A stretch of 62,475 nt of DNA from a virus (lineage: Duplodnaviria > Caudoviricetes). This document shows, one piece after another, positions 1-62,475 of this stretch. The position numbers and the translations under genes were made by a program. The first letter of the stretch is position 1; every line of letters begins with the position of its first letter. The notes beneath the pieces are model-generated. The model had not been told where the DNA came from. It was given only the letters and a program-made list of their open reading frames with translations, and searched no databases. The stretch is from the IMG/VR virus record IMGVR_UViG_3300048599_000246, positions 1 to 62,475 of that record; one strand, 5' to 3'.

Positions 1-127
1 GCGGAGTGCAACGTAAAACTCACCCGAGCGGGCGAGACTTTCAGCCGTTTAGCTATTTCGCTCTGCGCGAGGTCTTCGCCGAATTTAAGAGTCGTGACCT
101 CGCACTCCCGCAGCGAGAGCGCGGAGC
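1..127. repeat. Terminal direct repeat (127 bp), identical to 62349-62475; circular-assembly overlap
   Basis: Exact match of the first and last 127 nt; a reading frame runs through the junction. Confidence 0.95.
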
Positions 128-404
128 CGTAGCGCTCCAAGATCCCAAGGGGCGGCGCGGCGGCTGCTATCGCGGGTTCGCGCCCGTCCTCTCGAAGCTC
201 TTCTATCGAGCAAACGACGTGTTGCGCGCGCCGCCGTTCCAACCTCAGAGCGTCAAGCATCGCGCCGCGGGCGCGCATCAGCAGGTACGTGTCTGTCGTT
301 TCGTCGCGCGCTTCGGCGGAAGCGGAGAGTATGGCAGTGTAGCCGATCTGAACTAAATCGTCGCTCCCTATAAACGAGTTGGGAGTATACATCCTTCTCG
401 CCAT
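1..404 (-). CDS. Sigma-70 family RNA polymerase sigma factor (FliA/WhiG-like regions 2 and 4), 5' part; continues across the junction to 62303
   Basis: Manual translation from ATG 404 (alternative GTG 458): MARRMY...DDLVQIGYTAIL...TYLLMRARGAMLDALR (region 2)...LSLRECEVTTLKFGEDLAQSEIAKRLKVSPARVSFTLHSALRKLR (region 4 HTH); absent from the ORF track because the contig ends split it. Confidence 0.85.
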   Translation of the reverse strand, partial: MARRMYTPNSFIGSDDLVQIGYTAILSASAEARDETTDTYLLMRARGAMLDALRLERRRAQHVVCSIEELREDGREPAIAAAAPPLGILERYGSALSLRECEVTTLKFGEDLAQSEIAKRLKVSPARVSFTLHS

Positions 405-430
405 TGAGGCGAGGCGCCGCTGAAAACGGA

Positions 431-760
431 TTACGCTACTTCCGCTGAACTTGCGCACTCGACATGCTCCCGATAGAACGTCCGCAACTCTGCGGCAAGG
501 GCGCGGCAGTTGATCCCGTGCCGGCGCTCAAACTCTTTCTCGCCAAGAACGTGATAACTCTCGGGGCCGAACTGGTGATGGCCGAGCCCGCAAAGCGGGA
601 TGACCGAGTAGTCGCTGGATTTCTGCGACATGCCCTGTGAACCGTCGTGCGTATGCGCTGCCTCGGTATGCGAACGCTGCCGGAGGCCAGCCGGATAGCA
701 GATGGCGCACGGTAGCGTCCGGATCCATGCCCGATATTTCTTGTCACGCGGCGGCTTCAT
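431..760 (-). CDS. DUF968/Ref-like HNH-type zinc nuclease
   Basis: KYRAWIRTLPCAIC...TEAAH...SDYSVIPLC..HH motif pattern; ATG 760 overlaps the upstream stop. Confidence 0.7.
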   Translation of the reverse strand: MKPPRDKKYRAWIRTLPCAICYPAGLRQRSHTEAAHTHDGSQGMSQKSSDYSVIPLCGLGHHQFGPESYHVLGEKEFERRHGINCRALAAELRTFYREHVECASSAEVA

Positions 761-1182
761 GCCGCGGAAAGTCCTTCGAGCAGCGGGCGGCCTGGCGTGC
801 GGCGCGAGGGCACATGCGACCAAACGCGATGTCCCTCGAAGTGGTGCTCGTCGCCATCAACCCCCTGCCATCGGTCAGGGCAACCGGAACCGCCAAGATG
901 TTCGAGGAATGAGTAGCCCTTCGGTATGAAGTCCCGAAGGTTGAATTTCTTACCGATCAGCATGAGGCTGTCCGTATCGCGCAGGAAGAAGGCGAGGCGT
1001 TTGCTCTTCGTGCCGCTCTTGAGGAAAGCGAGCGAACACGGCTCCTGCTCTAGAAGTGCGGGCGCCTCTTTGGGTGTCACGCACCCGAGATAGCGCCCGT
1101 CATCCAACGCGTAAACGAGTATGCGATTCGGCCACTTCACCAGGGCGGCCGGCGCAGGGATCTTCCGCTGGTTGCTTGTCAC
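757..1182 (-). CDS. Hypothetical protein
   Basis: 141 aa ORF coupled (ATGA overlap) to the downstream gene. Confidence 0.6.
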   Translation of the reverse strand: MTSNQRKIPAPAALVKWPNRILVYALDDGRYLGCVTPKEAPALLEQEPCSLAFLKSGTKSKRLAFFLRDTDSLMLIGKKFNLRDFIPKGYSFLEHLGGSGCPDRWQGVDGDEHHFEGHRVWSHVPSRRTPGRPLLEGLSAA

Positions 1183-1685
1183 CGTGTTTATCGTCAGGGC
1201 AGGGAACTCCCGTAAGGGAGATGAGCGCAGAGTTGTTTTTTGGGAGACGCGAAGCTCCCGCCCCGCTCATTGGGGGCATGGGCCATTCGTTTCCGGCCCC
1301 TATATGTATTACGACTTTAGCGGCCGTTTTGTTAACGCCCTCTTGAAAGATAATAAGCCGCCTCGTCAGTTCATGCAACTGCTGACGATGTATCTATGCG
1401 TTTCAGAAGTCGTATTTCGATACTTCTAGAAGTAAGGAATTCCGTCTCTAGTTTTAGAGTATTACTTTATACCGTTCCTCCGTCCTAACGGACGGAAGGC
1501 CTGGGAACCGGGCGGCGCGACGATCCCGGCGAGCCCCGGCCCTCGTTCCGTCCGTCCCGGATCGAAAAACGACGCCCGCCAGGCGAGCCCAGAGCGTCCC
1601 GAGTGGCGAATCCGCGCGAAAACGCCCCAGTAAATTTGTACAACTGTTGGAGATATTTTTTTTACGGCTTTTTTCGGGAAAGTCC

Positions 1686-1714
1686 TTGAAATCTCTTCAG
1701 CAGAAGTATTTAAT
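1686..1714 (+). promoter_or_regulatory. Candidate sigma70 early promoter TTGAAA-N17-TTTAAT with an AT-rich upstream (UP-like) tract
   Basis: Near-consensus hexamers with 17-bp spacing in an AT-rich island between the divergent arms. Confidence 0.6.
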
Positions 1715-1720
1715 AGGAAC

Positions 1721-2230
1721 TTCGGCCGGGCGGTTGGACCGAGTCGATCTCTGAAAATAGAGCGGACAGCCGGGTAGAGGATGGCAGGCGGCGCGCTCGC
1801 GAATAGCTGGACCGGGACCGAGACGCGGAAGCGTAGCGAAGACGGGCGGTGGGAAGCGGGCGAGGATAGCGCAGCCCACTGCCGAGAGGCGGCGGGCAAC
1901 CTTACGGCCGAGAGGCAGCAGGGCACAGAATCGAGACGCCGCCGGAAAGAGAGGCGGACAGAGGAGAACGCGGGAGCCACGCGGTAGACCAGAAAGCACG
2001 CCCAGAGCACGCGCCGCCGAATTGGAACGTGGACAGTCCCCCTCAGGGGTAGGCAAGCCTCTGGTGCGGTCGCCTTCGGGCGGCCCCAAGCAAACGACAG
2101 CGAATGAGGGGCGCGGCACGGTTGACCATAGGGACCGGGAACGGCGGATCTAACGAGATCCCCCCGACGCGCAGCAGGCGCGGTCGGCAGCGACGACGAA
2201 AGGCCTTCCCTCAATCGAGGGAAGGAAATA
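1721..2230 (+). ncRNA. Putative large structured ncRNA or 5' leader
   Basis: No credible ORF; GNRA hairpins at 1823-1834, 1879-1892 and 1907-1916, a cUUCGg hairpin at 2068-2085, and a stem at 2205-2224. Confidence 0.4.
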
Positions 2231-2253
2231 TAATAGAGGAGCGGAAAAGAGAT

Positions 2254-2460
2254 ATGCAGATGACGGACGCACAAGTCCTCACCGTAGTATTAGCGACGGT
2301 CCCGACGTTCGTGGTCGTGATCCTGGGGCTGTTCCTGAACAACTCCAGATTGAACGATCTGAAGGACCTCCTCCGAGCGGAGATGGCGAAGAACCAGGCG
2401 GAATTGCTTCTAAAACTCGCGCAGGTTCATTCGCCCGCTCAGCCGGAAACTTCGCATTAA
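2254..2460 (+). CDS. Small single-pass membrane/coiled-coil protein
   Basis: GAGGAGCGGAAA RBS; hydrophobic N-terminus then NNSRLNDLKDLLRAEM. Confidence 0.7.
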   Translation: MQMTDAQVLTVVLATVPTFVVVILGLFLNNSRLNDLKDLLRAEMAKNQAELLLKLAQVHSPAQPETSH

Positions 2461-2464
2461 CGGA

Positions 2465-2497
2465 ACGGGCGGCCTGATCGCAGGTCGCCCGTTTTCC
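2465..2497 (+). terminator. Hairpin / possible intrinsic terminator
   Basis: acgggcggcctg-atcg-caggtcgcccgt followed by a short T-rich tract. Confidence 0.45.
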
Positions 2498-2556
2498 TCA
2501 CTCCCCTAAAACCCCAACCAGAACGACAAAAAATGACGCGCGATCTTTGCGCGTCC

Positions 2557-2615
2557 ACCCGCAAACACTGGGCGCCTCCACGCGGCGCGGGCGGGATCTC
2601 TATGCCAAGACCCAG
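2557..2615 (+). ncRNA. HDV-like ribozyme copy 1 (short P1 variant)
   Basis: P1 acccgc/gcgggc, P2 ctggg/cccag, P3 gcc/ggc, L3 tccacgc, P1.1 GG, J4/2 CCAA. Confidence 0.65.
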
Positions 2616-2639
2616 AACGGTGACAGGAGCGGAAATCCT

Positions 2640-2894
2640 ATGACAAATGCGAATCTGAAGCGTCGCAACGACTATGCGCAGCGGCGCCTGGTCGAGTTGA
2701 GCGCGCCCACCTTGGAGCGCGCCGAATTCGTCCCGGCGAGGACGATTATGGAAGCCGGCGCACGCTTGGCGCGGCAGATCCGGATTGAGCATGAGCGGGT
2801 GGGACTCCTCCGGCGCTCGTGCGGCGGGAGCGGCCGGACGGTGGACGCGAGCGCCTATCACTACGATTCGCGCGCCACGCAGCCGGCAAGATAG
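2640..2894 (+). CDS. Hypothetical early protein
   Basis: AGGAGCGGAAA RBS directly after ribozyme 1. Confidence 0.65.
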   Translation: MTNANLKRRNDYAQRRLVELSAPTLERAEFVPARTIMEAGARLARQIRIEHERVGLLRRSCGGSGRTVDASAYHYDSRATQPAR

Positions 2895-2906
2895 ATCGGA
2901 GCGGCC

Positions 2907-3152
2907 ATGACCATCACAATCAGCAACGATTACCACGGAACGAAAACCACGGCCCGCGTGGGCGAAGATGGAAAACTCAGCAAGCGCCAGATATACCGGA
3001 TCCGCCGGGCGCTGTGCGGTATGCCAGAATGCCGGTGCGGTCAAGGCCCCTTGAAACAACTTGGGCCGCAAGAACTGTTGCCAAACGGGGAACGCTGGGC
3101 GGCCGAGGACATGGGTCGCCTTGGCGTGGTGATCCGTATCTACCCGTTCTAA
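2907..3152 (+). CDS. Hypothetical early protein (CxxxxCxC motif)
   Basis: GGAGCGG RBS; ALCGMPECRCG. Confidence 0.65.
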   Translation: MTITISNDYHGTKTTARVGEDGKLSKRQIYRIRRALCGMPECRCGQGPLKQLGPQELLPNGERWAAEDMGRLGVVIRIYPF

Positions 3153-3214
3153 CCCCAACTAAAGTGTCCCTTTCGGGGCGGCGTCCTGCCGCCCCGGTCC
3201 CCTGAAATCTAATT

Positions 3215-3276
3215 GCCCCGCAAGAAACCGGGCGCCTCCACGTGGCGCGGGGTGGAAGCTGTACGCGAAGTCCCGG
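3215..3276 (+). ncRNA. HDV-like ribozyme copy 2
   Basis: P1 gccccgc/gcggggt (G-U wobble at the cleavage site), P2 ccggg/cccgg, P3 gcc/ggc, L3 tccacgt, GG, J4/2 CGAA. Confidence 0.8.
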
Positions 3277-3305
3277 CCAAACGACAACGGAGAGGGAGCG
3301 GAAAA

Positions 3306-4346
3306 ATGGCAGCGAGAAAGAAGTCCACAAAGAAGGCAGCAACTGTCTGCCCGAGCGATCCGGAAGACGCGCGGACGGCGCTGGAACTCGGGGTGCTGAC
3401 AGTGGGCGCGTTGTACCGCGTCACACGGACGGAAACGGATTTCGATTTTCTGGAGGGCGACCTGCTGAGGTTCATGTCCGCCGATGGCCGCCGGTATTCG
3501 TTCACGGATGAAGCGGGCTCACTGGTTACCGTTGTGGCAACCGAGGACCAACTGTCGTCCATCCTGGAGTCCAGCGACAGGCCACGAGCGGCGGCGCCCG
3601 CAGAGGAACTTGAAGGGCGAGACAACGCGTGCCGGACGTGCGGTGCCAAATACGCCGATGGCGGCGACGGGTTCGATGGCGAATGCCCTTCCTGCGCTGA
3701 CCGGAGAGCCGCGGCGGCGGAGGAAAACGGCACATCCACTGTCGAGACGGTGACCGAGGACCCCCCCGAGAGCGCGGCCCCGGCCGTGGAGCCTGGCAAG
3801 AGGGGGAAACGGACGAAGGCGACCCCGAAGACGAAGGGCGGCAAGAAGGGCAAGAAGACGCCCCAGACGGTCCCCGAGTCGGCGCCGGTGGAAGCGTCCG
3901 CGGAGGCCCCGGCGGCGGCCCCGGAACCGTCCCAGGCCCCGGCGGCGCAGGTCGAGACGGGCGACCCGGTGCTCGAAGCGGGGCTCGAAGCGCACGTGGC
4001 CGCGGCGGTCGCCGCCAAAGTGGAAGCGATCGAGGTCCCGAAAACGGACGCCTGGGAACCGGATATCTTGTTCGTCCGGCTGAAGGGCGACATTGTGGCG
4101 CTGGTGGCCGCGGGGAACGTCGCGGAAGCGGTGCGGCGTCTGAAACTCGCGCTCTGCCCGCCGGAAGCGAAAGAGCGGAAGCCGCGCGAGCCGAAGGCCC
4201 CGAAAGTGGATGGTCCGTGCAAGTGCCCGGTTTGCGGCGCCGGATCGGGGAATCGGCAAGGCGTAGTGGCGCATCTCCGGACGAAGCACGGGTACACGAG
4301 GGAACAATGGCAAGCCGCGATGGCAACACCCGCAGCGGCGGCCTAA
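3306..4346 (+). CDS. Low-complexity (Ala/Pro/Lys) protein with a C4 zinc ribbon and a C-terminal C2H2 zinc finger
   Basis: CRTC...CPSC and CPVC...HLRTKH; GGGAGCGGAAAA RBS. Confidence 0.7.
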   Translation: MAARKKSTKKAATVCPSDPEDARTALELGVLTVGALYRVTRTETDFDFLEGDLLRFMSADGRRYSFTDEAGSLVTVVATEDQLSSILESSDRPRAAAPAEELEGRDNACRTCGAKYADGGDGFDGECPSCADRRAAAAEENGTSTVETVTEDPPESAAPAVEPGKRGKRTKATPKTKGGKKGKKTPQTVPESAPVEASAEAPAAAPEPSQAPAAQVETGDPVLEAGLEAHVAAAVAAKVEAIEVPKTDAWEPDILFVRLKGDIVALVAAGNVAEAVRRLKLALCPPEAKERKPREPKAPKVDGPCKCPVCGAGSGNRQGVVAHLRTKHGYTREQWQAAMATPAAAA

Positions 4347-4351
4347 CAGGT

Positions 4352-4777
4352 TTGCAGTTGCCGCTCCTCGGAGGCGGGCGCCCCGCGGTGCTCGCCTCCG
4401 CTTGTTTGTGCGGGCAGCGTTGCCGGTGGCACGGGAAGCCGACGAGCAAGCACCCGCGCGTGCGAGCACTGGAGCGAAGCGGCGAGACGGTTGTACCGAT
4501 CTGCCCCGAGATGCTGGGCGGACTCCCTTGTCCTCGGCCACCAGTCACACGGCGGCGCGGGCGACTATACCAGACGGACGCGGAGACGCGCACGCTGCGA
4601 GGCCGCGACGTAACGGCGGCGTTCGAGCGCGGCGCGGCGGAAGCGGTGCGGATCGCGCGCGAGACGGGCGCGACAGAAGCGTACCTCTGCATGCGGTCGC
4701 CGTCGTGCGATCCGGACGGCGGAGTAACGGCCCGCGCGCTGGCGGCGGCCGGGTTGAAATTGTACGGACTGTTTTGA
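4352..4777 (+). CDS. DUF523 family protein (2-thiouracil desulfurase/TudS-like, Fe-S)
   Basis: SACLCGQRCRWHG, PICPEMLGGLPCPR, GRDVT..F..GA and RSPSC motifs; start uncertain. Confidence 0.8.
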   Translation: MQLPLLGGGRPAVLASACLCGQRCRWHGKPTSKHPRVRALERSGETVVPICPEMLGGLPCPRPPVTRRRGRLYQTDAETRTLRGRDVTAAFERGAAEAVRIARETGATEAYLCMRSPSCDPDGGVTARALAAAGLKLYGLF

Positions 4778-4793
4778 CGAAAGGGTGCATTGA

Positions 4794-4967
4794 ATGCGAG
4801 ACAAAGTGAAGGTCACGATCACATCGGAAGACGGAGAAGTTCTGGACGACTTCACCGTTTGCCATTGGCGCTACGACTGCGGCGACGACGACCAGGAGAA
4901 CATCGGGTCCCGGGCGTCGGAAGCGCTCTTCCTGGACCGCTTTCGCCGCGTAGTGAAAGCACACTGA
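4794..4967 (+). CDS. Small hypothetical protein (57 aa, MRDKVKVTITSEDGEVLDDF...)
   Basis: Manual translation; fills the gap and ends just before the hairpin of ribozyme 3. Confidence 0.6.
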   Translation: MRDKVKVTITSEDGEVLDDFTVCHWRYDCGDDDQENIGSRASEALFLDRFRRVVKAH

Positions 4968-4990
4968 GGAAACGGCGGCGAGAGCCGCCA

Positions 4991-5048
4991 GCCCCGCAAA
5001 GACCGGACGCCTCCACGTGGCGCGGGGTGGGCAGTGCCAAGGACGGTC
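4991..5048 (+). ncRNA. HDV-like ribozyme copy 3 (P4-less minimal)
   Basis: P1 gccccgc/gcggggt, P2 gaccg/cggtc, P3 gcc/ggc, L3 tccacgt, GG, 6-nt linker, J4/2 CCAA. Confidence 0.8.
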
Positions 5049-5074
5049 GACCATAACAAGGAGCGGAAAATACC

Positions 5075-5599
5075 ATGACTTATAAGTTTCTGTCGGCGGA
5101 CACGCCGGATATAGAGAAAGTGGCTGCGACGATTCCGGACTTGGAGGATTTCTTCCAGGCGGCGCTCGACTACAGCGAGCTAGGGAAGGGCAAGTCCCTG
5201 GATTTCGCGATGGGAGTAGACGCCAAGTTTGCCCTACCGAGCACTGAATTCTCGCAAGCGTTAATCGACAAGATGTTCGACCTCTCGCGCGTGATTACGC
5301 CCAAGGGCGCCATCGGCAGCAGCTTCCTGACCGGCTTCAGTTTCGGCGCGTTGTACTATGCCGCGACCGCGGAGCCCACGCGTGAAACCCTCGCGCAGGT
5401 TTCGGACCTCCGCCACGTCTGGCTGGAACTTAAAGCGGCACGTGCCACGGCGGCGGCGGCAGCGGCAGAAGAGAAACACGAACAGCCCGAACCGGCGGCC
5501 CAGAGCAGCAACGACCTGGACATCAAGATCACGGTCAACGGGCAGACCGTCAAGCCGGGCCAGGCTATCACTATCCCGATAAACGGGTCCGCCTCGTAA
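5075..5599 (+). CDS. Hypothetical early protein
   Basis: AAGGAGCGGAAAA RBS after ribozyme 3. Confidence 0.7.
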   Translation: MTYKFLSADTPDIEKVAATIPDLEDFFQAALDYSELGKGKSLDFAMGVDAKFALPSTEFSQALIDKMFDLSRVITPKGAIGSSFLTGFSFGALYYAATAEPTRETLAQVSDLRHVWLELKAARATAAAAAAEEKHEQPEPAAQSSNDLDIKITVNGQTVKPGQAITIPINGSAS

Positions 5600-5654
5600 C
5601 TTTCCTCCGCAGAACTTCTCCTTAGTCTGTCCCCCGGTTTGCCGCCGGGGGATT

Positions 5655-5717
5655 GCCCCGCAAACATACGGGCGCCTCCACGCGGCGCGGGGTGTAGCTG
5701 TACGCCAAGACCCGATG
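5655..5717 (+). ncRNA. HDV-like ribozyme copy 4
   Basis: P1 gccccgc/gcggggt, P2 cat.cggg/cccgatg, P3 gcc/ggc, L3 tccacgc, single-G P1.1, J4/2 CCAA. Confidence 0.75.
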
Positions 5718-5729
5718 AAGGGAGCGGAA

Positions 5730-6656
5730 ATGCAGGCAGCGAAATTGGTGAGCGCCCCGGAGGTTCTTCCCCCGGAAGCGTGCGATTTCTCGGCGTTCGT
5801 CGCCGAACGCGGACGGCCGCCGTTCCTCGGCGATCAGCCCGCACCGTGGCACTATCGGGGCTGGCTGCTCTGGTACGTGCTGCTGGCGCAGGAGACGCAT
5901 CCGGACGTGCCCGACCGTTGGGGATATTGGGCGCGAACGATGCAGGCGGGGCGGCTGCTAGACGAACCGATCCCGCGCGTCGAATTCTCGGACTCGGCCG
6001 ATGCGGCGGTGACTCGCGACCTTGAAAAGTGGATCGGCATTCTCGATGAGAAGTTCGGAAGTTGGTCCAGTCTGTATCGGTTGCTCGATTGGCTGGCCTG
6101 GGGCCTGGCGGTTTCGCAGGAAGACCCCGACCTGTCGGAAGATGTTTCCGAAAAACTGTACCGCGCGGTGGACATCGGGCCGATGCTACTTCACCCGCAC
6201 GACTACCTGGGGAATTGCCTCGCCGAGTTGAAATCGGGCGGGCATGGGAAATGGAAGAACCCAAGCGGGTTCTACCCGACGCCGCATTGCGTAGTCGAGT
6301 GCATGGTCCGGATGACGATGGCCGACAGCAAAGGCCAGGATATGCGGCGCGCGAGCGTATGCGATCCCTGCGTAGGGACGGGCCGAATGCTGCTCCACGC
6401 GAGCAACTACAGTCTGAACCTCTGGGGAATGGATATCGACCCGGTTGTGACTCGGGCCTGCCTGATAAACGGCGCATTGTATGCGCCCTGGCTGGTGCGG
6501 CCGTTTCCTCCGTCGATTCTGGAGCGGACGCCGATTGCACTTCCACCGCCGGCCCCGTTGCCGGTCCCTCCAGAATATACGCCGGTCGACGGCGCGCCAG
6601 TGTTTCGCTGTGACGACCTCGGCCGCGGCCTTCTCCCTTTCATGCTTGACGAGTAA
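5730..6656 (+). CDS. N6-adenine DNA methyltransferase-like protein (HsdM-type SAM-binding region)
   Basis: GFYPTP and DPCVGTGRMLL (motifs X/I), GMDID; no NPPY-type motif seen. Confidence 0.7.
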   Translation: MQAAKLVSAPEVLPPEACDFSAFVAERGRPPFLGDQPAPWHYRGWLLWYVLLAQETHPDVPDRWGYWARTMQAGRLLDEPIPRVEFSDSADAAVTRDLEKWIGILDEKFGSWSSLYRLLDWLAWGLAVSQEDPDLSEDVSEKLYRAVDIGPMLLHPHDYLGNCLAELKSGGHGKWKNPSGFYPTPHCVVECMVRMTMADSKGQDMRRASVCDPCVGTGRMLLHASNYSLNLWGMDIDPVVTRACLINGALYAPWLVRPFPPSILERTPIALPPPAPLPVPPEYTPVDGAPVFRCDDLGRGLLPFMLDE

Positions 6657-6673
6657 CCCGGCGGAAGCCGGGA

Positions 6674-6729
6674 ACCCCGCAATACCGGAAGCGTCCACGT
6701 TCGCGCGGGGCGGGTTGCGCCAATTCCGG
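6674..6729 (+). ncRNA. HDV-like ribozyme copy 5
   Basis: P1 accccgc/gcggggc, P2 ccggaa/ttccgg, P3 gcg/cgc (compensatory change), L3 tccacgtt, GG, J4/2 CCAA. Confidence 0.75.
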
Positions 6730-6756
6730 ACGGTGACTTAGGAGCGGAAAACGAAA

Positions 6757-8241
6757 ATGACAACGCAATTCCTGAAGTCTTTCAAGGCGGCGCGCCGAGT
6801 GAGCACGCCGATAATCGCTATCGGTACTCCCGACCCCGCGGCGACGATACAGAATGTCGTCAGGGCGCTGAACGGTTCCGCGCCCCCGGTGATCCAGTGG
6901 GACATCGCGCGCGGCGTGACACCGTGCAATCAGCAGGGCGGTCAGGCCATCGCGGCGATCTTTGGCGACCCGAGCGTAGAGACGAACCCGGCCGAATTCC
7001 TGATGAAAGCCGCCCAACTCCCCGAGGCCGTCTGCCTGTTCTTCCACAACGCGCAGCGATACCTGAAGAATGAGGCCGTTGTGCAGGCGGTTTGGAACCT
7101 GCGCGATCAGTTCAAGGCGGATCGGCGGACATTGGTTCTACTCTGCCCCGCGGGCGGAATGGTGGTGCCGGTGGAATTGGCAAACGACGTTCTCACGCTG
7201 GACGAACCGCTCCCGACGCTCGCGGAATTGGGCGGCATCGTAAAAGAGCAGTTCGATTCAGCGGACCTCCCGGTGCCGAAACCTGAGGACGTAGAGCGCG
7301 CGACAGATGCGTTATGCGGTCTGGCCGCATTCCCGGCTGAACAGGCGACGGCCATGTCGCTCACCGCGGAAGGCCTCGACTTCGATGCCTTATGGGAGCG
7401 CAAGCGCAAGATGATTGAACAGACCCCCGGTCTGTCGGTCTGGCGTGGCGGCGAGACGTTCGACCAAATCGGCGGATGCGGAAACGTGAAGCAGTTCATG
7501 GTTGACGTACTCCGCGGCGCAGATTCCCCGCGCGGGATCGTCTTCATTGACGAAATAGAGAAAGCGGTTTCGGGGACAGGTCCGGACTTGTCCGGAGTGT
7601 CCACCGAGATGCTGGGAACGTTGCTGACGTGGATGCAGGACAACCAGGCGACGGGCGTTATTTTCATCGGGCCTCCCGGAGCGGCCAAGTCCGCCGTCGC
7701 GAAAGCGACCGGCAACACGGCGGGCGTCCCCACTATTCAGTTCGACCTGTCGGGGATGAAAGCATCGCTGGTGGGAGAAAGCGGCGCCCGGTTGCGCCAG
7801 GCGCTGAAGGTGGTCGAGGCAGTCACCCAGAACCGCACGTTGTTCGTTGCGACATGCAACTCTATCGGCGCGTTGCCCCCGGAACTCCGCAGGCGTTTCA
7901 CGTTCGGCACGTTTTTCTTCGACCTCCCGGACGCGGAGGAACGCGCGACCATCTGGGAAATCTACTGCAAAAAATTCGGCGTTGGCGGCGAACTTCCATC
8001 AGACGAAGGCTGGACCGGCGCGGAAATCCGGCAATGCTGCGACCTCGCGCGACGGTTGAAGTGTTCACTCGAACGGGCTTCGCATTTCATCGTTCCCGTC
8101 TGCCGTAGCGCAGCGGAGCAGATTGAACGACTGCGGACGCAGGCGTCCGGCAAGTTCACTAGTGCGAGTCATGACGGCCCGTATCGCTTCGAGCAGAAAC
8201 GCGCGGCGGCGACGGGGCGCGCTATCGCGATGGGGGAATAG
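6757..8241 (+). CDS. Ycf46/SpoVK-type AAA+ ATPase with swapped Walker A/B segments
   Basis: ETFDQIGG, FIDEIEK...LLTWMQD, then GPPGAAKS, VGESG, FVATCNSI..LPPEL.RRF...FFFDLP, WTGAEI. Confidence 0.85.
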   Translation: MTTQFLKSFKAARRVSTPIIAIGTPDPAATIQNVVRALNGSAPPVIQWDIARGVTPCNQQGGQAIAAIFGDPSVETNPAEFLMKAAQLPEAVCLFFHNAQRYLKNEAVVQAVWNLRDQFKADRRTLVLLCPAGGMVVPVELANDVLTLDEPLPTLAELGGIVKEQFDSADLPVPKPEDVERATDALCGLAAFPAEQATAMSLTAEGLDFDALWERKRKMIEQTPGLSVWRGGETFDQIGGCGNVKQFMVDVLRGADSPRGIVFIDEIEKAVSGTGPDLSGVSTEMLGTLLTWMQDNQATGVIFIGPPGAAKSAVAKATGNTAGVPTIQFDLSGMKASLVGESGARLRQALKVVEAVTQNRTLFVATCNSIGALPPELRRRFTFGTFFFDLPDAEERATIWEIYCKKFGVGGELPSDEGWTGAEIRQCCDLARRLKCSLERASHFIVPVCRSAAEQIERLRTQASGKFTSASHDGPYRFEQKRAAATGRAIAMGE

Positions 8242-8472
8242 GCGGTGTTGCCCCACGATCAGAGGAGCAGCACGCCGTTGCTTCATTCACTGCACCCGAA
8301 TCGAACACGAGGGGTTTCGAGGACCGGAACTGGCGGAAGTTTGAACGAAACGAGCCGTCTGCTGGTGGGCCTCGCTTGGATGCGCACGGCGGAAATCGGC
8401 GTGCTTCACAATCGCGAATTCGAGCGGCGGGTCCACGTTCGGCACGACCCCGATATGGAGAGCTTCTAGACC

Positions 8473-9252
8473 ATGACCAGCGAATCGGCGAGCCTCTACT
8501 TCCGCGCAGGCACGAGCGATAAGGTCTACCAAATTTGGCTTGAGCCGGAACCGGACATTCCCGAAATGCGTTCGTGGCGCGTCAGGTTCGCGTATGGGCG
8601 GCGCCTTGCGACGCTGCGGTCCAATTTTAAGATCCGGCGGGCACCGTTCGCTTATGCGCGGCAGATTTACGATAAGTCCCTCTTGGAGAAACTTTCCAAG
8701 GGGTATCGCAAGGGACCGGAGTACACGAAGGGTGTGGAGATTCCTCCGCTCGAAGCAGAGCCCGCACCCACGGTTCGTAAACGGTTCGAGCCCTTCGCGC
8801 GACCTACCACGGCTTACAATCCCTTCGAGCCGGAGTCTTTGAGGGGAGACACATTGCCGACTTGCGGCTATTGCGGGCAGCCCGTCCGGCTGTTCTTCCC
8901 GGACGGAACGCGCGTTCGTGATACGCGGTATTGTTCGGCGCGTTGCGCGGGCCTCGCCGCAAAGCGCGAAGCAGCCCGGACAGAACGGGCGAAACCTACA
9001 TGGAACGCCACTTGCTCTTACTGCGGGCGCGCGGTTCGGCTCGAAGTCGGCGGCTTCCTGGATGAGACTTCCGGGAGATGGTATTGCTCCGGCGCGTGTA
9101 GGAACGCGGACCAACGACGCGGCGCGCCGATCTTCCGGAAACCTCTGAAGTCCAAACCGAAACCCGTTCCCAGGCCGGCGTATGAACCGCCGGAACCTCC
9201 AGACCCGCTCACGGTGAAACCGCGGCGGCGAATCTCGTTTAACGACGAATAG
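8473..9252 (+). CDS. WGR-domain protein with C-terminal zinc ribbons
   Basis: LYFRAGTSDKVY...FAYGRR...KLSKGY; two CxxC...YCSxxC motifs. Confidence 0.7.
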   Translation: MTSESASLYFRAGTSDKVYQIWLEPEPDIPEMRSWRVRFAYGRRLATLRSNFKIRRAPFAYARQIYDKSLLEKLSKGYRKGPEYTKGVEIPPLEAEPAPTVRKRFEPFARPTTAYNPFEPESLRGDTLPTCGYCGQPVRLFFPDGTRVRDTRYCSARCAGLAAKREAARTERAKPTWNATCSYCGRAVRLEVGGFLDETSGRWYCSGACRNADQRRGAPIFRKPLKSKPKPVPRPAYEPPEPPDPLTVKPRRRISFNDE

Positions 9253-9263
9253 GAAAGGATCTT

Positions 9264-9608
9264 ATGCCTTGCTGGACGATACAAGAATCGAAACTCGAAG
9301 TAAAGAATCTCAACCAGGACGTGCTGACGGCCACGCTTGAATCCCTTGGCTACGTAGTGCAGCGCAGGGGTGAACAGTTTTATGCGGACCACATGAAGCC
9401 GGGCGAACTCCGCTACACGGTGGTCTGCATGAAGGATGGCGAAATGGTCGTGCAGTTGCGCGACGGTTCGCGGGTGACGGCGGAGCGCGCAATGCGGCAG
9501 GTGAAGGTCGCCTATGGGCAGACGGCCATCCGGACGATGGCAAAACGGTTCGGGTGGCAGGTGAAGCAGGAAGACGAAACTCATTTCCAGGTGATGCGGC
9601 GGTATTGA
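9264..9608 (+). CDS. DUF1257/Ycf35-like protein
   Basis: L..TLESLGY...VKVAYG...AKRFGWQV pattern; context downstream of the Ycf46-like ATPase. Confidence 0.55.
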   Translation: MPCWTIQESKLEVKNLNQDVLTATLESLGYVVQRRGEQFYADHMKPGELRYTVVCMKDGEMVVQLRDGSRVTAERAMRQVKVAYGQTAIRTMAKRFGWQVKQEDETHFQVMRRY

Positions 9609-9618
9609 GGAGCGGACG

Positions 9619-9840
9619 ATGCAGAACGACACTATCGAAATCGAAATCATCGAAGCGGACGGCTCGTTGAAAGTGACGACGGACAAAATCAGCCAGGCGA
9701 ACCACCTGAACGCTGATGCGCTGTTGCGCGAGATGGGGCGCGTGATGGGCGGCGAGACGATCCGGACACACCGAAAGGACTCGTATGGACACGTCCACGA
9801 ACACGTCCACGAACACGAGCACGAGCATAACCATGCCTAA
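9619..9840 (+). CDS. DUF2997-like small protein with a His-rich tail
   Basis: IEIEI..DGSLKVTT; HVHEHVHEHEHEH tail; operon context. Confidence 0.55.
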   Translation: MQNDTIEIEIIEADGSLKVTTDKISQANHLNADALLREMGRVMGGETIRTHRKDSYGHVHEHVHEHEHEHNHA

Positions 9841-10108
9841 TATTTCCGTCCTGGACTTGAAGCCGGTGGGTAGGTTTGCGGACGGGAGCCCTATTTACAG
9901 GTTCTCGGTGGGGTTCCCCACGCGTGGTGTGCAGGAAGTCGGTCCCGCGTTCGCCACTCCGCAGGAAGCCTACGCCCACGGCGGGGTGGAACTTCGCAAG
10001 TATGAGGCGGCAGACCCGATGGGAAACATGGGCGCGGTGTTGGGCGTCACGGAAGTTGAGGGCGGCGGATTCCGCGCGGTGATCGTTACGTATCACTCGA
10101 ACACTTGA
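9833..10108 (+). CDS. Hypothetical protein
   Basis: Overlaps the upstream stop; protein-like composition. Confidence 0.55.
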   Translation: MPNISVLDLKPVGRFADGSPIYRFSVGFPTRGVQEVGPAFATPQEAYAHGGVELRKYEAADPMGNMGAVLGVTEVEGGGFRAVIVTYHSNT

Positions 10109-10274
10109 AGCCCGCCGCAACGGCCCCGAAAGGACGGTGATGAATAGCGGGCGGATCCGGACGGCGCATTATCGCGGGGAGCCTCGGGGGAGGCGGCGAA
10201 TGGATGCGACGGGCGGACCCGCTACACGAACCAGATTGAAGACAATCCGAAGCCCGCGCGCAGCCGCGCGGGTT

Positions 10275-10330
10275 GCCCCGCCGAACAGGCGGCCTCCACG
10301 TGGCGCGGGGCGGGTGGTGCTGACGGCCTG
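10275..10330 (+). ncRNA. HDV-like ribozyme copy 6
   Basis: P1 gccccgc/gcggggc, P2 caggc/gcctg, P3 gcc/ggc, L3 tccacgt, GG, J4/2 CTGA. Confidence 0.8.
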
Positions 10331-10363
10331 AGTGAAGAGTGGACCAAAGGAGCGGAAAACGAA

Positions 10364-11395
10364 ATGGCTACTTCTATGATGTCGATGGAAACGACGGGCA
10401 CGATCCCCGGAAATCTGCTGACGGACCAGGGCGAGAAACCCACGGCGCTTCAGGTAACGCGCGCGGCCACGCTGACAGACAAGGCGGTTTGCGTACAGAT
10501 CGAATTGCACGGTATCGGCTGCCGGCGCACGGTTTCAACCTCACAGATCGAGGTCACCGGCGATGCAGATAAGGCGACCGACAAGACGTTGCTCGCCGCG
10601 TCCAAAAAACTGTTCGTCTCGCCGGAGTATGACCGGCTCAAAAAACTGGACGGTCGGATTCGGCAATACGTCTACGCCCAGGCGATTCAGAGTGGACTGT
10701 CGAGCGGGTTCTATTGGCTCCCGATCCCGGCGGTTCAACGGGTCCACGAGAAGCTGAAAGAGTTTCGCGCGGAACGTCAGAAAATCATTGATGAGTGGAC
10801 CACCCCGCTCGAAGGCGAAACGCAGTCGCCCTACGAGAAAGAAATCGACGCGATACAGCCGAAACTCGGCCCTTTGTTCAACCGCGGCGATTACCTCTCA
10901 GTGGACCGCGTCCGCAAGATGCACTGGTTTGAATGGTCTTACGTCTCGTTTGGCGCCCCGGAAAAACTGAAGTCCATCTCAATCGAGATGTACCAGGCGG
11001 CGCAAGACCAGGCGGCGCGGAAGGTGGAACAGGCGGCGGAACTGGCGCAGCAAGTCCTCCGGGCCAACATGCTCAAACTGGTCGAGCACCTGACGGATAA
11101 ACTCTCCGGCCGCACCGAGGACGGGAAGCGCAAGGCGTTTCGCACCGAGTCGGTCGACAAGGTGAAAACGTTCCTCACGGAGTTTCGCGAGCGGAACATC
11201 ACGGATGACGCTGAACTGGGCGCCCTGGTGGAAGATGCGAAACTGCTGATCGCTGGCGTCGACCCGGAAACGCTCCGCAAGGACGACCGGACACGCGACC
11301 TGGTAGCGGAGGGATTTTCTCAGATCCAGGCACGGCTCGACACGATGGTCGTGGACCGGCCCAGGCGAGCAATTTCGTTCAAGGACGAGGAATAG
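10364..11395 (+). CDS. DUF3150-like protein
   Basis: ASKKLF, GFYWLP, FNRGDY, NITDDAEL..LV..A pattern; AAGGAGCGGAAAA RBS. Confidence 0.6.
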   Translation: MATSMMSMETTGTIPGNLLTDQGEKPTALQVTRAATLTDKAVCVQIELHGIGCRRTVSTSQIEVTGDADKATDKTLLAASKKLFVSPEYDRLKKLDGRIRQYVYAQAIQSGLSSGFYWLPIPAVQRVHEKLKEFRAERQKIIDEWTTPLEGETQSPYEKEIDAIQPKLGPLFNRGDYLSVDRVRKMHWFEWSYVSFGAPEKLKSISIEMYQAAQDQAARKVEQAAELAQQVLRANMLKLVEHLTDKLSGRTEDGKRKAFRTESVDKVKTFLTEFRERNITDDAELGALVEDAKLLIAGVDPETLRKDDRTRDLVAEGFSQIQARLDTMVVDRPRRAISFKDEE

Positions 11396-11397
11396 CG

Positions 11398-12648
11398 ATG
11401 TCTGCCCCCGAAGACGCCCCGGTATGCGCCGTTTGCGGGCGGCCGGTCCGCACCGAAATCGTCCACGTTCGGGAGGGGAAGCCGTGCCATCCGCTCTGCT
11501 TCCCCCTCGGGGACCACCCCGAGGCCCAGAACGACCCGGAAGACGCCGCAGAAACGGCCACAGACAGCGCCCAGGATCCCCCAGACGAGCCGGAGGGCGG
11601 CGCCGGGACGGAGAGACGCAACCGGCGCGGCGAGACGCCCACGGACGCGGCGGCGCGCAGGGAGCGCGAAGCGGCAGAATGGCGGGAACGGATCGAAGCA
11701 TTGCGGACGGCGGACCCGGCAGAGGGGCCGATGGATTTCTACGAGCCGTTCCTGCGCGCGATCCGGATGCACGAGCCCGGCGGTTCCGTCCACGAGTCGA
11801 ATATCACGCTAAACAGCCAGTGCTGGGCGCTTAGCGCGGAGGCGACGAGTATGCAGTTTTTCGCGCTCGCGAAACTCGTTCAGGAAGGAATCCTCGAACC
11901 CGACGCGGACCTCTGCGGACAGTACACGATTCACCGGGAGAGGTTCCCAGACGAAGGCCGCGACTATTTCGCGGAAGCGCTCGAATGGTTGGCGCACAAG
12001 TGCGTTACCGAGAGCGTAGACGACCACTCGTTGAAATACCAACTGAACATCTATGACGGAGCCGACCGCGAAGCGGTGCTCGCCCGGCTCCAGTCCGAGG
12101 GGTTTATCAACGCGAAGCAGAAAATCCTGAAGCGTCCGGAGGGCGCGACGGCCGAGTGCCACGTATTCAACCCGTCGAAGTTTGGCGAGGCGGAAATCCG
12201 AATCTGCCGGCATGAAGGCGGCGGCTTCGCGGTGCGAGTCGGTTGTAGCGTGGACTTCGGCAAGAGTAACGGCAGCGGCCAGTGGTGCCCGGTTCGCGCG
12301 CCGGGGACCACGTTTGAAGACGAGCACGGATGGTCGACGCGAGACGCGGCGCTCGAGGCGGGCTGTATCGAAGTCGCGCGTATCGAGGAGGGATGCGAAC
12401 AGGCGGCCTTGTCGAAGGGCGCGGAGAAGGCGGCCGATGCGGCGCGGAAAATCCGCGCGTGGGCCGAGATGTTATTGAAGCGGCCGATACCGCGGCAGCA
12501 CAGCGTGGAAAGTCGGCCGGAGCGTGGCGGAGAGACGGAAAAGAACCGCCGCGAAACCGAGGCAACAAGCGAGGCCACACCGGGAAAGCGGAAACCGGCG
12601 GAGCCCGAGAAAAACTCTACGGTGAGCGAACAACTCACCCTCTTTTGA
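11398..12648 (+). CDS. Hypothetical protein
   Basis: 416 aa ORF in operon; ends in QLTLF, which resembles a beta-clamp-binding motif. Confidence 0.65.
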   Translation: MSAPEDAPVCAVCGRPVRTEIVHVREGKPCHPLCFPLGDHPEAQNDPEDAAETATDSAQDPPDEPEGGAGTERRNRRGETPTDAAARREREAAEWRERIEALRTADPAEGPMDFYEPFLRAIRMHEPGGSVHESNITLNSQCWALSAEATSMQFFALAKLVQEGILEPDADLCGQYTIHRERFPDEGRDYFAEALEWLAHKCVTESVDDHSLKYQLNIYDGADREAVLARLQSEGFINAKQKILKRPEGATAECHVFNPSKFGEAEIRICRHEGGGFAVRVGCSVDFGKSNGSGQWCPVRAPGTTFEDEHGWSTRDAALEAGCIEVARIEEGCEQAALSKGAEKAADAARKIRAWAEMLLKRPIPRQHSVESRPERGGETEKNRRETEATSEATPGKRKPAEPEKNSTVSEQLTLF

Positions 12649-12664
12649 AAGGTGACAACGCAGA

Positions 12665-13270
12665 ATGACAACGAAACGAAATTATTCGTGGTTGTGGGTA
12701 GTGCTCCTGTTCGACGTGCTGTCAGTCGCATCGTTCGTAGGCTTTCAGCCGATGGGCGGTATTGTGCTCGCCCTGTTCGGCCTGGAGGCCACGGTCCTGT
12801 ATTACTGGGAGCGCCCGAAGGTGATCGTGCCGAAGGACCTCAAGGTATCAACGGAAAATGTCGTGTTCTCGAAACGGCTGAATCTCACGGCGCTGCGCGA
12901 CCAGGTGGGCGAGTGGTCGCGGCACAACTTCGGGCCGGCGAGCGAGATGGGGTATGTCGCTCTGCTGGGCGCGTTTGAAGAACTCGGCGAACTGGCGCAT
13001 GCCCACATCAAGCAGTTGCAGGGCATTCGCGGGGCCGCGGCCCAACACGAGGAAGATGCACGGGATGCCATTGCCGACGCGATAATCTACCTCGCGGACT
13101 ACTGTTCAACGCGCGATTTCGATTTCCAGGAGATCGTAGAAAGTACCTGGGCGCAGGTGAGACAACGCGATTGGGTGAAATACCCAGAGACCGGATTTCC
13201 GATTCGTGCTATCGACCAGGACCCGGCCGACGCGGAGCAGATCCCCGCAGAAGGGGCCAGCGCGGCATGA
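12665..13270 (+). CDS. MazG-like nucleotide pyrophosphohydrolase with N-terminal TM segments
   Basis: EELGELAHAH...DAIADAIIYL; hydrophobic N-terminus. Confidence 0.75.
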   Translation: MTTKRNYSWLWVVLLFDVLSVASFVGFQPMGGIVLALFGLEATVLYYWERPKVIVPKDLKVSTENVVFSKRLNLTALRDQVGEWSRHNFGPASEMGYVALLGAFEELGELAHAHIKQLQGIRGAAAQHEEDARDAIADAIIYLADYCSTRDFDFQEIVESTWAQVRQRDWVKYPETGFPIRAIDQDPADAEQIPAEGASAA

Positions 13271-13755
13271 ACGGAACGCCCATGAAATACGAGCCAGGCT
13301 CGCGCGTTGGCGCGATCCGGAACGCGAACCAGCAAACCGTTCGACTGTTTGGGTACGGCACCTACCAGGGCATGGAAATTCCGCCCACGGAAGTCTGGCC
13401 GTTGTCTGAGCCGAACCCGAAGATTCAACTCGATTCCGGCGAGACGGTCTGGGGATGCGAATGTTGGTGGGCGTCAGAAGATGAAGTCAAGGCGCGCATC
13501 GGCGGCCGGACGGTCGAGATGACCACGGTAGAGGATTACCGGAAGGAAGTACGGGAACGCCGCGAGGCGATAGATGGCCTGGCGGCGGCGTATATGCTCG
13601 CGAACGATGGCAGTCTGAGCAAGGCGATGATCGAGGAATCTGCAAAGACGGGGCGACCGCTCGACTTCGCGATCATGACGATGGAAGATATCCACGCGTG
13701 GCGCGAGTGGCTTGAAGACGAGGTCGCACGGCGCAAGAACGCCGCCACAGAATGA
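13267..13755 (+). CDS. Hypothetical phage protein
   Basis: NPKIQLDSGETVWGCECWW; coupled to neighbours. Confidence 0.65.
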   Translation: MNGTPMKYEPGSRVGAIRNANQQTVRLFGYGTYQGMEIPPTEVWPLSEPNPKIQLDSGETVWGCECWWASEDEVKARIGGRTVEMTTVEDYRKEVRERREAIDGLAAAYMLANDGSLSKAMIEESAKTGRPLDFAIMTMEDIHAWREWLEDEVARRKNAATE

Positions 13756-14135
13756 CGGCCTATCGCTGGTTCTTCCTACTGGCAGCGTCTTCGTTCGTTG
13801 TCTTCGCGTTTGCCATCTCCATTTCAGAACGTGCGCGAAACCGCGTGCGAGAGTTGCTACGCCGGTTCTACCGATGGACAGGACGATACTGCAAACACGG
13901 TACTCGGATCAGCGGTTGCGGCTACATTTTTGACTATTACTACTCTTGCCCAGAGTGCCGCGCAGAGATCAAGCGCGGGTGGCACGACTATGCCGTGGAG
14001 CGACGGGAGGCAGAAGTCCGGAAACTGGCCGACGCCTTCAAACTCGCGTTGGGGGAGGTGGAAATATCGAAAGCCGTCCTGGTAGAGCCCGCGAAACGGG
14101 GCTCGCTGGTCCGAGAGGTACAGGGAGTGGAGTAG
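13752..14135 (+). CDS. Hypothetical membrane protein with Cys motif
   Basis: ATGA overlap; N-terminal TM; CKH...CPEC. Confidence 0.55.
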   Translation: MTAYRWFFLLAASSFVVFAFAISISERARNRVRELLRRFYRWTGRYCKHGTRISGCGYIFDYYYSCPECRAEIKRGWHDYAVERREAEVRKLADAFKLALGEVEISKAVLVEPAKRGSLVREVQGVE

Positions 14136-14186
14136 ATTCGACTGCGGTTCATGGTAAAAGGAGATGTTATCGAAGGAGAGACGACG

Positions 14187-14534
14187 ATGGCGGCACAAAA
14201 GCCCCCGCAAAAGCCCATGAAGTGCGCACATTGCGGGGCGCGAATCCCAACAAAAGAAATTATCAGTTGGGCGGCACGACTGAACGCAAAGAAGCGGACG
14301 ACGCTAGCCGGCGCAGCGCTGGTCATGCGGACTTGTCCGCATTGCCACAAGACGTTCAGTACGCGCGAACTGGTAGCGCATCTGGCGTTGGGGTGTCCCG
14401 CGGCTCCGCAGAAAAGCGGACGGGGGCGGCCAGCAAAACTGCGACAGTGCCGGTATTGCAAGGAAAAAATGCCCACGGTGGCTTTGCTCATCCACGAGCG
14501 GAGTTGCCCGGCAAGGCCCACACCCTCGAAATAG
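14187..14534 (+). CDS. Multi-zinc-finger protein
   Basis: CAHC, CPHC...H...C, CRYC...H...C. Confidence 0.6.
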   Translation: MAAQKPPQKPMKCAHCGARIPTKEIISWAARLNAKKRTTLAGAALVMRTCPHCHKTFSTRELVAHLALGCPAAPQKSGRGRPAKLRQCRYCKEKMPTVALLIHERSCPARPTPSK

Positions 14535-14598
14535 GCGGCGGCTGGTGACCGTCGCCTGTTCCAAGTAGTCCATCAAATAAACGCAAGGAGCGGAACTC

Positions 14599-15684
14599 GT
14601 GAGCGAAGAAACTGAAATACCCGAAGTGTCCCCGGACACGGAAGCGCTCGAAGATGACGTATTTTTCTCGTCAACCTATACGCGCAGCAAGCGGTTCGGC
14701 AAGTTGGCCGCCGCGCTCGCGGCTGCGCAAGCCGAAATCCCGAACCCCACGAAGGACAAGACTGCAAAAGTCCAGACGCGGACGGGCAACAACTACGGCT
14801 ACAACTATGCGGACCTCGCGACGGTGCTCGAGGTCGTGCGCGGGCCACTGGCGAAACACGGCATAGCGCTGATGCAGCCGATTCAGGCAGAGGGGAACCA
14901 GGTCACGGTGACCACTCTGTTGATCCACGAAAGCGAACAGTGGATGAGCGCGGAACTCGTCATGACAGCGTCGGACGGGACGCCGCAATCAATCGGCAGC
15001 GCGACGACCTACGGCCGCAGGTACGGGCTCACGGCCCTGTTGGGGATAGCGGCCGAGGAAGACGACGACGGCAGCCAGGCGTCCGGCAGGAAAGCAGAGA
15101 CGGGCGCGCGGCGCGCGGAGCCGCCAGCCAGGCCGCAGCAGCGGCCCGCGGAACAGCCCACGCAGCAAGTCCCCGCGAAAGAACCGGACTGGACGACAGC
15201 GTTTGAAGCGCTGCGCGTCAAGTTCAATGGAAACTCGAAACGATATTTCGAGATTCTGAAAGCGTTCGGCGTCAAAGAACCGAGCGAATTCAAGGACCGC
15301 ACGAAGGCGGAAGCGTGTTACAAGACAGTCCGCGGCGAGTTGCGGAAACTCTCGACAACGGACGCGGCGGCAGCCCCGGCGACGGCGGCGGCGGCGGCGC
15401 CCACGGACAACGCGCCGAAAGCGGACCCGGCGAAGAAAGAACCGTTCCAGGCGTCCGATGACGATGTACCGGCCGCCATCGGCAGCGACCAGCCCGTGGC
15501 GCTTCGCATTCAGGACTTCGACACCGAGGAATACGAGTACGTCCAGAAAGTCGCAAAGGATCTCTACGGCTACAACAAGGCGAAGACGGACGACCTGATC
15601 CTGAAATTCAACGGTGACAAAGAGTTGTTCCTCAACACGTTGGACACGGCGCTCGCCGCGAAGACGAAGGGGGCTCGCGCATGA
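14599..15684 (+). CDS. erf: ERF family single-strand annealing recombinase
   Basis: YNYADL, IHESEQW, QSIGSATTYGRRYGL, EDDDG. Confidence 0.9.
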   Translation: MSEETEIPEVSPDTEALEDDVFFSSTYTRSKRFGKLAAALAAAQAEIPNPTKDKTAKVQTRTGNNYGYNYADLATVLEVVRGPLAKHGIALMQPIQAEGNQVTVTTLLIHESEQWMSAELVMTASDGTPQSIGSATTYGRRYGLTALLGIAAEEDDDGSQASGRKAETGARRAEPPARPQQRPAEQPTQQVPAKEPDWTTAFEALRVKFNGNSKRYFEILKAFGVKEPSEFKDRTKAEACYKTVRGELRKLSTTDAAAAPATAAAAAPTDNAPKADPAKKEPFQASDDDVPAAIGSDQPVALRIQDFDTEEYEYVQKVAKDLYGYNKAKTDDLILKFNGDKELFLNTLDTALAAKTKGARA

Positions 15685-16865
15685 CGGGTCCGGCGAGCCT
15701 TTCAAAATCCACGGAGAAGGCGACGGGCTGCGAGCGGTACTTTGCAGGTCGTCACCTGGAGGGGATGCCGCGCGAAGCGGCGTCCTCCCTCGCGGGGACG
15801 GGAACGGACTTCCACGCCTACCGCGCGGCGTATGTCGACCACCTGGTAGCGGTGAGTTTGCCGGCCGATCCCGACTGGGTAGAGCGCTGGCTTGAGACGG
15901 CGGACGTGTCGGACGAAGCGCGCGAAATGATCGAGCGCGACGCGGCGGCGTTCCAGATCAACCCTGATATCGTCTTCGGCACGGAATTGTTCCTCAGCGT
16001 CGATGAGGAATTCCGGCCGCTGGAGAACGAGCCCAACCCTGAGCCGGGACGCGGGCCGAAGAACGCAAAAGCGTTCCTGCACGGGACGCTGGACCACCTC
16101 GAAATCGACGGGCCGGATGCCTGGATCGTTGACGCAAAATCGGGGTGGTCTACGCAGAACGTCAAGGAATACGAGGGCGCGCACTACGCGTTGTTGGTGT
16201 TCGCGCATTTTCCCTACGTGAATACGATCACGTTTGAGTGGGACTTCATCCGAGCGGGCGGCCGCAAACCGCTGGTGTTCGAGCGCGCCGACCTGCCTTC
16301 GTTGCAGTTGCGAGCGAAAGCACGTCACCGCTACATGCGCGATATCGTGCGCCGGTGGGAAGCGGGCGAGGAGTTGGCGGTCAACCCACAAGCGGGCTTA
16401 TGCCACTTCTGCACGTTGACGTGCCCGCTGCGCGAGGCGGTGACACGAAAGATCGTGGCGTTCCCGCCGATCCAGAATGCCGAGGATGCGCAGAAGGTTG
16501 CGATCCTGACGTACCTCGCAAAAACGACGGTGCGCATGGGCGAGGAATTGCTGAAGCCCTACCTCAACGATAACGGCCCATTGGATCTCGGCGGCGGCCT
16601 CACGGCCGAAGTCAAGCCGGGGAACACGGATAGTTTTTCGCTCCGCTCCACACTGTCTGTACTTGGATTCGAGGGAGTGCCCGAGAAGTCTCCGAAGTGG
16701 GACATCTCCCTCGAATCACTTTTAGTCAGCGGCACGAAGTTGAAAAGCTTCGCCGCGGCAAAGAAGAGGGCTGGACTGAAAGAAGAGCTCGACAGCATTG
16801 CCCGGCGGACGCCCACATCACGCCTGGATATTCACAAAACAGAAACAGAAGAGGGCGCCGAGTAG
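15681..16865 (+). CDS. PD-(D/E)xK RecB/Cas4-like exonuclease
   Basis: GTDFH, LHGTLD, IVDAKSG, CHFC...C. Confidence 0.75.
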   Translation: MTGPASLSKSTEKATGCERYFAGRHLEGMPREAASSLAGTGTDFHAYRAAYVDHLVAVSLPADPDWVERWLETADVSDEAREMIERDAAAFQINPDIVFGTELFLSVDEEFRPLENEPNPEPGRGPKNAKAFLHGTLDHLEIDGPDAWIVDAKSGWSTQNVKEYEGAHYALLVFAHFPYVNTITFEWDFIRAGGRKPLVFERADLPSLQLRAKARHRYMRDIVRRWEAGEELAVNPQAGLCHFCTLTCPLREAVTRKIVAFPPIQNAEDAQKVAILTYLAKTTVRMGEELLKPYLNDNGPLDLGGGLTAEVKPGNTDSFSLRSTLSVLGFEGVPEKSPKWDISLESLLVSGTKLKSFAAAKKRAGLKEELDSIARRTPTSRLDIHKTETEEGAE

Positions 16866-16901
16866 CGGCGCCCTTCCCTCCCACAAAAGAAGGCCAACCA
16901 G

Positions 16902-18712
<1,811 letters not shown>

Positions 18713-18726
18713 ACAGGACGACCACC

Positions 18727-19326
18727 ATGGGCTTAAACTTAAGCGGTAATAACGTGGATCAGAAGCGTCAACACGTGCGCAAGAACAACGCTCCAACGGG
18801 CGCGGCACGGGATCTCTCGGACTGGTTGACGCTAGCCGAAGCTGCACAGCTACTGGAGTGTAGCGAAAAAACCGTGAATCGGTACGTGGCGGGGGGCAGG
18901 GTTGAGAAACTTTACCGGCGCGTACCTGGCCGCCGAAACCTCCCGGTGCTGAACCCCGCAGACGTAGCGACCATCAAGAAAGAGACGGTAGAAACAAAAC
19001 CGTTCGTATTGCCCGCTGGTTCCCAACCTGCCGGGAACCCTTCCGGACTCCCCGCACCATCGAGTCAAGGCGCGCTGGTGCGGCGCCCCACGGATAACCC
19101 CTTTTCCCTCCTCCAGCAACTTCTGACCACAGTGCCCGCCGCGCCGGACCTCGACAAGAAATACTTCCTCACGATAGACGAGGCCCATCAGCGGACCGGG
19201 CTGCCGAAGTCGCTCGTATCAGAACTGGCGCGCACCGGGAAAATCCCGGCCATCAAGCGCGGCGCCTGGTACATCTGGAGGGAGGGGCTACACGATCAGC
19301 TTGCTAAGATAGTCTCCGGCAAGTAG
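18727..19326 (+). CDS. DNA-binding protein with two excisionase-like (HTH_17) domains
   Basis: WLTLAEAAQLLECSEKTV and FLTIDEAHQRTGLP...GKIPA. Confidence 0.7.
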   Translation: MGLNLSGNNVDQKRQHVRKNNAPTGAARDLSDWLTLAEAAQLLECSEKTVNRYVAGGRVEKLYRRVPGRRNLPVLNPADVATIKKETVETKPFVLPAGSQPAGNPSGLPAPSSQGALVRRPTDNPFSLLQQLLTTVPAAPDLDKKYFLTIDEAHQRTGLPKSLVSELARTGKIPAIKRGAWYIWREGLHDQLAKIVSGK

Positions 19327-19805
19327 TCTGCCCACAAAAAAGAGGGTCCGCTGGTGAGGCGGACCCCGTTGTTTGGTGACAACTTTTTGCAAGGAGCGGA
19401 AACCCTTGCAGAGAGACAGAATGAACCCCACTCGTAAGGGAGAACATGTGTCAACACGATACTACACCAAGTATTCAACTGGTTCAAACTTCTCTGCTTC
19501 TTCAGTCGGCACGTTGCCCCCCCTGTAGGGGCAGTATGCGCCCGGAGACTGGCGGCAACATTTTCACCGCGAAACGTTTGGGCCAGGGTAGAATAGAGAC
19601 ACCCCCGGCGGCCTGGCATCCGTCGAGGGGATCAATTTCTCGGCTCCGAGTGGAGGGAGCCTCAAGTAGGCCGGCGCGGCGAGGAGGCCGCGAACCGGAA
19701 TCAATGCGTCAATGGAGGACGCACCGATGAAACTAGTTTACCAGAAAAGCCCCCTGCGCGTTGGACAAAAGCAGGGGCGCAGCAAGTGTGCCCCGGAGAT
19801 CCGGA

Positions 19806-20780
19806 ATGGATAAGTATCTCCGGCCCTATCTGCTTCACAACACCATGTCCGTCAACCGGCCGCTCCTTCAGGTCAAGGGGCTTTCGCTGGCTGCGAAGAT
19901 GGTCTATACGGTGTTGTGCCGGGTGTCGAGCGGGAAGAATTACGCGTTCCCATCGGTGGCTACCTTGTGCGAAGAACTTGCCATCTCGCGCGATATCGTC
20001 ATCTCGGCATTGAAGGACCTGGTTGCATACGGGTTCCTGGAACGCAGGCGGCGCGGTCAGGGGCAGACGAACATCTACTATTTTCTGAATCACCCGATCT
20101 TCCAGGGATTCAGTTGTGACACACCTGATGAGCCCCCGGAAAAACAGGGCGGAGAACAGGAAGATGCGCAGAATGAAGCACTTGCCCAGAAGTCGGGAAA
20201 TCCAACTTCTAGAAGTCGGGAAAGTCGATTTCTAGAAGTTGAGAAAGCCGATTTCAAGGAGTCGGGAAAGCCGATTTCTAGAAGTCGAGAAAGCCGACCC
20301 GTAGTTTTAGAGAGTAGTTTACGAGGAAGACTTAACGGACGGAGCGACCGTTCGTCCGGCTCCTCTGAGGAGGAAAAAACAACGCCGCCGACGAACGAAC
20401 CTGGCGGCGAATACTTCGAGGGCGTGCGCAATCTGCTGACGGCGTACATGGAGGGGGTGCTTGACGAGCCCGCGGACGACGTAATCGTGCGGAAAACGAT
20501 AGCGGCAGCACGCGGGGCGTCCCTCGACACACTCCAGCGGTTTTACCGATCGCTGTACCAGAACGACCAAGCACCGAAGAACCCGAACGGACCCCGGAAG
20601 TACAGTTGGTTCCCCGTAGTGACGAGGAAGCACTTCGAGGCCCCCGCGAATCCGCCCGTCGCCCACCCGCAAACGGCAACGCGGCACAAGACCCATCCCC
20701 GATCCGGCGCAGGGCTCACGCTCGCCGGGAACAACTCGCTGATAGCGGAACTGGCGAGCCAAAGCGATACGACAGCTTAA
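19806..20780 (+). CDS. Phage replication initiator (N-terminal HTH_36-type winged helix)
   Basis: LSLAAKMVY...AFPSVATLCEEL..SR..V...LKDL...GFL; internal tandem repeats. Confidence 0.8.
   Translation: MDKYLRPYLLHNTMSVNRPLLQVKGLSLAAKMVYTVLCRVSSGKNYAFPSVATLCEELAISRDIVISALKDLVAYGFLERRRRGQGQTNIYYFLNHPIFQGFSCDTPDEPPEKQGGEQEDAQNEALAQKSGNPTSRSRESRFLEVEKADFKESGKPISRSRESRPVVLESSLRGRLNGRSDRSSGSSEEEKTTPPTNEPGGEYFEGVRNLLTAYMEGVLDEPADDVIVRKTIAAARGASLDTLQRFYRSLYQNDQAPKNPNGPRKYSWFPVVTRKHFEAPANPPVAHPQTATRHKTHPRSGAGLTLAGNNSLIAELASQSDTTA
20188..20297 (+). repeat. Origin iterons: ~4.8 tandem 23-bp repeats (AGAAGTCGGGAAAGYCGATTTCT)
   Basis: Units start at 20188, 20211, 20234, 20257 and 20280 inside the initiator gene. 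Confidence 0.85.
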
Positions 20781-20830
20781 AAGAGTTTTACGAACTTGTT
20801 TGGTGACGCAGTAATTGTAGAGGGAGACGA

Positions 20831-21859
20831 ATGAAATCTCGCATTCCGTGGACAGAACAGACGTGGAATCCATTCGAGGGCTGCACACACGCAACGGACG
20901 GGTGCGCACATTGTTGTGCGGAGCGGTTTGCCGGCCGGTTTTGCGGCACAGGAGGCATCACGGAAGGGCTGGCGGTATCTACGCCGGACGGCGCGCGCTG
21001 GACGGGCAACGTTCGTGTGATGACCAACCGGCTCGACCAGCCGCGGCGCAATAAACAACCGACAGTGTATTTCGTCAACTCAAGGTCGGACACTTTCCAC
21101 AAGGGTTTTTCAGTGGATCAAATCCTCGGGTTGTTCGACACGATGAGGGAGTGCCCACAACACGTTTTCATCATCCTCACGAAGCGCGTGCAGCGGTTGC
21201 TCTCCGTGCTGTACGGGCCGGAGGGCGGCCATTACCTCGGCAGCAACGACAGCATATCGAACGTCTGGCTGGGCGCCTCACTCTCGCGCCAGCGCGACGT
21301 AGACTCGATGCTCCCGGTATTGTTCGCGTGCGGCCCCGGCTGGCATTACCTCGTCAGCGTGGAGCCGATGCTCGAAGCGCTCGACTTCACGCCCCCGGAG
21401 TTTCGGGGCATGGGGACGAATCGCAATCTTTGGCTGCGGTTCCTTGATTGGGCGATCTGCAGTGGGGAGACTGGGAAGGATTCACGGCCGATGCACCCGC
21501 AGTGGGCGCGTGACTTCCGCGATGCCTGCCTCAATCGCACCGATGCGTGGCGGCCCTGGCCGCTGCCGTTTTTCTTCAAGTCGTGGGGCGACTGGAAACC
21601 GTCGCGACTATTCGGCCACAAGTCGATAAACCTGTACCGAGACGGAACAAGTATGGAAGTCCGGTGCCGGCGTCTCGACATTGCCGAAGAGCCCGTCCAG
21701 ATGACCCGGCACCCGAAGGACCGAGATTGTTTCTTGGATGGGAAAAAGTATTTGCAATTTCCCTGTTTCAAGGACGGTGATCCGCCAGCCGCCACGAAGA
21801 TGGCCGCCAGGATGTATGCAAAGGCCCTGGAACCATTCGCGGAGGCGGCCTGTGCGTAG
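20831..21859 (+). CDS. DUF5131 (Gp37/Gp68) radical-SAM-like protein
   Basis: SRIPWTEQTWNP..GC......CAHC, FVNSRSDTFH, LTKR, SVEPML, GETG..SRPMHP.W, FFFKSWG. Confidence 0.9.
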   Translation: MKSRIPWTEQTWNPFEGCTHATDGCAHCCAERFAGRFCGTGGITEGLAVSTPDGARWTGNVRVMTNRLDQPRRNKQPTVYFVNSRSDTFHKGFSVDQILGLFDTMRECPQHVFIILTKRVQRLLSVLYGPEGGHYLGSNDSISNVWLGASLSRQRDVDSMLPVLFACGPGWHYLVSVEPMLEALDFTPPEFRGMGTNRNLWLRFLDWAICSGETGKDSRPMHPQWARDFRDACLNRTDAWRPWPLPFFFKSWGDWKPSRLFGHKSINLYRDGTSMEVRCRRLDIAEEPVQMTRHPKDRDCFLDGKKYLQFPCFKDGDPPAATKMAARMYAKALEPFAEAACA

Positions 21860-22187
21860 CCAAGCCTTGTGTGATTCAACGGCCGCAGTGCGGCGGGAAG
21901 TCACCCTAATCAACGAGCATCTATCTGGTGCGGACATGATCTTGCAGGAGCGGGCCCGGCAACTCGGCATCGAGGGATGGACGCCAGAACATGACGCCCA
22001 TTACAAGAACCACGAATTGATTTGGGCGGCGATATGCTACGCGTCCCCGGTGCTTTTGGACTTCTGGCCGTGGGCGAAGAAGTACGACAAACGGGCGAAG
22101 CATCCCCGCCTGCGGCAACTCGCGATAGCGGGCGCTCTGATCGCCGCGGAAATAGACCGGCTGAAGGCGGAAGGCGTAACGGCCTGA
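21852..22187 (+). CDS. Hypothetical phage protein
   Basis: ERARQ...EGWTPEHD...AGALIAAEIDRL, a recurrent phage motif. Confidence 0.7.
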   Translation: MRSQALCDSTAAVRREVTLINEHLSGADMILQERARQLGIEGWTPEHDAHYKNHELIWAAICYASPVLLDFWPWAKKYDKRAKHPRLRQLAIAGALIAAEIDRLKAEGVTA

Positions 22188-22227
22188 AGCGTTGAGATGG
22201 GCGGGCACGGAAAGCGTCCGCCCATTC

Positions 22228-23145
22228 TCATGGGTTCACCTGGAGGCCCAGACGGTCGCAGGGCGCGTCTTCCAGGTTCTGTTTGACCCCAAGATAGCGC
22301 ATCGTGGTTGCGATGTCCTGGTGCCCCAGGGAAAGTTGGATCTGCTCAAGCGGCGAACCGCCCTTGTGGCAGAGTTTCGCGAAGGTGCGCCGGAGGTCGT
22401 GCGGTGCAGCGATCACGCCAGCCTTCGCGGTGTAGTATCCGAGCAGATCGTAGACGGTCTGATCTGTCATGCGGTCACCGATGAGTTTGCCGGCCTTGTT
22501 CAACGGACGGAAGACGCACCCGTCTTGGATCCCGGCCGCGTGCGCCCAGGTGTCGATAAGCGATTTCGCCCAACCGGGCATCGGGACAGTCCGGACATGA
22601 CCCGACTTGCCCACAATGTCGATCAGCGCCCACCTGCCATCGCGCTGTTGGATACGGTCCATCCCCAGGTTTGCGGCCTCGTCACGACGTAGGCCGGTCC
22701 CGATGAGAAGGCCGAGCAGCGCGCGGTCGCGCTTCCCCTTCAGCGTGCTGGCGTCCGGGAGACCGATCAACTTCTCGGCTTCCTCGCGTGTCAACCAACG
22801 GCCCGTACGCTGGCCCACGATGCGCGCGCCCTTCACACGGCCGATCCCGGCGGCAAGCTCCGGCGACATGAGACCGTTGTCGGCGGCCTCGGCTGCCAGG
22901 CGGCGGATCGCGGTCATGCGGACGTTGATGGTCGAAGGGGCGTAACCCTTGGCGTCAAGGGTAGAACGGTAGCCCTGCACGGCGGCCTTGGTGAAGCCGC
23001 GGTGTGGTTGCGTTGCGTACCAGTCTAAGAAGTCCTGAAGTGCCCTGTCGTAAGCGCGCTTCGAGTTCCGCGCGGCAACGGTGTCGAGCACCAGCAGTTT
23101 AAGCTGGCCGAGCCCGTCGTGATGTTGCGGGACAAGAGCGTTCAT
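22228..23145 (-). CDS. Tyrosine recombinase (Xer/integrase family)
   Basis: RDRALL..L..TGLRR.E, GKSG..RTVP, PHDLRRTFA, LGHQDIATT.RY. Confidence 0.92.
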   Translation of the reverse strand: MNALVPQHHDGLGQLKLLVLDTVAARNSKRAYDRALQDFLDWYATQPHRGFTKAAVQGYRSTLDAKGYAPSTINVRMTAIRRLAAEAADNGLMSPELAAGIGRVKGARIVGQRTGRWLTREEAEKLIGLPDASTLKGKRDRALLGLLIGTGLRRDEAANLGMDRIQQRDGRWALIDIVGKSGHVRTVPMPGWAKSLIDTWAHAAGIQDGCVFRPLNKAGKLIGDRMTDQTVYDLLGYYTAKAGVIAAPHDLRRTFAKLCHKGGSPLEQIQLSLGHQDIATTMRYLGVKQNLEDAPCDRLGLQVNP

Positions 23146-23164
23146 AACCCCATTTTAAGCGGAA
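23137..23164. promoter_or_regulatory. dif-like recombination/binding site overlapping the recombinase start codon
   Basis: Minus strand TTCCGCTTAAA-ATGGGG-TTATGAACGCT (11-6-11). Confidence 0.45.
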
Positions 23165-23184
23165 AACAACGAGGAAAATCTGAA

Positions 23185-23532
23185 ATGTTTGGTGACTCAG
23201 TGAGTGGAGCGGCGCCCCAAGCGGCAGCCGCAGAGCCCCATCCGATCAATCCGGAATGGGCAAAGGAACGGTGTTGGAAGATCGCAAGCAAACTCCCGGC
23301 GCGGGTGATTCTGTCGGGAAAGGAAATCTACTGGGGGCCAATGACGATTTCCTATGGAGTTTATCGGAAGATGCTCCAGGTAGTGCAGGAGGGTTGGTTC
23401 AGCAAGAAACTGCCCCCGAGTATGGGCTCCAGTTACTCGTTCCGGAACGGCTGCGGACGGTTCTGGTTCGAGAAGAAAGCGTATGCCCAAGCGCACTTCG
23501 ACGCGCTGAAGACGGCGGGGGTGGTCGAGTGA
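23185..23532 (+). CDS. Hypothetical protein
   Basis: GAGG RBS; coupled to the next gene. Confidence 0.55.
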   Translation: MFGDSVSGAAPQAAAAEPHPINPEWAKERCWKIASKLPARVILSGKEIYWGPMTISYGVYRKMLQVVQEGWFSKKLPPSMGSSYSFRNGCGRFWFEKKAYAQAHFDALKTAGVVE

Positions 23533-24116
23533 ACGACATACTGAGCCGGCTATTGCGAGCCCACCAACGTATCGCCCATTCCGAGCGGCGCATCGGCGAC
23601 CTGCTCAGCGATATGAACATGGCCTCAATCGAAATCCTGGGCGGGGCGCCCGACAGGGCGGTACGCCGTCTCGATGGCGCACAGTCCGACTGGGCGAGCG
23701 ACGGCACGATCTGGGACACGCAGACTTCCGCCGGGGCGTTTAACGCTGCCGTTGAAGCTCTGGAGAGCGCGTTCCTGAACTGCATTGTTGCCGAGAACGC
23801 GTTCCAGTCGTGCCGCTGCGCATTGTTGGCCGGCCGCGCAAGGCACCTGCAACACGCGATTCAAACGGAGACGCTGGACCACCTGATACTTCCGCGCGAT
23901 GGAAGCAACGTCCCGGAGGAAATCCGCGGTGAGGTACTCGCGGCGTTGGCGGACATCGGGCCTGAGCCTACCGACCTGTATTCTGCTGCGCACAAGTTCG
24001 TGGCCGCTTCCGCCGCTCAGGCCACCGCGCCGGCCGCCACGCCGGATGATCGGACGCGAGACGAGGCGGCGGATAGTTTGGGCCGCTATAGGCGCCAGTT
24101 TGGGCCGAAGGACTGA
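23529..24116 (+). CDS. Hypothetical protein
   Basis: GTGA overlap start. Confidence 0.55.
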   Translation: MNDILSRLLRAHQRIAHSERRIGDLLSDMNMASIEILGGAPDRAVRRLDGAQSDWASDGTIWDTQTSAGAFNAAVEALESAFLNCIVAENAFQSCRCALLAGRARHLQHAIQTETLDHLILPRDGSNVPEEIRGEVLAALADIGPEPTDLYSAAHKFVAASAAQATAPAATPDDRTRDEAADSLGRYRRQFGPKD

Positions 24117-24538
24117 TGATGCACCACTACACGAGAATCGCGGTGGTCTGCCCGTATTGCGGCAAGCCTGCGTCGTTGGTTGTCGGCCGTGTGATTTACC
24201 CGCATCGCAGCGATCTAGCTGACAAACCCGTCTGGGCCTGTTTGCCTTGCGGCGCGTGGGTCGGATGCCATCCCGGAACCAAGCGGCCACTCGGACGCCT
24301 CGCCGATGCGGACCTACGCAAAGCGAAGATGGCCGCGCACGCGGCGTTCGATCCGTTGTGGCGGTCGGGCGAGATGCGCCGCAAGGCGGCCTATGCGTGG
24401 CTGGCGAAACAACTCGGGATCACTGGGAAAGAAGCCCATATCGGAATGTTCGACCTCGCCACGTGTCGGCGAGTAGTTGAGACTTGCGAGGCGAGAATCC
24501 GCCAAACGCGCGAGGAGGGAGAAATAGAACATGGCTGA
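24116..24538 (+). CDS. DUF3268 family zinc-finger protein
   Basis: CPYCG...IYPHR.DL...W.C.PC.AWVGCH..T..PLGRLA...HIGMFD. Confidence 0.85.
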   Translation: MMHHYTRIAVVCPYCGKPASLVVGRVIYPHRSDLADKPVWACLPCGAWVGCHPGTKRPLGRLADADLRKAKMAAHAAFDPLWRSGEMRRKAAYAWLAKQLGITGKEAHIGMFDLATCRRVVETCEARIRQTREEGEIEHG

Positions 24539-24962
24539 CCTCGGCTACTTCATTCCGGGGAGTGGTGAAGGGTTCCGCGGCCCAATGGGTTGCGACCTCG
24601 AGGAATTGGACTTCGAGGAACACGGCGAGCACCGCTGTCGGCGGTTCGCGGAACTTGCCGCGGAGATCGCGGCCGAACCGCCGGAGAGAATCATCCATCG
24701 AGCGCCCCGAGAGACGGAGCCGGCGGGACTGTGCGCTATCGAAGGGTGTGACCGGCTGGGGACGCGGCACGGGTTGTGCTTGATGCACTACCAGCGGCAA
24801 AAGCGCGGCGTGCCGATGGAGGGGCGCCATTGCCCCGTCTGTGGAGTGCCGACGCGTAAGGGCCGTTGCCCGGCGCATTCATTGGCGCACAAACGCGCGC
24901 TCTGCGCCGAGTGGCATCACCGCAACGGAGCCGCGAAAGGAAAAGAAATCGAGAGGGGATGA
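24531..24962 (+). CDS. Cys/His-rich zinc-binding protein
   Basis: CAIEGC...GLC.MHY, CPVC...CPAH. Confidence 0.55.
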   Translation: MADLGYFIPGSGEGFRGPMGCDLEELDFEEHGEHRCRRFAELAAEIAAEPPERIIHRAPRETEPAGLCAIEGCDRLGTRHGLCLMHYQRQKRGVPMEGRHCPVCGVPTRKGRCPAHSLAHKRALCAEWHHRNGAAKGKEIERG

Positions 24963-24966
24963 ATCC

Positions 24967-25185
24967 ATGAATACTGAACAAAGCGTTGGCGGTTCTTACC
25001 GCCGTTTCGTTGGAAGGAACCTTGACAGCCCGGGCCTGACTGTTGAGTACATCAAGCGCCCGGCGACCTGTAAGCGGAAGGCCTGCGGCAAGCGGTTCTT
25101 GAAGACGAGCCCACGGCATGAGTATTGCTGCCGCGCGTGCAGGAAAGCGGCCGAATGCGAGCGGGCGCAGCGGAGCAAACGGTGA
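24967..25185 (+). CDS. Small zinc-ribbon protein
   Basis: CKRKACGKRF...YCCRAC. Confidence 0.5.
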   Translation: MNTEQSVGGSYRRFVGRNLDSPGLTVEYIKRPATCKRKACGKRFLKTSPRHEYCCRACRKAAECERAQRSKR

Positions 25186-25520
25186 GCGCGGCGCTGAAGT
25201 TCGGGGACTCGGCGAAAAAGAAACGCCACCAGGAAACCAAGGAACCGCACGCGTGGAACTGGTCACCATTCCCCAAGGGGATCATAGGCAAGACGCTGTA
25301 CGCGAAAGACCAAGCGGAGAAAATATGGAACGGGCTCGCGGAACTGGCGCGCGAGTGGGGAGTAGCCGACCGCCTGGCGGCCGACTTTGCGGGGATGAAG
25401 GATGAGTGCAAGGCGGGAGAGTTTGAAACCGCCCAATGCTACTATTACCGAATCCAGGCCGGCCTGTTACGGGAGAGCGTTGCCCGCTATGGACTCGGGG
25501 AAGAGGGAAAGGTGGCTTGA
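25182..25520 (+). CDS. Hypothetical protein
   Basis: Coupled GTGA start. Confidence 0.5.
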   Translation: MSAALKFGDSAKKKRHQETKEPHAWNWSPFPKGIIGKTLYAKDQAEKIWNGLAELAREWGVADRLAADFAGMKDECKAGEFETAQCYYYRIQAGLLRESVARYGLGEEGKVA

Positions 25521-25524
25521 GGGC

Positions 25525-25935
25525 ATGCGGAAAATCAAACGGCCAACGGCCTACGAGACGACGTGCGTTTACCACGGCCGCCCGCTGGTGGTAGTCAAGT
25601 ATCCGGATCACCTGGAGATCCGAGAGAAGCACCGGCGCCGCAAGAACGCCGTGCGCGTGCCGTACCTGGCGGTGTTCGAGACGGGCGGCGGTATCGCGTG
25701 GTTGACCGGCGAACAACCGCCGGCACCGGCGCGGCCGATCCCGGCGGCGACCAAGGCGGAAGTCTTGGCCGCAATCAATGAAGCGCTGGACCGCGCGGAG
25801 GCCTCCCCAAAACATCGTTGGTACAACACGCCAAAGCAGACCTGGCGCGCGGCGGTTTCGTGGATGAAAGACGATCTGATAGACGCTATCGAGCGGTTGT
25901 ACAAGGAGGAGAATCTTGACGAGCCTACAGCGTAA
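25525..25935 (+). CDS. Hypothetical protein
   Basis: In operon; plausible composition. Confidence 0.55.
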   Translation: MRKIKRPTAYETTCVYHGRPLVVVKYPDHLEIREKHRRRKNAVRVPYLAVFETGGGIAWLTGEQPPAPARPIPAATKAEVLAAINEALDRAEASPKHRWYNTPKQTWRAAVSWMKDDLIDAIERLYKEENLDEPTA

Positions 25936-26452
25936 CGCCATCCTGGCGATCGCATTCGCGGCGTCTGCATACCTATTGGCCGGCGCCCGCGGCCCGCGCG
26001 AAATCTACATGGCGCGGGTTGTGGCGGTAGCGGACGGCGACACCGTAACGGTGCTCAAGGGCCTGGCCCAGATCAAGGTGCGGCTCTGGGGGATTGACTG
26101 CCCAGAGAAGCGCCAGGCGTTCGGTGATCGGGCAAAACGGTTCACGGGTGATCTTGCATTTGGGAAGGTGGTAACGGTCGCCGCCTACAACGGGGACCGC
26201 TACGGCCGGACGGTCGCGGAGATCACATTGCCGGACGGTCGGAACCTCAACCGGGAACTGGTGCGGGCGGGACTCGCCTGGTGGTATCAGCGCTACGCCC
26301 CACGCGCGCGCGATTACTCGGACCTCGAGGCGGAAGCGCGCGCGGCGCGGCGCGGGTTATGGGCCGATCCGGCGCCAGTGGCCCCCTGGGACTTCCGGAG
26401 AGCCAGGCGGTCGTCTACCGGGGCGGCCAGCGCAGCGTATCCTCCCCGCTGA
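25916..26452 (+). CDS. Thermonuclease (SNase-like) with N-terminal signal/TM
   Basis: VADGDTV, VRLWGIDCPE, DRYGR, LVRAGLAW, ARAARRGLW. Confidence 0.92.
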   Translation: MTSLQRNAILAIAFAASAYLLAGARGPREIYMARVVAVADGDTVTVLKGLAQIKVRLWGIDCPEKRQAFGDRAKRFTGDLAFGKVVTVAAYNGDRYGRTVAEITLPDGRNLNRELVRAGLAWWYQRYAPRARDYSDLEAEARAARRGLWADPAPVAPWDFRRARRSSTGAASAAYPPR

Positions 26453-26642
26453 GGAATACCCCGTCCTCTTCACTGGTATAGAGCGCGGGGCGTTCATCAG
26501 GTCTAAAGGACCACTCGTAACGCCCGGCCTCCCAAGTGCCGTCAGCCTTCAGGCGTTCGAGCACCGTGCCAGCGTGAACTGGCTCGCCGTCCAGGTAATG
26601 GCGGAGCCCGCCGTCCTCTTGTTGCACTTCGAGCGGTCCCAT
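26415..26642 (-). CDS. DUF5348-like small protein
   Basis: HYLDGEPVHAG..LE.....GTW..GRYE. Confidence 0.6.
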   Translation of the reverse strand: MGPLEVQQEDGGLRHYLDGEPVHAGTVLERLKADGTWEAGRYEWSFRPDERPALYTSEEDGVFLSGEDTLRWPPR

Positions 26643-26701
26643 GCGGTCGATTCTACCTCAAAGCACCTTCACAGCCGGTCGCCCCGGCTTCATGTTCAAG
26701 T

Positions 26702-26752
26702 GGGGCGGGTGATCTTCTATAAGTGTCTTTATCATAGATAATCTCCCGCCCC
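26702..26752. promoter_or_regulatory. Inverted repeat enclosing a dif-like 28-mer (26712-26739)
   Basis: ggggcgggtgat...atctcccgcccc arms; core ATCTTCTATAA-GTGTCT-TTATCATAGAT. Confidence 0.5.
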
Positions 26753-26807
26753 TTTCCCAACGTTGTTGCGCGGTCACGTCATAACATAATGAAAGGAGCG
26801 GAACTCC

Positions 26808-27494
26808 ATGCAGTCTGACGGTAATACTGAAAACAAAGAACTTTCACCCTCGAAGGATGAACTGAGTAAACCTTATGCCGAGTGGCCCTACTTCGCAAAG
26901 GCGCTCGCCAGGGTAGAGGAGTGCTGGGCCGATACCTGGAGCCTCATCAACGCGGGCGGCCTGGTGCAACACCAAACTGAACTGGCTCGCCTCTTGGCAG
27001 ACTTCGCTGATGATATGGCAACGGAGGAGACGGGGTGTCTGCGGGTAGAGAACGAACGGTTGACTAGGTGGAAGAAGTTGATAGAGGCGTGTCCCGAGGG
27101 CGCGCGGGCGATCACGATAGATCGGTTCCTTCAGACCGAGCGTATGCAACCGATCTTGCTGGAGTGGAAGAAGAGGGTAGCGCGGTTGACAGAGGTGATC
27201 GACTCCGCCTTGGACGCGATGTTCAAGATGGGGAACCGGCTAAACCTGTCGGCGGTCGAGTTGAAGGCGGCTTACCCGGCGATAGAATCGGCGCGTGTGG
27301 CGCTGGAAGGCGCATGGAGCAGGTCCGAAGTGGTTGTAGTGCAGTCCGAGGTTGATCGGCTGAGGCGCGTGCTGAAGCGTATAGCCGGCACAGAGGATCC
27401 CGAACGGGTGCCGCGTCTGCAAGACGCCGTCACCTTGCGGGAACTCGCCGCGGCGGCCCTGCGCGGGGAGGAGGCCCCCGAGAATGGCGACTGA
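26808..27494 (+). CDS. Hypothetical coiled-coil protein
   Basis: AAGGAGCGGAA RBS. Confidence 0.65.
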   Translation: MQSDGNTENKELSPSKDELSKPYAEWPYFAKALARVEECWADTWSLINAGGLVQHQTELARLLADFADDMATEETGCLRVENERLTRWKKLIEACPEGARAITIDRFLQTERMQPILLEWKKRVARLTEVIDSALDAMFKMGNRLNLSAVELKAAYPAIESARVALEGAWSRSEVVVVQSEVDRLRRVLKRIAGTEDPERVPRLQDAVTLRELAAAALRGEEAPENGD

Positions 27495-28035
27495 ACTACT
27501 TCCCCGCCCCGGCCGGGATCCCAGTCGAGTGCCACGCTGGACGATCTGCAATCCTCCGGAGACTACGGAACTTATGTTCGACCCAGGCGACCACTTCCGG
27601 ATTGATTGGGACAGTCTGGACACGGGCGGAATCGTCCTGACCGTAAGTCGGAAGGACGCCCAGGTTCCGCCGTTGGACCGCATGCTGCGCGACCGAATAA
27701 CGCGCTTAGGAAAACGCATCAGTGATCTCGAAGCGCAACTCGCCACGGCGACGTATGAAACCGAAATGGCTCGCGAAGCCTTGCGCGCGCGAGCGGGCCG
27801 TGAAGCGGCCGACATGCAGTCAGCCAACGCTGTCGTATGGAGGAAGCGGGCGAAACTGGAGCACGTCGTGGACCGGATCCTCCGTCAGTATGAGCGGCCA
27901 GGCGATCCGATGGGCGACCGGGCGGACGTGCTGAAAGCCATCGTGCAACGCCTCGGCAAAGGATCGGAAGCGGACAATCCGGACATGGCCGGAAGCGTCC
28001 GGGAGGAGGGTTCTCACGATGGCACGGCCGGTTGA
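27484..28035 (+). CDS. Hypothetical protein
   Basis: Coupled ORF. Confidence 0.6.
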   Translation: MATELLPRPGRDPSRVPRWTICNPPETTELMFDPGDHFRIDWDSLDTGGIVLTVSRKDAQVPPLDRMLRDRITRLGKRISDLEAQLATATYETEMAREALRARAGREAADMQSANAVVWRKRAKLEHVVDRILRQYERPGDPMGDRADVLKAIVQRLGKGSEADNPDMAGSVREEGSHDGTAG

Positions 28036-28516
28036 GTGGACGCAACGCCTGGCCCAGATCAACATGGCGTTGGAAGGGATACCGATTGAGCAACTGGACC
28101 GCCGCTGCGTCGAGTCGATATTCGGCGTGAGCGCGTCCCAGGCGTTGCGGATCATGCGCCAGGTCGGAGGCTACAAGTATGGAAAGAGCTTCGTGGTGGA
28201 CCGGCGGAAGTTGATTCAGTGGGCGAACCGGAAAGGGGAAGACCCGGACGTGGGCAGGGAGCGGCACCGGTTTGTGAAGGTGACGGACTCGCTGGAGAAG
28301 ATCCGTGATGACTGGGAGGCGCGCCGGCACACGTTCCGGGTGGAGAAGGCAGCGGAATACCGCGGGATGGACGAATTGCCAGAAGGGGTAAAGCTGGGGA
28401 AGGGAAGTCTACTGATCGAGTTCGCGAACGCCGAAGACTTGATGCAAAAACTATACGCTCTGGGGAAGGCGATGGCGCATGACTTCGAGACGTTCGAGAA
28501 GATTTGCAGAGGGTAG
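28019..28516 (+). CDS. Hypothetical DNA-binding protein
   Basis: LDRRCVESIFGVSASQALRIM, HTH-like. Confidence 0.6.
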   Translation: MARPVEWTQRLAQINMALEGIPIEQLDRRCVESIFGVSASQALRIMRQVGGYKYGKSFVVDRRKLIQWANRKGEDPDVGRERHRFVKVTDSLEKIRDDWEARRHTFRVEKAAEYRGMDELPEGVKLGKGSLLIEFANAEDLMQKLYALGKAMAHDFETFEKICRG

Positions 28517-28571
28517 GGAGGACGAATCGGGACCGTTCCGGACATGGGCCGAAGCGGTCCCGATTGAGGGG

Positions 28572-28865
28572 CTAACGGAGGATCTTCGCAAAGACGGCTG
28601 CACCGATCACGCTAACGAGCGCGGAGACGATGCCAGAGATTACGACGATAACCCGCCACGACCCCTTCCTGCGGCCGGTTTCTGTGGCTGCTGCGATCCG
28701 TTGTTCTTGTAGCGCCTTCTCGTGTTCGGCCACCTTGCCGTTGGTGGAATCGACGCGTTGGAGGATTACTTCCTGCTTCGCTTCGATGCGGGCAAGGCGT
28801 TCGATCAGGTGCAATTCAAAGTTGGTGTAGGTGGATTCGCCGGATTCGGCGGTGAGGTCGCCCAT
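28572..28865 (-). CDS. Coiled-coil protein with C-terminal TM (XhlA/holin-like)
   Basis: ERLARIEAK...NGKVAEHEK; C-terminal hydrophobic helix. Confidence 0.55.
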   Translation of the reverse strand: MGDLTAESGESTYTNFELHLIERLARIEAKQEVILQRVDSTNGKVAEHEKALQEQRIAAATETGRRKGSWRVIVVISGIVSALVSVIGAAVFAKILR

Positions 28866-28866
28866 C

Positions 28867-29256
28867 TTACGCCGCCGTCTTCATCGCTTCCGTCGACTCG
28901 CAGAGGACCATGCCACCCCACATGATCGCTGCTGCGTCGTCGTCGCCGTCGTCGGGGACCTGGCCCTTGAGCTTTCCTATCAACTTGAAGGCGTGGTCGA
29001 TGACGTGGTTCGCGCGTTCGATAGCGTAAGCAACGTCTCCGATGCCTTCGCGCCATTGGTCGGAATCCTTGTACTTCGTGGCGCCCTCGGCGGCGCGGGC
29101 GGTGAGCCTCCGCAGGGCGGTGTAAGGAATCGAATCGAACGACGGCGCGGGAGACGATAGCGCCCCGCACCCGAGGCGGAATTGCCCGCCTTCGGTCTTG
29201 TCTGGACACGTCCGCGGCGTGGCCGAAACTGCTTTGTGCAGCATGTTGTGTGTCAC
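28867..29256 (-). CDS. DUF5664 dATP/dGTP diphosphohydrolase-like domain protein
   Basis: FDSIPY.AL.RL.....EGATKY....WREG...H. Confidence 0.65.
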   Translation of the reverse strand: MTHNMLHKAVSATPRTCPDKTEGGQFRLGCGALSSPAPSFDSIPYTALRRLTARAAEGATKYKDSDQWREGIGDVAYAIERANHVIDHAFKLIGKLKGQVPDDGDDDAAAIMWGGMVLCESTEAMKTAA

Positions 29257-29267
29257 CTTTCCGGCGC

Positions 29268-29600
29268 CTAAGCGCCAACCCTCCGGCTCCCGACTTCAAG
29301 CCAGGTCTGTGAACACCAGTGCCCGAGCAGAGAGCCAGCCACGGTAAAGACGGTGTAGAAGACGGCGATACCGGCGGCTTTCAATTTGTCGGCGCGGGTC
29401 TTGTGGTCTTTCCGCAGTACCTTCATAAACGAATCAAGCAGGATGATCTGGGAGATGATCCAAATGCCGTTGGAGAAGACGGCCGCCAGCGCGTGATACT
29501 CGAGCGAGCCGGAATTGCGGGCGCGGCTGACTACGGTAAACGAGAGGTTCTGGACGATCAGGAGCGCGGCCCAGAGAAACCACTTCACGTAGGTGCTCAT
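29268..29600 (-). CDS. Small multi-pass membrane protein
   Basis: Three hydrophobic segments; QNLSFT.VSRARNSGS..YH..AAVFSNGIW. Confidence 0.65.
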   Translation of the reverse strand: MSTYVKWFLWAALLIVQNLSFTVVSRARNSGSLEYHALAAVFSNGIWIISQIILLDSFMKVLRKDHKTRADKLKAAGIAVFYTVFTVAGSLLGHWCSQTWLEVGSRRVGA

Positions 29601-30541
29601 GCGGCGAGCGGCCCCTTCTCCTGAAGCCAGCGCGTGGCGGCTTCGGGTACGGTCGGCAGTCTGCCGGCCCACTTGTCGAGTTCTTCTTCGTTGGCGTATT
29701 GATTGCCGAAGCCTTCGATCTTCCGGTGATCGACTATAAGCTGAACCCGGCCGTTGCTGCGCATCTCGGCCCGCAGGGTGATGCAGAGATGTTCGGGAAG
29801 GATCGGCGGGTACATCTTGTCTTCGGCGTAGCCGGAACGCGAGTCGTAAGCGGAACCGCAGAGGAATGCCCGCTGCGTGCGCCACTTGATCGTGCGCTCG
29901 CGCGCGTCCGTGAGCGCGAAGTGCCGCGGGCAGATGATCTCACCGCAAGCGTGGCTGTGCGCGGTGAGGACCAGGTCGGACACTACGAACTGTTCCGGCT
30001 TGAGCGCGGCGTTGGTCTTGCCCCCGGCGGTGACGGCTGCCGTGGTGCCGTGGTGCGCGTAGAGCGAGACGTTCAGGCGCGCGGTCGAACTGGCGCGCAG
30101 GACGATATTGCCGAAGCAGGAAACGCCAAAGTAGGGCATGCCTACGAGCGCGCAGAGGGTTTCATCCCACCCGAGCCCGACTTCTTTGTCGATTCGGTTC
30201 CCGTGGTTGCCACGGATTCCGCCGATGGCCTTGTCACGGACGGGCTGCATGAGCGCGACGGCCACGCGGCGCTGGTCACCTGGGTTCAGGGTTTGCTCGT
30301 AGAGATTCCCCTTCGACGCCTTGATGACGCATTCGCCAGCGTCCCCCATGTAGAGCCACCTGGCAAGAGGATCGTCTCGAACTTGCCGGACGACTTCGGA
30401 GATGAAGTTCACCGATGACTGCTTGGCGCCGACGTGCCAGCAGACGAAGGGGTACAAATGGACTTCCGGCCCTGGAGCTTCGCACCGGAAATAGCGCAAG
30501 TAGACCTCCCTTGTGGACACGTCCGGAGCGTGTCCGGACAT
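29597..30541 (-). CDS. Calcineurin-like metallophosphoesterase
   Basis: CWHVG, MGD, GNHG, HHG, AHSH. Confidence 0.75.
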   Translation of the reverse strand: MSGHAPDVSTREVYLRYFRCEAPGPEVHLYPFVCWHVGAKQSSVNFISEVVRQVRDDPLARWLYMGDAGECVIKASKGNLYEQTLNPGDQRRVAVALMQPVRDKAIGGIRGNHGNRIDKEVGLGWDETLCALVGMPYFGVSCFGNIVLRASSTARLNVSLYAHHGTTAAVTAGGKTNAALKPEQFVVSDLVLTAHSHACGEIICPRHFALTDARERTIKWRTQRAFLCGSAYDSRSGYAEDKMYPPILPEHLCITLRAEMRSNGRVQLIVDHRKIEGFGNQYANEEELDKWAGRLPTVPEAATRWLQEKGPLAA

Positions 30542-30590
30542 GCCCCAGACGTGATATTGAAAGGCAGACGCAGGGGCGCGATTGTGGCCC

Positions 30591-31937
30591 CTATTGCGAG
30601 ACGACGATCATCCTCTGTGCGGGAAGACCGTACGTTACGTACAAGTGCGGTTGCTTGTTGCTGGAATGTTGCGTGTCGTAGGAGAACATGACGATGCGAC
30701 ACGCGCCATAACTGGCGGCCGGGGGCTGAGAACTCATGATCGCCGCCATGCGCAGGGCCGTGTAGCCAGTCGTGGATACATGGGTGTTGTTGGCGGCGTT
30801 AAGTGTAAAGGTGGCACTCCCGGCAGATGGAACTGTGGTACCCACGGCAGAATATGCTGACGACCCTGGAGAAGTAACGTAATCAGAGGAATCAATCGGC
30901 CAGATGGAAGGTTGCGCCCAATCTATCATGAAAGTGCAAGCGGAAGAGGTATAGGACGTATCCGTGTAAACTGCCAACTGCGCACCGGAAACGACGGCGT
31001 TGTCCGGGAGCGAAGACGTGTCCCACCTCGCCAAAGACTGATAACGGGTGCAAGTTCCAGTGGTATTGCATATGTCGGCCGACCACAGGTTGCCGTAGTC
31101 GTTGACTTCGTAAGTTGTGGTCGGAGGCCATGTTGTCCCCGATACGCCCACCTGCGCATCGTCGGCGCCGACTGCCGTCAACCAGCCCGCCGTAGGGTCA
31201 ATGGTGTATGGAAACGCTCCTTTCGGGAACGCGGAATCGTCGCATGAGAAACTGATCGCACTGTCGGCCTGAGCCCACGCGGAGCAGGGAGTGATCGCAC
31301 CGTCTGCACGCACCATTTGGGCGCGCGTGATCCGGTATCGTCCATCGGGAGAGGTCAGGTCACCCGTGGTGGCATCCGCCGCCAGGCCAGCCCCATCGTC
31401 GGCATAGGTGAACGTGTACGTCTGCGCGCCGCGCGCCGCCGCGACTTCGCTTCGCAGGTCCCAGCCAGTTCCCCGGACCTCAATCTCCCAGTCAAGCCCC
31501 TGCTGTTGGAACGTGAACACGGAAGCATGGTCAAGATCCGCCGAGGGCGTCACGAGCCGGAAACCTGCCACTGTGGCGCCCGCTGGTGCGACAGCAAAAG
31601 TCGTTGGAACCACCTCGGGCGCCTTGTACTCAAACGAGTCGAGAACCTTCACCGCCACCGGTGTACCGGAAGTCTCATATCCGTCTGGCGCGGCCACTAC
31701 GGCAAGATCAGAGGCCTCGCCAACGTGTCCGATGACAGCGGTTCGCGTGCCGTCCGGCAGTGCGAAATGCACGGCCGTATTGTCTTGCTGCACCAGCACA
31801 GCGTCGGGGTGTTGGGCGAGGTAGTCGGCCTTGAGCGGGGAAGACTGCGAGTAAACGACTTGGCCCTGCCCGGCCGAGGGGATCTGGGCGAAGGCCGAGA
31901 GGGCCGTCAAGACGAAGGTTAGAAGCAGTTTTCGCAT
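30591..31937 (-). CDS. Signal-peptide-bearing protein with a C-terminal DNRLRE/CBM-like domain (putative adsorption protein)
   Basis: MRKLLLTFVLTALSAFA signal; FPYTIDPT; SLARWDTSSLP.NA.VSGAQL...QPHLYVTY. Confidence 0.6.
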   Translation of the reverse strand: MRKLLLTFVLTALSAFAQIPSAGQGQVVYSQSSPLKADYLAQHPDAVLVQQDNTAVHFALPDGTRTAVIGHVGEASDLAVVAAPDGYETSGTPVAVKVLDSFEYKAPEVVPTTFAVAPAGATVAGFRLVTPSADLDHASVFTFQQQGLDWEIEVRGTGWDLRSEVAAARGAQTYTFTYADDGAGLAADATTGDLTSPDGRYRITRAQMVRADGAITPCSAWAQADSAISFSCDDSAFPKGAFPYTIDPTAGWLTAVGADDAQVGVSGTTWPPTTTYEVNDYGNLWSADICNTTGTCTRYQSLARWDTSSLPDNAVVSGAQLAVYTDTSYTSSACTFMIDWAQPSIWPIDSSDYVTSPGSSAYSAVGTTVPSAGSATFTLNAANNTHVSTTGYTALRMAAIMSSQPPAASYGACRIVMFSYDTQHSSNKQPHLYVTYGLPAQRMIVVSQ

Positions 31938-32365
31938 TAATTGTTCCCCGTGTATTTGATCGAAAACATGATCTTTTTGGCGGTTCCGGAGATGAATTGC
32001 ACCCCTAGGTATCCGGACGTGGTGAGCGTGGAAGTAGAGAACGCCGTTGCCGCCGTGCTCCAGGCCGATGAACCGCACGTGAGATTGCTGCTGAGTGCGC
32101 TGGCGCCGCCGATCCGAACCTGGACCACCGCATCTGATGTGTCTGCCAAGCACCGGACGCTGACCAGCGTAACGGTGGAATTTTCCGGCGCCCAGATGCC
32201 GTCAATGGTGCGCAACGTCTGTGCTGTCGCCGGGTCTTCCCACCCGAAGTTTAGTTGGCGTGCCGGTTTGTTCTTGACCTGGCTACTCCAGTCGACCATG
32301 GTGGTCGAACCGGAAAGCGGGGCGCACAAAACGACGAATAAAATAGCAGATAGAATCCTTTTCAT
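31937..32365 (-). CDS. Signal-peptide-bearing tail-associated protein
   Basis: MKRILSAILFVVLCAPLSG signal; Ser/Thr-rich beta content. Confidence 0.6.
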   Translation of the reverse strand: MKRILSAILFVVLCAPLSGSTTMVDWSSQVKNKPARQLNFGWEDPATAQTLRTIDGIWAPENSTVTLVSVRCLADTSDAVVQVRIGGASALSSNLTCGSSAWSTAATAFSTSTLTTSGYLGVQFISGTAKKIMFSIKYTGNN

Positions 32366-33156
32366 TGGATGACCTCCACGACATCGCCGGCAACGCAGCC
32401 GGCGTTGAACACCACGGACCCACTACTCACCGTGTAGTCGAAACTCACGCCTACTCGCTGCTTTACGCCATTCAGGAACACCCACGGAGCCGTGATGGTA
32501 AAGCCGGGGGTGAAGGTCGTCTGCGCAGCGGTGGCGGAGAAGAACGTATCTCCAACGGACCCGATACCACCCGCTGCGGGTGTGAACCACCACGTCGGCG
32601 AACTACTTGGTGTGTTGCCCTGGTTATTGTTCCGAAGCGAGTAATACGGGAAGTTGGACGCCGTTACCAGGTCACCCTGGCTATATGATGCGCCGGAGTC
32701 GTAGTCGCCTTTAGCGGTGTATCCGACGCCTTGCGCGCCCGTGGCTCCTGTCGCGCCTGTCGCGCCCGTCGCGCCGGCAGTACCCTTGACGTTGGCTACA
32801 GCGGTCCCCCAGGTGCCGGATGCCTTCGGCCCGTATACGTCGCAGGAAGCGGTGTCGAAATACATGTCCCCGTTGCTGCCGAGGGAATCAGCGGGGGCGC
32901 CAGGACCTGAGTGGATAGTCGGGCTGTAACCTGTCGCGCCTTGCGCGCCCGTGGCTCCTGTCGCGCCTGTCGCGCCAGCGGTGCCCACAAGCTGCTGATA
33001 AGCGGACGGCCACGCACCCGCAGCTTTGGGACCATACAGGCGAACGTCTGCCGAGGATACGGCGTAGATCCCCCAGTCCCCGTCATTCCCGGTGCTTGCC
33101 GTGGGCGCAGCGGTGAGCGTGCGAAGTGCCGGGTTTGTAATGAATACAGGGTCCAT
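32362..33156 (-). CDS. Collagen-like tail fibre protein with a CBM5/12-like module
   Basis: GATGATGATGAQG repeats; YSQGDLV...TPSSSPTWW; VFLNGVKQ...DY. Confidence 0.75.
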   Translation of the reverse strand: MDPVFITNPALRTLTAAPTASTGNDGDWGIYAVSSADVRLYGPKAAGAWPSAYQQLVGTAGATGATGATGAQGATGYSPTIHSGPGAPADSLGSNGDMYFDTASCDVYGPKASGTWGTAVANVKGTAGATGATGATGATGAQGVGYTAKGDYDSGASYSQGDLVTASNFPYYSLRNNNQGNTPSSSPTWWFTPAAGGIGSVGDTFFSATAAQTTFTPGFTITAPWVFLNGVKQRVGVSFDYTVSSGSVVFNAGCVAGDVVEVIQ

Positions 33157-33163
33157 AGTGCTC

Positions 33164-33709
33164 CTAAGCTGCGACGGGATCGAGGCCCGCGGTACTCAAC
33201 AGACTGATTGGTTCATCTACGAACGGCCCCGCAATTCCGAGCAACGGCCCGGAGCCGTCGATCAACTTCGACGCCGGATTGCCGGACTCCGCGAAGAACA
33301 ACTCGAACGGCAGCGGTTTGGCGTCCACTTCCACTTTGGCCGCCATGAGCGTGCCGATTTCGACGTTGAAGTCGACCATGCGCTCGTGCGGAATCATCAT
33401 CTGGAGATTCGCTAGAATCTTCGGGTCCGCGATCTCCTCCGGAGTCATCGGCTCGGCGCGTAGCGTTTCGTGCGTTCCGATGTTAACCAGGGTCTTGATG
33501 CCCGGCTCCGGATCATCCGGGCGCACGGTGACGCCGTATTTCTTGAGGATTTTCGTCCGTTCCAAGTCGGCCGCCGTGAACTCCGGCAGGATGCGGGCGG
33601 CCAGGCGGTTGATCCGATAGCCCGCCAGGGGATCCGCGTACCCGCTTAGGGCGCCCAAAGAATCGAGCGCCGGTTTCGCGGAAAGAAGTTGTGCGATTGT
33701 GATTTTCAC
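33164..33709 (-). CDS. Hypothetical tail-region protein (fibre chaperone-like)
   Basis: Position after the fibre gene; AYRINRL...ER.KIL.KYG pattern. Confidence 0.5.
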   Translation of the reverse strand: MKITIAQLLSAKPALDSLGALSGYADPLAGYRINRLAARILPEFTAADLERTKILKKYGVTVRPDDPEPGIKTLVNIGTHETLRAEPMTPEEIADPKILANLQMMIPHERMVDFNVEIGTLMAAKVEVDAKPLPFELFFAESGNPASKLIDGSGPLLGIAGPFVDEPISLLSTAGLDPVAA

Positions 33710-33720
33710 TAGTCGTCCTT

Positions 33721-35280
33721 TTACGAATTGAGAAGCGCAATTTTGTAAGGGATGTTCCCCACGTTCACTATCAGGTAGTAACCGCTCGCGGCCCCGGCAG
33801 AAGATGCGGGCGAGTCACCAAAGAAATACACAGGTCCATCAACGGAGAGTGAGGTACAAGAAAACGTCCCCGTGAGGATAGAATTCCCCGCAATGTAAGT
33901 GCTTGTGCCGTTGCAGGTAAATATGGCCGCATTGGAGTAGCCAGCCCCCGAGCCAAGCTGGATTTTGCTGCTCGGCGCTATAATCTCGACGCCTGTGGAA
34001 AGAATGTTCACAGCCGACGCAGAACCGTAGGCCAACTGCAAAGAAGAAGCGGTGAGCGTCAGGCAGTTGGATCCTGCCACGACGACAATCCCGGTGGCCG
34101 CCAAAGTCAGGCTGCACGACGCCCCGTAGGTCAGGAAGATCCCCGTAGCGATGGTCTGAAGCGTATACGATCCACTAACGATGGTGAAACCGGAACTATT
34201 GAGCGTGGCCGAGGCAGCGGTGCCGTAGGCCATTTTGATCTGACTAGACGTGGCCGTGAGGGTGTAGGATCCGCTGACCGCCGTGAGTCCCGTTGACTGG
34301 AGTTGCAGGTATGGGTCCGTGGTCGAGCCGTTGACGTACCAGAGCGTTACGGCGCCGCTGGAGAGTGTCAGCGACCGGGATGATGCGTCCGCATAGAGCC
34401 CGATGCCTGTGCTCTGGATGACGACGTAGGGCGACGACGTGAGCCCGTTCGACCCTGACGCCACACCGTAGAGGTACAAGCCGGCGTTGGTGAGCGCTAT
34501 GACGGGGTTCCCAGAGCCTCGACTCAGGTACACGTCGCCCGCGAAGATTGTCGTTCCGTAAATAAGCTTCGCCACGCCCACGTTCGCAACGTTACTGTCA
34601 ACTACTGCGTTCGCTGCAAGCGCGCCATTGGCCGCGGTGACCGCGTTGGCAGCCATCGCGTTCGCGTACACGGTGGCGTTCTTGAGGAGCGTCCCGTCGA
34701 GCGTCGCAGGGTGATTGTCCGGCGCAAGGTCGAAATGATCCGCGCCGGCCCAGGCCGTCGTCTGCCGGACGACGGTCGAGTCCAGGGCACCGTTCTGCGT
34801 GGAGATGACGTACAGGGAGTAACGGAACGTCCGGCATGTAGCGCTGTTGGCCGGGTATACCCCGCTGGATTTCATCTCGGCCCCAGGAACAGTGAGCGTG
34901 TTCCAGCGCGTCGAACTGCTCATCTCGGCGGCATAGATCATGCGGCCGGTGTAGAAACTGGATTCGTTGGCTCCCTCCTTGTCTGCCGCTGGCGTCCAGA
35001 TGGCCCCGTTCAGAGTGCCTTTCTGTACCGTGACGAAGATGCCCCGCGCGTATGCCGACGTTGGAAGGGTAAGGTGCAGGGCGTGCGGGCTCCAGGATTT
35101 CGTGCCGTCCGCGTTGACCGTGTAGTCGATGTATTGACCGTCTCCGTTGGCAACAAACTGCGCATCCGTTATCTCGGTAGCGGTCGCTTCGCCGACAGGC
35201 GTCGTGCTTCCAGAGGATGAGGAGGAGCCCTGAAACGAGGCCCCTGTATACGACAGGATGTGAACCGAGTTGTTCGCCAT
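33721..35280 (-). CDS. Tail fibre/spike protein
   Basis: Ser/Thr/Gly-rich beta repeats; C-terminal PYKIALL. Confidence 0.7.
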   Translation of the reverse strand: MANNSVHILSYTGASFQGSSSSSGSTTPVGEATATEITDAQFVANGDGQYIDYTVNADGTKSWSPHALHLTLPTSAYARGIFVTVQKGTLNGAIWTPAADKEGANESSFYTGRMIYAAEMSSSTRWNTLTVPGAEMKSSGVYPANSATCRTFRYSLYVISTQNGALDSTVVRQTTAWAGADHFDLAPDNHPATLDGTLLKNATVYANAMAANAVTAANGALAANAVVDSNVANVGVAKLIYGTTIFAGDVYLSRGSGNPVIALTNAGLYLYGVASGSNGLTSSPYVVIQSTGIGLYADASSRSLTLSSGAVTLWYVNGSTTDPYLQLQSTGLTAVSGSYTLTATSSQIKMAYGTAASATLNSSGFTIVSGSYTLQTIATGIFLTYGASCSLTLAATGIVVVAGSNCLTLTASSLQLAYGSASAVNILSTGVEIIAPSSKIQLGSGAGYSNAAIFTCNGTSTYIAGNSILTGTFSCTSLSVDGPVYFFGDSPASSAGAASGYYLIVNVGNIPYKIALLNS

Positions 35281-38200
35281 TAGTTGGTGCTCCCCATCGT
35301 GAATCCGTCACTTTTGAGCCGGAGGACTATGCTTGGAGCGCCGTCGAAATCCTCCCCGGAAGCAGGCAAAACAGTAACCGTGTTCGTATCAGTCGTATCC
35401 TTCCAAATCGTGCATCGGCGCCCAGCCCACAGGCGTTTTGCTAGGGCCTGGAGCACGATCGGTTTAGAAGAAGTGATGCAACGGATATTCTGGTCGCTTA
35501 CCTTCTGCGTGTAATCGTCATAGATTGTGACTTCTGTTCCGGACTTGCCGGCAACGTGGATTTCGCGGAGCGGAGCGTTTACGGTATCGGCGCTCCCCTC
35601 GGAATTGCAGGCGAGAACCTGGATTACCCAAGTCTGCCCAGAGAGGTTGACCACGCTCGGTTGCGCCACGGTACCGACAATAGCCGCCGAATTCGCGAGC
35701 GCTTGGGTACCACTCTCCTGGGTCGTCTGCTGCGAAATGAACACGATCACGCTGGTAGAGTCCGGCCACACGTCCCACTTTTCAGAGAGCGTAACGGAAT
35801 CGTCCGTGTTGCTTGCGATCTGCCGGAGTTGGCCGGCGCCTGTACCTTTCAGAACCCACGCGAAGTCCCCCTCGTTCTGCCCGGCCACCATGCCGTCAGG
35901 GTAAAAACTGTTTACCAGGGCATCGGTGAATCCATCCGCCGTGACAGAGGTCGGCTGCATCCGAACGAACACCAGGTCGCCCACGCCAACGATGGTCGCG
36001 AGGTCCGGCGGCTGGACGCCGAGCGAGTTCGGCCCGATGGTCAGGGTAGTTGAATCATTCGATGCGACCTTGAAGTCAACAAAATCCACATCGTCGGAAT
36101 CGTTCGCCTTGCGCAGAACGCTCACGATACGCCCGGAGTAGGCGTTCGTCGCCATTCCGGTGACGTATTGCAATTTGATCGTGGTAGCCGTGACAGCCTC
36201 GACCGGCTGACCGGCAATACCACCCTTCGTCTCGCGGAAGGGGCACACCTCCAGGTGGTCGAGGCGCGAATCGGGTGCGCCTTCGGTCTGCGTGGTGAAC
36301 GTGCTAAGAGAAGCCGAGGACTGCCCGCTTGTAAGCGCGGCCTGCCTATACCAAGGGCCATTCGCGCCGTTCCGCGAGGCATAGAGCGAACCGCCCGCGG
36401 AGCCTGTGCCCCAGGTGAGCGCGCACGAAATCTGCTGCCCGGCCGACACCGTAACACTTGTCGGCAAACCCAGCCCCGTCGTCCTACCGCCCGAATTCAG
36501 CGCAGTAGCAGCGACGTAATAGGTCCCGGCCTCCAGGCCCCCGCCAGATGCTGCTGAAGCCGTCACGGTGGGCGCAGCGATGGAAGAGAGCGCCGTAGGC
36601 GGCTCGGTCCCCTTGATCTTCACCGAGGCGATACCGGAACCATCGGCGGCCAGGTCGTACACTACCTGAACTCCGAATCCAGCCGGGCGCGCCGGGTAGG
36701 CGTCTCCGGATTTTACTGCCGCATAGGCAGGGGACCAGGGATAAGGCACGTTCGAGACGGCCGGCACACTGAGCGCGCGGTATGGTGACGGCGCGGAAGT
36801 GCCCGCGAGCCCCACGGCCTTAGTGAACACTCTCGACCTCGGAACAAGATACAGCAGCCCGGCTTGTTCGGAGTTGGTACGCGTAACGGTGACCTTCGCC
36901 GTGCCGTGGCGCGCGGTCGTTCCAGCGGCGGCCGTGGAGTCCCCGTTGTAATCGAAAGACCAGGACTCGGCTATCTGCCCGTCGCAGTCTTGATCCCAGA
37001 GCGCGCGCACGCCGGAGAACACGCCGAAGGTCGCCGGAGGATCGTACTCGACAAGAAACGTCGTGCTCGTGCCATCGTTCGTCTGCGTAACCTTGAACGC
37101 CTGCCCGTCAATGGGCTGCACGTCTCCGGGCACAAGACTCGTGACGCCTTCAACCGGGACCGTGGTAGGCGTCACATCGGGCGGCTTAGGCCCGATGGTG
37201 TAGTCATACATGCTGTCGGTTGTGGTCGTGCCCGAAATTTCCACGGACCAATCGGGATTCAACCTCCAGGACGTGATACGGAACTCGCCAGTGCCGTTCG
37301 GCATGTCGGGGTGAGTCAGCGAGGAGCACTGGCCGACTTCGGAATGCAGGCCCAGGATCGTCGTCTTGAAAGTGATCTTGCGCGCGGCGGCCCACTCTGC
37401 GGCGGTGATTCCGCCCAACTCCTCACGTAGCCGCGTGATGATGATGCGCGCGACCTGAGAACGGGTCGAGGCACCGCAGAAGTTCATCTCGCCCTGCGTG
37501 TAGACGGGCGTATTGCTGCCGCCGGCCACGGCGAGCGCGTAGTCTTCGTCCTGAATCGGGAGGTTGTCATTCTTCCATTCGGACTTGTAGGTGCCGTCCG
37601 ACTGGTAAACCTGATATTCGGAGTTCGAGAAGTTCCCGACGAGGCGGTTGAATGCCGGATGGAAAGGCTCAAGAGAAAGCGAGTTGGCAATGATGTTGCC
37701 GGTGGTGTACGCCTCTACTGCGGAGGAGTTCTCGCGAATCCCGATCTTGAGTTTGTGGTTCGAGAAAGTGAACCAGCCCAGCGCGTTGTTGAGGATGTCC
37801 TGCAGCCACTCCCTCAGCGGCTTTTGGTCACGGATGATCCCGGAAAACACGAACTGCGTTTCCGTGCCCGTGCCGAAAATCCGGGTGACGGTCATGTTGC
37901 AGATCGACGCGGCGTCGTGACAAGCCTTGACGACGAAGGCCGCCTCTTGATCTGCCGCGGACGCGCGCCAGAGCCCCCGACTGCGGAGAAAAGCGTTTAC
38001 CGCAATCCAGACGGGGTTTGTCTGACATGCGGCCCACTGGCGGGTGAGTGTATCGTCCCAATACCAACCGCCGAGGCCTGCATCAACCGTGCAGACCATC
38101 GTGTGCGTGGTGATCTCGGCGAGTTGAAGCCCCGCCGCATCGCTGCGACGGATCTCAAGGAACGCAGTCCCGCCAGCGAATACGTCGGCATACATGTTGC

Positions 38201-39713
38201 CGTCGATGTACGCTTTGGTCCAGTCGCTGCCGCGCTGGTCGCCTACTTGGCCGAGCGAGAAGTAGTGATCCGCCGTCGCGGGGAAGACGCCCGAAGACTG
38301 GAGGGCCGGGTCGGGGCCGGTCGAATGGCGAATGCCCTTGGGGTACGGGCCATGCGCGTAGGAACCGTCCAGCGTGTGCTGCGTATAGTCGCCGTGGATG
38401 TGGCTGATGGGACCTTCACAGACGACGCCAAGCCCGATGTAGAAGTCGTTTTCTTCGCGGCCGGCGGCGAGCAGGCAGGGAACCGGCAGCGCAATCCCGG
38501 TGTAGACCTCGGGGATGATTTCCGAATAGATCGAGTCATTGATGAGACTCGTTGAAGTGAGGCGAACGCCGCCCGAGGAGCCGGTGAACTTGATGTTCAC
38601 GCCCTGCGTCTCGGTCTGGATACCGCCAAACGCGCGTTTCGCGTTCGGGCACGCGGTCCCGGAGTGCGCCAGACAACCGTTCGCGGTGTTGTAGCCCTTG
38701 TCACAAGTGGCCGCGTTGGCAGACGCGAAATGAACAAGGTCGAGGCCTGCGGAGTCGCCCTTACAAGCGATACAGCCGGTGGCCGCATTTCCGTAGACCT
38801 TGCCACAGACGCGCGAGGCCTTGCGCATCGGGTACAGCAGTTTCAACTCGTAGGCCGGATCACCAACGACAAGAGAAAACGTGTCGGTTGAAGCGCCGGT
38901 CCAGGTGGTCACGTCGCCGCCCCAGATATCGAGCTTGATCCCGGTGCCGACGTGATACAGCGAGAACGACACGGTAGCGCGGTCGAGGTTGACGGCGTTC
39001 GCTAACGCGGTCATCACGCGATCTGCGTTTCCGAGGCGGAAGGTGGCCGTATCGGAGGATGAGTTTTCCTGGTTCGAGCTAAGGGCCTGCGAAATCCCGT
39101 CCCAGTCAATCAGGCGCGACTGGTAGAGTTGACCGCCAACGGTGCAGCGGCGATCCGACAGATAGATATTGTCGGTGACGGCCGAGTCCTTCACCTTGAT
39201 GTGGACCAGCGGAATAATCTCTTGAGCCTGCCCGGTCATCGCGGAAGCAAGGTCACCGGACGGAAAGCGATCTTGCGTGGAGTTGACGGCGTAGACGGGG
39301 AAGCCGCCCGTCTTGACCTCAACGAGCTTCAAACCGGACGTAGCGAGCGCGTTCGCGGCGTATTCCCAGGAGAGCGCGGCATTCTCAAACGTGACGGTGT
39401 AGGCGGTCGTTCCGGCGCCGCTTTCGTCCGGCCAGTTTAGAACGAACGGCTGGCTGGAACCCTTACGAACTACCCAAAAATCACGCAGGGCGGCGCGGCG
39501 TTTCGGAGTCAAGCGGACGCGAACGCTGAAGACGCGAGCGCCCGAGCCCATGACAAATCGCTGGCTGATCTTGCGATTCGCGGCGCGGTTCTCGATGACG
39601 TGTTCAACGGTGGGGATCTCGTGGACATACGACAGTCCCCATTCCGGAACAAGCGGGAACGTCCCCGAGACGGACACTTCGGGCACAGGGATACTACCGA
39701 GGTAATCAGGCAT
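35280..39713 (-). CDS. Tail tip/central fibre protein (gpJ-like hub)
   Basis: 1477 aa after TMP and Dit; TNPVWI, PLREWLQDILNN motifs. Confidence 0.8.
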   Translation of the reverse strand: MPDYLGSIPVPEVSVSGTFPLVPEWGLSYVHEIPTVEHVIENRAANRKISQRFVMGSGARVFSVRVRLTPKRRAALRDFWVVRKGSSQPFVLNWPDESGAGTTAYTVTFENAALSWEYAANALATSGLKLVEVKTGGFPVYAVNSTQDRFPSGDLASAMTGQAQEIIPLVHIKVKDSAVTDNIYLSDRRCTVGGQLYQSRLIDWDGISQALSSNQENSSSDTATFRLGNADRVMTALANAVNLDRATVSFSLYHVGTGIKLDIWGGDVTTWTGASTDTFSLVVGDPAYELKLLYPMRKASRVCGKVYGNAATGCIACKGDSAGLDLVHFASANAATCDKGYNTANGCLAHSGTACPNAKRAFGGIQTETQGVNIKFTGSSGGVRLTSTSLINDSIYSEIIPEVYTGIALPVPCLLAAGREENDFYIGLGVVCEGPISHIHGDYTQHTLDGSYAHGPYPKGIRHSTGPDPALQSSGVFPATADHYFSLGQVGDQRGSDWTKAYIDGNMYADVFAGGTAFLEIRRSDAAGLQLAEITTHTMVCTVDAGLGGWYWDDTLTRQWAACQTNPVWIAVNAFLRSRGLWRASAADQEAAFVVKACHDAASICNMTVTRIFGTGTETQFVFSGIIRDQKPLREWLQDILNNALGWFTFSNHKLKIGIRENSSAVEAYTTGNIIANSLSLEPFHPAFNRLVGNFSNSEYQVYQSDGTYKSEWKNDNLPIQDEDYALAVAGGSNTPVYTQGEMNFCGASTRSQVARIIITRLREELGGITAAEWAAARKITFKTTILGLHSEVGQCSSLTHPDMPNGTGEFRITSWRLNPDWSVEISGTTTTDSMYDYTIGPKPPDVTPTTVPVEGVTSLVPGDVQPIDGQAFKVTQTNDGTSTTFLVEYDPPATFGVFSGVRALWDQDCDGQIAESWSFDYNGDSTAAAGTTARHGTAKVTVTRTNSEQAGLLYLVPRSRVFTKAVGLAGTSAPSPYRALSVPAVSNVPYPWSPAYAAVKSGDAYPARPAGFGVQVVYDLAADGSGIASVKIKGTEPPTALSSIAAPTVTASAASGGGLEAGTYYVAATALNSGGRTTGLGLPTSVTVSAGQQISCALTWGTGSAGGSLYASRNGANGPWYRQAALTSGQSSASLSTFTTQTEGAPDSRLDHLEVCPFRETKGGIAGQPVEAVTATTIKLQYVTGMATNAYSGRIVSVLRKANDSDDVDFVDFKVASNDSTTLTIGPNSLGVQPPDLATIVGVGDLVFVRMQPTSVTADGFTDALVNSFYPDGMVAGQNEGDFAWVLKGTGAGQLRQIASNTDDSVTLSEKWDVWPDSTSVIVFISQQTTQESGTQALANSAAIVGTVAQPSVVNLSGQTWVIQVLACNSEGSADTVNAPLREIHVAGKSGTEVTIYDDYTQKVSDQNIRCITSSKPIVLQALAKRLWAGRRCTIWKDTTDTNTVTVLPASGEDFDGAPSIVLRLKSDGFTMGSTN

Positions 39714-39722
39714 GGAGAGCGC

Positions 39723-40076
39723 TTATGAGATTTCTATGAGGGACAGGTTCACCTGGCCGCGAGCGACGTTGATCGTCTCCGCCCAGGGCGAATTGAACTG
39801 GACCGGATGTTGAATACCGTCCGGCCCAGTAAAAAAGAACGGGACCGTCGTGCCGTGCGCTTCATAGAACGTCCGGAGCGTCGCGAGTATTGTCGGCCGC
39901 AACTTGAGCGTCACGGAATAGGCCACGCGGTCAGTTGAGACGAGCGCGTTTGACTGAAGCTCGCCATTGCGGTAGCGGGTTTCTTCGACAACCCAGGAAT
40001 GCGATTCGATAACCGAAGCGCAGAGAAGGGAAGGGAAGGAATCCGCTACCGTCGCGACAGCAATAGAACCGGGCAT
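39723..40076 (-). CDS. Distal tail protein (gpM/DUF2460-like)
   Basis: Position after TMP; L.TFYEAHG...PFFF..P. Confidence 0.7.
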   Translation of the reverse strand: MPGSIAVATVADSFPSLLCASVIESHSWVVEETRYRNGELQSNALVSTDRVAYSVTLKLRPTILATLRTFYEAHGTTVPFFFTGPDGIQHPVQFNSPWAETINVARGQVNLSLIEIS

Positions 40077-43000
40077 TACGAGATCACCGTAGAGGGCGAC
40101 AGGGCAGAGGTTCGCAAGCTGTTGCGGCTCTTGCTGGCCGCGAGGCCCTTCGCCGTCACCACTTGGCCGTTGGAAGCCATGATCTGCGCAATTGGCGTGC
40201 TGTCAAGGTTCACGGTGATAGCCTGGTTGCTGCTGCCCCCGCTTGTCGCCCCGAACGTAGTCACGCCGCCGGAATACCCACTCGACGCCGTGGCGAGGCT
40301 GGAAGCGTAAGCGTTCGCCTTGCCGTTCGCGCCGAAGGCGTTTTGGTAGACCGACCCACCGGATTCTGACATCGACGCAGCGCCTACCTGATCCGTCCAG
40401 ATGTTGCTGGTGCCGGACTTGATCGTCTGCGAGTAAAGCTGCACGATGTCTCGAACCTGAGCGGATCGAATCGCCAGGTCCATGTCACCGCCGTAAGACT
40501 GTTTTGCGATCTGGACGATTTGCTGCAAGACGCCCTTGTCTTTGATGTCGACATGGTAGAGCGCCTTGATTTTGTCGTGCGCGTCATCCTGCGGGTTCTT
40601 CCCGCCGAACAACGTTCGCAGTCCGGCGGCCACCAGACCGACGCCGGCGCCGATGGCTGCACCGAGGGGACCGCCGAAGCGGGAGCCCACAATCGCGCCG
40701 CCGCCCGCGGCCATCATCATCCCGCTCAGCCCGCCTCGAGCGATGCCAGCCGCAGCGAGCCCCAGGCCTGCGCCGCCCAACAAGCCCAATTGCGTTCCGT
40801 GGATCATGAGTTGCGAGCCGAGCATCGCGCCGCCGCCGATGGATGACGTAAGATTCCCGGCGCCCTTACCGCCGCCCATGATGCCCTTTAGCATCAAGAG
40901 GCCGCCCGTCGTGGCAAGCATTTGCGGAAGCGCGGCCTGGAGGTTCTTCGCGGACAAACCGCCATTGAGGATCCCGGCCAGGCCGCCCGCCCCTGCGGTC
41001 TGCGACCCACCGCCGCCAAGCGCTGTTCCGCCCGCCGCCTGGCTCATCGGGATGTAACCACCGAGCCCGAGCGAAAGCATCTCGGCACTCGGGGCAGCGG
41101 TCGAACCGCCGCCGGCCGCGGAGAACACATAGGGACTGCCCGTACCGCCGCCCCAGCCGCCTCCGCCGAAGATGCCCCCGCCGCCGGATGAGCCGGAGCC
41201 TCTGCCAGAACCACCAGCGCCGAGCCCCAGGAGCCCGCCCAGGCTGCCGAATAGACTCCCCCCGCCGGATGCACGCCCTCCGCGCGAAGTCGCGCCAGCG
41301 GGCGCGGATTGGCCGTAAAGCAACTGCATGAGCATCGCGGCAATCTGCGAACTCATGATCTCCTTGATTGCCGTAAGCATCGCAACTTTGAAGAAGTTTG
41401 CGATGGAGCCGAGGACGGACTGAGACTTCGTGAACATCGAATCGAGCACGCCTTCGGCGGAAGATTTCAGCGAGTTGAAAGTTGACTGAATTTGATCCCG
41501 GACGACGGACGCCTGTTGAATGGTCCCGGCCATGCGGGCTTTGTCGGCGTCGGCGTCGGCCTTGTCTTCGACGGCCTGTTTCTCGACGCGGCGCGCTTCG
41601 TTGATGGCATCAAGCCGGGCGTCAAGTTCCGCGGACATCTCGGGGCGGGCGATCCGGAGCCAGGCCAGATACTCGGTTTCGGCGTTCTTGCGCCGGTCGA
41701 TAGCAGCGATCTGAAGTTCTTCCTCCTTCCGGATGGCCTCGACTTCGATCTGCACTTCCTGGCCGGCGACGGCGAGTTTTTGCTGCACCGTGGTAGCGTT
41801 CACAAGCTGAAGCGATTGGAGGCGGGCGTCCTTCTCGCGCTGGACAGCGGAGATTTGCTCCGCGTACACCTTCTCGGCGGTTTCGTCTTCGAGCTTCAGC
41901 GTGTCGTCCTTGTAGTCACGAGACGCTTGCCACTGTTCCTCTGCCCGCTTTTCGGTGGACTCAAACCAGATGGTTTGCCCCTGCCGCTGATCGCCCCGTT
42001 TGTTGCTTACTGGCAGCGAGACGACGGACGCCTTGAATTCCGTGTTGCCGTAGATTTTGTTCAGTTCTTCGGCCACCTTCGGAAGCTCCTGCCTGGCCTT
42101 GACGATTTCCTTGTCGAGCAGGTGCGCGGTCGCGGCGTCGATTTCGCGGACGGCCTTCGTGGTCTTGCCGTACAGTTCCAGCATCTTCGTGCGGTCGATG
42201 AGCACCTTCGCGATACCGGAACTTTCTTGCGCCAACGAGTTCATGTAATACTCGTGCGCGGACTTCTCGGCGGACGCGATCTTCGCCGCGGCCTCTTGCT
42301 CCTTTTTCAGTTGCCCCGGAGTCTTGACGTGCGCGTGGTCGCCGGGGAACTCAGCAACGATCGGTTTGTCACCCTCGGTCCCCATGAGCCGGTTCCAGGA
42401 GGCCCCGTTCGCGTCGGCCACTTGACTACTGAAAATCCGTTGAATCTCGGCCTGGTTGAACCCGGACTTTTCGAGCTCGCCTTTCGATGCGCCGCGGCGC
42501 ATCATCCCCAGGAGTTGCTGTTTCTTCTGCGCTTCAGCGACGGCGGCGTCCTGTTCACCCATTTTCTGGTAGCCCTGCCATACCAGGGTTCCCACGATGG
42601 CGGTGCCCATTATGGCTGCCGTGATCGGGTTCGCGGCAAGCGTGGTAATGAGGATCCTCAGGGCGTTCGTTACCAGTGTGATGTGGCTGAGGAGTTGACT
42701 CGTCACGAAGATCGCGGCAAGTTCGCCGACCATCTTCCCGACAAGCTGCAAGGATTCGGCGTGCCGGTTCGTCCAGTTGACGGCATCGCGCATGTCGGAG
42801 ATGAACGACTCCAGCGTCGGCTGCAATGTTTCGCCGATCTGCTCCTGAAGTTCATGGAACTCGCGTTTCAGCGCGCCGGTCTGCGCTTCGGCCTTGTTGG
42901 CCTGGGAATTCCATGCGCCGGAGACGGTAGAGGCTTTGTCGAGCACCAGGTTGAAACGGAGTTGCGCCTTCTCGGTATCGGTGAGTTGGTAACCGAGTTT

Positions 43001-43594
43001 CTTTTCCGTCGCTGCGACTTTCTCGGTGAAGTTGACGTGGAGGTTGGCCTGCCGGAGCATCCTCTCCGTGCCAAACTCGGCAGAATTCACCATGACCTCG
43101 AACGCTTGGCCCGCGGTGAGGTCGGATTGTGCGGAGAGGTCCTTCGCCATTTTGGCGGCCACGATGGCTTTGCGTAGATCGAACTGCGAAACAATCATCC
43201 GCTGCACGACCCGCATTGCGTCTTCGTTGGAGTAGCCGAGATCATGAACGGCCTTGACCTGGGCCATCACGGCGTCGGTATTCAACCCGTTTGATCTCGC
43301 CATGCTGCGCGTGACAGCGTCCATCTTGTCAACGGACGCACCGGCCTGAAGACTTTGCATTGCCATCTGCTTCATCCACCCGAGAGCGCCTTCGATGGCA
43401 TTGGAAAGCAGGTTTGCACTGGTTACTCCGGCGGTGAGTCCGGGGAGTATGCCGTCCATGCCGCGGTTGATCTGCCCCGATGCCTTGTCGGCGGAGTCGC
43501 CCATCCGGTCGAAGTTCTTTTCGGTGCGTTCCTGGCGCTGGTTTGCCTCGTCGCTGTCGAGAACGATTCGATAGGTGATTCGCTGATCCGGCAT
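40076..43594 (-). CDS. Tape measure protein
   Basis: 1172 aa helical/coiled-coil with Gly-rich C-terminal region; follows the chaperones. Confidence 0.9.
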   Translation of the reverse strand: MPDQRITYRIVLDSDEANQRQERTEKNFDRMGDSADKASGQINRGMDGILPGLTAGVTSANLLSNAIEGALGWMKQMAMQSLQAGASVDKMDAVTRSMARSNGLNTDAVMAQVKAVHDLGYSNEDAMRVVQRMIVSQFDLRKAIVAAKMAKDLSAQSDLTAGQAFEVMVNSAEFGTERMLRQANLHVNFTEKVAATEKKLGYQLTDTEKAQLRFNLVLDKASTVSGAWNSQANKAEAQTGALKREFHELQEQIGETLQPTLESFISDMRDAVNWTNRHAESLQLVGKMVGELAAIFVTSQLLSHITLVTNALRILITTLAANPITAAIMGTAIVGTLVWQGYQKMGEQDAAVAEAQKKQQLLGMMRRGASKGELEKSGFNQAEIQRIFSSQVADANGASWNRLMGTEGDKPIVAEFPGDHAHVKTPGQLKKEQEAAAKIASAEKSAHEYYMNSLAQESSGIAKVLIDRTKMLELYGKTTKAVREIDAATAHLLDKEIVKARQELPKVAEELNKIYGNTEFKASVVSLPVSNKRGDQRQGQTIWFESTEKRAEEQWQASRDYKDDTLKLEDETAEKVYAEQISAVQREKDARLQSLQLVNATTVQQKLAVAGQEVQIEVEAIRKEEELQIAAIDRRKNAETEYLAWLRIARPEMSAELDARLDAINEARRVEKQAVEDKADADADKARMAGTIQQASVVRDQIQSTFNSLKSSAEGVLDSMFTKSQSVLGSIANFFKVAMLTAIKEIMSSQIAAMLMQLLYGQSAPAGATSRGGRASGGGSLFGSLGGLLGLGAGGSGRGSGSSGGGGIFGGGGWGGGTGSPYVFSAAGGGSTAAPSAEMLSLGLGGYIPMSQAAGGTALGGGGSQTAGAGGLAGILNGGLSAKNLQAALPQMLATTGGLLMLKGIMGGGKGAGNLTSSIGGGAMLGSQLMIHGTQLGLLGGAGLGLAAAGIARGGLSGMMMAAGGGAIVGSRFGGPLGAAIGAGVGLVAAGLRTLFGGKNPQDDAHDKIKALYHVDIKDKGVLQQIVQIAKQSYGGDMDLAIRSAQVRDIVQLYSQTIKSGTSNIWTDQVGAASMSESGGSVYQNAFGANGKANAYASSLATASSGYSGGVTTFGATSGGSSNQAITVNLDSTPIAQIMASNGQVVTAKGLAASKSRNSLRTSALSPSTVIS

Positions 43595-43615
43595 GGCGTT
43601 ATAATCCCCTCTGGA

Positions 43616-44104
43616 ATGGCTATTACGTGCAAGTCTTGCGGGCTGATTCGGCCCGATTCACAAACGGTCTGCGATTGTCAGGCGGCTGAGCCCAGACCCG
43701 AGATGAGCGCGGAAGCGAAAAAGAAGAACAGAACCCGACTGACGATCATCTGGGCGGTTCTATTGGTGTTGCTGTGGAACTATCACGAATACGTTTCGCC
43801 GAAGCCCAAACACGAACCCGATTGGGCCTACGCCGTGAAAGAGAGCGAACACCCGAATACTTACAGGTCGCTCAAGGCCGGGGTATGCGCGGCGGACAAG
43901 GAGAGCGCGGAAGCGTGGAGCGCCGCCCTTTCAAGGGACGACGGCCCGGCCCGTGGCGCTCTCCTGCGAGCGGGGAAGGTGCAACCCTTCCAGGTGGGCC
44001 TCCGGTATCGTGCAGCGAGCACGGGGGCTTTCTGGGCGACCATCGAAACGACGACCGGCGCTCAGTGCGTCGTGCCCGCCGAGTATGTCACGAAGTCGGA
44101 GTAG
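43616..44104 (+). CDS. Antisense-inserted membrane protein (moron; superinfection-exclusion candidate)
   Basis: N-terminal CKSC...CDC, one TM; TATAAT at 43600-43605. Confidence 0.6.
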   Translation: MAITCKSCGLIRPDSQTVCDCQAAEPRPEMSAEAKKKNRTRLTIIWAVLLVLLWNYHEYVSPKPKHEPDWAYAVKESEHPNTYRSLKAGVCAADKESAEAWSAALSRDDGPARGALLRAGKVQPFQVGLRYRAASTGAFWATIETTTGAQCVVPAEYVTKSE

Positions 44105-44471
44105 CGGGCATCTGCTCGCGCTCCCACTTGTCGCGTTCCTCGCGGACGATCCGGAGCGCGTTGAATTCCTCCATGTTCAGCACGGGAAGCTGGTCCCCGA
44201 GATGGAAGCGGAGCGCGCAGTCAATTTCTGATACGCGCGTCAAGAGGAACCCGGCGGCCGAATTCTGGATCGCAGCGTCGAGCGAGTTCAGCGGGCAATG
44301 GTCACACCGCATGATGTCGCCGTGCGCGTCCCGGAGCGCATGCCCCTCCCCGTCGTCGGGCGTGTCGGGGCACATCTCTGGATCGCACAATTCCTTCCGC
44401 CGGAAGTTCCAGTAAGCGAGAAAGCGGATTGTCGGCGGGTCCGGTATTACGAGCCCGCCTTCTGAAAACCC
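44088..44471 (-). CDS. Tail assembly chaperone T part (expressed by -1 frameshift)
   Basis: The -1 frame is open from the slippery site G_GGT_TTT through to 44088. Confidence 0.75.
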   Translation of the reverse strand, partial: GFSEGGLVIPDPPTIRFLAYWNFRRKELCDPEMCPDTPDDGEGHALRDAHGDIMRCDHCPLNSLDAAIQNSAAGFLLTRVSEIDCALRFHLGDQLPVLNMEEFNALRIVREERDKWEREQMPATPTS

Positions 44472-45085
44472 TCCTCGTCTTCAACGCTGCCAGTGTCGTT
44501 CTGCGCGTCCGAGAGTTGGATCAACTCGGTGATGACGGGCGCCTTGTGGACGGGCGGGATTTCCGTACCGTCGCTGTACCCCTCGGTGCTCTTAACGAGT
44601 TTGTCGTAGAGTTCGACGGCGGCCGTAATGTGGTAGCGCAACTCCTGCTGACCGTAGGGAAGGTCTACGACGGAGACGACGCCGCGGCGGTACTCGGCCA
44701 TCTCGCGGAGCGTCGGGATGCGCAGGTGGTGAACGGTTTCGCCCTCCATCTGACCGAAGTAACGCCACTTCAGAGTGATGGCATAGCCGTCGCCCTCGCG
44801 TTCCGCCGTGATGACGGACGCGCTCTGAAGAATCCCAATGAAGCGTTCGGCCTCGTATTCGTCCATCTCGTCGCCGGAAACCTGGATCTTCTTAAAGAGT
44901 TCGGAGTCGGCCTTCGGGTTGCGGGAGATGTCGTTCCGCGTGCGCCGGCAGCCGAGGTCCTTTCGGATTGACTTCTGCGTGCGCATCCGTTCGAGCCATT
45001 CATCGGCGGTCGGCATACGAACCACGGCCTCTTTGGGCGGGTTCTGAACTGCAAGCGTGATTTCTTTTACGGCTCCGTAGAGCAT
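44447..45085 (-). CDS. Tail assembly chaperone (gpG-like)
   Basis: Between tail tube and TMP; slippery site present. Confidence 0.75.
   Translation of the reverse strand: MLYGAVKEITLAVQNPPKEAVVRMPTADEWLERMRTQKSIRKDLGCRRTRNDISRNPKADSELFKKIQVSGDEMDEYEAERFIGILQSASVITAEREGDGYAITLKWRYFGQMEGETVHHLRIPTLREMAEYRRGVVSVVDLPYGQQELRYHITAAVELYDKLVKSTEGYSDGTEIPPVHKAPVITELIQLSDAQNDTGSVEDEEGFQKAGS
44465..44471 (-). other. Programmed -1 ribosomal frameshift heptamer GGGTTTT
   Basis: In-frame X_XXY_YYZ near the end of the chaperone, followed by a ggcggg/cccgcc stem. Confidence 0.75.
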
Positions 45086-45151
45086 TGATCGTCTCCTATG
45101 AAAAGTGGGATGGGCGGCGCAGTCGCGAGGGCCGCGCCGCGGTTGTGGTTG

Positions 45152-46204
45152 TTACGCTGCGGTGACGCAGATTCCGTTGACGCCCGTCTTGACGACAGCG
45201 GTAAACGGCGTTTTGGTCGTGTCGTCGTACTCAATGGCACAATCGACGTTGACCGTAACGATGTTGCTGGAGTCCGCTTCGTCCACGGTCTTGAAAGCGA
45301 CCTTGGGGTAGGTAAGCAGAAGCGAGTTGTCGGCGCCATTGGAAACGCCGAGAGTCACCGCCCCGGTCGTCTGCGCCTTAAGCGAGGCGTACTCACTGGA
45401 GTTCTTGTTCAGACGGGCGCTGAACTTCAGCGACGGCGCGCGGGTGCCGATTTCAAGCCGGCCACGGATGGCGCCCGAAGTGGCGTCAGCGGTGGTCTGG
45501 AAGCCGGAGCCGGGGAAGAAACCGGCGTTCGCGTCAACGTTGTTGGTGAACCCGGCGGTGACGTTAAGGATGGTCTTATCGGCCACGTAGTCGTGACCGT
45601 TGACTACGAGCGTCATGCTGGAGCCCGGCAACGCGACCTCCGGCGTAAGCGAAGGCAACACGATGGCGGAAGGTTCGATGACCTTGCCGGAACCGATGAT
45701 TTCCGCGGTGAGCGTCGCATTCGAGCGACCCGGCCCGGAGATGAGCGCCAACTCAAAACTGTTGATGACACAGCCGGACATCAGGCGGTCGATGATCTTG
45801 TTGGCGCCAGGGCGCAACTGCTCGATGTACGAGAAGTACGGCAGTTCAAGCTCGCTGGCGGCCGTCGACGGATCCAGCGGTTTGCAGGTGTAGGTATACG
45901 GCGCGGCGGTCCCGGTAGCGGTCACGTCGCCCAGGCAGAACGCCATTACCCAGGCTGCAAACTGGGAACTCAGGTACTTTTCGATCTTGAACGGGCCAAC
46001 GTCCCAGTGACTCGGATACGTTGCGGTCGCAAACTCGTGGCCCTTGCCGATCTCGGAGGCGTCGTCCTCAGCGTTCAGCTTCGGGCTGGCGAGGTCGGTA
46101 TTGAGCTTGTTCAACCGCCAGATTTCCGCGAGCGTGTTGGCCGTCGCGATGTCGGCCTGCTTCGTCTTCCCGAAGCCCACCAGTAGTTCGTTGATTCTCG
46201 CCAT
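45152..46204 (-). CDS. Major tail tube protein
   Basis: 350 aa, beta-rich; position before the chaperones. Confidence 0.8.
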   Translation of the reverse strand: MARINELLVGFGKTKQADIATANTLAEIWRLNKLNTDLASPKLNAEDDASEIGKGHEFATATYPSHWDVGPFKIEKYLSSQFAAWVMAFCLGDVTATGTAAPYTYTCKPLDPSTAASELELPYFSYIEQLRPGANKIIDRLMSGCVINSFELALISGPGRSNATLTAEIIGSGKVIEPSAIVLPSLTPEVALPGSSMTLVVNGHDYVADKTILNVTAGFTNNVDANAGFFPGSGFQTTADATSGAIRGRLEIGTRAPSLKFSARLNKNSSEYASLKAQTTGAVTLGVSNGADNSLLLTYPKVAFKTVDEADSSNIVTVNVDCAIEYDDTTKTPFTAVVKTGVNGICVTAA

Positions 46205-46209
46205 GCTTG

Positions 46210-46671
46210 TTATCCCCCGATCTCGGAAAGGTCAAAACGGACGTACCAATATTCCAGGCCGTCGTCTGCTACGGCCCGCTCTAAACTCACGTTTTCCATT
46301 GGGTCAAAGTTGTCGTGTATCGACGTGTCGAAGAAGCGGACTTCATCCTCTCCAGAAACGCCTTCCACGAAGTGGTGAAAGATCGTGCTGTAGGTGGTGA
46401 TCTCGCCGTAGTCCTCCGTGGCAGCTTCCGCGCGCAAGTAGAGCGCGAAGTGCCAGCGCCAGCGGGTGTCAACGGTGATGTTCTGGAGGGTCAGGAGCAT
46501 CGACGGCGCGTGCATCTGCTTGATGGCGTCGTCTATGCCGCGGGCCGGCGGCGAGCCCGTCTCGCCATAGGCGTAGATCGCGCTCGAGTTCTCGCCCATG
46601 TCGGTTACCAGGTCTGGGACGGCGCGCAACTTCGCGATAATGGCGTCGATGAGTTCTTGCGGTTCCGTCAT
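46210..46671 (-). CDS. Tail completion/terminator-like protein
   Basis: Position and size. Confidence 0.55.
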   Translation of the reverse strand: MTEPQELIDAIIAKLRAVPDLVTDMGENSSAIYAYGETGSPPARGIDDAIKQMHAPSMLLTLQNITVDTRWRWHFALYLRAEAATEDYGEITTYSTIFHHFVEGVSGEDEVRFFDTSIHDNFDPMENVSLERAVADDGLEYWYVRFDLSEIGG

Positions 46672-46674
46672 GGT

Positions 46675-47085
46675 CTAGCCCCTCTCGATTCGCGCGTGGC
46701 CGTAGGCGCGCGTGTTGTTGTCTGGCGACACGTCGGGTTCCTCGTAGTCGAGGGCGATTCCGTCCATTTCTTCCTGGAAGGTCTGCTCGTAGTAAGCGGC
46801 CTTCTCGGCGGCCACGGCGTCATTGCGCCAAGCCATGTCCCGGAAGATGAGGGAGAGTTCGAGGAGCGCGGCGGCGTCGGCGAGTTGCGTAGGGGCCTGG
46901 AGGCCGTCAAGATCCATGTTGCGCGCGCGGAGAAGGTTAGCGATGCGGTGCTTTGCGATATCGCGCTTGCCGTCGTAGCAGGATTTACCGGAAGGCCCTA
47001 CGATCTTTTTTGCGAGGTCCGGCATCCGGCTTTCGTACCGGGTCAGGTCGGAATCCTGCGCGAGTGTCGCGGTGCTCCAGTCCAT
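46675..47085 (-). CDS. Head-tail adaptor-like protein
   Basis: Position after the capsid gene; helical. Confidence 0.55.
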   Translation of the reverse strand: MDWSTATLAQDSDLTRYESRMPDLAKKIVGPSGKSCYDGKRDIAKHRIANLLRARNMDLDGLQAPTQLADAAALLELSLIFRDMAWRNDAVAAEKAAYYEQTFQEEMDGIALDYEEPDVSPDNNTRAYGHARIERG

Positions 47086-47283
47086 CGGTTACCTCCTTCG
47101 TGGGTTGTGCCGGCGGCGCGGAGAGCATCCAGCCCTGCGAGCGGCGCCAGGCTTCATGTAGGCGTGGAACCCGCTGTGGCGTGATATCACCGGGCGGGTG
47201 CATCCAAATAAAAGCGTTCATCGGTAGTGGGTGGGCGGGGCCGCCCGCGAAAGAGAGCGGCCCCAGTGCGAAAACGGCGAGGG

Positions 47284-48426
47284 TCAGTAGATGATGCGGA
47301 AACCCTTACGAGCGTCCAGCGTCTTGACCCCGTACAGCATGTCGAGGCTGACGTAGGAGCGCTTGTCCTTGCCGGAATACCAGACGGCGGCACGGACGCC
47401 GATGCCGTTGTAGTTCATCACGGAGACTGCGGCGCCGGGGAAGCCCGGAGTGCGCAAAGGCCGCGAAACCAGCGCGAAGCACTGGCTATGGAACGCCAGG
47501 CAGTTCTTGTGGCTGGCGGTAATCACCACAGGGTCATCGACGGCGTACCCGCTCGCGGGAACTTCCGGAGCGATGGTCACGGGCGCGAGCGTGCCCGCGT
47601 CGGCCGTGGCGCCCGTCACGATGACGTGCGGGTTGCCCTTGATGGTGATGAGGTCACCGGGCACCAGGGTAAGGCCCTGAGTGATGCCCTTGATGACGAC
47701 GGCCTGCTGGCCCGCGTCATGTGCGGTGGAACTGTAGGCGACGGCGGCGTTGATCTTGGCCGCGGCGGCCCCGGCAGCGGTCCCGGCGGTGTGGTCGGGC
47801 AGCATGTCGGCGTAGAAATACGTCTGGCCGAACTTGTCGCGCAGTTCGCCGGTGTTCTGCTGGCTGGCGTCGCCGGACACATACGCCTGGTAGAACACCT
47901 GGTTGAAGTAGTTATCAGCCTGGGCGCTCAGACCGACGTAGCGGCCGGTGCGGGGAATCATCAACTCGTTGAACTTCTGGCGAACGTCGGTGCCGATCTT
48001 CGCCACGTCGTTCAACGCGGTGCCGGGCGCGCCGAGGCGGTTGTACAAATCGCCGTACAGGCCCATGAGGGACGTTTCCACGTCCTCGGCCATCGCCTCA
48101 CCGGCGTTCGGCAGAAACTCCTCGTAGACCCGTTTAATGGTCATCGAGTCGTCTTTGTCGCCGATCTCGAAGGTGATGCCCTTCCATTTGTCCATCTTCA
48201 CCGCGACGTTGCGGGCCTTCGGCTTCTGAGAGGCGAAGTTATCGGGGTTCACGTCGTCGGCGGCGAATTTCTCCGTGATACGCGTATTGACGGTATCGCC
48301 GGAGTTCGCGACCACGTTGTCGAAGTCGCGGTAGACGAGCCCGGTCATGGTCAACCGGGGCCAAAGCTGAAGCAAAGTCTCCTGAGCCCAGAATTCGGGC
48401 TTATAGACATCCAGAATATCGGCCAT
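47284..48426 (-). CDS. Major capsid protein (P22 gp5-like HK97 fold)
   Basis: LVYRDFD...GDTV; LAFH...FALVSRPL; LDMLYGVKTLD. Confidence 0.88.
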   Translation of the reverse strand: MADILDVYKPEFWAQETLLQLWPRLTMTGLVYRDFDNVVANSGDTVNTRITEKFAADDVNPDNFASQKPKARNVAVKMDKWKGITFEIGDKDDSMTIKRVYEEFLPNAGEAMAEDVETSLMGLYGDLYNRLGAPGTALNDVAKIGTDVRQKFNELMIPRTGRYVGLSAQADNYFNQVFYQAYVSGDASQQNTGELRDKFGQTYFYADMLPDHTAGTAAGAAAAKINAAVAYSSTAHDAGQQAVVIKGITQGLTLVPGDLITIKGNPHVIVTGATADAGTLAPVTIAPEVPASGYAVDDPVVITASHKNCLAFHSQCFALVSRPLRTPGFPGAAVSVMNYNGIGVRAAVWYSGKDKRSYVSLDMLYGVKTLDARKGFRIIY

Positions 48427-48563
48427 TGAAGGCCTCCGAGAGTGGTGTTACGCGGACGTATCCGGTGCAGCCTTAACCCCGGCCGTGAGGGTGCAGCGTG
48501 GGAGTTTCAAACGGGCCGGTCCCGCTGTAAACCGACCCGATTTGAGGGGACTACGAGCGCTGG

Positions 48564-49370
48564 TTAGTGCTCGTAGTCGCGAACGTACTCGCCGCTCTTA
48601 AACTTCTCGGCGTTCTTCGCGTACCAACCCATGTCCTGCCACTGCGCGCGCGGGATCAGCGTAGCGCCGGTCTTCGTGCGCGGGCCGCCGCCTTGCGGCG
48701 TGCCACTTCCGGCCTGGCCTTGGGGTTTCACCAGTTCGGGATTCTCTGCGAGGAACTGTTTGATGAAATCGGCAAGCGGAGTTTCAACGTCGTTGCCGTA
48801 CTTGTCTTTCGAAGCAATAACGTAGCCGCCGCCTTCCTTCGCGCTCACGACGCCCATCAGGTGAACGTAATCACGCGAGGGTTTCACGGCGCCGGCATCG
48901 GCGAGCGCGGTTTTGATCGCGTCGGCCTTCGCCTGCGTGGCGGCCCTTTCGGCGTTGTCGCGAGCTTCTTTGTCCTTGGCGTCGAGGGCCTTCCGGACCT
49001 TCGCGAGTTCGTCGGTGAGCTTTGCTACCTGCGGGTCCGGCTTCGGCTCGCCGCCGGCCTGGGGCTCCGGCTTCTGCGGCGCGGCAGCTTTGACGGCGTA
49101 CTTGCCGTCCTCGCCCTTCGCGAGCAGGCCGATTTCGACCAGCGTGTCGAGCGAGAGCGTGCGTTTGCTGATATCGGTAACCGTGCTTTCTATACCGCGG
49201 AGCTTCGCGGCCGTCTTACCGAACGTCTCGACATCGACAAACTTCGTCGGGTCGAAGGCCGGAGGTTTGTCGCCTTCGCCTGCATCACCGCCAGCGTCAC
49301 CGGCGGCGCCCGCGCGCGGCGCAGAATACGTGACAGCCCGAGCGGGCGAGTGAGTCTCGAAACGAAACAT
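48564..49370 (-). CDS. Capsid scaffolding protein
   Basis: Coiled-coil, FL.ENP.L.K..G..GSGT; upstream of the capsid gene. Confidence 0.75.
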   Translation of the reverse strand: MFRFETHSPARAVTYSAPRAGAAGDAGGDAGEGDKPPAFDPTKFVDVETFGKTAAKLRGIESTVTDISKRTLSLDTLVEIGLLAKGEDGKYAVKAAAPQKPEPQAGGEPKPDPQVAKLTDELAKVRKALDAKDKEARDNAERAATQAKADAIKTALADAGAVKPSRDYVHLMGVVSAKEGGGYVIASKDKYGNDVETPLADFIKQFLAENPELVKPQGQAGSGTPQGGGPRTKTGATLIPRAQWQDMGWYAKNAEKFKSGEYVRDYEH

Positions 49371-49399
49371 GCGTTCTCCTTGAGGAGTGGTTTTGACTA

Positions 49400-50047
49400 C
49401 TAAAAAAGTTGTTTGACGACGTTGTCCAGGATCAGCCCTTCGATCATCGCCGTGACCGGCGGAACATCGGAACTGGGCGCGAGAGCGAACCAGGGCGAAC
49501 GTTCCTGGTTACCCATCGCCTTCAGCATTTCCTGTTCGCGTGTGAAACCGAGGTCGATGTATGCCGGCGCGCTGGCTACGATGGTCATAGCGCCAAGCAT
49601 TCGACCGGATAATTCGAGGTCGCGCTGGCCGCTCTTACCGAGCGACTGTTTGTAGGCAGCCCAGTTCGAGAACTTCAACGACTTGCCGGAAGCGGTGCGC
49701 CCTGCGACGAGCCCGGAGGAACCAGGAAGGCCCTGCACCTTCGAGCGCTTGCCACCAATGATGAGCACGCCCCGGTCGCGCATCTTGCGGAGGTCGCGCG
49801 CCGTGAATACCTCGCGGCCGTGGAATGATGATTTCGTTCGACCGCGGCCTGTGACTGGAACGTAGATCGGCCCGCGCGGCGAATACGGCGGCATGGAGTT
49901 CCCCCCGGAGCCGGTATGTTGCTCTGTCACGCGCTTGTAGATCCGCGCGATAGCGAGCCCGCCCACCTGCTTGCGCTGTGCGGCGTTGAGGCCGAAGCGC
50001 GGGACGCGGACCTTACCAGGACCGATGATTCGAGAGCCGCCCATCAT
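49400..50047 (-). CDS. Virion morphogenesis (neck) protein
   Basis: MPPYS...DLELSGRML...R.WF.L. Confidence 0.6.
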   Translation of the reverse strand: MMGGSRIIGPGKVRVPRFGLNAAQRKQVGGLAIARIYKRVTEQHTGSGGNSMPPYSPRGPIYVPVTGRGRTKSSFHGREVFTARDLRKMRDRGVLIIGGKRSKVQGLPGSSGLVAGRTASGKSLKFSNWAAYKQSLGKSGQRDLELSGRMLGAMTIVASAPAYIDLGFTREQEMLKAMGNQERSPWFALAPSSDVPPVTAMIEGLILDNVVKQLF

Positions 50048-50266
50048 GCCTCGCGGAAGATGAGACGCGCTTCGAAACCGTGCCGGATGAAAAGCGAACT
50101 CACCGAAGCGCGGACGAAGCGGGGCAAGGGGAGTAGGAGACAGAGCGCTGGCGACAACCACCAGGCGCTACGCGTCGTCTGCACGATGATGCGCTTCCCG
50201 TTTTCATCCGTCCCCTCATTGAGCGCGCCAAGGTCGAGGTCAAGTTCGTTGAAGTTTCCGAGGCAA

Positions 50267-51031
50267 CTATCCTTCGTCATCTGGGCTCCAAACGTGGCGG
50301 CAGTTCCAACCGCCGCCGTAGTACAGCACGGGGAGATCCGTCCCGTTACTCATGCCCTCGATCTCCGGGACGGTGAACACCTTCCCGACGTGCGCGGCGC
50401 AGAACGGGCGGTTCTTGATATCGTGCGGGCCGCGGTATAGAAGGCTCCGAACGCCCGCGGCGGTCCACATCTGGACGTTCACGCGGCGGTCGTAACTGAC
50501 GAGCGCGGTGTCCGCATACGTCGCGGCGTAGTTTTTGAAACGGCCTTCAAGCTGACCGCCTATGGCGTCGATCATGTCGGCGCGGCTCTCGCCGGCCAAC
50601 GTGTTCATCACGACGCCGTGGGCGATCTCTTGTACGGCGCGATTCCCGATATCCTCCAGGCACGAGTAGTCCGCTTCGCGGAGGGAGACGAGCGCCTTTT
50701 CGTCAAGCTTCGACAGGCGCTGCGGTTTGAGGTCGAGTTCGTCAAGAACGGCGGTCGCCCGGTCGAAGGCATCGTCGTACTTGCCGATGAAACTATCCAC
50801 CAGGTCGTCATACCCAAGGCGGTTCAATTGCCCCCGGACCTGGTTTGAGACGTACCGTATGTTCGAGAGCTTCTGAGGTGCATCGTCGCCGGGCGTCGAA
50901 ACGAGGTTCGTCAGGTCCCGGCGCCAGTTCATGGCGATATCCTGGAGGCCGGAGCGGAAACCTTGAGTAGCGGCGTCCGTGGCGTCGATACCCTTATCGG
51001 ACAGGTCTTTTAGACGGTTTCTTCGCATCAC
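50267..51031 (-). CDS. Head morphogenesis/minor capsid protein (SPP1 gp7-like)
   Basis: Y.GP.D.KNRPFC...GGWNCRH.W. Confidence 0.75.
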   Translation of the reverse strand: MMRRNRLKDLSDKGIDATDAATQGFRSGLQDIAMNWRRDLTNLVSTPGDDAPQKLSNIRYVSNQVRGQLNRLGYDDLVDSFIGKYDDAFDRATAVLDELDLKPQRLSKLDEKALVSLREADYSCLEDIGNRAVQEIAHGVVMNTLAGESRADMIDAIGGQLEGRFKNYAATYADTALVSYDRRVNVQMWTAAGVRSLLYRGPHDIKNRPFCAAHVGKVFTVPEIEGMSNGTDLPVLYYGGGWNCRHVWSPDDEG

Positions 51032-51197
51032 CGAACACCGAATGGAAAATTAGTTGTCGTTCTTCCCACATCTGGCGGCAGCGTTTGCAGTTCGCGCGCG
51101 GGGCGCGCGCCGCGGTGTACTTGGGGTGCAAGTCGCATCCGGCGTTGATGTCTCGAAACAGCCGGAGCCGATCCGCGTTTGATAATTTGTCGCTCAT
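50994..51197 (-). CDS. Small Cys-containing hypothetical protein
   Basis: CDLHPKY...CKRC. Confidence 0.5.
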   Translation of the reverse strand: MSDKLSNADRLRLFRDINAGCDLHPKYTAARAPRANCKRCRQMWEERQLIFHSVFGDAKKPSKRPVR

Positions 51198-51673
51198 CGT
51201 TTCTTGCCAGGCCCCGGCGAGATGATCCCAGAGGCGTACAATCGGGCGTAAATCTGGGTACAGAGGTTCCCGACGACGTAGCAGGCATCCTCTTCGGCTT
51301 TGCCCACGGAAGCGCGCCGTAGATCATCTTTGGTCCGGCGGTTCGGGTTTAACCCTTTGCGACGGAGCCATTCAAACGCGGCGTGTGCTACTTCATGGCT
51401 CACGTAATTGACGGAGAGCCCGCGGCGGTGCAACAGGATCATGCCAGCTTCGGGTTTGGTACGCCCGCCGCGCGTCGTGGGGCGCCAGAGCGTATAGGTG
51501 TGGCACAGCCCTTGCGCGTGTGACACGCCCGCGACGCCCTCAGCGCGTGCTCTCGCTCGAAGCTCGCGAGCGGTACTGAAGACGATCACCCGGTAGTAGA
51601 GCCCGCCCCGATGCCGCGGGTTCGGGTAGGCGCGGAACTCCATGAGCGGGCGTGGCTCAGAACGGGACATCAT
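51194..51673 (-). CDS. Hypothetical protein with an HExxH motif
   Basis: SHEVAHA...EE. Confidence 0.55.
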   Translation of the reverse strand: MMSRSEPRPLMEFRAYPNPRHRGGLYYRVIVFSTARELRARARAEGVAGVSHAQGLCHTYTLWRPTTRGGRTKPEAGMILLHRRGLSVNYVSHEVAHAAFEWLRRKGLNPNRRTKDDLRRASVGKAEEDACYVVGNLCTQIYARLYASGIISPGPGKKR

Positions 51674-52085
51674 CGTCTACCAGCCCGGCTGGCGTACTGT
51701 CTCGTTCGCGCGCGGGCGCGGGCGCGTCCTCTGTCGATTCGCCGCTTTGTTCCCGGCCGCCGCCCAACAGAATCACGTTCTCGGCTACGATCTCAGTCAC
51801 GTACCGTTTGCTGCCGTCCTTGGCGTCATACTGGCGCGTCTGCAAACGGCCCTCGACGTGGACCTGCTTCCCCTTCGTCAGGTACTCGGCCAATTTCTCG
51901 GAGCGCCAGAGTGTGACGCGGTGCCAGTCCGTCTCCGTCTTCCACTCGCCGGACGATTTGTCTTTCCAGGACCGATCGGTAGCGACGGAAAACGTCGTGC
52001 AGGCGGCCCCGCCCTGCGTGAATTTCGTTTCGGCGTCCTTGCCGAGACGGCCCACCAGGAAAACCTTGTTGACGCTACGAGCCAT
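51657..52085 (-). CDS. ssb: Single-stranded DNA-binding protein
   Basis: SVNKVFLVGRLGKD, TDWHRV, VEGRLQTR, C-terminal DDDVPF. Confidence 0.95.
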   Translation of the reverse strand: MARSVNKVFLVGRLGKDAETKFTQGGAACTTFSVATDRSWKDKSSGEWKTETDWHRVTLWRSEKLAEYLTKGKQVHVEGRLQTRQYDAKDGSKRYVTEIVAENVILLGGGREQSGESTEDAPAPARERDSTPAGLVDDDVPF

Positions 52086-52289
52086 CTACGCCTCCCCTCC
52101 GTGCTTCGGGCCGCTGCCGTCGCGCATACGCAGGTACATCAAGAGAGCGCCGCTGAAGTTGCCAGCGATACCGGAATAGAGCACGTACAATTTCTCGTTG
52201 GTTGGCAGCAGTAGTGCTACGGCCAGGACCAAGAGCGAGTAGAGGATCAGGCCCCCGGCCATCAGGTACACCTGTTCGCGTTCGTTCAT
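52086..52289 (-). CDS. Putative holin (2 TM)
   Basis: 67 aa, two TM segments, adjacent to the endolysin. Confidence 0.55.
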   Translation of the reverse strand: MNEREQVYLMAGGLILYSLLVLAVALLLPTNEKLYVLYSGIAGNFSGALLMYLRMRDGSGPKHGGEA

Positions 52290-52780
52290 GACTTCTCCAC
52301 TCGTACCAGCCAGCCGGCCATGTCGTCGCCGTACAACGCCGGGTTGCTGGCGGCAAGTTCGTGATATTTGGCCTTGAGGGCGTTCTTGTAGAGCGGGATG
52401 ATGGCGCCCCCGAAGCGATTCGTGGCGCTGATCGTCAGAGGCCCCACGTTGCCGTCGATGCGAACGCCGAGCGTGCGCTGTAGGATCCGAATGGCGGTAG
52501 GCGCGCCCATGTTCACGGCGGCAATCAGCACTACCTCGGCGGTGTGCTGGTCGTCAAGATCAGAGAGCGAAAGCGGCTCCCAGAAATGCGTCAAATACAG
52601 CGCCGCGGCGCGGTCGCGCGAGAGGTTCCGGATGTACTCGACATCGGCGTCAACGCCGATAGCGTGCAGAAACGTCTGTGTGATGCCCCAATTGACGGCG
52701 CCGTTCTTGTTGTCCTTCGGCGCGAAACCTTTCTCAAAATGGTCCAGCAGCCGGTCTATGGCCGGCCTCGATTCTGCCAT
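52286..52780 (-). CDS. Endolysin, glycoside hydrolase family 108 with PG-binding_3
   Basis: EKGF..KD..GAVNWGIT, AVNMG, LQR.LGV.IDG.VGP.T, GWLVR. Confidence 0.85.
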   Translation of the reverse strand: MAESRPAIDRLLDHFEKGFAPKDNKNGAVNWGITQTFLHAIGVDADVEYIRNLSRDRAAALYLTHFWEPLSLSDLDDQHTAEVVLIAAVNMGAPTAIRILQRTLGVRIDGNVGPLTISATNRFGGAIIPLYKNALKAKYHELAASNPALYGDDMAGWLVRVEKS

Positions 52781-52802
52781 AGTGTTCTATCTCTCCAGTT
52801 GT

Positions 52803-53645
52803 TCAGAAAGCCCAGGTGAACTTGAAAACCGCGAATACCTTTTGCGAGATGATTTGAAGCGCGTGGGCGCGTTTGCGCCAGGGCTGAAGCGCGATGTCCA
52901 CGGACTCAGTGGAGCCCTCGACGTGCGCAAGCGTCTTCTTGATGTTCGGGTCTTCGAGTAAGGCGGCCAGGTCCGCGATAGCGCGGTTCCACTGGTCGAA
53001 AGTCTCGCGGGCCTTGGGCGAGTCCGCTTTGATTTCGTTGTCCAACGTGACGGAGAGCGCGTCAACATGCGCGAGCAGCGAAGCCAGCGGCTTCAACGCT
53101 GCGTTACTCGAATCCGTCAGCGAGTGCAGGTCGGTGGTCATCCCTTTGACCAGCCCCCGCGCATCCCCAAGCAATCCGTTCGCCTGGGGGAGTAGTCCAG
53201 AAATCGTTTCGCACTTGATCTCGTGCGTACCGCCGGGAAGCAGGCGGCCGGTCGGTTTGCAATTCGCAAGACCGCCCAGGAGTTGAATCCGGGTGTCCAT
53301 CACGGTCTGCGTGGCCTGATTCAAAAGCACCGTGAGCGCGTCGCCGTTCGCTGTCGTGTTATCGCTCTGCGCCTCGATTTCGGTGTTGATCTTGTCGAGC
53401 ACAGCGTTGACGCGAACCAGCGACCCATCGACATGCGCCAGAACGTCGTTCGTGTGGTTGACCGCTACCAACGATTTCGTGGTCAGAGGCCCGAGCGCCC
53501 GGCTGATCCGCTCCGGCTGCGCGGCGAGCACTACGCAGAGAACGGCGAAGGCCACGGCCGCGACGGCAACGCAGTAGTTCCGCACGATGCGAGCGCCCGC
53601 CGTCAAGCGGAAGACGGCGGGCAAACTCAGGCGTATGTGGTCCAT
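52803..53645 (-). CDS. TM-anchored coiled-coil protein (spanin/MlaD-like)
   Basis: N-terminal TM plus long helical repeats; lysis context. Confidence 0.5.
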   Translation of the reverse strand: MDHIRLSLPAVFRLTAGARIVRNYCVAVAAVAFAVLCVVLAAQPERISRALGPLTTKSLVAVNHTNDVLAHVDGSLVRVNAVLDKINTEIEAQSDNTTANGDALTVLLNQATQTVMDTRIQLLGGLANCKPTGRLLPGGTHEIKCETISGLLPQANGLLGDARGLVKGMTTDLHSLTDSSNAALKPLASLLAHVDALSVTLDNEIKADSPKARETFDQWNRAIADLAALLEDPNIKKTLAHVEGSTESVDIALQPWRKRAHALQIISQKVFAVFKFTWAF

Positions 53646-53670
53646 TGCTGTAGTGGGGGCCTCTGTCGGA

Positions 53671-54441
53671 TCAGGCGACCTTGCGGATAACCCAGAAATC
53701 GGAAGCAAGGCCGGGGTTCATCAAGTACGCCCAGGGCATCGCGAAGTAGCCTTTGATGCCCCAATCGGTGCCCCAACTATTCGCGAGAATCGCGTAGTTG
53801 GCGGGCATGTCGGGCAGAGCGTCGTCAGCGTAGCCGATCACGCGAACGCAATGGCCGCCGAGCGAATGTTCCTTACTCGGATCGGGGAACGGAACGATGC
53901 CCGACTTCGCGACCGTCTCGGACTCGAACGAATCGTAGACGGTGAAGCCGATCACGATGTCGAAATGCTGCGCGAGCAGCGTCTTCATGACGGCCTTGTC
54001 GCGCGGGACGCGCTCATACTGGATCGCCAGTGAAGACTTTGCATCGGCGTAGCAGTTGGCCGGCGGTCGAACCGTGAATTTGCCGATGTCGTAGGGCCAG
54101 TCGCTCTCGGGAGCACAGCCCCATCGTGCAACGGACTTGACGCCATCGCGGATCGTGGCGCCCACGTCGTAGTTGACGGCGCCCGTCATGCGGCGCGCGT
54201 TGTAATACGCCATCAGGCGGGACAGTTGGACGAACGGCTCGCCGTTCCGGATGTTGCCGAGTTCGAGCGAAGCCGTTACACCGTGGCCGACGCAGGAGCC
54301 CAGGTTCCCCTGGTCTTGGATCGGCGGTTGAGTGGCGCGCGGATCGACAACGCGAGGAAGCGCTTCCGCGGCGCGGGCCGGGACCGCGCACCTGCGGTCC
54401 CGGAAATCGCGAAGGTCAGGAATGCACCCGTAGCGTCGCAA
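53671..54441 (-). CDS. Papain-like C1 family cysteine peptidase
   Basis: DQGNLGSC, GGHCV..IGY, NSWGTDWG..GYF. Confidence 0.92.
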   Translation of the reverse strand: MRRYGCIPDLRDFRDRRCAVPARAAEALPRVVDPRATQPPIQDQGNLGSCVGHGVTASLELGNIRNGEPFVQLSRLMAYYNARRMTGAVNYDVGATIRDGVKSVARWGCAPESDWPYDIGKFTVRPPANCYADAKSSLAIQYERVPRDKAVMKTLLAQHFDIVIGFTVYDSFESETVAKSGIVPFPDPSKEHSLGGHCVRVIGYADDALPDMPANYAILANSWGTDWGIKGYFAMPWAYLMNPGLASDFWVIRKVA

Positions 54442-54444
54442 CGA

Positions 54445-54984
54445 TTACCTCCGCGACAAAACGAGCAGACTGTTCGCTGCCGTCTGCGACGCGTGCGACA
54501 ACGTGCTGCGCTCAGTCGGTGAGAACGTCGTGGGCACCTTGACGGTGTACGTTGGCGCGCCGCCGCGAACCGCCTTCGCGTTCAATTTGAATTGCGACAG
54601 GAAACTCGTTACAGCGCCAGATACAGCGCTCACGGCGGTAGCGACCGCCTGCGGAGTGCCGGCCGGCAGATTGGGAGCGACGGCGACGGCGAAATAGCCG
54701 ACGATCTTCGACGCCTTGACCTGCGTTACATCGGTAGTCTGGAGTTCGGCGCCCGTTTGAATCACGGCGGTATTGACCGATTGCAGGTAGCCGACGATGG
54801 CCGTCTGCGTTGCGGCGTCCAGGGGCACGGCGCCGGTCGCGAAGATGATCGGCACAGCGACGGCGGCGACGTTCGCCACGGTGTCCAGAGAGTTGACGAC
54901 TTCGGCTGTCGAACAGCCGATCAGAGTAAAGGAAATCACCAGCGCGAGCGCGACGGTGAAATACTTCCGTATTGTGCGAGTCAT
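54445..54984 (-). CDS. Lipoprotein
   Basis: Signal peptide with lipobox LIGC. Confidence 0.65.
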   Translation of the reverse strand: MTRTIRKYFTVALALVISFTLIGCSTAEVVNSLDTVANVAAVAVPIIFATGAVPLDAATQTAIVGYLQSVNTAVIQTGAELQTTDVTQVKASKIVGYFAVAVAPNLPAGTPQAVATAVSAVSGAVTSFLSQFKLNAKAVRGGAPTYTVKVPTTFSPTERSTLSHASQTAANSLLVLSRR

Positions 54985-55074
54985 AGAGTTTGGTCCTAAG
55001 GGCCGGGGAAGGAGATTGAGGAACCCCGGCCCGGCGCGCGCCCGGAGGAGAGAGAGAACGGGCACGCGAACTTG

Positions 55075-56625
55075 TTAAACGATGCCCGGTTGTTCAGCGG
55101 GCAGCGCGGGCTGTCGCGTCGCGGAATCCTTGACGAGAGCGGGATCTGCAGGCGGCGCGGAGCCCATCGAAGGTTCGGGCGCGACGCCGTACTTCTTCAA
55201 CTCGGCGTCAATCGTTTTCTGAACGTCTCCAGGAAGAGAGGGCAATTTCTTCGCGATGATCCGGCGAAGGACTTCACGGCAGACAGTCGGCGGGCAACCG
55301 GCGGTCTGGAGCGAGAGCAAATCTTCGATGTCATCGGTGACCGTCGAGAGATCGTACTTCGTGCCGTACTGGACGGAACCGTTGAACTCGGTGCCCTGCC
55401 ATAGCGCGGCGAATGTGAGGGCGCTCTTGACGGTCTCCTGCTCGTAGAGCGCCATCTGGCCCATGATCTTGTCAGCCTCGTAGAAGTCCCACGCCTTCGA
55501 GACGCCGGATTCTGACTTCGTATCCTGCGTCATGATGGGCGACGCCTTCAGCCCCATGTGCTTGTTGGCGAGTTGTACGAGGCGGTAGAAAGCGTCCCAT
55601 CCGGCCTCAAACGGCGCGGTATTCGGCGTGACGTAACTGAACTCCTCTTTGTCTTCGGGGTTCAGATGGAGGCAGACGGACACGCCGACGCCTACTTCTT
55701 TCGGTTCTTTGGTCGACTTCAGAACCGGGACGGCGAACATCTGTTTTTCGATGGCCTGGTCGAAGTCGGAAACCCAGTTTGTCAGGAGTTGTTGAATGCG
55801 GGCGGCGTCTTTGATGAGCGATTCGCCCTCAAATGGCCGAAGTCGTTTGTGGTAGAGGGGGATGATCGGGACGACTCCCAGTTTGTTCTCGCCCGCGTTT
55901 GCCTGCGCCCACTTGCCATCGGCGCCCTTGCGGTACGTCGCCCAAGTCGAGCGCGACCAGTAACGCAGTTCTTCAGTCACATGCGGGTTCTCTGTCGAGT
56001 CCAATAACGAACCGGCGACTTCGAGTTGCACACGGAAGAGGATTTCAAGCGGCTGGCCGAGCGGGTCAAGTCTCCAGTTAAGCAAGTCTTCCGGAAGGAT
56101 CTCGACAACGTAAGGCCGGATGCCCTGACGCTGCACGTCTGCCTGCGTGGTGATCGTGTCCGTCGCCTGCGGCGAGTCTACAAACAGATACGTCACACCG
56201 CGGACGGTCGCATGTTGGCGCGTACCGGAGAGGAACTGAACCAGGCTCTGCCCCTGACGGTCGCAGTCATCAAGGAACGGTTCCAATCCGGGCGCGTTCA
56301 CCATGATGTTTTCCTGCTTCCCTACGGTCGCGCAGTAGAGGTCCACAACCGGCGCAACGATGTTGATTGTGACAGCGCGCGCGAGGCGGTGCAGGTAGGC
56401 GTCCTCCGGCTCAAGAGGGAACCGCTGTACGTAACTGCCGGCCCCGCCGTAGCGTTGTGAGCCGCTTTGCGGCGCGGCGCCGCCTGGGAGCCCCATCGCG
56501 GACAGCAGGGGGTTCGCCTTCAGCGGATACGACGGGCCGCCCGCGTAGTGATCGGCGTAGTATTGCCATTTCGCCTGATTCTCGCGATAGATCGGGTGCC
56601 GTTCATCAAAGGGGGTCGTAGCCAT
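55075..56625 (-). CDS. Portal protein
   Basis: Follows TerL; HP.Y, Y..RL.RA...N, ESGVSK..DF. Confidence 0.85.
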   Translation of the reverse strand: MATTPFDERHPIYRENQAKWQYYADHYAGGPSYPLKANPLLSAMGLPGGAAPQSGSQRYGGAGSYVQRFPLEPEDAYLHRLARAVTINIVAPVVDLYCATVGKQENIMVNAPGLEPFLDDCDRQGQSLVQFLSGTRQHATVRGVTYLFVDSPQATDTITTQADVQRQGIRPYVVEILPEDLLNWRLDPLGQPLEILFRVQLEVAGSLLDSTENPHVTEELRYWSRSTWATYRKGADGKWAQANAGENKLGVVPIIPLYHKRLRPFEGESLIKDAARIQQLLTNWVSDFDQAIEKQMFAVPVLKSTKEPKEVGVGVSVCLHLNPEDKEEFSYVTPNTAPFEAGWDAFYRLVQLANKHMGLKASPIMTQDTKSESGVSKAWDFYEADKIMGQMALYEQETVKSALTFAALWQGTEFNGSVQYGTKYDLSTVTDDIEDLLSLQTAGCPPTVCREVLRRIIAKKLPSLPGDVQKTIDAELKKYGVAPEPSMGSAPPADPALVKDSATRQPALPAEQPGIV

Positions 56626-56643
56626 GAGTCCTCAGGAATTCGT

Positions 56644-58233
56644 TCAAGCCTTGGTGATCGAGCGCCGGAACGTGTCGATTCTGTATTCGCGATAGATCAA
56701 GTAGCCGAGGCCGTCCGAAAGGTGCGTCAGGGTCTTGTCGCTGGCCTTGTCGAGGTCCACGGTGCCGATCTTCCAAACGACACGTTCAAAGTCCCGTATC
56801 AAACCTCTGCACGACGGGTTGACGAACAACCGTCGTTCACCGCGCGCGTTGCAGAGCATCGCGTTGACGCACTCGACGCGATCCTTTACCCACGGGTTCG
56901 AGGATGGAACGTTGTATTCGAGTTTGAAATCCGTTTGCCCACGGAACCACTCGCGAATGATGGCGTAGTCCGTCTTGCCCGCGGTCGAGCGCGCGTCGCC
57001 GGCAGAATCACCGTAGAGCTTCACTGGTAGCGGGCGGTCGCCGTTCACTCCGCGGTAGGCGGCGGCGTACTTCGCGGCGCGTCGGCCGAACTCTTCGACG
57101 GCTTCAAGTGTCCGGGAGTCCGGAAGCGCGATCTCTTCGAGCACGTAGACGTTGTTGCCGTCATGCTGGCAGATCGTCCAGCAGAGTGGATCGACGTTGA
57201 AGTCACAGGCGAGAGAAAGCGCCAGGTGCGGATTGAACTTCACTTCCTTGACGTTCTCGGCCTTCGAGAACGGTTTGTAAACCAGACCCTTGCCGGCGCC
57301 GATCAACGGGTGCTGTTGATAGAGCGCTTCCCAGATTTCCTTTGTCTGGTTGCCCTGGATGCGAGCGAGTTCGCTTATCGGGTAGCGTTCGGGCCAAAGC
57401 GCGTCGCCAACTGCTCGCCCGAGTGCGTCGTTGACCTCCTCTGCTATGGCGGGTAGGTTCAGAACGTCCCATTGTTCGCCGTCCCGTTCCTCCATCTCAC
57501 GGATCAGTCGGCCACAAAGGTCGTCATCATGCCAGCGCGTCATTACGAGCACAACGGAGCCGCCTGGCTCAAGCCGGGTGTACGCGGTTGACTTCCACCA
57601 GTTCCAGACGGTTTCGCGGACGGTCGGACTGGCGGCCTCTTTCCAGTTCTTGAAGAGATCGTCGCCGATCAGGATGTCAGCACCGCGGCCGGTGATCGGG
57701 CCGCCCACGCCAGCGGTAACCATGCCGCCGTCAAAACTCGTGTGCCAGTTCTTCGCTTGTTTCGAGTCGCGCGCCAGGCGAACGGTGAGTAGGTCTTCGT
57801 TTTCAAGGAGCGTGTTCCGAACCTTGCGGCCCCATTCGGAAGCGAATCCCGCCTCATACGATGAGAGGATGATCCGTTTGCGCGGCCATCGTTCGAAGCA
57901 CCAACTGGGGAACCAGTGCGAGATCATCTCGCTTTTGCCGTGCCGGGGCGGCATCGTGACGATGATTCGGCGCCTGGTGCCAAGCGCAGCCGCGACCAGC
58001 CACAGACTGAGAATCCGGAGATGCGCGGCGGCGGCCCACCTACCCCTGCTGAGTACCGTCGCGAACGCCGCTGGCCCGCTTCGCAATAGCGAGCGCAAGG
58101 TCCTGGGTTGCGGCGGCAACGTTAGGATCGGCGAGTACCTCATCGGGGATGTCATCAGCCGGCGCGTCGTTCCGTCCGTCCGTTTCGTTTTCGTCTTGAC
58201 GCATGAGGCCGTAAGCCTTCCGTTCAGCGTCAT
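56644..58233 (-). CDS. terL: Terminase large subunit (start uncertain)
   Basis: MPPRHGKS, ITGRGAD, MTRWHDDDL, YQQHP, DFN, HLSDGLGY. Confidence 0.93.
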   Translation of the reverse strand: MTLNGRLTASCVKTKTKRTDGTTRRLMTSPMRYSPILTLPPQPRTLRSLLRSGPAAFATVLSRGRWAAAAHLRILSLWLVAAALGTRRRIIVTMPPRHGKSEMISHWFPSWCFERWPRKRIILSSYEAGFASEWGRKVRNTLLENEDLLTVRLARDSKQAKNWHTSFDGGMVTAGVGGPITGRGADILIGDDLFKNWKEAASPTVRETVWNWWKSTAYTRLEPGGSVVLVMTRWHDDDLCGRLIREMEERDGEQWDVLNLPAIAEEVNDALGRAVGDALWPERYPISELARIQGNQTKEIWEALYQQHPLIGAGKGLVYKPFSKAENVKEVKFNPHLALSLACDFNVDPLCWTICQHDGNNVYVLEEIALPDSRTLEAVEEFGRRAAKYAAAYRGVNGDRPLPVKLYGDSAGDARSTAGKTDYAIIREWFRGQTDFKLEYNVPSSNPWVKDRVECVNAMLCNARGERRLFVNPSCRGLIRDFERVVWKIGTVDLDKASDKTLTHLSDGLGYLIYREYRIDTFRRSITKA

Positions 58234-58657
58234 GGATGACGGGAAGTGAACGGGCGCCCAGCGCGGCGAGGCGGATCAATGCGGTGAGGTCGAGTTCGCT
58301 AAGTTTTTTTTGCTCTACTTTTTCTTTGAGCCGTTCGAGCAGCGTCGTTACCGGAACCATCACGGAATTGGCAGCGACACGGGCCTGAAGCGCTTGCCGT
58401 TTCGCCATCTCCGCAACCTCTTTCTCGATTGCGGAACGGCGGCGGCGGTCGAGTTCGTCATCCCACGCATCCGTGCGTGAAACCCACCCCCAACGGGATG
58501 ACCAGCGGGCGATTAACGCCCCACTCTTCCTTAACTGCCGTGATACCAGGTCAATAGAACGATCTTCGCCAAGATCGCGATAGGCACAGAAGGCGGCGTA
58601 AGCTTCGGAAGACTCGCGTTTTCCGTTCGCGGTCTGCCGTTCCCAAGGCTTCGCCAC
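58040..58657 (-). CDS. terS: Terminase small subunit
   Basis: PWERQ...ES..AY.AF..YRDLG..RS...RWS.RW.W..R..AWD; upstream of TerL. Confidence 0.75.
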   Translation of the reverse strand: MAKPWERQTANGKRESSEAYAAFCAYRDLGEDRSIDLVSRQLRKSGALIARWSSRWGWVSRTDAWDDELDRRRRSAIEKEVAEMAKRQALQARVAANSVMVPVTTLLERLKEKVEQKKLSELDLTALIRLAALGARSLPVIHDAERKAYGLMRQDENETDGRNDAPADDIPDEVLADPNVAAATQDLALAIAKRASGVRDGTQQG

Positions 58658-58663
58658 AACGGT

Positions 58664-59386
58664 TTAGATCCCCTTGTACGGAGGATGAATCCGCGGGTTA
58701 AAAGATTGGGTGAAGTCGTATTGAGCCACCTTCGGCCCCCATTTCGCGATCATGATTTCGGCCTGGCGGCGTTCCTCCGGAAGAAGCCGGTAAGAAGCGC
58801 AGCCGCCCGATTCGGTCAGGTGCTTGGCGAAGTAGTACAGGAAGTTGAAGCGCAGCACGTGATGGTAGCGGCGCAGGTGTTGCAGAAAGTAGTCGTAGTC
58901 CTCATTCAGACTGAGCCGCGTGTCGTAGCGTAGCGGGTTCGGCCGAACGCATGAAAACGGGCCAAGCACAGGCGAGAGGAACGAAAGCGGCGAGTACTCG
59001 CGATAGAGCAGTCGGTCGCGCTGGAGGTTGACTCCCCAGAGGAACGCGCCGCAGTCTTCCGCCATCTGCCAGCCGACTTCGATGTATTCGCGGAACGTGG
59101 CCGGCGCGAGGTCAACGTACTTCAGGTTTTGAACCCTGGTGAACGTGTCGATATCGTCATCGACCATGATGAGCGGATCGCTGCCGAAGTTGTCGAGGAT
59201 CCAGTTTCGGACGCGTGCCATGTTGCCGCGGAGCGCATCAGGCATGACGGCAATTTCACCGCCCTGCTTGTCGCGGTACCGGTCCGCCTCGAATTCGTGG
59301 ACGGCGAGGATCGCTTCAGGAAAGACTTTCCGCGTTCCGACTCGGCCCGCCCTCTTGTACGAGGGGCACACGATCCGGTAATCCAT
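58664..59386 (-). CDS. TET/JBP-associated (GREB1-like/TAGT) GT-A glycosyltransferase
   Basis: PSYKRA, RNWILD, MVDDDI, EDYDY..QH, GGC. Confidence 0.75.
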   Translation of the reverse strand: MDYRIVCPSYKRAGRVGTRKVFPEAILAVHEFEADRYRDKQGGEIAVMPDALRGNMARVRNWILDNFGSDPLIMVDDDIDTFTRVQNLKYVDLAPATFREYIEVGWQMAEDCGAFLWGVNLQRDRLLYREYSPLSFLSPVLGPFSCVRPNPLRYDTRLSLNEDYDYFLQHLRRYHHVLRFNFLYYFAKHLTESGGCASYRLLPEERRQAEIMIAKWGPKVAQYDFTQSFNPRIHPPYKGI

Positions 59387-59825
59387 CGGGTTTCTCCGTG
59401 ATCTTTTCAAGGGCGGCGGCGCCGTCAAGGACGCGGCCGATGCCTACTTTGCGGAAGCCGGGCCGGTTGGCGAGCGCGGCGGGCGTCGTGGTGAGTTCAG
59501 AGAGCAGTGCCGTCAAACTCTGCTCATCGTACCCAGCCAGGTCGTTCGTGCGATTGTCGGCAAGCAGGATGCGGAGCGCGCGGTCGTCATCCACGTCCAC
59601 GAAGAACGCGGGGATTTGTACGGCACCGTTAGCCTTGGCGGCCTTCCAACGGTGACAACCGGCGATGATGTAGCCGGTTGAGCGTTGTACGATCACGGCA
59701 CCGTAAAAGCCGTTCTCCTGAATGCTCTCCTGGATCGACTCGACGTTGCCGCGCCGCGGGTTGCGCGGGTGCGGTTTAATCGAGTCGACAGGTACGAGCG
59801 TGTATTCCTGCTTATTGATTTCCAT
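59316..59825 (-). CDS. ParB/Srx N-terminal domain protein
   Basis: PHPRNPRRG, SI.ENGF, IAGCHRWKAA, LADNRT. Confidence 0.85.
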   Translation of the reverse strand: MEINKQEYTLVPVDSIKPHPRNPRRGNVESIQESIQENGFYGAVIVQRSTGYIIAGCHRWKAAKANGAVQIPAFFVDVDDDRALRILLADNRTNDLAGYDEQSLTALLSELTTTPAALANRPGFRKVGIGRVLDGAAALEKITEKPDGLPDRVPLVQEGGPSRNAESLS

Positions 59826-59897
59826 GGTTCTAATCGAGACGTGCGACTACCCGGGGGCCAAGCAGCACAGACGGACTGGTTACCGACGTGGCCCTCG

Positions 59898-60371
59898 TCA
59901 GGACTTGAGCCTTTGCCCACCGCATGGCGTTGCGGCACTCTTGGCCGCCGGGTAATCGCGCGGCCGGTTCTGCCTCGAAAGCGACTGAAGCAGCCGTCCG
60001 ACAGCCGGATCCGTCTGGTAGATCACAACGTACTCTTTGGAGCGTTCCGTGCCTGGGCGTTCGCCGCGCGCCGGGTCCCAAACGATCTTGCCGTCGAGAC
60101 AGACGACGCAATGTTCCCACCCTTCGGGGAAGTCAGAACCCGCCGACACGGCGCCGAGCGAGTAGCCCGCCGGTTTGCCCCTGGTGTAATCGTTCTCCTC
60201 ATCGAAGCGAACACCCAGGGCGGTAAACCCGAGCGGTTTCAGAAGGTCGAGCATGTCCGCATACCAGGTAGCCGGAGCGATCCGGTCCACCTGCTCAAGC
60301 GGTACCTCGAGGATTGATGCGACGCAGGCGGCGACGCAATTGTCCCGGCGCGTCTGCCGAACGGGCGTCAT
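59898..60371 (-). CDS. Hypothetical protein, possible papain-fold (C...H...D)
   Basis: Q...DNCVAACVASILE...HCVV...VWDP. Confidence 0.6.
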   Translation of the reverse strand: MTPVRQTRRDNCVAACVASILEVPLEQVDRIAPATWYADMLDLLKPLGFTALGVRFDEENDYTRGKPAGYSLGAVSAGSDFPEGWEHCVVCLDGKIVWDPARGERPGTERSKEYVVIYQTDPAVGRLLQSLSRQNRPRDYPAAKSAATPCGGQRLKS

Positions 60372-61639
60372 GCGAGTTGCACCAGATCGGACGGCCGCAG
60401 ATACTTGCCTTCCTCGAATGCCTGCTGCCCACGGTCGGCCAACTCAATGAAACTGGAGCGGGCGAGCGTTTCGAGCGCGGGCCGCCAGCCACCAGGGCCG
60501 AAGCGCTTTTCGAGCGCCATGAGTTCCGCCCACACGTCCGGATAGTTCGCGCGGATCGCGGCGTAAGAGATGGGCTTTTGACCAGGGCAGATCCGGCAAG
60601 CGGTTCGTTGTATGCCTGTCAAGTAGCCGGGCCAAACGGTGATGCCGGATTCGTTCAGAATACTCTCGCTGGTCTGCTTGTCGCTGAAGTAGAGCGGCTG
60701 GAAATACTTGTACGTCGGCATCGTGTCTACGGCGAGCCAACGCGTCTCATTCTTCCGCCCCGTCTGCGTCGCGGATTCCTGCCGACGCCCCCCGCGCATC
60801 ACCACGATTTCGTCGGGGTTGTGCTCCTTCATGTAGTCGTCTAGCGGCTGATGAAGGCATTCGTGGCAATAGGGAAACGAGAAGTGCGGCCACTCGCCCT
60901 TTTCGACCATCATGTCCAAGACGTTGCGGCGCGAGCGCAGCATGACCAATTTCGCGGCGAGTTCTACGGCGGCTTCGTGCAGGTACAGGTGGAAGCCGAC
61001 GAAATCACAACCCATGTCCACGAACAGCAATTCCGTCTCGGCCTCGGGGAAGAACTTCCGGGCCCAACATGCGGTGGCAGTTGAGTCCTTGCCGCCGGAA
61101 TACTCGATCAGAATTTTCCGGCCGGCGATGATGGCCCGTTCTTCCTCGGACGGCGCGAGTTGTTCAAGGGCGGCCGACCTCAGAATCTCCGGTTTCGGCG
61201 CGGCGGCGGCAGCGGCCTTTTCTTCGTCGCGCTGATTGTCTTCGAGCAGTTCCTGTAGCGCCGCCTCGTCGTAGCCGGTGCCGTCTAGGGCACCCTGGCC
61301 CTGTTGGATCTCTTCGAGCAACGCTGCCAGTTGGAGTGGATCATCAAGACCCAACCGCGTAGTGCGATTGTCGGCAAGCAGAATCCGGATCGCGGTTGCG
61401 TCGTCAATATCAACGAACGTAACAGGGATTTCGGTAGCACCTTGTTCGCGGGCGGCGAGCCAGCGATGTTTTCCGGCGAGGATCTTCCCCGTCGATTTCT
61501 GCACCAGCACCGAACCGTAGAAACCGTTCGTGTCGATGCTCTGGCAGACGGCGCCCACATCGCCTTGGTTGACGTTCCGCTCATGCGGCACAACCGAGTC
61601 GATGGGAACTACCTTAAACTCTTGTTCCAGTCGTTTCAT
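60368..61639 (-). CDS. ParB-N / PAPS-reductase (PP-loop) fusion protein
   Basis: N-terminal ParB (AGKHRW.AA, LADNRT); YSGGKDS PP-loop, FVDMG, GGRRQES, RTACRICP. Confidence 0.85.
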   Translation of the reverse strand: MKRLEQEFKVVPIDSVVPHERNVNQGDVGAVCQSIDTNGFYGSVLVQKSTGKILAGKHRWLAAREQGATEIPVTFVDIDDATAIRILLADNRTTRLGLDDPLQLAALLEEIQQGQGALDGTGYDEAALQELLEDNQRDEEKAAAAAAPKPEILRSAALEQLAPSEEERAIIAGRKILIEYSGGKDSTATACWARKFFPEAETELLFVDMGCDFVGFHLYLHEAAVELAAKLVMLRSRRNVLDMMVEKGEWPHFSFPYCHECLHQPLDDYMKEHNPDEIVVMRGGRRQESATQTGRKNETRWLAVDTMPTYKYFQPLYFSDKQTSESILNESGITVWPGYLTGIQRTACRICPGQKPISYAAIRANYPDVWAELMALEKRFGPGGWRPALETLARSSFIELADRGQQAFEEGKYLRPSDLVQLA

Positions 61640-61642
61640 TCG

Positions 61643-61855
61643 TCAAGCGGCGAGCGCCGCATCTTCGATGTAGACGAGGCTTTCGCCCGTGAGGATCTTC
61701 CGACCGCCCAACTGCCCCAGGTCGTGCATGTGCCGGTGTAAGAAACAGAACGACACCACGCGCGGGGTGACGATGCCCTGCGAATCTTTCAGTAGGACGG
61801 AATACTCGCCCCAGCGTTTGCCTTCGCACGTTGCGATCACACAGCCGTCGCTCAT
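61643..61855 (-). CDS. Small hypothetical protein
   Basis: 70 aa ORF in the late operon. Confidence 0.45.
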   Translation of the reverse strand: MSDGCVIATCEGKRWGEYSVLLKDSQGIVTPRVVSFCFLHRHMHDLGQLGGRKILTGESLVYIEDAALAA

Positions 61856-62121
61856 GCGGACCTCTTGCGATTGCGCCAGGCGCGCGGCGCGGGGCTGATA
61901 ACTTGGCCGGAAACCTTGTTCCGGAGATATTGAAAATCGCGCGCGGAGACGCGACTCTCCCTCGTGAACTCCTTGCGAAGTCGTTTGACTTTAGAACCTC
62001 TCATGTCGTCTGTCTCTCCTGAATGTAAAAAGTGGGGCGGGTCGAAGGTCCAAGAGAAAATGGCCGTTGCCGTGGGCCCTGAATCGCCCGCCCCGAGAGG
62101 AGCGGTTAATACGAGACTTGT

Positions 62122-62319
62122 TTACGGGCGGGCTGCGTCGATGAACCAGCGCAGCCCCTGTCCTTCATTCGGTGTATCGGTGAGTGGGGCGCCCAGACTT
62201 CTCAGTCGTGAACGTATCGCGTCGAGCGTTACGCTCTTCATCGGGCCGGCGGGCATTGATTCTGCGACGGCCAGGCGGTAGCGCTCGAAGGAGCACAATT
62301 GCTCAATCTCTGGATTCAT
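62122..62319 (-). CDS. Small hypothetical protein
   Basis: Overlaps the 3' end of the sigma factor gene. Confidence 0.5.
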   Translation of the reverse strand: MNPEIEQLCSFERYRLAVAESMPAGPMKSVTLDAIRSRLRSLGAPLTDTPNEGQGLRWFIDAARP

Positions 62320-62475
62320 GCGCCATCGCGGCCCGTAGTTTTCTGAGCGCGGAGTGCAACGTAAAACTCACCCGAGCGGGCGAGACTTTCAGCCGTTTAG
62401 CTATTTCGCTCTGCGCGAGGTCTTCGCCGAATTTAAGAGTCGTGACCTCGCACTCCCGCAGCGAGAGCGCGGAGC
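62303..62475 (-). CDS. Sigma factor, 3' part (region 4 HTH and stop codon at 62303)
   Basis: In-frame continuation through the repeat: ...HSALRKLRAAMAHESRD*; ~149 aa in total. Confidence 0.85.
   Translation of the reverse strand, partial: SALSLRECEVTTLKFGEDLAQSEIAKRLKVSPARVSFTLHSALRKLRAAMAHESRD
62349..62475. repeat. Terminal direct repeat, second copy
   Basis: Identical to 1-127. Confidence 0.95.

What the first reader, a model, noticed from the sequence alone, without database searches (positions are those of the whole stretch)
2535..10364. Each ribozyme sits in a fixed cassette: upstream hairpin + ribozyme + GGAGCGGAAA motif + start codon
Seen: a strong hairpin ends 1-2 nt before the predicted cleavage site in five copies. 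They are gacgcgc/gcgcgtc (2535-2555), ggcggc-GAGA-gccgcc (before 4991), tcccccgg/ccggggga (before 5655), cccggc-GGAA-gccggg (6657-6672) and cccgcgcg/cgcgcggg (before 10275). Copy 2 has a hairpin slightly further upstream. The hairpin sequences are unrelated to each other; only their position is conserved. Inference: the hairpin occupies the place of the tRNA in theta ribozymes and protects the new 3' end of the upstream mRNA, while the ribozyme caps the downstream mRNA. This would be a natural insulator unit, and the shared core could also promote gene-cassette shuffling.
Basis: partly seen in the sequence, partly recalled or inferred. Interest (0 to 1): 0.8.

Follow-up and report, generated by a model that had tools for sequence, protein, structure and literature searches.

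The report
Hairpin-ribozyme cassettes between phage genes
Six gaps between genes of this phage each hold a small hairpin, a hepatitis-delta-type self-cutting RNA and a fixed ribosome-binding leader, a layout that recurs in other phages and probably cuts a long message into stable single-gene messages.

Summary
The window is a whole 62,475-bp phage record. Its + strand carries six minimal HDV-like ribozymes, with cut sites at 2556, 3215, 4991, 5655, 6674 and 10275. Five are preceded by a GC-rich hairpin that ends 0-2 nt before the cut; copy 2's hairpin lies 18 nt upstream. All six are followed by GGAGCGGAAA and an ATG at +75 to +91.

The fold is supported by covariation in P1, P2 and P3, but all Rfam scores are below threshold and no cleavage data exist.

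The layout is not peculiar to this phage. Of 27 distinct ribozymes of the same clade in other phage contigs and two bacterial MAGs, 23 have a hairpin ending 0-5 nt before the cut (background about 5%). Often the upstream stop codon sits inside the hairpin. One has a tRNA-Met there instead. The hairpins lack U-tracts, and no promoter-like sites lie between cassettes.

GGAGCGGAAA is this phage's general start motif, not part of the ribozyme unit.

Best reading (about 0.6): natural mRNA-processing and insulator cassettes. Stabilisation of the 3' end is inferred, and the case for gene shuffling is weak. Earlier AI notes of this scan report the same layout on other DNA (e1-6042041, e1-4048133). I found no paper describing it.

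The parts
2535..2555 (+). Cassette 1 upstream hairpin (7-bp perfect stem; 9 bp in the fold), ending 0 nt before the cut site
   Evidence: (-13.0 kcal/mol)
2556..2615 (+). Cassette 1 minimal HDV-like ribozyme. P1 has an A.C mismatch at pair 2. P2 is CTGGG/CCCAG.
   Evidence: RF02682 18.9 bits; 70.7 bits
2626..2642 (+). Cassette 1 GGAGCGGAAA plus ATG (2640) of an 84-aa ORF
3174..3196 (+). Cassette 2 hairpin (8-9 bp), 18 nt upstream of the cut site. This is the exception to the tight spacing.
3215..3276 (+). Cassette 2 ribozyme. P1 is GCCCCGC/GCGGGGT with a G.U first pair. P2 is CCGGG/CCCGG.
   Evidence: 23.0 bits; 70.3 bits
3295..3308 (+). Cassette 2 GGAGCGGAAA plus ATG (3306) of a 346-aa ORF
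4974..4989 (+). Cassette 3 hairpin (6 bp, GAGA loop), ending 1 nt before the cut site
   Evidence: (-12.5)
4991..5048 (+). Cassette 3 ribozyme. P2 is GACCG/CGGTC.
   Evidence: 28.3 bits; 75.4 bits
5060..5077 (+). Cassette 3 GGAGCGGAAA plus ATG (5075) of a 174-aa ORF
5630..5652 (+). Cassette 4 hairpin (8 bp perfect; 10 bp in the fold), ending 2 nt before the cut site
   Evidence: (-19.1)
5655..5714 (+). Cassette 4 ribozyme. GT stands where the other copies have the GG of P1.1.
   Evidence: 27.5 bits; 68.3 bits
5721..5732 (+). Cassette 4 GGAGCGGAAA overlapping the ATG (5730) of a 308-aa ORF with a weak N6-methylase-like match
6657..6672 (+). Cassette 5 hairpin (6 bp, GGAA loop). It starts directly after the upstream stop codon (6654-6656) and ends 1 nt before the cut site.
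   Evidence: (-12.4)
6674..6729 (+). Cassette 5 ribozyme. P3 is GCG/CGC and P2 is CCGGAA/TTCCGG. Rfam RF02682 does not hit this copy.
   Evidence: (67.4 bits)
6741..6759 (+). Cassette 5 GGAGCGGAAA plus ATG (6757) of the 494-aa AAA ATPase gene
10253..10272 (+). Cassette 6 hairpin (8 bp), ending 2 nt before the cut site
   Evidence: (-17.7)
10275..10330 (+). Cassette 6 ribozyme. P2 is CAGGC/GCCTG. J4/2 reads GCTGAC instead of GCNAAG.
   Evidence: 22.6 bits; 62.6 bits
10349..10366 (+). Cassette 6 GGAGCGGAAA plus ATG (10364) of a 343-aa ORF conserved in 53 of 59 related loci

Best explanation
Each unit is a cis-acting mRNA-processing cassette in a polycistronic phage transcript.

Proposed steps:
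1. RNA polymerase reads through the end of a gene and its GC-rich hairpin.
2. The minimal HDV-like ribozyme just downstream folds and cuts itself off at its own 5' edge.
3. The upstream message then ends in a stable stem-loop with a tail of only 0-5 nt and a 2',3'-cyclic phosphate. I infer this gives 3' exonucleases and poly(A) polymerase little to hold.
4. The same pre-formed hairpin keeps upstream coding sequence from mispairing with the ribozyme.
5. The downstream message starts with a 5'-OH and the compact ribozyme fold. It has a leader of nearly constant length (ATG at +75 to +91) and the same start motif.

Translation of each gene would thus be uncoupled from its upstream neighbour without any host nuclease.

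Shown here: anatomy, fold covariation, and recurrence of the layout in other phages.
Inferred: cleavage itself, end chemistry, stabilisation and insulation.
For: 1. Ribozyme identity.
- A covariance model (CM) built from the six copies finds exactly these six in the window (62.6-75.4 bits; next best 14.4).
- RF02682 aligns to 5 of 6 from its first position at my +1.
- On 26 sequences, 92.2% of cells pair, against 38-49% when the partners are slid. Eleven of 15 pairs change on both sides. 0 of 500 shuffles reach the observed values on four of the five measures (15 of 500 for pair types).
- P2 was not part of the model, yet 4 of its 5 pairs covary.
- The GC that holds the presumed catalytic C is invariant in the six copies.

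2. Hairpin adjacency.
- 5 of 6 in the window.
- 23 of 27 distinct instances elsewhere end 0-5 nt before +1 and 14 of 27 end 0-2 nt before it, with 22 different hairpin sequences. The background is 5.2% and 2.7%.
- At ten homologous loci the hairpin is kept through compensatory changes.

3. One 15.9-kb phage fragment has five such cassettes in a row: stop, hairpin, 2-5 nt, ribozyme, A-rich linker, GGAGG, ATG.

4. In 10 of 16 examined instances the stop codon of the longest upstream frame lies inside the hairpin. The new 3' end would then be 8-15 nt past the stop.

5. An SD plus start follows at +75 to +120 in 17 of 24 non-window instances.

6. There is no room or signal for independent transcription. 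The scan gives 0 promoter-like sites in 1500-12000, and none of the five hairpins is terminator-like on the + strand.

7. Precedent for upstream-hairpin insulation in HDV itself: the P(-1) helix (PMC6097654, abstract).
Against: - There is no RNA evidence. No sequencing run could be listed (this is no evidence either way).
- Rfam finds nothing at gathering score. Sub-threshold scores are 18.9-28.3 bits against a cut-off of 44, and copy 5 is not hit.
- Individual copies have blemishes: an A.C mismatch in P1 (copy 1), an A.C first pair (copy 5), GT instead of GG for P1.1 (copy 4) and an unusual J4/2 (copy 6).
- Copy 2's hairpin is 18 nt from the cut site.
- Nested-fold energies of hairpin plus ribozyme do not differ from shuffles (z from -1.25 to +0.30).
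- 59 loci of phages sharing the ATPase module have no such ribozyme within 10 kb. Their genes abut directly. The cassettes are therefore an add-on, not a necessity.
- The binomial P values treat related loci as independent. By eye there are only about 16-18 locus families.
Confidence: 0.6

Rival explanations
1. The hairpin serves mainly as a folding insulator, like P(-1) of HDV. It locks up the last upstream nucleotides before the ribozyme is transcribed, so that GC-rich coding sequence cannot invade P1 or P2. Any effect on the 3' end is incidental.
For: The abstract of PMC6097654 states that a 54-nt upstream flank of HDV forms a stable hairpin that prevents the inhibitory Alt1 helix and restores fast cleavage. 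In all six window copies the hairpin is predicted as an independent stem-loop in both the MFE and the centroid structure. The hairpin sequences are unrelated, as expected if only sequestration matters.
Against: Insulation alone does not explain why the stop codon so often lies inside the hairpin (10 of 16). It also does not explain why a tRNA can take the same place. This role is compatible with the best explanation and may act together with 3'-end protection.
Confidence: 0.2
2. The hairpins are leaky factor-independent terminators or pause sites. The ribozyme only trims read-through transcripts, as a fail-safe that separates transcription units rather than processing an operon.
For: A few spacers in other phages are T-rich (tttat, cttt, ttat). 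In two loci (L142, L129) the ribozyme is followed by a promoter-like TTGTCA-17-TATATT/TACAAT rather than directly by an SD (read by eye). GC-rich bacteria are said to use terminators without U-tracts (recalled, not checked).
Against: None of the five window hairpins is followed by a T-run, and none is called terminator-like on the + strand. A true terminator-like site is called at 4369-4400. No promoter-like site lies in 1500-12000. The hairpin-to-ATG distance is fully taken up by ribozyme, linker and SD. A ribozyme is only transcribed if the hairpin is read through.
Confidence: 0.1
3. The repeats fold like a ribozyme but do not cleave, or they are decayed. They would act as structured leaders that enhance translation, or as DNA repeats for recombination.
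For: No cleavage data exist. Several copies carry non-canonical details. Rfam scores are below threshold. HDV-like ribozymes of retrotransposons have been proposed to aid translation initiation (PMC6765202, passages seen).
Against: The presumed catalytic C and the L3 sequence are invariant in six copies whose P2, J1/2 and P4 regions have diverged. Covariation maintains the full double-pseudoknot pairing scheme. All copies are on the sense strand of the genes. Shared exact identity is only 10-23 nt.
Confidence: 0.1

Closest known systems
Theta ribozymes and minimal HDV-like ribozymes of Caudoviricetes (Kienbeck et al. 2024, PMC10879173; section 7 and passages read)
   Same: Both are minimal HDV-like folds with a very short P4. 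Both are found in phages, in sense orientation, with a structured RNA ending at the cut site. The paper lists 526 hits not associated with a tRNA, 493 of them non-coding, of 'unknown biological functions'. My model also finds one tRNA-Met-associated copy.
   Different: There is no tRNA in the window. The structure upstream is a gene-end hairpin, a start codon follows at a fixed distance, and there are six copies in 8 kb. The word 'hairpin' occurs 0 times in that paper's main text. Its descriptor and hit lists are in supplements that I could not open. The window's copies may already be listed there, because an IMG/VR release was among the databases searched.
Tandem hammerhead ribozymes flanking single genes in prophage polycistronic RNAs (Perreault et al. 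2011, PMC3088659; passages read)
   Same: Several self-cleaving ribozymes lie between genes of one phage-type transcript, for example around ardA. These were shown to cleave in vitro and in vivo and were proposed to process the operon RNA.
   Different: They belong to a different ribozyme class. The passages I saw describe no rule of a hairpin abutting the cut site and no fixed leader to the next start.
RNase III processing sites between phage T7 genes
   Same: A long phage transcript is cut between genes, and the upstream product keeps a 3' stem-loop that stabilises it.
   Different: T7 relies on a host protein enzyme that cuts within the hairpin. Here the RNA would cut itself next to the hairpin and leave 2',3'-cyclic phosphate and 5'-OH ends.
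RiboJ synthetic insulator (PMC6206723 and PMC8383906; search listing only)
   Same: A self-cleaving ribozyme placed before an RBS removes variable upstream RNA, so each gene has the same leader.
   Different: RiboJ is engineered, is said to use a hammerhead-type ribozyme (recalled; the listing does not say), and places its extra hairpin downstream of the ribozyme. Here the hairpin is upstream and stays with the preceding message.
P(-1) upstream hairpin of the genomic HDV ribozyme (PMC6097654, abstract)
   Same: An upstream hairpin sequesters flanking sequence and permits fast co-transcriptional folding.
   Different: It belongs to a viroid-like RNA replicon, not an mRNA junction. It has no link to a stop codon or to 3'-end stability.
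PeSL regulatory cassettes of T4-type phages (Arbiol et al. 2010, PMC2839356, abstract)
   Same: Short repeated regulatory cassettes containing stem-loops lie between non-essential early genes. Recombination between them shuffles genes.
   Different: PeSLs are promoter-plus-terminator DNA cassettes. Shuffling was demonstrated for them but is only hinted at here.

Membership tests
HDV-like (delta-like) self-cleaving ribozymes | P1 helix of 6-7 bp that begins at the cut site | tested here: met
   Helix 1 is 98.9% paired over 26 sequences, and 5 of 7 pairs change on both sides. Four of the six window copies open with G.U, G-C or C-G. Copy 5 opens with A.C, and copy 1 has A.C at pair 2. This alignment was fitted to P1 and P3.
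HDV-like (delta-like) self-cleaving ribozymes | 3-bp P3 closing an L3 loop of the type U-C-C-N-C-G | tested here: met
   TCCACG is invariant in the six copies. Helix 3 is 98.7% paired, and copy 5 has a GCC/GGC to GCG/CGC change.
HDV-like (delta-like) self-cleaving ribozymes | P2 pseudoknot between the strand before P3 and the 3' end | tested here: met
   P2 was not in the model. It is 76.4% paired, and 4 of 5 pairs change on both sides. By eye there are at least 15 different complementary P2 pairs. My unanchored script control was not discriminating: own mean 5.9 bp against 4.6 bp.
HDV-like (delta-like) self-cleaving ribozymes | P1.1: two C of L3 pair with GG right after P1 | tested here: inconclusive
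   By sequence only. GG is present in 5 of 6 copies, and copy 4 has GT. There is no variation from which to judge covariation.
HDV-like (delta-like) self-cleaving ribozymes | Catalytic cytosine at the start of J4/2 | tested here: met
   The GC before the (N)AA stretch is invariant in the six copies. It aligns with the GCUAAG of RF02682. That it is catalytic is inferred.
HDV-like (delta-like) self-cleaving ribozymes | Site-specific self-cleavage | not testable with these tools
   No RNA data: no sequencing run was listed.
Rfam RF02682 HDV-F-prausnitzii and RF00094 HDV_ribozyme | Score at or above the curated gathering threshold | tested here: not met
   0 hits at gathering score. RF02682 gives 18.9-28.3 bits against 44 on 5 of 6 copies. 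RF00094 gives 24.4 bits against 50 on one copy.
Theta ribozymes (tRNA-associated subgroup) | Cut site within 5 nt of the 3' end of a tRNA | tested here: not met
   ARAGORN finds 0 tRNA genes in the window.
Theta ribozymes (motif sense, including 'isolated' ones) | Match to the authors' RNArobo descriptor (short J1/2 and L4, fixed nucleotides) | not testable with these tools
   The descriptor is in Supplementary Fig. 6, which is closed. Qualitatively, the stretch between P1.1 and the GC is only 5-9 nt here.
Intrinsic (factor-independent) terminators | GC-rich stem-loop directly followed by a U-run | tested here: not met
   None of the five hairpins is called terminator-like on the + strand. The scan does call 4369-4400.

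The most novel reading that the evidence does not exclude
The many 'orphan' minimal HDV-like ribozymes of phages would be one half of a general, host-independent operon-punctuation device. A gene-end hairpin, often with the stop codon in its GNRA-type loop, sits directly before the cut site. Self-cleavage then creates a message whose whole 3' UTR is a stem-loop with a tail of at most 5 nt and a 2',3'-cyclic phosphate, which would be resistant to exonucleases and to polyadenylation. The next gene receives a ribozyme-capped 5'-OH leader of standard length. tRNA-associated theta ribozymes would be a special case of the same 3'-end-making principle.
Probability: 0.4. Interest if true: 0.75.

Novelty: new variant of a known kind. 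Interest (0 to 1): 0.62.

Why it matters
What self-cleaving ribozymes do in bacteria and phages is largely an open question. A 2019 review says processing of polycistronic transcripts has been suggested but needs more work (PMC6765202, passages). The theta-ribozyme paper leaves 526 hits not associated with a tRNA as 'unknown' (PMC10879173).

A positional rule gives a concrete, testable function for these orphans. The rule is that the hairpin ends 0-5 nt before the cut, the stop codon is often inside the hairpin, and the next start lies about 75-120 nt after the cut.

It also offers natural, compact parts for building insulated operons. These parts would define both the 3' end of one message and the 5' end of the next without host nucleases.

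Tried and rejected
- Rfam at gathering score found nothing. I rely on my own models and on covariation.
- A loose structural DNA pattern scanned over viral contigs gave mostly chance hits: only 2 of 80 listed loci contained a model match. I replaced it with the 17-base core pattern.
- The same 17-mer in bacterial genome contigs is mostly chance: 2 of 80 loci gave a model match at E <= 0.01. In viral contigs the figure was 28 of 39 loci. I use this as a control.
- My first hairpin metric, any closed structure up to 44 nt, was useless. 22% of random positions reached -12 kcal/mol. I replaced it with perfect-stem criteria.
- The first version of the hairpin script let stems run into +1 and so missed three hairpins. 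This was corrected.
- The unanchored P2 search had a high control rate: 48% of mismatched pairs reached 5 bp. It was superseded.
- Nested folding z-scores are not significant.
- GenBank phages gave no match to cassette 3 or to an L138 segment, and only an irrelevant 131-bp match for L156. No named phage can therefore be cited.
- Relatives found through the ATPase protein have no ribozyme, with either model.
- Sequencing runs: none was listed and no RNA holder was listed.
- Literature searches found no description of hairpin-preceded HDV-like ribozymes before start codons. Subscription journals and supplements were not searched.
- A DNA-level repeat or promoter reading was rejected on covariation and strand bias.
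- A mobile element that carries the hairpin was rejected because the hairpin sequences are unrelated.

Full report
WHAT THE WINDOW IS

The window is a complete IMG/VR virus record of 62,475 bp with direct terminal repeats. The region of the finding lies in the left, + strand arm. The proteins tested there give only weak or generic family matches: an N6-methylase-like ORF, an AAA ATPase and a MazG-like ORF. The others have no known family.

THE REPEATED ELEMENT IS AN HDV-LIKE RIBOZYME BY FOLD

Reading the sequence and aligning the six copies shows the following order of elements:
- a 7-nt strand (mostly GCCCCGC);
- a variable linker;
- a variable 4-6-nt strand;
- GCC, then TCCACG(Y), then GGC;
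- the complement of the first strand;
- GG;
- 5-9 variable nt;
- an invariant GC followed by (N)AA;
- the complement of the variable strand.

This is the P1, J1/2, P2, P3, L3, P3', P1', P1.1, (mini-P4), J4/2, P2' order of hepatitis-delta-type ribozymes with a minimal P4.

Rfam gives nothing at gathering score. In E-value mode, RF02682 (HDV-F-prausnitzii) aligns to five of the six copies at 18.9-28.3 bits, against a cut-off of 44. Each alignment starts with model position 1 at the base I call +1. RF00094 gives 24.4 bits on copy 3, and copy 5 is not hit.

A covariance model built from the six copies (P1 and P3 only) finds exactly those six in the window, with filters off. They score 62.6-75.4 bits and the next match scores 14.4 bits.

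INDEPENDENT SEQUENCES AND COVARIATION

The exact 17-base core pattern occurs in 39 viral-contig loci. The model matches in 28 of these at E <= 0.01. In 80 bacterial-genome loci that hold the same 17-mer it matches in only 2. The 17-mer alone therefore does not produce a model hit, and the class is enriched in phages.

I aligned 26 matches and counted the pairing scheme with P2 written as a pseudoknot:
- 92.2% of cells form a standard pair, against 37.8-48.7% when the 3' partners are slid by 1-3 columns.
- 11 of 15 pairs change on both sides.
- 0 of 500 shuffles reach the observed values on four of the five measures (15 of 500 for pair types).

P2 was not part of the model. It is still 76.4% paired, with 4 of 5 pairs covarying. 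The figure is lowered by four rows with a long P4 that are mis-aligned at the 3' end.

Caveats:
- The alignment was fitted to P1 and P3.
- The sequences are related.
- No cleavage has been observed.

THE HAIRPIN

With a strict definition (perfect stem of at least 6 bp, loop of 3-8 nt), five of the six cut sites have a hairpin ending 0, 1, 2, 1 and 2 nt upstream. Copy 2 has one 18 nt upstream.

Only 0.63% of all + strand positions qualify. Of positions outside a crude gene model, 1.0% qualify. The binomial P for five or more of six is about 6e-11 and 6e-10.

The hairpins are stable, at -12.4 to -19.1 kcal/mol. They are unrelated in sequence. In all six copies they are predicted as independent stem-loops next to the ribozyme. 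The overall nested-fold energies do not differ from shuffles (z from -1.25 to +0.30).

None of the five is followed by a T-run, and none is called terminator-like on the + strand. The scan does call a strong + strand terminator-like site at 4369-4400. It finds 0 sigma-70-like promoters in 1500-12000, against 1.5 expected. Other promoter types are not covered by that scan.

THE SAME LAYOUT ELSEWHERE

I examined 27 distinct ribozyme instances outside the window: 25 from viral contigs and 2 from bacterial MAG contigs. The window's six copies were analysed separately.
- 23 have a hairpin (stem of at least 6 bp, at most one G.U, loop of 3-10 nt) ending 0-5 nt before +1.
- 14 have one ending 0-2 nt before +1.
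- There are 22 different hairpin sequences.

The background in the same loci is 5.2% and 2.7%. This gives nominal P values of 5e-26 and 1e-15. These overstate independence, because by eye there are about 16-18 locus families.

The four exceptions are:
- a hairpin 7 nt away in a stretch containing Ns;
- a 5-bp stem, just under my threshold;
- a ribozyme with no nearby hairpin (L140, +1 at 1317);
- a ribozyme whose +1 (L140, 3456) coincides with the 3' end of a tRNA-Met (3384-3456). This is the theta arrangement.

At ten homologous loci of one ribozyme lineage the hairpin is maintained with different arms. RNAalifold predicts 6 pairs, 3 of them with compensatory changes.

A 15.9-kb phage fragment (L156/G002) has five cassettes in a row. 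Read by eye, each is: stop codon, hairpin, 2-5 nt, ribozyme (here with a full P4), an A-rich linker, GGAGG, ATG.

In 10 of 16 instances examined, the stop codon of the longest upstream open frame lies inside the hairpin, often in a GTAA- or GTGA-type loop. Cleavage would then leave only 8-15 nt after the stop. In the window the stop lies 0, 6 and 30 nt before the hairpins of copies 5, 3 and 4.

DOWNSTREAM OF THE RIBOZYME

In the window the ATG lies at +84, +91, +84, +75, +83 and +89 from the cut. Elsewhere an SD-like motif plus a start with an open frame follows:
- at +75 to +120 in 17 of 24 instances;
- at +58 and +62 in two, where the script's call is doubtful;
- at +172 in one;
- nowhere within 260 nt in four.

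GGAGCGGAAA is not part of the ribozyme unit. GGAGCGGAA[A/C] occurs 11 times on the + strand. Nine of these are 5-12 nt before a start, including three starts without a ribozyme (2238, 14587, 26795). The other phages use ordinary GGAGG. All six ribozyme-preceded genes carry the perfect 10-mer. This fits the idea of a standardised, strong initiation region.

RELATIVES

59 viral loci encode homologues of the AAA ATPase, at up to 66% identity. None has a match to either model within 10 kb. In the two closest relatives the ATPase gene abuts its neighbours with plain short spacers.

By tblastn against these loci:
- The ribozyme-preceded genes g8 and g14 are the most conserved genes of the module (59 and 53 of 59 loci).
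- g2, g4 and g6 have no homologue there.
- g7 is found only in L173, downstream rather than upstream of the ATPase gene.

The cassettes are thus a lineage-specific add-on to a conserved module. One gene-order difference coincides with cassette boundaries. Together with a cassette in L156 that keeps hairpin, spacer, P1 5' strand and SD but lacks the rest of the ribozyme, this is the only support for shuffling. Exact identity shared between copies is only 10-23 nt.

MECHANISM

Shown:
- the anatomy;
- fold conservation;
- the positional rule and its recurrence;
- the absence of terminator tails and of promoter-like sites.

Inferred from established knowledge of HDV-like ribozymes: cleavage occurs 5' of +1 and gives a 2',3'-cyclic phosphate on the upstream RNA and a 5'-OH on the downstream RNA.

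Inferred from recalled general knowledge of bacterial RNA decay (not checked here):
- 3' exonucleases need a single-stranded tail of roughly 7 nt or more to attack a stem-loop.
- Poly(A) polymerase needs a 3'-OH.
- 5'-end-dependent nucleases prefer a 5'-monophosphate.

The observed tails of 0-5 nt fit 3'-end protection. The HDV precedent for an upstream hairpin that prevents misfolding (PMC6097654, abstract) fits a folding-insulator role. Both roles can hold at once.

I put about 0.6 on the processing and insulator cassette as a whole. Within it, I favour 3'-end formation as the reason for the tight spacing.

COMPARISON WITH WHAT IS KNOWN

Closest are the theta and minimal HDV-like ribozymes of phages. 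That paper reports 526 hits not associated with a tRNA and of unknown function. It does not mention hairpins in its main text (0 occurrences; section 7 read).

Tandem hammerheads between prophage genes are the functional precedent (PMC3088659, passages). A review states that processing of polycistronic transcripts has been suggested but not established (PMC6765202).

In function the cassettes work like T7 RNase III sites (recalled), like the synthetic RiboJ insulator (PMC6206723, listing only) and, for the shuffling idea, like T4 PeSL cassettes (PMC2839356, abstract). They are not members of any of these.

Seven literature searches found no description of the hairpin rule. Subscription journals and supplements were not seen.

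Earlier AI notes of this scan report the same layout on other genomes (e1-6042041, e1-4048133). I treat these as agreement, not as evidence.

VERDICT

This is a new variant of a known kind. It is of moderate to high interest because it gives orphan phage ribozymes a testable job.

Noticed in passing
L156:4285-4345: A junction with a hairpin (stop codon in the loop), the spacer 'acat', a P1 5' strand and J1/2 (GCCCCAC GAAC), followed directly by the SD and ATG. The rest of the ribozyme is missing. It looks like a decayed or recombined cassette among five intact ones.
   Followed up: partly
L140:1317-3510: A 200-kb phage record has a tRNA array. One ribozyme of the same clade sits exactly at the 3' end of tRNA-Met (3384-3456). 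A second copy at 1317 lies about 720 nt upstream of the first tRNA and has no nearby hairpin.
   Followed up: partly
L142:8203-8260 and L129:2668-2720: Here the ribozyme is followed by a promoter-like TTGTCA-17-TATATT/TACAAT instead of directly by an SD. The hairpin before it carries the stop codon and a T-rich spacer. This may be a fail-safe between two transcription units.
   Followed up: no
window 2468-2496 and 4369-4400: Two hairpins with T-rich tails lie on the + strand after the ORFs ending at 2460 and 4346. Only the second is called by the scan (14-bp stem). The six cassettes may therefore lie in two transcription units, with about 400 nt of unassigned sequence (4400-4794) between them.
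   Followed up: no
window 2616-2625 and 6730-6740: Copies 1 and 5 share ACGGTGAC right after P2. Copies 2 and 4 share the AGCTGTACGC P4 region. This mosaic similarity suggests exchange between copies.
   Followed up: no
window 2535-2555, minus strand: Read on the minus strand, the hairpin of cassette 1 is followed by ATTTTTTG and is called terminator-like. It might also stop antisense transcription.
   Followed up: no
window 5730-6656 versus L173:11653-12417: The methylase-like gene flanked by ribozymes 4 and 5 has its only homologue among 59 related loci in L173 (55% identity). There it lies downstream rather than upstream of the ATPase gene.
   Followed up: partly
window 19340-19420: A terminator-like hairpin is followed by GGAGCGGAAA embedded in a small stem (gcaagg...ccttgc), with no start codon at the usual distance. 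This is one of two motif copies not associated with a start.
   Followed up: no

What the first reader, a model, noticed from the sequence alone, without database searches (positions are those of the whole stretch)
2557..10330. Six minimal HDV-like self-cleaving ribozymes punctuate the early operon, one before each gene block
Seen in sequence: six intergenic elements (2557-2615, 3215-3276, 4991-5048, 5655-5717, 6674-6729, 10275-10330) share the HDV nested double-pseudoknot layout. The order is P1 (GCCCCGC/GCGGGGY, with a G-U at the cleavage position in three copies), a variable P2 that always pairs, P3 GCC/GGC, L3 UCCACGY, GG for P1.1 (single G in copy 4), a short P4-less linker, then J4/2 C-N-R-A carrying the catalytic C. 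P2 pairings differ in each copy (ctggg/cccag, ccggg/cccgg, gaccg/cggtc, cggg/cccg, ccggaa/ttccgg, caggc/gcctg), and copy 5 has a compensatory P3 GCG/CGC, so structure rather than sequence is conserved. Established: minimal HDV-like theta ribozymes in phages are best known at tRNA 3' ends. Here no tRNA is visible, and every copy lies ~12-35 nt upstream of a start codon. Inference: a ribozyme-based system cuts one polycistronic early transcript into gene-sized mRNAs. Their 5'-OH ends would resist 5'-monophosphate-dependent decay.
Basis: partly seen in the sequence, partly recalled or inferred. Interest (0 to 1): 0.95.

Follow-up and report, generated by a model that had tools for sequence, protein, structure and literature searches.

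The report
Six HDV-like ribozymes punctuating phage operon
Six small self-cutting RNA motifs of the hepatitis-delta type sit between gene blocks on one arm of an uncultured 62-kb phage, each between a hairpin and a ribosome-binding site, and most likely chop one long message into separate capped messages, which is a new variant of an arrangement known from other ribozyme classes.

Summary
Six + strand intergenic elements (2557-2615, 3215-3276, 4991-5048, 5655-5717, 6674-6729, 10275-10330) have the HDV-like double-pseudoknot layout with the J4/2 cytosine.

- **Rfam:** 0 matches at gathering score. Five of six match RF02682 full-length below threshold.
- **Independent model:** a covariance model built only from 25 relatives in other contigs ranks exactly these six first, at 26.4-46.5 bits. 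The next hit scores 13.4.
- **P2:** it differs in every copy, and only the cognate assignment pairs best, 1 of 720 permutations.
- **Cassette:** every copy lies in the order GC hairpin, ribozyme, GGAGCGGAAA, ATG.
- **Same cassette elsewhere:** one unrelated 15.9-kb contig has five HDV-like copies plus a twister-sister in one slot.

This supports co-transcriptional cutting of a polycistronic RNA. Cleavage itself is untested.

**Weak points**
- Copies 1 and 5 have A opposite C at the cleavage-site pair.
- Copy 4 has one P1.1 pair.
- Phages sharing the neighbouring ATPase gene lack the elements.
- No sequencing run, RNA or DNA, was listed.

Hammerhead arrays of this kind were published in 2011. 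This scan's notes record similar HDV-like arrays on other DNA. Verdict: a new variant of a known kind.

The parts
2535..2555 (+). Hairpin H1, ending 1 nt before the predicted cleavage site of ribozyme 1
   Evidence: -13.8 kcal/mol, z -3.53
2557..2615 (+). Ribozyme 1. P1 ACCCGC/GCGGGC (6 positions, A opposite C first), P2 CUGGG(+C)/(G+a)CCCAG, 12-nt linker, J4/2 CCAA
   Evidence: RF02682, 18.9 bits; 28.0 bits, E 0.0027
2626..2642 (+). GGAGCGGAAA ribosome-binding motif and ATG (2640) of gene 2640-2894; gene 2907-3152 follows
3173..3197 (+). Hairpin H2, ending 17 nt before the cleavage site
   Evidence: -22.2 kcal/mol, z -3.35
3215..3276 (+). Ribozyme 2. G.U at the cleavage site, P2 CCGGG/CCCGG, J4/2 CGAA
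   Evidence: 23.0 bits; 46.5 bits, E 7.6e-7
3295..3308 (+). GGAGCGGAAA and ATG (3306) of gene 3306-4346
4974..4989 (+). Hairpin H3, ending 1 nt before the cleavage site
   Evidence: -17.4 kcal/mol for the 40-nt stretch, z -4.39
4991..5048 (+). Ribozyme 3. G.U, P2 GACCG/CGGUC extended over a tandem G.A to a closing C-G, 8-nt linker, J4/2 CCAA
   Evidence: 28.3 bits, E 0.042; 45.3 bits
5060..5077 (+). GGAGCGGAAA and ATG (5075) of gene 5075-5599
5630..5652 (+). Hairpin H4, ending 2 nt before the cleavage site
   Evidence: -20.9 kcal/mol, z -3.26
5655..5717 (+). Ribozyme 4. G.U, P2 CGGG/CCCG (extendable), only one P1.1 pair (G then U), J4/2 CCAA
   Evidence: 27.5 bits; 36.2 bits
5721..5732 (+). 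GGAGCGGAAA overlapping ATG (5730) of gene 5730-6656, a weak N6_Mtase match
6657..6672 (+). Hairpin H5, starting right after the stop codon and ending 1 nt before the cleavage site
   Evidence: -14.8 kcal/mol, z -1.70, the weakest of the six
6674..6729 (+). Ribozyme 5. A opposite C at the cleavage site, P3 GCG/CGC, L3 of 8 nt, P2 CCGGAA/UUCCGG, J4/2 CCAA
   Evidence: 26.4 bits, E 0.0054; not found by Rfam
6741..6759 (+). GGAGCGGAAA and ATG (6757) of the AAA ATPase gene 6757-8241, first of a tightly packed block running to 10108
10251..10274 (+). Hairpin H6, abutting the cleavage site
   Evidence: -18.6 kcal/mol, z -3.25
10275..10330 (+). Ribozyme 6. G-C at the cleavage site, P2 CAGGC/GCCUG plus a closing pair, J4/2 CUGA
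   Evidence: 22.6 bits; 37.2 bits
10349..10366 (+). GGAGCGGAAA and ATG (10364) of gene 10364-11395; genes 11398-12648 and 12665-13270 follow

Best explanation
The six elements are minimal (P4-less) HDV-like self-cleaving ribozymes, transcribed as part of a long + strand message of a temperate tailed phage.

Each most likely folds as it is made and cuts just 5' of P1. That would leave two products.
- The upstream RNA ends in a GC hairpin, 0-2 nt before the cut in five copies and 17 nt in copy 2, with a 2',3'-cyclic phosphate.
- The downstream RNA begins with a 5'-OH buried in the compact ribozyme fold. An A-rich unstructured spacer follows, then the GGAGCGGAAA ribosome-binding motif and the start codon.

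The net effect would be to convert one polycistronic transcript into six or seven gene-block mRNAs. Their ends, stability and translation start context would be set by the cassette and not by neighbouring sequence.

**Status of each step**
- Shown: the motifs, their fold-consistent covariation, the cassette and its recurrence elsewhere.
- Inferred: cleavage, co-transcription from one promoter, and stabilisation or insulation.
For: - **Motif:** 6 hits against 0.12 expected, all on the coding strand.
- **Rfam:** five of six match RF02682 over the full model at 18.9-28.3 bits. No other ribozyme family appears in the window at E up to 1.
- **Independent model:** model R1, built from 25 non-window sequences, scores the six at 26.4-46.5 bits (E 7.6e-7 to 5.4e-3). 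The next hit is 13.4 bits, E 1.7.
- **Core:** the J4/2 cytosine and the L3 U-CC-N-C-G motif are present in 6 of 6 copies.
- **P2:** the cognate duplex averages -8.6 against -4.7 kcal/mol for non-cognate pairs; 1 of 720 permutations is as good.
- **Compensatory changes:** P3 is GCG/CGC in copy 5. Copy 1 has lost one nucleotide on each P1 strand.
- **Relatives:** on 25 sequences, 99.8% of cells pair, against 34-55% when partners are slid. P4 was not demanded by my search descriptor, and 4 of its 5 pairs change on both sides.
- **Link to known theta-type ribozymes:** relatives with the same core abut a tRNA-Met 3' end (L057) and a tmRNA 3' end (L051). This is the context in which theta ribozymes were shown to cleave in vitro (PMC10879173, sections read).
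- **Cassette in the window:** all six have an upstream hairpin, z -1.7 to -4.4. All six have the GGAGCGGAAA motif.
- **Cassette family-wide, 48 unique GC-rich relatives:**
  - 41 of 48 have a hairpin of -10 kcal/mol or better ending within 6 nt of the cut.
  - 45 of 48 have an SD and a start within 60 nt.
  - Only 2 of 28 tRNA-neighbourhood relatives have an SD and a start.
- **Class interchange:** an unrelated contig, L223, has five HDV-like cassettes in 3.1 kb. A twister-sister (RF02681, 55.3 bits, gathering score 34) fills the sixth junction. If different ribozyme classes are interchangeable, cutting is the selected function.
- **Precedent:** hammerhead arrays flanking genes in prophages cleaved about 2-kb polycistronic constructs in vitro (PMC3088659, passages).
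Against: - **No direct evidence of cleavage.** No sequencing run holding this DNA, RNA or DNA, was listed.
- **Rfam threshold not reached.** No copy reaches the gathering score of 44, and copy 5 is not detected by Rfam at all.
- **A opposite C at the cleavage site.** Copies 1 and 5 have this pair. No other copy in my listings of relatives has it.
- **Other core departures.** Copy 4 has a single P1.1 pair, and copy 6 has G at the third J4/2 position.
- **Strict descriptor.** My strict generic descriptor found only 4 of 6 copies, plus one unrelated hit. Decoy motifs gave 1, 1 and 3 start sites for A, G and U.
- **Absent from relatives of the ATPase gene.**
  - 59 loci encoding relatives of the adjacent AAA ATPase (1.13 Mb) have no such element above decoy level: C 5, A 5, G 0, T 2.
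  - R1 found nothing at E below 0.43 in the 19 loci given.
  - In the nearest locus the ATPase gene is packed against its neighbour.
  - The ribozymes are therefore dispensable for these genes.
- **Two terminator-like hairpins** with U-rich tails lie in the unit, at 2465-2495 and 4369-4400. One uninterrupted transcript is therefore not certain.
- **Circularity.** Pairing in P1, P2 and P3 is partly by construction, because my descriptor required it.
Confidence: 0.72

Rival explanations
1. The elements are ribozyme-derived structured leaders that no longer cleave, or only some do. They would act as folded 5'-UTR modules that shape translation initiation or block RNases without cutting.
For: - Copies 1 and 5 have A opposite C at the cleavage-site pair.
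- Copy 4 has one P1.1 pair.
- Copy 6 has CUGA in J4/2.
- All copies score under the Rfam gathering score.
- Each copy lies at a fixed short distance from the RBS.
Against: - The catalytic cytosine and the L3 core are kept in 6 of 6 copies.
- A twister-sister, a structurally unrelated self-cleaver, occupies the same kind of slot in L223. That is hard to explain unless cutting matters.
- An upstream hairpin placed 0-2 nt before the cut makes sense as a 3' end cap only if cutting occurs.
Confidence: 0.1
2. The cassettes are mobile or selfish insertions, copied within and between phages, with little benefit to this phage. Cleavage would be incidental.
For: - The elements are absent from the loci of 59 phages sharing the ATPase gene.
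- 53 of those 59 also have a homologue of the gene after copy 6.
- Unrelated contigs have the same P1, P3, L3 and P1.1 letters, and their neighbouring genes show no protein similarity to the window's.
- The six paralogous copies average 73% column identity.
Against: - Compensatory P2, P3 and P1 changes among the six copies show selection on the fold after duplication.
- Every copy is on the coding strand and placed precisely between a stop-proximal hairpin and an RBS.
- No transposase or homing-endonuclease family matched any of the 40 predicted proteins I scanned. The genes next to each cassette were among them.
Confidence: 0.08
3. Cleavage is conditional. The differences between copies (wobble type, P1.1 strength, linker length) would tune or gate cutting, for instance by pH, Mg2+ or a factor. 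That would set relative amounts or timing of the gene blocks, in place of simple constitutive processing.
For: - The first P1 pair varies among the copies: G.U in three, A opposite C in two, G-C in one.
- P1.1 strength and linker length (8 or 11-12 nt) also vary.
- An A+.C wobble can protonate near neutrality when flanked by strong pairs (PMC12282950, one passage).
- Perreault et al. raise regulated cleavage for slow phage hammerheads (PMC3088659, passages).
Against: - No ligand-binding or sensor domain is present. The elements are minimal, at 56-63 nt.
- The variation could be neutral drift.
- Nothing here measures rates.
Confidence: 0.07
4. The repeats act at the DNA level, as promoters for a phage-directed polymerase or sigma factor, as operators, or as recombination sites. 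The RNA fold would then be coincidental.
For: - The elements are repeated, strand-specific conserved boxes upstream of gene blocks.
- The consensus scan found no sigma-70-type promoter in 1-15000, so the promoters of these blocks are unknown.
Against: - The variable segments change in a strictly base-pair-preserving way. A DNA site does not require that.
- The same core sits at tRNA and tmRNA 3' ends in other phages.
- The elements match an HDV ribozyme model end to end.
Confidence: 0.03

Closest known systems
Theta ribozymes and minimal HDV-like ribozymes of Caudoviricetes (Kienbeck et al. 2024, PMC10879173; sections 5, 10 and 13 read)
   Same: - Short HDV-like double pseudoknot with a reduced P4, in tailed-phage genomes and in sense orientation.
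- Relatives that share the window's P3-L3-P1.1 core abut a tRNA-Met and a tmRNA 3' end.
- The paper also lists 526 occurrences not next to a tRNA, of unknown function.
   Different: - The window has no tRNA.
- There are six copies in 7.8 kb, each 12-33 nt before a start codon and behind a hairpin. [quoted passage not shown]
- The phage has about 62% G+C and its source is unknown; it is not one of the gut Bacteroidota or Bacillota phages.
- The exact published descriptor is in a figure and a supplement that I could not see.
Clustered hammerhead ribozymes flanking genes in prophages (Perreault et al. 2011, PMC3088659; passages read)
   Same: - Several self-cleaving ribozymes flank single genes or short gene blocks of a phage transcript.
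- They are proposed to cut it into gene-length mRNAs.
- One archaeal-virus hammerhead lies 13 nt before a start codon.
   Different: - The ribozyme class is HDV-like, not hammerhead.
- An HDV-like ribozyme stays wholly on the downstream product, so it also forms the new 5' end structure.
- The passages I read mention no regular hairpin-ribozyme-RBS cassette.
Rfam RF02682, HDV ribozyme from F. prausnitzii, and RF00094, HDV ribozyme
   Same: - The matches run end to end.
- The P1 and P3 register and the L3 and J4/2 letters agree (alignments).
   Different: - Scores are 18.9-28.3 bits against a gathering score of 44.
- The P4 of the model (16-20 positions) is replaced by 2-9 nt.
- Copy 5 is missed.
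RNase III processing sites between the early genes of phage T7, and synthetic ribozyme insulators such as RiboJ (both recalled; no call)
   Same: - A long early transcript is cut at intergenic structured sites into stable mRNAs whose 3' ends are hairpins.
- In the synthetic case, a self-cleaving ribozyme placed before the RBS makes expression independent of upstream sequence.
   Different: - In T7 a host protein enzyme cuts, whereas here the RNA would cut itself.
- RiboJ is engineered, whereas this would be a natural counterpart.

Membership tests
HDV-like self-cleaving ribozymes | Nested double pseudoknot: P1, P2, P3 and P1.1 in the canonical order | tested here: met
   All six copies parse into this order. 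Cognate P2 is the best assignment in 1 of 720 permutations. On 25 relatives, 99.8% of cells pair, against 34-55% when partners are slid.
HDV-like self-cleaving ribozymes | Catalytic cytosine at the first J4/2 position, followed by N-R-A | tested here: met
   6 of 6 copies: CCAA in four, CGAA in one, CUGA in one.
HDV-like self-cleaving ribozymes | L3 with U, CC (for P1.1) and G in fixed places, and two G after P1 to pair with CC | tested here: met
   L3 is UCCACG in 6 of 6 copies. GG follows P1 in 5 of 6; copy 4 has G then U.
HDV-like self-cleaving ribozymes | G.U wobble, or another pair, closing P1 at the cleavage site | tested here: inconclusive
   G.U in 3 copies, G-C in 1, A opposite C in 2. 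On 25 relatives the counts are G.U 19, G-C 5, A-U 1. That an A+.C wobble could stand in for G.U in this ribozyme is recalled, and the paper was not held.
HDV-like self-cleaving ribozymes | Score at or above the curated Rfam threshold (RF02682 or RF00094) | tested here: not met
   No match at gathering score. The best is 28.3 bits against 44. The shortfall is largely the missing P4.
HDV-like self-cleaving ribozymes | Site-specific self-cleavage that gives a 5'-OH and a 2',3'-cyclic phosphate and is abolished by C-to-U | not testable with these tools
   This needs in vitro transcription assays. No sequencing run was listed.
Theta ribozymes (tRNA-associated subgroup) | Cleavage site within 5 nt of a tRNA 3' end | tested here: not met
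   The window has 0 tRNA or tmRNA genes. Hairpins and stop codons lie upstream instead.
Theta ribozymes (motif) | Match to the published RNArobo descriptor (their Fig. 2b iv and Supplementary Fig. 6) | not testable with these tools
   Figures are not held and supplements are closed. Only the prose description was read.
Ribozyme-punctuated phage operons | Several self-cleaving ribozymes, in sense orientation, in the gaps between genes or short gene blocks of one transcription unit | tested here: met
   There are six copies, all on the + strand. They fill six of the seven + strand gaps over 60 nt between 2460 and 10364; the exception is 4346-4794. Junctions of 12 nt or less carry none.

The most novel reading that the evidence does not exclude
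The hairpin-ribozyme-RBS unit may be a portable, self-contained mRNA punctuation cassette.

- It would spread horizontally among unrelated GC-rich phages and be interchangeable with other ribozyme classes.
- It would give each gene block defined ends: a hairpin with a 2',3'-cyclic phosphate at the 3' end, and a 5'-OH buried in a pseudoknot at the 5' end.
- Such ends could escape the host's end-dependent RNA decay.
- The natural variants (A opposite C in place of G.U, a one-pair P1.1, linker length) would set graded cleavage rates, and hence the stoichiometry of the blocks.

A bolder extension is not excluded. RNAs released between two cuts carry exactly the ends that RtcB-type ligases join, so some blocks could be circularised.
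Probability: 0.15. Interest if true: 0.75.

Novelty: new variant of a known kind. Interest (0 to 1): 0.55.

Why it matters
Most self-cleaving ribozymes in bacteria and phages have no established function. The theta-ribozyme study left 526 occurrences away from tRNAs unexplained.

This window gives a clean, testable case.
- It has six copies of one minimal ribozyme class in a fixed cassette.
- The copies carry natural core variants.
- Companion arrays in other phages swap in a twister-sister.

If cleavage is confirmed, three things would follow.
- It would assign an mRNA-processing and end-capping role to HDV-like ribozymes in phages.
- It would provide a natural counterpart of the ribozyme insulators used in synthetic biology.
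- It would offer very small (56-63 nt) GC-rich HDV-like ribozymes for engineering.

It would not be a new principle. The same idea was proposed for hammerhead arrays in 2011.

Tried and rejected
- **RNA evidence.** One look-up for sequencing runs holding 2400-10500 listed none, so read mapping was not possible.
- **Orthologous copies.**
  - I looked for homologous phages to test covariation in orthologous copies. Fifty-nine loci with relatives of the AAA ATPase hold no HDV-like element above decoy level. Seven of them, picked by hand from the higher-identity rows, hold no Rfam ribozyme, only a tRNA.
  - A search with the major capsid protein found no relative.
  - A pattern joining the ribozyme core to GGAGCGGAA found nothing.
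  - Covariation therefore rests on the six paralogues and on family-level relatives.
- **Isolated phages.**
  - The closest terminase matches are 40-47% identical over about half the protein.
  - blastn of one cassette found nothing.
- **MAFFT alignments of the six copies (A1, A2) and of nine minimal forms (A3).** These were not structural at the 3' or 5' end, so I did not use them for pair counts.
- **Alignment A4 (27 rows).** Two rows were misaligned (L223:5396-5466 and L032), and I dropped them to make A5 with 25 rows.
- **Pattern scans.**
  - The P3-free scan and the genome-contig scan returned mostly chance matches in GC-rich DNA.
  - The decoy comparison (47 unique fits with C, against 8, 8 and 1) is biased. 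The pattern already contained the C.
  - Searches do not have this bias.
  - My first anchored fitter had a regular-expression error that hid many hits. It was corrected.
- **Module boundaries.** I asked whether the ribozymes mark the borders of exchanged modules. They do not cleanly do so, because the gene after copy 6 co-occurs with the ATPase in 53 of 59 loci.
- **End-healing enzymes.** No RNA ligase, RtcB or kinase family matched any of the 40 window proteins scanned.
- **Literature.** In six searches I found no paper describing arrays of HDV-like ribozymes in phage operons. Weinberg et al. 2015 and Cerrone-Szakal et al. 2008 are not held, and supplements are closed, so such a description may exist there.

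Full report
**What the window is**

The window is a complete IMG/VR virus record of 62,475 bp with direct terminal repeats and about 60-65% G+C throughout.
- It is a tailed phage. It has a major head protein, a portal, a large terminase, an Erf-like annealing protein and a DnaB-like helicase.
- It has a tyrosine integrase on the - strand at 22228-23145, so it is probably temperate.
- Genes run on the + strand from about 2.2 to 28.5 kb and on the - strand after that.
- There is no tRNA or tmRNA gene.
- No isolated phage is close. The best terminase matches are 40-47% identical over about half the protein.

**The observation**

- A loose motif (CCCGC, 6-20 nt, TCCACG, 4-8 nt, CGGG) occurs six times, all on the + strand, against 0.12 expected; 0 of 100 shuffles reach six. 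The reverse strand and the backwards control have none.
- Parsed, each copy reads in this order: P1 5' strand, J1/2, P2 5' strand, P3 (3 bp), L3 (UCCACG plus 1-2 nt), P3 3' strand, P1 3' strand, G(G), a linker of 8 or 11-12 nt in place of P4, then G-C-N-R-A, then the P2 3' strand.
These are the G.U in copies 2, 3 and 4, the single P1.1 G in copy 4, the GCG/CGC P3 in copy 5, and the six different P2 helices.

Four things were not stated.
- Copies 1 and 5 have A opposite C at the first P1 position.
- Copy 1 has lost one C and one G from the two P1 strands, which is a compensatory shortening.
- In copies 1, 2, 4 and 6, P2 is a closing pair next to P3, a one-base bulge, and then 4-5 pairs. In copy 3 a tandem G.A/A.G takes the place of the bulge.
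- Copy 6 has CUGA in J4/2.

**Is it an HDV-like ribozyme?**

*Rfam.* At gathering thresholds Rfam finds nothing in the window.
- With permissive settings on 2400-10500, five of the six match RF02682 (the HDV ribozyme of F. prausnitzii). The matches cover model position 1 to 74, at 18.9-28.3 bits (gathering 44) and E 0.042-6.3.
- Copy 3 also matches RF00094 at 24.4 bits. Copy 5 is missed.
- The alignments agree in P1, P3, L3 and J4/2. The model's 16-20 P4 positions are replaced by 2-9 nt, which explains much of the shortfall.
- Over the whole window at E up to 1, only two of these HDV matches appear and no other ribozyme family.

*Generic descriptor.* My own descriptor had no sequence constraints apart from CC in L3, one G after P1 and the catalytic base.
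- It found 4 of 6 copies plus one unrelated hit with C. Decoy motifs gave 1, 1 and 3 start sites for A, G and U.
- A looser version allowed one P1 mismatch and a tandem mismatch in P2. It found all six with C. Its decoy hits were two spurious re-parses of copies 3 and 5 with over-long linkers, plus three unrelated low-quality sites.

*Covariance model built without the window.*
- Pattern scans of viral, metagenome and genome collections and my fitter gave many relatives.
- From these I aligned 27 P4-bearing elements. I dropped two misaligned rows and kept 25 (A5).
- On A5 the full pseudoknotted structure pairs in 99.8% of cells, against 34-55% when partners are slid by 1-3 columns.
- P4 was not required by my descriptor. 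It pairs in 99.2% of cells, and 4 of its 5 pairs change on both sides.
- P1, P2 and P3 each have one pair that switches G-C to A-U in 4-5 sequences. Pairing in these three helices is partly by construction, so P4 and the slid controls are the fair tests.
- A covariance model from A5 (P2, P3 and P4 as pairs) was run over the whole window with filters off. It ranks the six elements first, at 46.5, 45.3, 37.2, 36.2, 28.0 and 26.4 bits (E 7.6e-7 to 5.4e-3). The seventh hit scores 13.4 bits, E 1.7. There are no further copies.

*Covariation among the six copies.*
- Copies 1, 2 and 4 have related P2 helices, but no two of the six are the same.
- I folded the 9 nt before P3 of each copy against the tail after J4/2 of every copy.
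- The cognate pair is the most stable in every row and every column, with a mean of -8.6 against -4.7 kcal/mol. Only 1 of the 720 assignments reaches the cognate total.

*Link to described ribozymes.*
- A scan that left P1 free brought in relatives with the same P3-L3-P1.1 core and 15 different P1 3' strands.
- Of 30 unique elements, 21 have a perfect 6-nt complement in the 32 nt upstream. The two controls give 3 and 5.
- One such element starts at the last base of a tRNA-Met (L057). Another starts one base after a tmRNA (L051).
- Abutting a tRNA 3' end is the published definition of tRNA-associated theta ribozymes, four of which cleaved in vitro (PMC10879173, sections 5 and 10 read).
- I could not compare with the published descriptor or sequence lists, because figures and supplements are not available.

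**The surroundings: a cassette**

- *Hairpin.* Directly upstream of each copy is a GC-rich hairpin, at -13.8 to -22.2 kcal/mol for the folded stretch and z -1.7 to -4.4. It ends 0-2 nt before the predicted cut in five copies and 17 nt before it in copy 2. The hairpins have no U tract.
- *RBS and start.* Downstream, after 3-18 nt of A-rich spacer, comes GGAGCGGAAA, and the start codon follows 0-6 nt after the motif. The motif also occurs without a ribozyme at 2238, 19393 and 50951, so it is this phage's preferred ribosome-binding context and not part of the ribozyme.
- *Which gaps are filled.* The six cassettes fill six of the seven + strand gaps longer than 60 nt between 2460 and 10364. The exception is 4346-4794, which starts with a terminator-like hairpin. 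The other junctions are 12 nt or less and carry none.
- *Further downstream.* Gaps beyond 10.4 kb have no ribozyme.
- *Promoters.* The consensus scan found no sigma-70-type promoter in 1-15000. An AT-rich island at about 1400-1720 holds a TTGAAA-17-TTTAAT candidate that fails the scan's rule. The host's promoters are unknown, so a single transcript is an inference.

**The same cassette elsewhere**

- Among 48 unique GC-rich relatives with complete flanks:
  - 41 have an upstream hairpin of -10 kcal/mol or better that ends within 6 nt of the cut.
  - The mean is -16.2 kcal/mol, against -10.1 for a window 60 nt further upstream.
  - 23 of the 48 control windows reach -10, with no end-distance condition applied.
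  - 45 have a Shine-Dalgarno-like motif and a start within 60 nt.
  - Among 28 relatives from tRNA neighbourhoods, only 2 have a motif and a start.
- Contig L223 (15.9 kb) has five HDV-like cassettes at 2851, 3353, 4884, 5396 and 5919. A twister-sister ribozyme above the Rfam threshold (55.3 bits, gathering 34) lies at 4519-4587, between a stop codon and the next ribosome-binding site.
- L361 and L467 also combine twister-sister and HDV-like elements.
- Eight of the 30 loci with a fit in the last two scans hold two fits. Two of those eight hold only low-quality fits.
- These contigs share no detectable protein with the window's neighbouring genes.
- The 59 phage loci that do share the AAA ATPase lack the ribozymes. 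In the nearest one the ATPase gene is packed directly against its neighbour.
- The cassette therefore behaves as an accessory module that is gained and lost independently of the genes it precedes.

**How it most likely works**

*Established chemistry.* Small nucleolytic ribozymes leave a 2',3'-cyclic phosphate on the upstream product and a 5'-OH on the downstream product (PMC6765202, passages). An HDV-like ribozyme lies entirely 3' of its cut.

*Inference.*
- As the long + strand RNA is made, each element folds and cuts.
- The upstream message then ends in a hairpin with almost no single-stranded tail.
- The downstream message begins with the base-paired 5'-OH of P1 inside a compact pseudoknot, followed by an unstructured RBS.
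- This would protect both new ends and make translation initiation independent of upstream sequence.

*Alternative role for the hairpin.* It may keep upstream sequence from mispairing with the ribozyme. That role is recalled from work on the HDV ribozyme and was not checked here.

*The 5'-OH claim.* Whether a 5'-OH protects depends on the host. I recall that in Bacillus the 5'-OH product of the glmS ribozyme is a target of RNase J1.

*Copies that may be slow or inactive.* Copies 1 and 5 (A opposite C), copy 4 (one P1.1 pair) and copy 6 (CUGA) may be slower or inactive. An A+.C wobble can form near neutral pH between strong pairs (PMC12282950, one passage). Its effect in this ribozyme is recalled only.

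**Comparison with what is known, and novelty**

- *Fold and catalytic core.* These are HDV-like ribozymes of the minimal, theta-like kind. They fail the Rfam threshold and the tRNA-adjacency criterion.
- *Arrangement.* It is the one described for hammerheads in prophages in 2011: several ribozymes flanking genes, with cleavage of about 2-kb constructs shown in vitro (PMC3088659, passages). A 2019 review mentions the same idea for hammerhead and twister (PMC6765202, passages).
- *Literature gap.* In six literature searches I found no description of arrays made of HDV-like ribozymes, or of the hairpin-ribozyme-RBS cassette. Two relevant papers and all supplements were out of reach.
- *This scan's own notes.* They record similar HDV-like arrays in other genomes, one with 13 HDV-like and 2 twister elements. 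Those are unchecked notes, but they suggest the arrangement is recurrent.
- *Rating.* I rate it a new variant of a known kind, of moderate interest. It is a clean, testable case that gives a function to 'isolated' theta-like ribozymes. It is not a new principle.

Noticed in passing
L051:1097-1548: In another viral contig, an HDV-like ribozyme with the same core starts one base after the 3' end of a phage-encoded tmRNA. ARAGORN places the tmRNA at 1097-1492 and the ribozyme starts at 1493. This suggests ribozyme-made tmRNA 3' ends.
   Followed up: partly
L223:4519-4587: A twister-sister ribozyme (RF02681, 55.3 bits, gathering 34) fills one intercistronic slot in an array of five HDV-like cassettes. 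L361 and L467 show the same mix.
   Followed up: partly
L007:2611-2720; L011:8146-8260; L423:999-1110: In three contigs the minimal ribozyme follows a hairpin that ends in TTT. A sigma-70-like promoter comes after it (TTGTCA or TTGCCA, then TACAAT or a similar box) and not an RBS. This is a different context, possibly cutting read-through RNA.
   Followed up: no
window 2465-2495 and 4369-4400: Two terminator-like hairpins with U-rich tails lie inside the presumed transcription unit. One follows the first small gene (2254-2460) and the other follows gene 3306-4346. The 4400-4790 stretch after the second has no convincing gene.
   Followed up: partly
window 1400-1720: An AT-rich island lies between the divergent arms, with a TTGAAA-17-TTTAAT promoter candidate at 1686-1714. 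About 540 nt follow before the first start codon at 2254. The candidate fails the consensus scan's rule.
   Followed up: partly
window 2238, 19393, 50951: The exact GGAGCGGAAA motif also occurs at three places without a ribozyme. In all there are 9 exact and 6 one-mismatch sites, against 8.0 expected.
   Followed up: no
window 22228-23145 (-): A tyrosine integrase (Phage_integrase, E 1.8e-22) lies on the opposite strand within the + strand arm, so the phage is probably temperate.
   Followed up: no
window 6757-11395 and L228-L286: The AAA ATPase and the gene at 10364-11395 co-occur in 53 of 59 phage loci, so they form a conserved module of unknown function. In the window it is split by ribozyme 6.
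   Followed up: partly

Follow-up and report, generated by a model that had tools for sequence, protein, structure and literature searches.

The window analysed here, a viral DNA stretch of 62,475 nucleotides taken at its full length, is a phage genome with terminal repeats that encodes a portal, a terminase, a head protein and DnaB. In the vicinity of ERF and exonuclease genes it carries a single open frame for a two-domain AAA+ ATPase (P0001), whose parts and neighbours are listed in Table 1. The first domain, D1, is degenerate: it has no P-loop lysine (GTPDPAAT at residues 23-30) and no DE (FFHNA at 94-98). The HMM of the C block also matches the N domain of L100. The second domain passes the Pfam threshold for AAA proteins and displays a Walker A motif after b1, a Walker B motif of the hhhhDE type, sensor 1 and candidate arginine fingers in the second region of homology.

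Table 1. The ATPase gene, its parts and the neighbouring genes (nucleotide positions in the window; aa, residues of the encoded protein).
Feature	Position (nt)	Strand	Basis or remarks
N6-methylase-like gene	5715-6656		conserved beside the ATPase gene in 1/80 loci, not a partner
Two-domain AAA+ ATPase gene	6757-8241	+	494 aa; AGGAG 12 nt upstream of ATG
D1, degenerate AAA-like N-terminal alpha/beta domain, aa 1-222	6757-7422	+	AF2 secondary structure, Foldseek, shared with canonical relatives
Linker, aa 223-257: GGETFDQIGG motif and helix a0 (242-253), up to PRG	7423-7527	+	translation, AF2
Block B, aa 258-297: b3 (260-264), pore-loop-2 region (275-280), a3 (281-295, LLTWMQD)	7528-7647	+	BLASTP, AF2, block HMMs
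Walker B D265-E266, in block B	7549-7554	+	
Block A, aa 298-360: b1 (299-304), Walker A, a1, b2 (326-329), pore loop 1, a2 (341-357)	7648-7836	+	Pfam, PDB matches, AF2
Walker A GPPGAAKS, aa 305-312	7669-7692	+	
Pore loop 1 LVG, aa 338-340	7768-7776	+	
b4, aa 361-368, ending in sensor-1 N368 (nt 7858-7860)	7837-7860	+	conservation, covariation with b3
RRR, aa 378-380, candidate arginine fingers, second region of homology	7888-7896	+	conservation
Helical lid, aa 393-463, with GWTGAEI 418-424 (nt 8008-8028)	7933-8145	+	alignment, AF2
C-terminal tail RAIAMGE, aa 488-494	8218-8238	+	weak copy of the tail motif common to neighbouring proteins; R488 148/150
Zinc-ribbon-like gene, CxxC pairs, 259 aa, ends PRRRISFNDE	8473-9252	+	beside the ATPase gene in 2/80 loci, not a partner
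DUF1257-like gene, 114 aa	9264-9608	+	conserved neighbour, 66/80 viral loci by iterated HMM
Small gene, 73 aa, His-rich end	9619-9840	+	31/80 loci; no Pfam match
DUF3150-like gene, 343 aa, P0275, ends RRAISFKDEE	10364-11395	+	79/80 viral loci

The unusual feature of this protein is the order of its motifs. In translation, the chain of the second domain runs PRG-(IVFIDEIEK...LLTWMQD)-(GVIFIGPPGAAKS...VGESG...VEAV)-FVATCN, with PRG at residues 258-260, IVFIDEIEK at 261-269, LLTWMQD at 289-295, GVIFIGPPGAAKS at 300-312, VGESG at 339-343, VEAV at 353-356 and FVATCN at 363-368, followed by LPPELRRRF at 373-381. The Walker B strand-helix block (block B) thus lies N-terminal to the Walker A block (block A), and the motifs appear as Walker B (265), Walker A (305-312) and sensor 1 (368), contrary to the AAA+ order, in which block B comes after block A. 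The N domain, the linker, b4-b5 and the lid are unmoved. The order N-B-A-C cannot be obtained by rotating N-A-B-C, so the exchange differs from a circular permutation. The original prediction had claimed that the two blocks are exchanged while both stay in frame and intact, and translation, profiles and BLASTP all bear this out. The order that it took as established can be read directly in translated canonical relatives, e.g. PKGMALIGPPGTGKS...VGQSE...AMAPCVVMLDEVDKAF...LTHMQE...LFWVASAN.

Profile and sequence alignments also locate the two blocks. Pfam AAA (PF00004) matches with 58.1 bits against a cut-off of 21.2 (E 1.7e-15), split into three stretches, the best of which places residues 301-354 on profile positions 1-54; in the relative P0262, residues 263-309, which lie N-terminal to the P-loop, correspond to PF00004 positions 58-106, the Walker B region. 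The family phrog_8638 matches the window protein at E 1.3e-46 (160.4 bits) in four stretches, a clear family match that is not collinear. The three canonical relatives (P0272, P0273 and P0274), which are Ycf46-like phage ATPases of that family (Mycobacterium phage Corndog gp96, Rhizobium phage vB_RleS_L338C L338C_050 and Aeromonas phage HJ05_65), each match phrog_8638 end to end in a single stretch (1-553, 1-566 and 6-532). BLASTP of the window protein against a canonical relative gave one collinear HSP (q105-408) with a 38-residue query gap opposite the canonical Walker B block, and a second, out-of-order HSP (q261-377 to s358-469, E 8.7e-4) that locates the Walker B block of the query.

A window that is a single metagenomic viral contig could hold a chimera or a local misassembly across nucleotides 7520-7840, with the true gene in the usual order. 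However, block HMMs returned the arrangement N-linker-B-A-C in all 160 related loci (80 of 80 viral loci from IMG/VR and 80 of 80 genomic loci from MAGs), which stem from many independent assemblies, and the same order is present in the complete genome of the cultured phage Tunturi_3. As identities are only 40-70%, these cannot be copies of one error, and from such sequence comparisons an assembly artefact is effectively refuted. A large protein family has conserved the exchange.

The order was also kept in 12 of 12 aligned homologues. A regular expression placed Walker A before Walker B at the canonical position in none of the 270 proteins retrieved, with 84 of them giving incomplete or extra patterns. 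Regarding the size of the family, 2336 matches were obtained at E<=1e-3 among 8000 scored candidates, and a further search (6742 matches, of which the best 150 were inspected) yielded 1281 cluster representatives at 50% identity with E<=1e-30. We counted residue conservation over 150 diverse members. E266, G308, K311 and N368 are invariant in 150/150, and position 312 is S or T in all of them. In the Walker B region, D265 is kept in 148/150 and K269 in 146/150; G305 of Walker A is kept in 149/150, V339 and G340 of pore loop 1 in 137/150 and 149/150, and the arginine-finger candidates R379 and R380 in 134/150 and 149/150, respectively. These counts show strong purifying selection on the predicted catalytic residues. 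Five of seven long relatives carry inteins, located at the P-loop and directly behind sensor 1; highly conserved sites are common homing sites for inteins. The GAAKS form of Walker A, flagged earlier as a variant, is real in the window protein but is not a trait of the family, as 70 of the 150 members have G at position 310 and 62 have A; it is a minor variant of a sub-clade. Judged by sequence, the swapped order with intact catalytic residues spans a large family of viruses of soil bacteria.

To place the swap in the history of the family, we compared swapped and canonical proteins. All 52 canonical-order ORFs carrying the N domain (49 from 77 loci, together with P0272-P0274) are N-A-B-C. BLASTP alignments of the window protein to canonical relatives start at q19 or q105, so that the degenerate N-terminal domain of phrog_8638 is found in the window protein as well. 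We built a tree from 47 canonical rows and 50 swapped ones, using block HMMs made from the swapped family and sampling 50 of 333 swapped sequences. One branch, with an SH-aLRT of 100, divides all swapped from all canonical rows, and one change accounts for the distribution. The tree is unrooted, with the midpoint used for drawing only, and does not by itself show in which direction the change ran. The swapped order could then be the older one, with the usual order regained in the canonical phage relatives, or several separate swaps could have occurred. Both are very improbable: every other AAA+ protein matched (through the Pfam AAA profile, PDB matches and NCBIfam families) has Walker A before Walker B, which makes the canonical order the outgroup state, and a single change suffices on the tree. 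The swap therefore apparently arose once, from an ancestor of canonical order. Most economically, the A-B unit would have undergone an internal tandem duplication, after which the first A and the last B were lost. No duplication intermediates were found among the ORFs encoded at the 77 canonical loci; two A-B-A-B ORFs considered as such were rejected, being unrelated two-domain AAA proteins of 728-739 aa.

The effect of the swap on the fold was assessed by structure prediction and covariation. The AF2 model built with 150 sequences reached a pLDDT of 95.9 and a pTM of 0.90, with exactly five core strands at residues 260-264, 299-304, 326-329, 361-367 and 385-387. A model from a 12-sequence alignment was dropped for the core, where its pLDDT lay below 50 (residues 223-390). 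Covariation, at a modest effective depth (Meff 240) and with invariant catalytic residues unable to covary, ranked the pair 260-357 first among 35,511 couplings; this pair is the junction from a2 to b3, which is covalent in canonical proteins. The highest summed strand-pair couplings, b3-b4, b1-b5, b3-b2 and b1-b4, are the four neighbour pairs of a sheet ordered 5-1-4-3-2, with b3-b2 weak (best pair at rank 183, near the non-neighbour b3-b1 at 149). More specifically, b3 and b4 pair through 262-363, 261-361 and 267-365, helix a3 shares five of the top 100 pairs with a2 and four with pore loop 1, and the linker covaries with the P-loop and a1 (241-310, 238-313 and 248-318). Since overlapping sequences underlie both, the model and the couplings are not independent data. 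The usual sheet order suggested by covariation, together with the secondary structure and confidence of the model, indicates that the chain is rewired while the fold is probably kept. The rewired P-loop topology that had been proposed for this protein thus holds for chain connectivity, in that b3-a3 precedes b1-a1-b2-a2, but not for a new active-site geometry, as the evidence suggests an ordinary AAA+ arrangement.

The early DEIEK could instead lie outside the active site, in a protein of different fold or in a pseudo-ATPase that binds ATP without hydrolysing it and keeps the motif for another reason. The failure of the shallow-alignment model in the core, the missing second glycine of Walker A and the moderate similarity to known structures are in keeping with this. 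Over about 560-590 columns, Foldseek aligned the full-length protein to D1-D2 of p97/Cdc48/Rix7/Drg1 in the PDB, and it found 'ycf46' phage proteins in BFVD (TMq 0.61-0.69), with TM-scores to canonical proteins of only 0.5-0.7 and large rmsd; domain orientation could explain these moderate scores, which is not in itself proof of the same core. Nevertheless, we regard either reading as quite unlikely. The near-invariant D265 and E266 occur beside the invariant K311 and N368, and there is no other hhhhDE after a2, the next strand being the sensor-1 strand LFVATCN. Furthermore, covariation sets strand 260-264 next to 361-367 and residue 260 next to the end of a2, and the deep AF2 model is confident across 258-300, with block pLDDT values of 83-98. 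Neither the model nor the covariation gives any signal that would separate the early DEIEK from the active site. A complex prediction with three copies of residues 223-494 and three ATP scored 0.01 against a mark of 0.42, from which we draw no verdict either way.

Among known proteins, classic-clade type II AAA proteins (p97/VCP/Cdc48, Rix7, Drg1/Afg2) are the best PDB fold matches for both domains, and the Walker A block also finds its best PDB matches by sequence among them, at E of about 1e-9. The lid motif of classic AAA proteins, G.[ST]GA[DE]I, is present in the window protein as GWTGAEI. In contrast to the two collinear domains and N-terminal substrate domains of classic type II proteins, D1 of the window protein is dead and D2 is permuted. 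Like the window protein, the three phrog_8638 phage ATPases combine a dead AAA-like N domain with a classic AAA domain. They share the signatures DE[IV][DE]K...LT.MQ[ED], VG.SE and LP.E.LR, with an identity of 23-27% across most of the chain, but their order is N-A-B-C instead of N-B-A-C. Circularly permuted GTPases of the YlqF/YawG family are P-loop NTPases with the order G4-G5-G1-G2-G3 and an intact fold. They resemble the present case in the non-standard chain order of their nucleotide-binding motifs and differ in being circular and of the GTPase class; here, two adjacent internal segments of an ASCE/AAA+ protein are swapped and the domain termini are unchanged. The HK97 capsid fold of Bordetella phage BPP-1 is described as a non-circular permutation (PMC3863775), likewise a natural one of a conserved fold in a phage protein, although it concerns a structural protein and not an enzyme active site. 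Our literature search, which covered few subscription journals, found no published ATPase of the AAA+ or ASCE type in which Walker B precedes Walker A.

A cultured counterpart is gp103 of Tunturiibacter phage Tunturi_3 (PP885686), a phage of an acidobacterium. This protein, annotated only as 'ATPase', shows the swapped order and is 39.8% identical to the window protein over 97% of the query; a term search of the main text of the phage description (PMC11924767) returned neither 'ATPase' nor 'AAA'. The partner genes match as well, with gp102 being DUF1257-like and gp96 matching the DUF3150-like protein at 4.6e-87. In the viral loci that carry them (79/80 and 66/80), the DUF3150-like and DUF1257-like genes are on the same strand as the ATPase gene. 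P0275 resembles DUF3150 clusters with an Atlas feature score of 0.97 and a structure TM of 0.81, and has no Pfam or PHROG match by HMMER. For the DUF1257-like protein, one relative passes the Pfam DUF1257 cut-off (29.4 versus 22.2 bits), while the window copy reaches only E 0.064. Neighbours of the canonical phrog_8638 ATPases show weak similarity to both partners, Corndog gp95 to the DUF3150-like HMM (1.3e-4) and HJ05_67 and L338C_052 to the DUF1257-like HMM. An assignment of the 73-aa neighbour to DUF2997 was dropped, as Pfam gave it no support. Our literature search found no functional information on DUF3150, DUF1257 or DUF2997. Members of the module carry a tail motif of the form R-x-I-S/T/D-F/L-D/E, e.g. 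RRAISFKDEE.

Taken together, we put at roughly 80% the probability that the gene encodes a classic-clade phage AAA+ ATPase of the phrog_8638 lineage, composed of a dead domain and an active permuted domain, with fold and active site kept and a role in an early module. A block of about 40 residues (b3 with Walker B, pore loop 2 and a3) has traded places with a block of about 63 residues that used to precede this segment (b1 with Walker A, a1, b2, pore loop 1 and a2). The result is a natural non-circular permutation in which the chain ends have not moved and the chain runs a0-b3-a3-b1-a1-b2-a2-b4. Each new connection follows the sheet direction of its predecessor, so that both the usual active site and the usual order 5-1-4-3-2 of the sheet can be kept. 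The predicted active site consists of K311/S312, D265/E266 and N368, together with R379/R380 from the neighbouring subunit; by analogy with the family, these arginine fingers would act in trans. Solely on the basis of family membership, the protein is predicted to form a ring, to hydrolyse ATP and to pull substrate through the LVG pore loop. It would act early in infection, its co-inherited partners being the DUF1257-like and DUF3150-like proteins, in the neighbourhood of genes for replication and recombination.

A further reading, which we hold to be rather doubtful, is that the swap is not neutral. With the P-loop strand joined directly to a3 and pore loop 2, and the sensor-1 strand joined directly to a2, signalling from the nucleotide to the pore would be altered. 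The early module would have the permuted ATPase as its motor, and the shared tail would be a tag by which the ATPase docks to or recognises the members. If true, the module would be a phage machine for tag-directed remodelling, based on an AAA+ topology not seen before.

Few molecular machines have been studied as thoroughly as AAA+ motors, and to our knowledge, as well as from our literature search, the order of Walker A, Walker B and sensor 1 has so far been treated as fixed. Swapped proteins are easily mis-annotated or dismissed as broken, because collinear profiles fragment them, here into the three Pfam and four PHROG stretches, and shallow structure prediction failed. With every catalytic residue kept and two core segments swapped, the family offers a natural experiment that sets chain connectivity against spatial arrangement, both in folding and in the coupling of hydrolysis to pore-loop movement, and it opens a second question, the origin of non-circular permutations in enzymes. 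Due to the existence of a cultured pair with the swapped gene, Tunturi_3 on Tunturiibacter psychrotolerans, the family is testable at the bench.

The AAA+ ATPase of the window (P0001), preceded by AGGAG 12 nt upstream of its ATG, carries its Walker B block ahead of its Walker A block. The motif strings and the order that the original prediction had read in this ORF agree exactly with the translation. The chain runs from GGETFDQIGG...PRG into IVFIDEIEK (261-269)...LLTWMQD (289-295)-NQATG, then into the Walker A part, VIFIGPPGAAKS (301-312)...VGESG (339-343)...VEAV-TQNRT, and finally into LFVATCN (362-368)...LPPELRRRF. Pfam AAA (PF00004) matches P0001 with 58.1 bits (threshold 21.2), split over three stretches, the best of which covers aa 301-354 (profile positions 1-54). 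The block ahead of the P-loop in the relative P0262 (263-309) corresponds to positions 58-106, the Walker B region. PDB sequence matches (p97/VCP, Cdc48, VAT) align P0001 aa 299-355 with their Walker A segments and resume at aa 347-430 (sensor-1 and lid), leaving Walker B unaligned in between. Taken as a whole, we are nearly certain (probability of about 0.97) that the swap is real and conserved.

The family is large. A word-indexed search with 8000 scored candidates returned 2336 homologues at E<=1e-3, the best 120 of which are all about 490-525 aa long and 56-70% identical over their full length. Exhaustive phmmer against 1.84 billion representatives gave 6742 matches at E<=1e-3 (1281 at E<=1e-30), the top 150 of which were examined. 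The swapped order is kept in all members of a 12-sequence alignment (12/12). Comparison with further homologues bore this out: block HMMs for the N domain, the linker, Walker B (B, 258-297), Walker A (A, 298-360) and the b4-b5-lid part (C, 361-470) recovered N-link-B-A-C in 80/80 IMG/VR loci, in 80/80 genome-contig loci and in a protein with 39.8% identity, gp103 of Tunturi_3, a cultured phage of Tunturiibacter. Misassembly as the source of the swap is excluded because independent assemblies, 40-70% identical, and an isolate genome share it.

The alignment of 150 sequences (50%-identity cluster representatives, mean column identity 27%) has invariant columns at G188, E266, G308, K311, N368 and G474. 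In the Walker B and Walker A blocks, D265 is kept in 148 of 150, K269 in 146, G305 in 149 and S/T312 in 150; the counts at the candidate arginine fingers are 134 (R379) and 149 (R380), and those at pore loop 1 are 137 (V339) and 149 (G340). Acidobacteriota MAGs account for 69 of the 80 best genome loci and Armatimonadota for 6, with the other 5 elsewhere; several of the loci are on megabase contigs, which suggests that they are prophages. One acidobacterial MAG holds four swapped copies on four contigs (L176, L180, L181, L193), two of them longer than 2 Mb, suggesting several related prophages in one genome.

To place the swap, relatives in canonical order were compared. With P0001 as tblastn query, 62 of 50,697 phage records were matched, and query cover exceeded 80% in Tunturi_3 only. 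Three more distant matches, translated (Rhizobium phage L338C_050, Corndog gp96 and Aeromonas phage HJ05_65), share the two-domain architecture in the ordinary order, as in PKG-MALIGPPGTGKS...VGQSE...AMAPC-VVMLDEVDKAF...LTHMQE...-LFWVASAN. Their match to phrog_8638 is one unbroken stretch in each case, end to end; that of P0001 falls into four. BLASTP of P0001 against L338C_050 produced one collinear HSP (q105-408) with a 38-residue gap facing the canonical Walker B block, and a second (q261-377 to s358-469, E 8.7e-4) that aligns the query Walker B block out of order. Viral contigs were scanned again with the canonical alignment as query, which yielded 77 loci; these and the three phage proteins supplied 52 ORFs in canonical order that have an N domain, all following N-A-B-C (38 exactly so, 13 as N-link-A-B-C and one with an extra C match inside N), and the block HMMs found B-A order in 0/52. 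In the same scan, an ATPase ORF at L139:3986-4900 ends directly after block A (304 aa, N-link-A); gene splitting, an insertion or a frameshift may account for this.

Phylogeny was reconstructed by maximum likelihood (IQ-TREE quick search, LG+G4) from the N, A, B and C blocks, which were aligned separately and then concatenated. The tree has 47 canonical rows (the 52 minus five identical ones) and 50 swapped ones, namely P0001, Tunturi_3 and every seventh sequence from a family set of 332. A single branch with an SH-aLRT of 100 parts the swapped from the canonical proteins, and one change is needed on this unrooted tree. We take its direction as canonical to swapped, since all other AAA+ proteins matched here have the canonical order. 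The simplest route would be permutation by duplication, in which a unit xxG-A-B was duplicated in tandem and the first A and the last B were then lost. Two features fit this route. One is a P/A-x-G turn ahead of each block, seen as PRG at b3 and as A-x-G at b1 (G300 in 141/150); the other is that each block junction lies at the start of a hydrophobic strand. No duplication intermediate was found among the ORFs of the 77 canonical loci, for which reason we put the route forward as a hypothesis.

The original prediction also spoke of a rewired P-loop topology. This holds for the chain connectivity, but the three-dimensional site is probably unchanged. The core sheet of ASCE ATPases has the strand order 5-1-4-3-2. 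In the swapped chain, the b3-a3-b1 connection would span two places along the sheet in the same direction as the canonical b3-a3-b4, and b2-a2-b4 would do so in the same direction as b2-a2-b3. Taking that topology as given, neither crossover handedness nor the helix side of the sheet need change, and the swap appears compatible with 5-1-4-3-2 on paper. AlphaFold2 failed in the core with 12 sequences; with the 150-sequence alignment it reached a pLDDT of 95.9 and a pTM of 0.90. In the latter model, the core has exactly five strands, separated by helices as expected (E260-264, H267-274, H281-295, E299-304, H311-322, E326-329, H341-357, E361-367, H375-380 and E385-387, then lid helices).

Contacts were further assessed by mean-field direct-coupling analysis of aa 223-494 in 332 family sequences (Meff 240). 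Its depth is modest, invariant residues give no signal in it, and it shares sequences with the AlphaFold2 input. The top coupling of 35,511 is 260-357 (score 6.33, background SD 0.29), which joins the start of b3 to the end of a2, covalent neighbours in canonical AAA+ proteins. Couplings also connect b3 with b4 (267-365, rank 18; 262-363, rank 24; 261-361, rank 56), a3 with a2 (including 292-354, 296-354 and 288-346), a3 or pore loop 2 with pore loop 1 (284-343, 282-335, 284-332), b1 with the stretch after b4 (304-370, rank 28) and b1 with b5 (303-388, rank 49). When the top three couplings were summed for each of the ten strand pairs, the highest sums fell to b3-b4 (4.76), b1-b5 (3.59), b3-b2 (2.91) and b1-b4 (2.83), exactly the four neighbour pairs of 5-1-4-3-2 (by chance 1 in 210); the strongest individual b3-b2 coupling stands only at rank 183, near the non-neighbour b3-b1 at 149. 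The best Foldseek matches in the PDB are two-domain classic AAA proteins (p97, Cdc48, Rix7, Drg1; about 560-590 columns, TMq up to 0.54), and the best among viral models are phage proteins named 'ycf46' (TMq 0.61-0.69). Fold and catalysis have likely been retained.

Residues 1-222 form an alpha/beta domain whose end is helical and lid-like; the domain can be aligned with D1 of type II AAA proteins and lacks both the P-loop lysine and the DE pair. In the canonical relative L100 (3965-5623), the C-block HMM also matches N-domain aa 135-211, which gives sequence-level support for a decayed AAA domain. We read aa 1-222 as a dead AAA-like domain that the canonical relatives also have, and aa 223-494 as the putative active, permuted AAA domain. 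The lid carries GWTGAEI (418-424), which we take to fit the classic-clade lid motif without the sensor-2 arginine, and the conserved pore loop [LIFY]-V-G (338-340) would suit a substrate-threading motor. Seven of the 150 top representatives are long (650-900 aa). Five of them (P0124, P0137, P0182, P0240, P0262) contain Pfam Intein_splicing or Hint domains, four of these five with LAGLIDADG, HNH or other homing-endonuclease domains; the break lies at the P-loop (about K311) in P0137 and P0262 and directly after sensor-1 N368 in P0124, P0182 and P0240. P0230 has LAGLIDADG alone, with a break near aa 429, and Pfam found no intein domain in P0269.

The window, an IMG/VR virus record, has direct terminal repeats and encodes a portal, a large terminase, a major head protein, a minor tail protein and a DnaB-like helicase. 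The gene for the ATPase belongs to the rightward early arm; nearby are an N6-methylase-like gene and genes for an Erf-type annealing protein and a PD-(D/E)XK exonuclease. Conservation of its neighbours was followed by iterated HMM searches.

Swapped ATPase and neighbouring genes in the window, with their occurrence in viral loci
Feature	Position	Strand	Remark
ATPase P0001	6757-8241	+	single open frame, 494 aa
DUF1257-like	9264-9608	same as ATPase	in 66/80 viral loci
Small gene, 73 aa	9619-9840	+	in 31/80 viral loci
DUF3150-like	10364-11395	same as ATPase	in 79/80 viral loci

The commonest gene order is ATPase, DUF1257-like, small gene, DUF3150-like. The DUF3150 assignment is based on the ESM Atlas (feature score 0.97, structure TM 0.81), and HMMER gave no Pfam match for this window protein; that of DUF1257 is based on one relative with 29.4 bits against a Pfam cut-off of 22.2, the others matching weakly. 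Both partner HMMs also have weak matches next to the canonical-order ATPase genes of the phages Corndog, L338C and HJ05, so the partner module probably predates the swap. Several module proteins share a tail, R-x-[IVLFM]-x-[FLVIM]-[DENQ], within their last 16 residues; in the window it reads PRRRISFNDE (ORF 8473-9252), RRAISFKDEE (DUF3150-like) and, more weakly, RAIAMGE on the ATPase (8218-8238). Across loci L006-L085 it occurs in 52/79 DUF3150-like proteins, 24/80 ATPases and 0/67 DUF1257-like proteins, and in 37/2399 of all other mechanical ORFs of at least 100 aa, many of these 37 being small and directly adjoining the module (five in L032). The shared tail may serve in docking or recognition.

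The conserved 73-aa protein ends in a histidine-rich run, HVHEHVHEHEHEHNHA, and may bind metal. The label 'HNH endonuclease' of Tunturi_3 gp96 (L001:9699-10658) looks doubtful because the protein matches the DUF3150-like HMM at 4.6e-87. Elsewhere in the window, a 423-aa protein (60368-61639, -) is ParB-like in its N-terminal part (aa 4-146; phrog_723, 2.3e-35) and resembles phosphoadenosine-phosphosulfate reductase further on (aa 156-386; phrog_424, 1.9e-24), and two ORFs of the structural arm (35280-39713 and 40076-43594, both -; 1477 and 1172 aa) have no PHROG match at 1e-5.

Circularly permuted GTPases are a known parallel to such a rearrangement. Another is the HK97 fold in phage BPP-1, described as a non-circular permutation (PMC3863775). 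Nothing in our literature searches described an AAA+ or other ASCE ATPase whose Walker B comes before Walker A, and the ATPase goes unmentioned in the main text of the Tunturi_3 paper (PMC11924767). No publication describing a function of the module was found either. Family membership tentatively suggests that the ATPase is a ring, powered by ATP, that would act on a partner protein early in infection by remodelling or unfolding it. We see in it an ordinary AAA+ active site whose chain order has no known precedent and is conserved across a very large family of phages.
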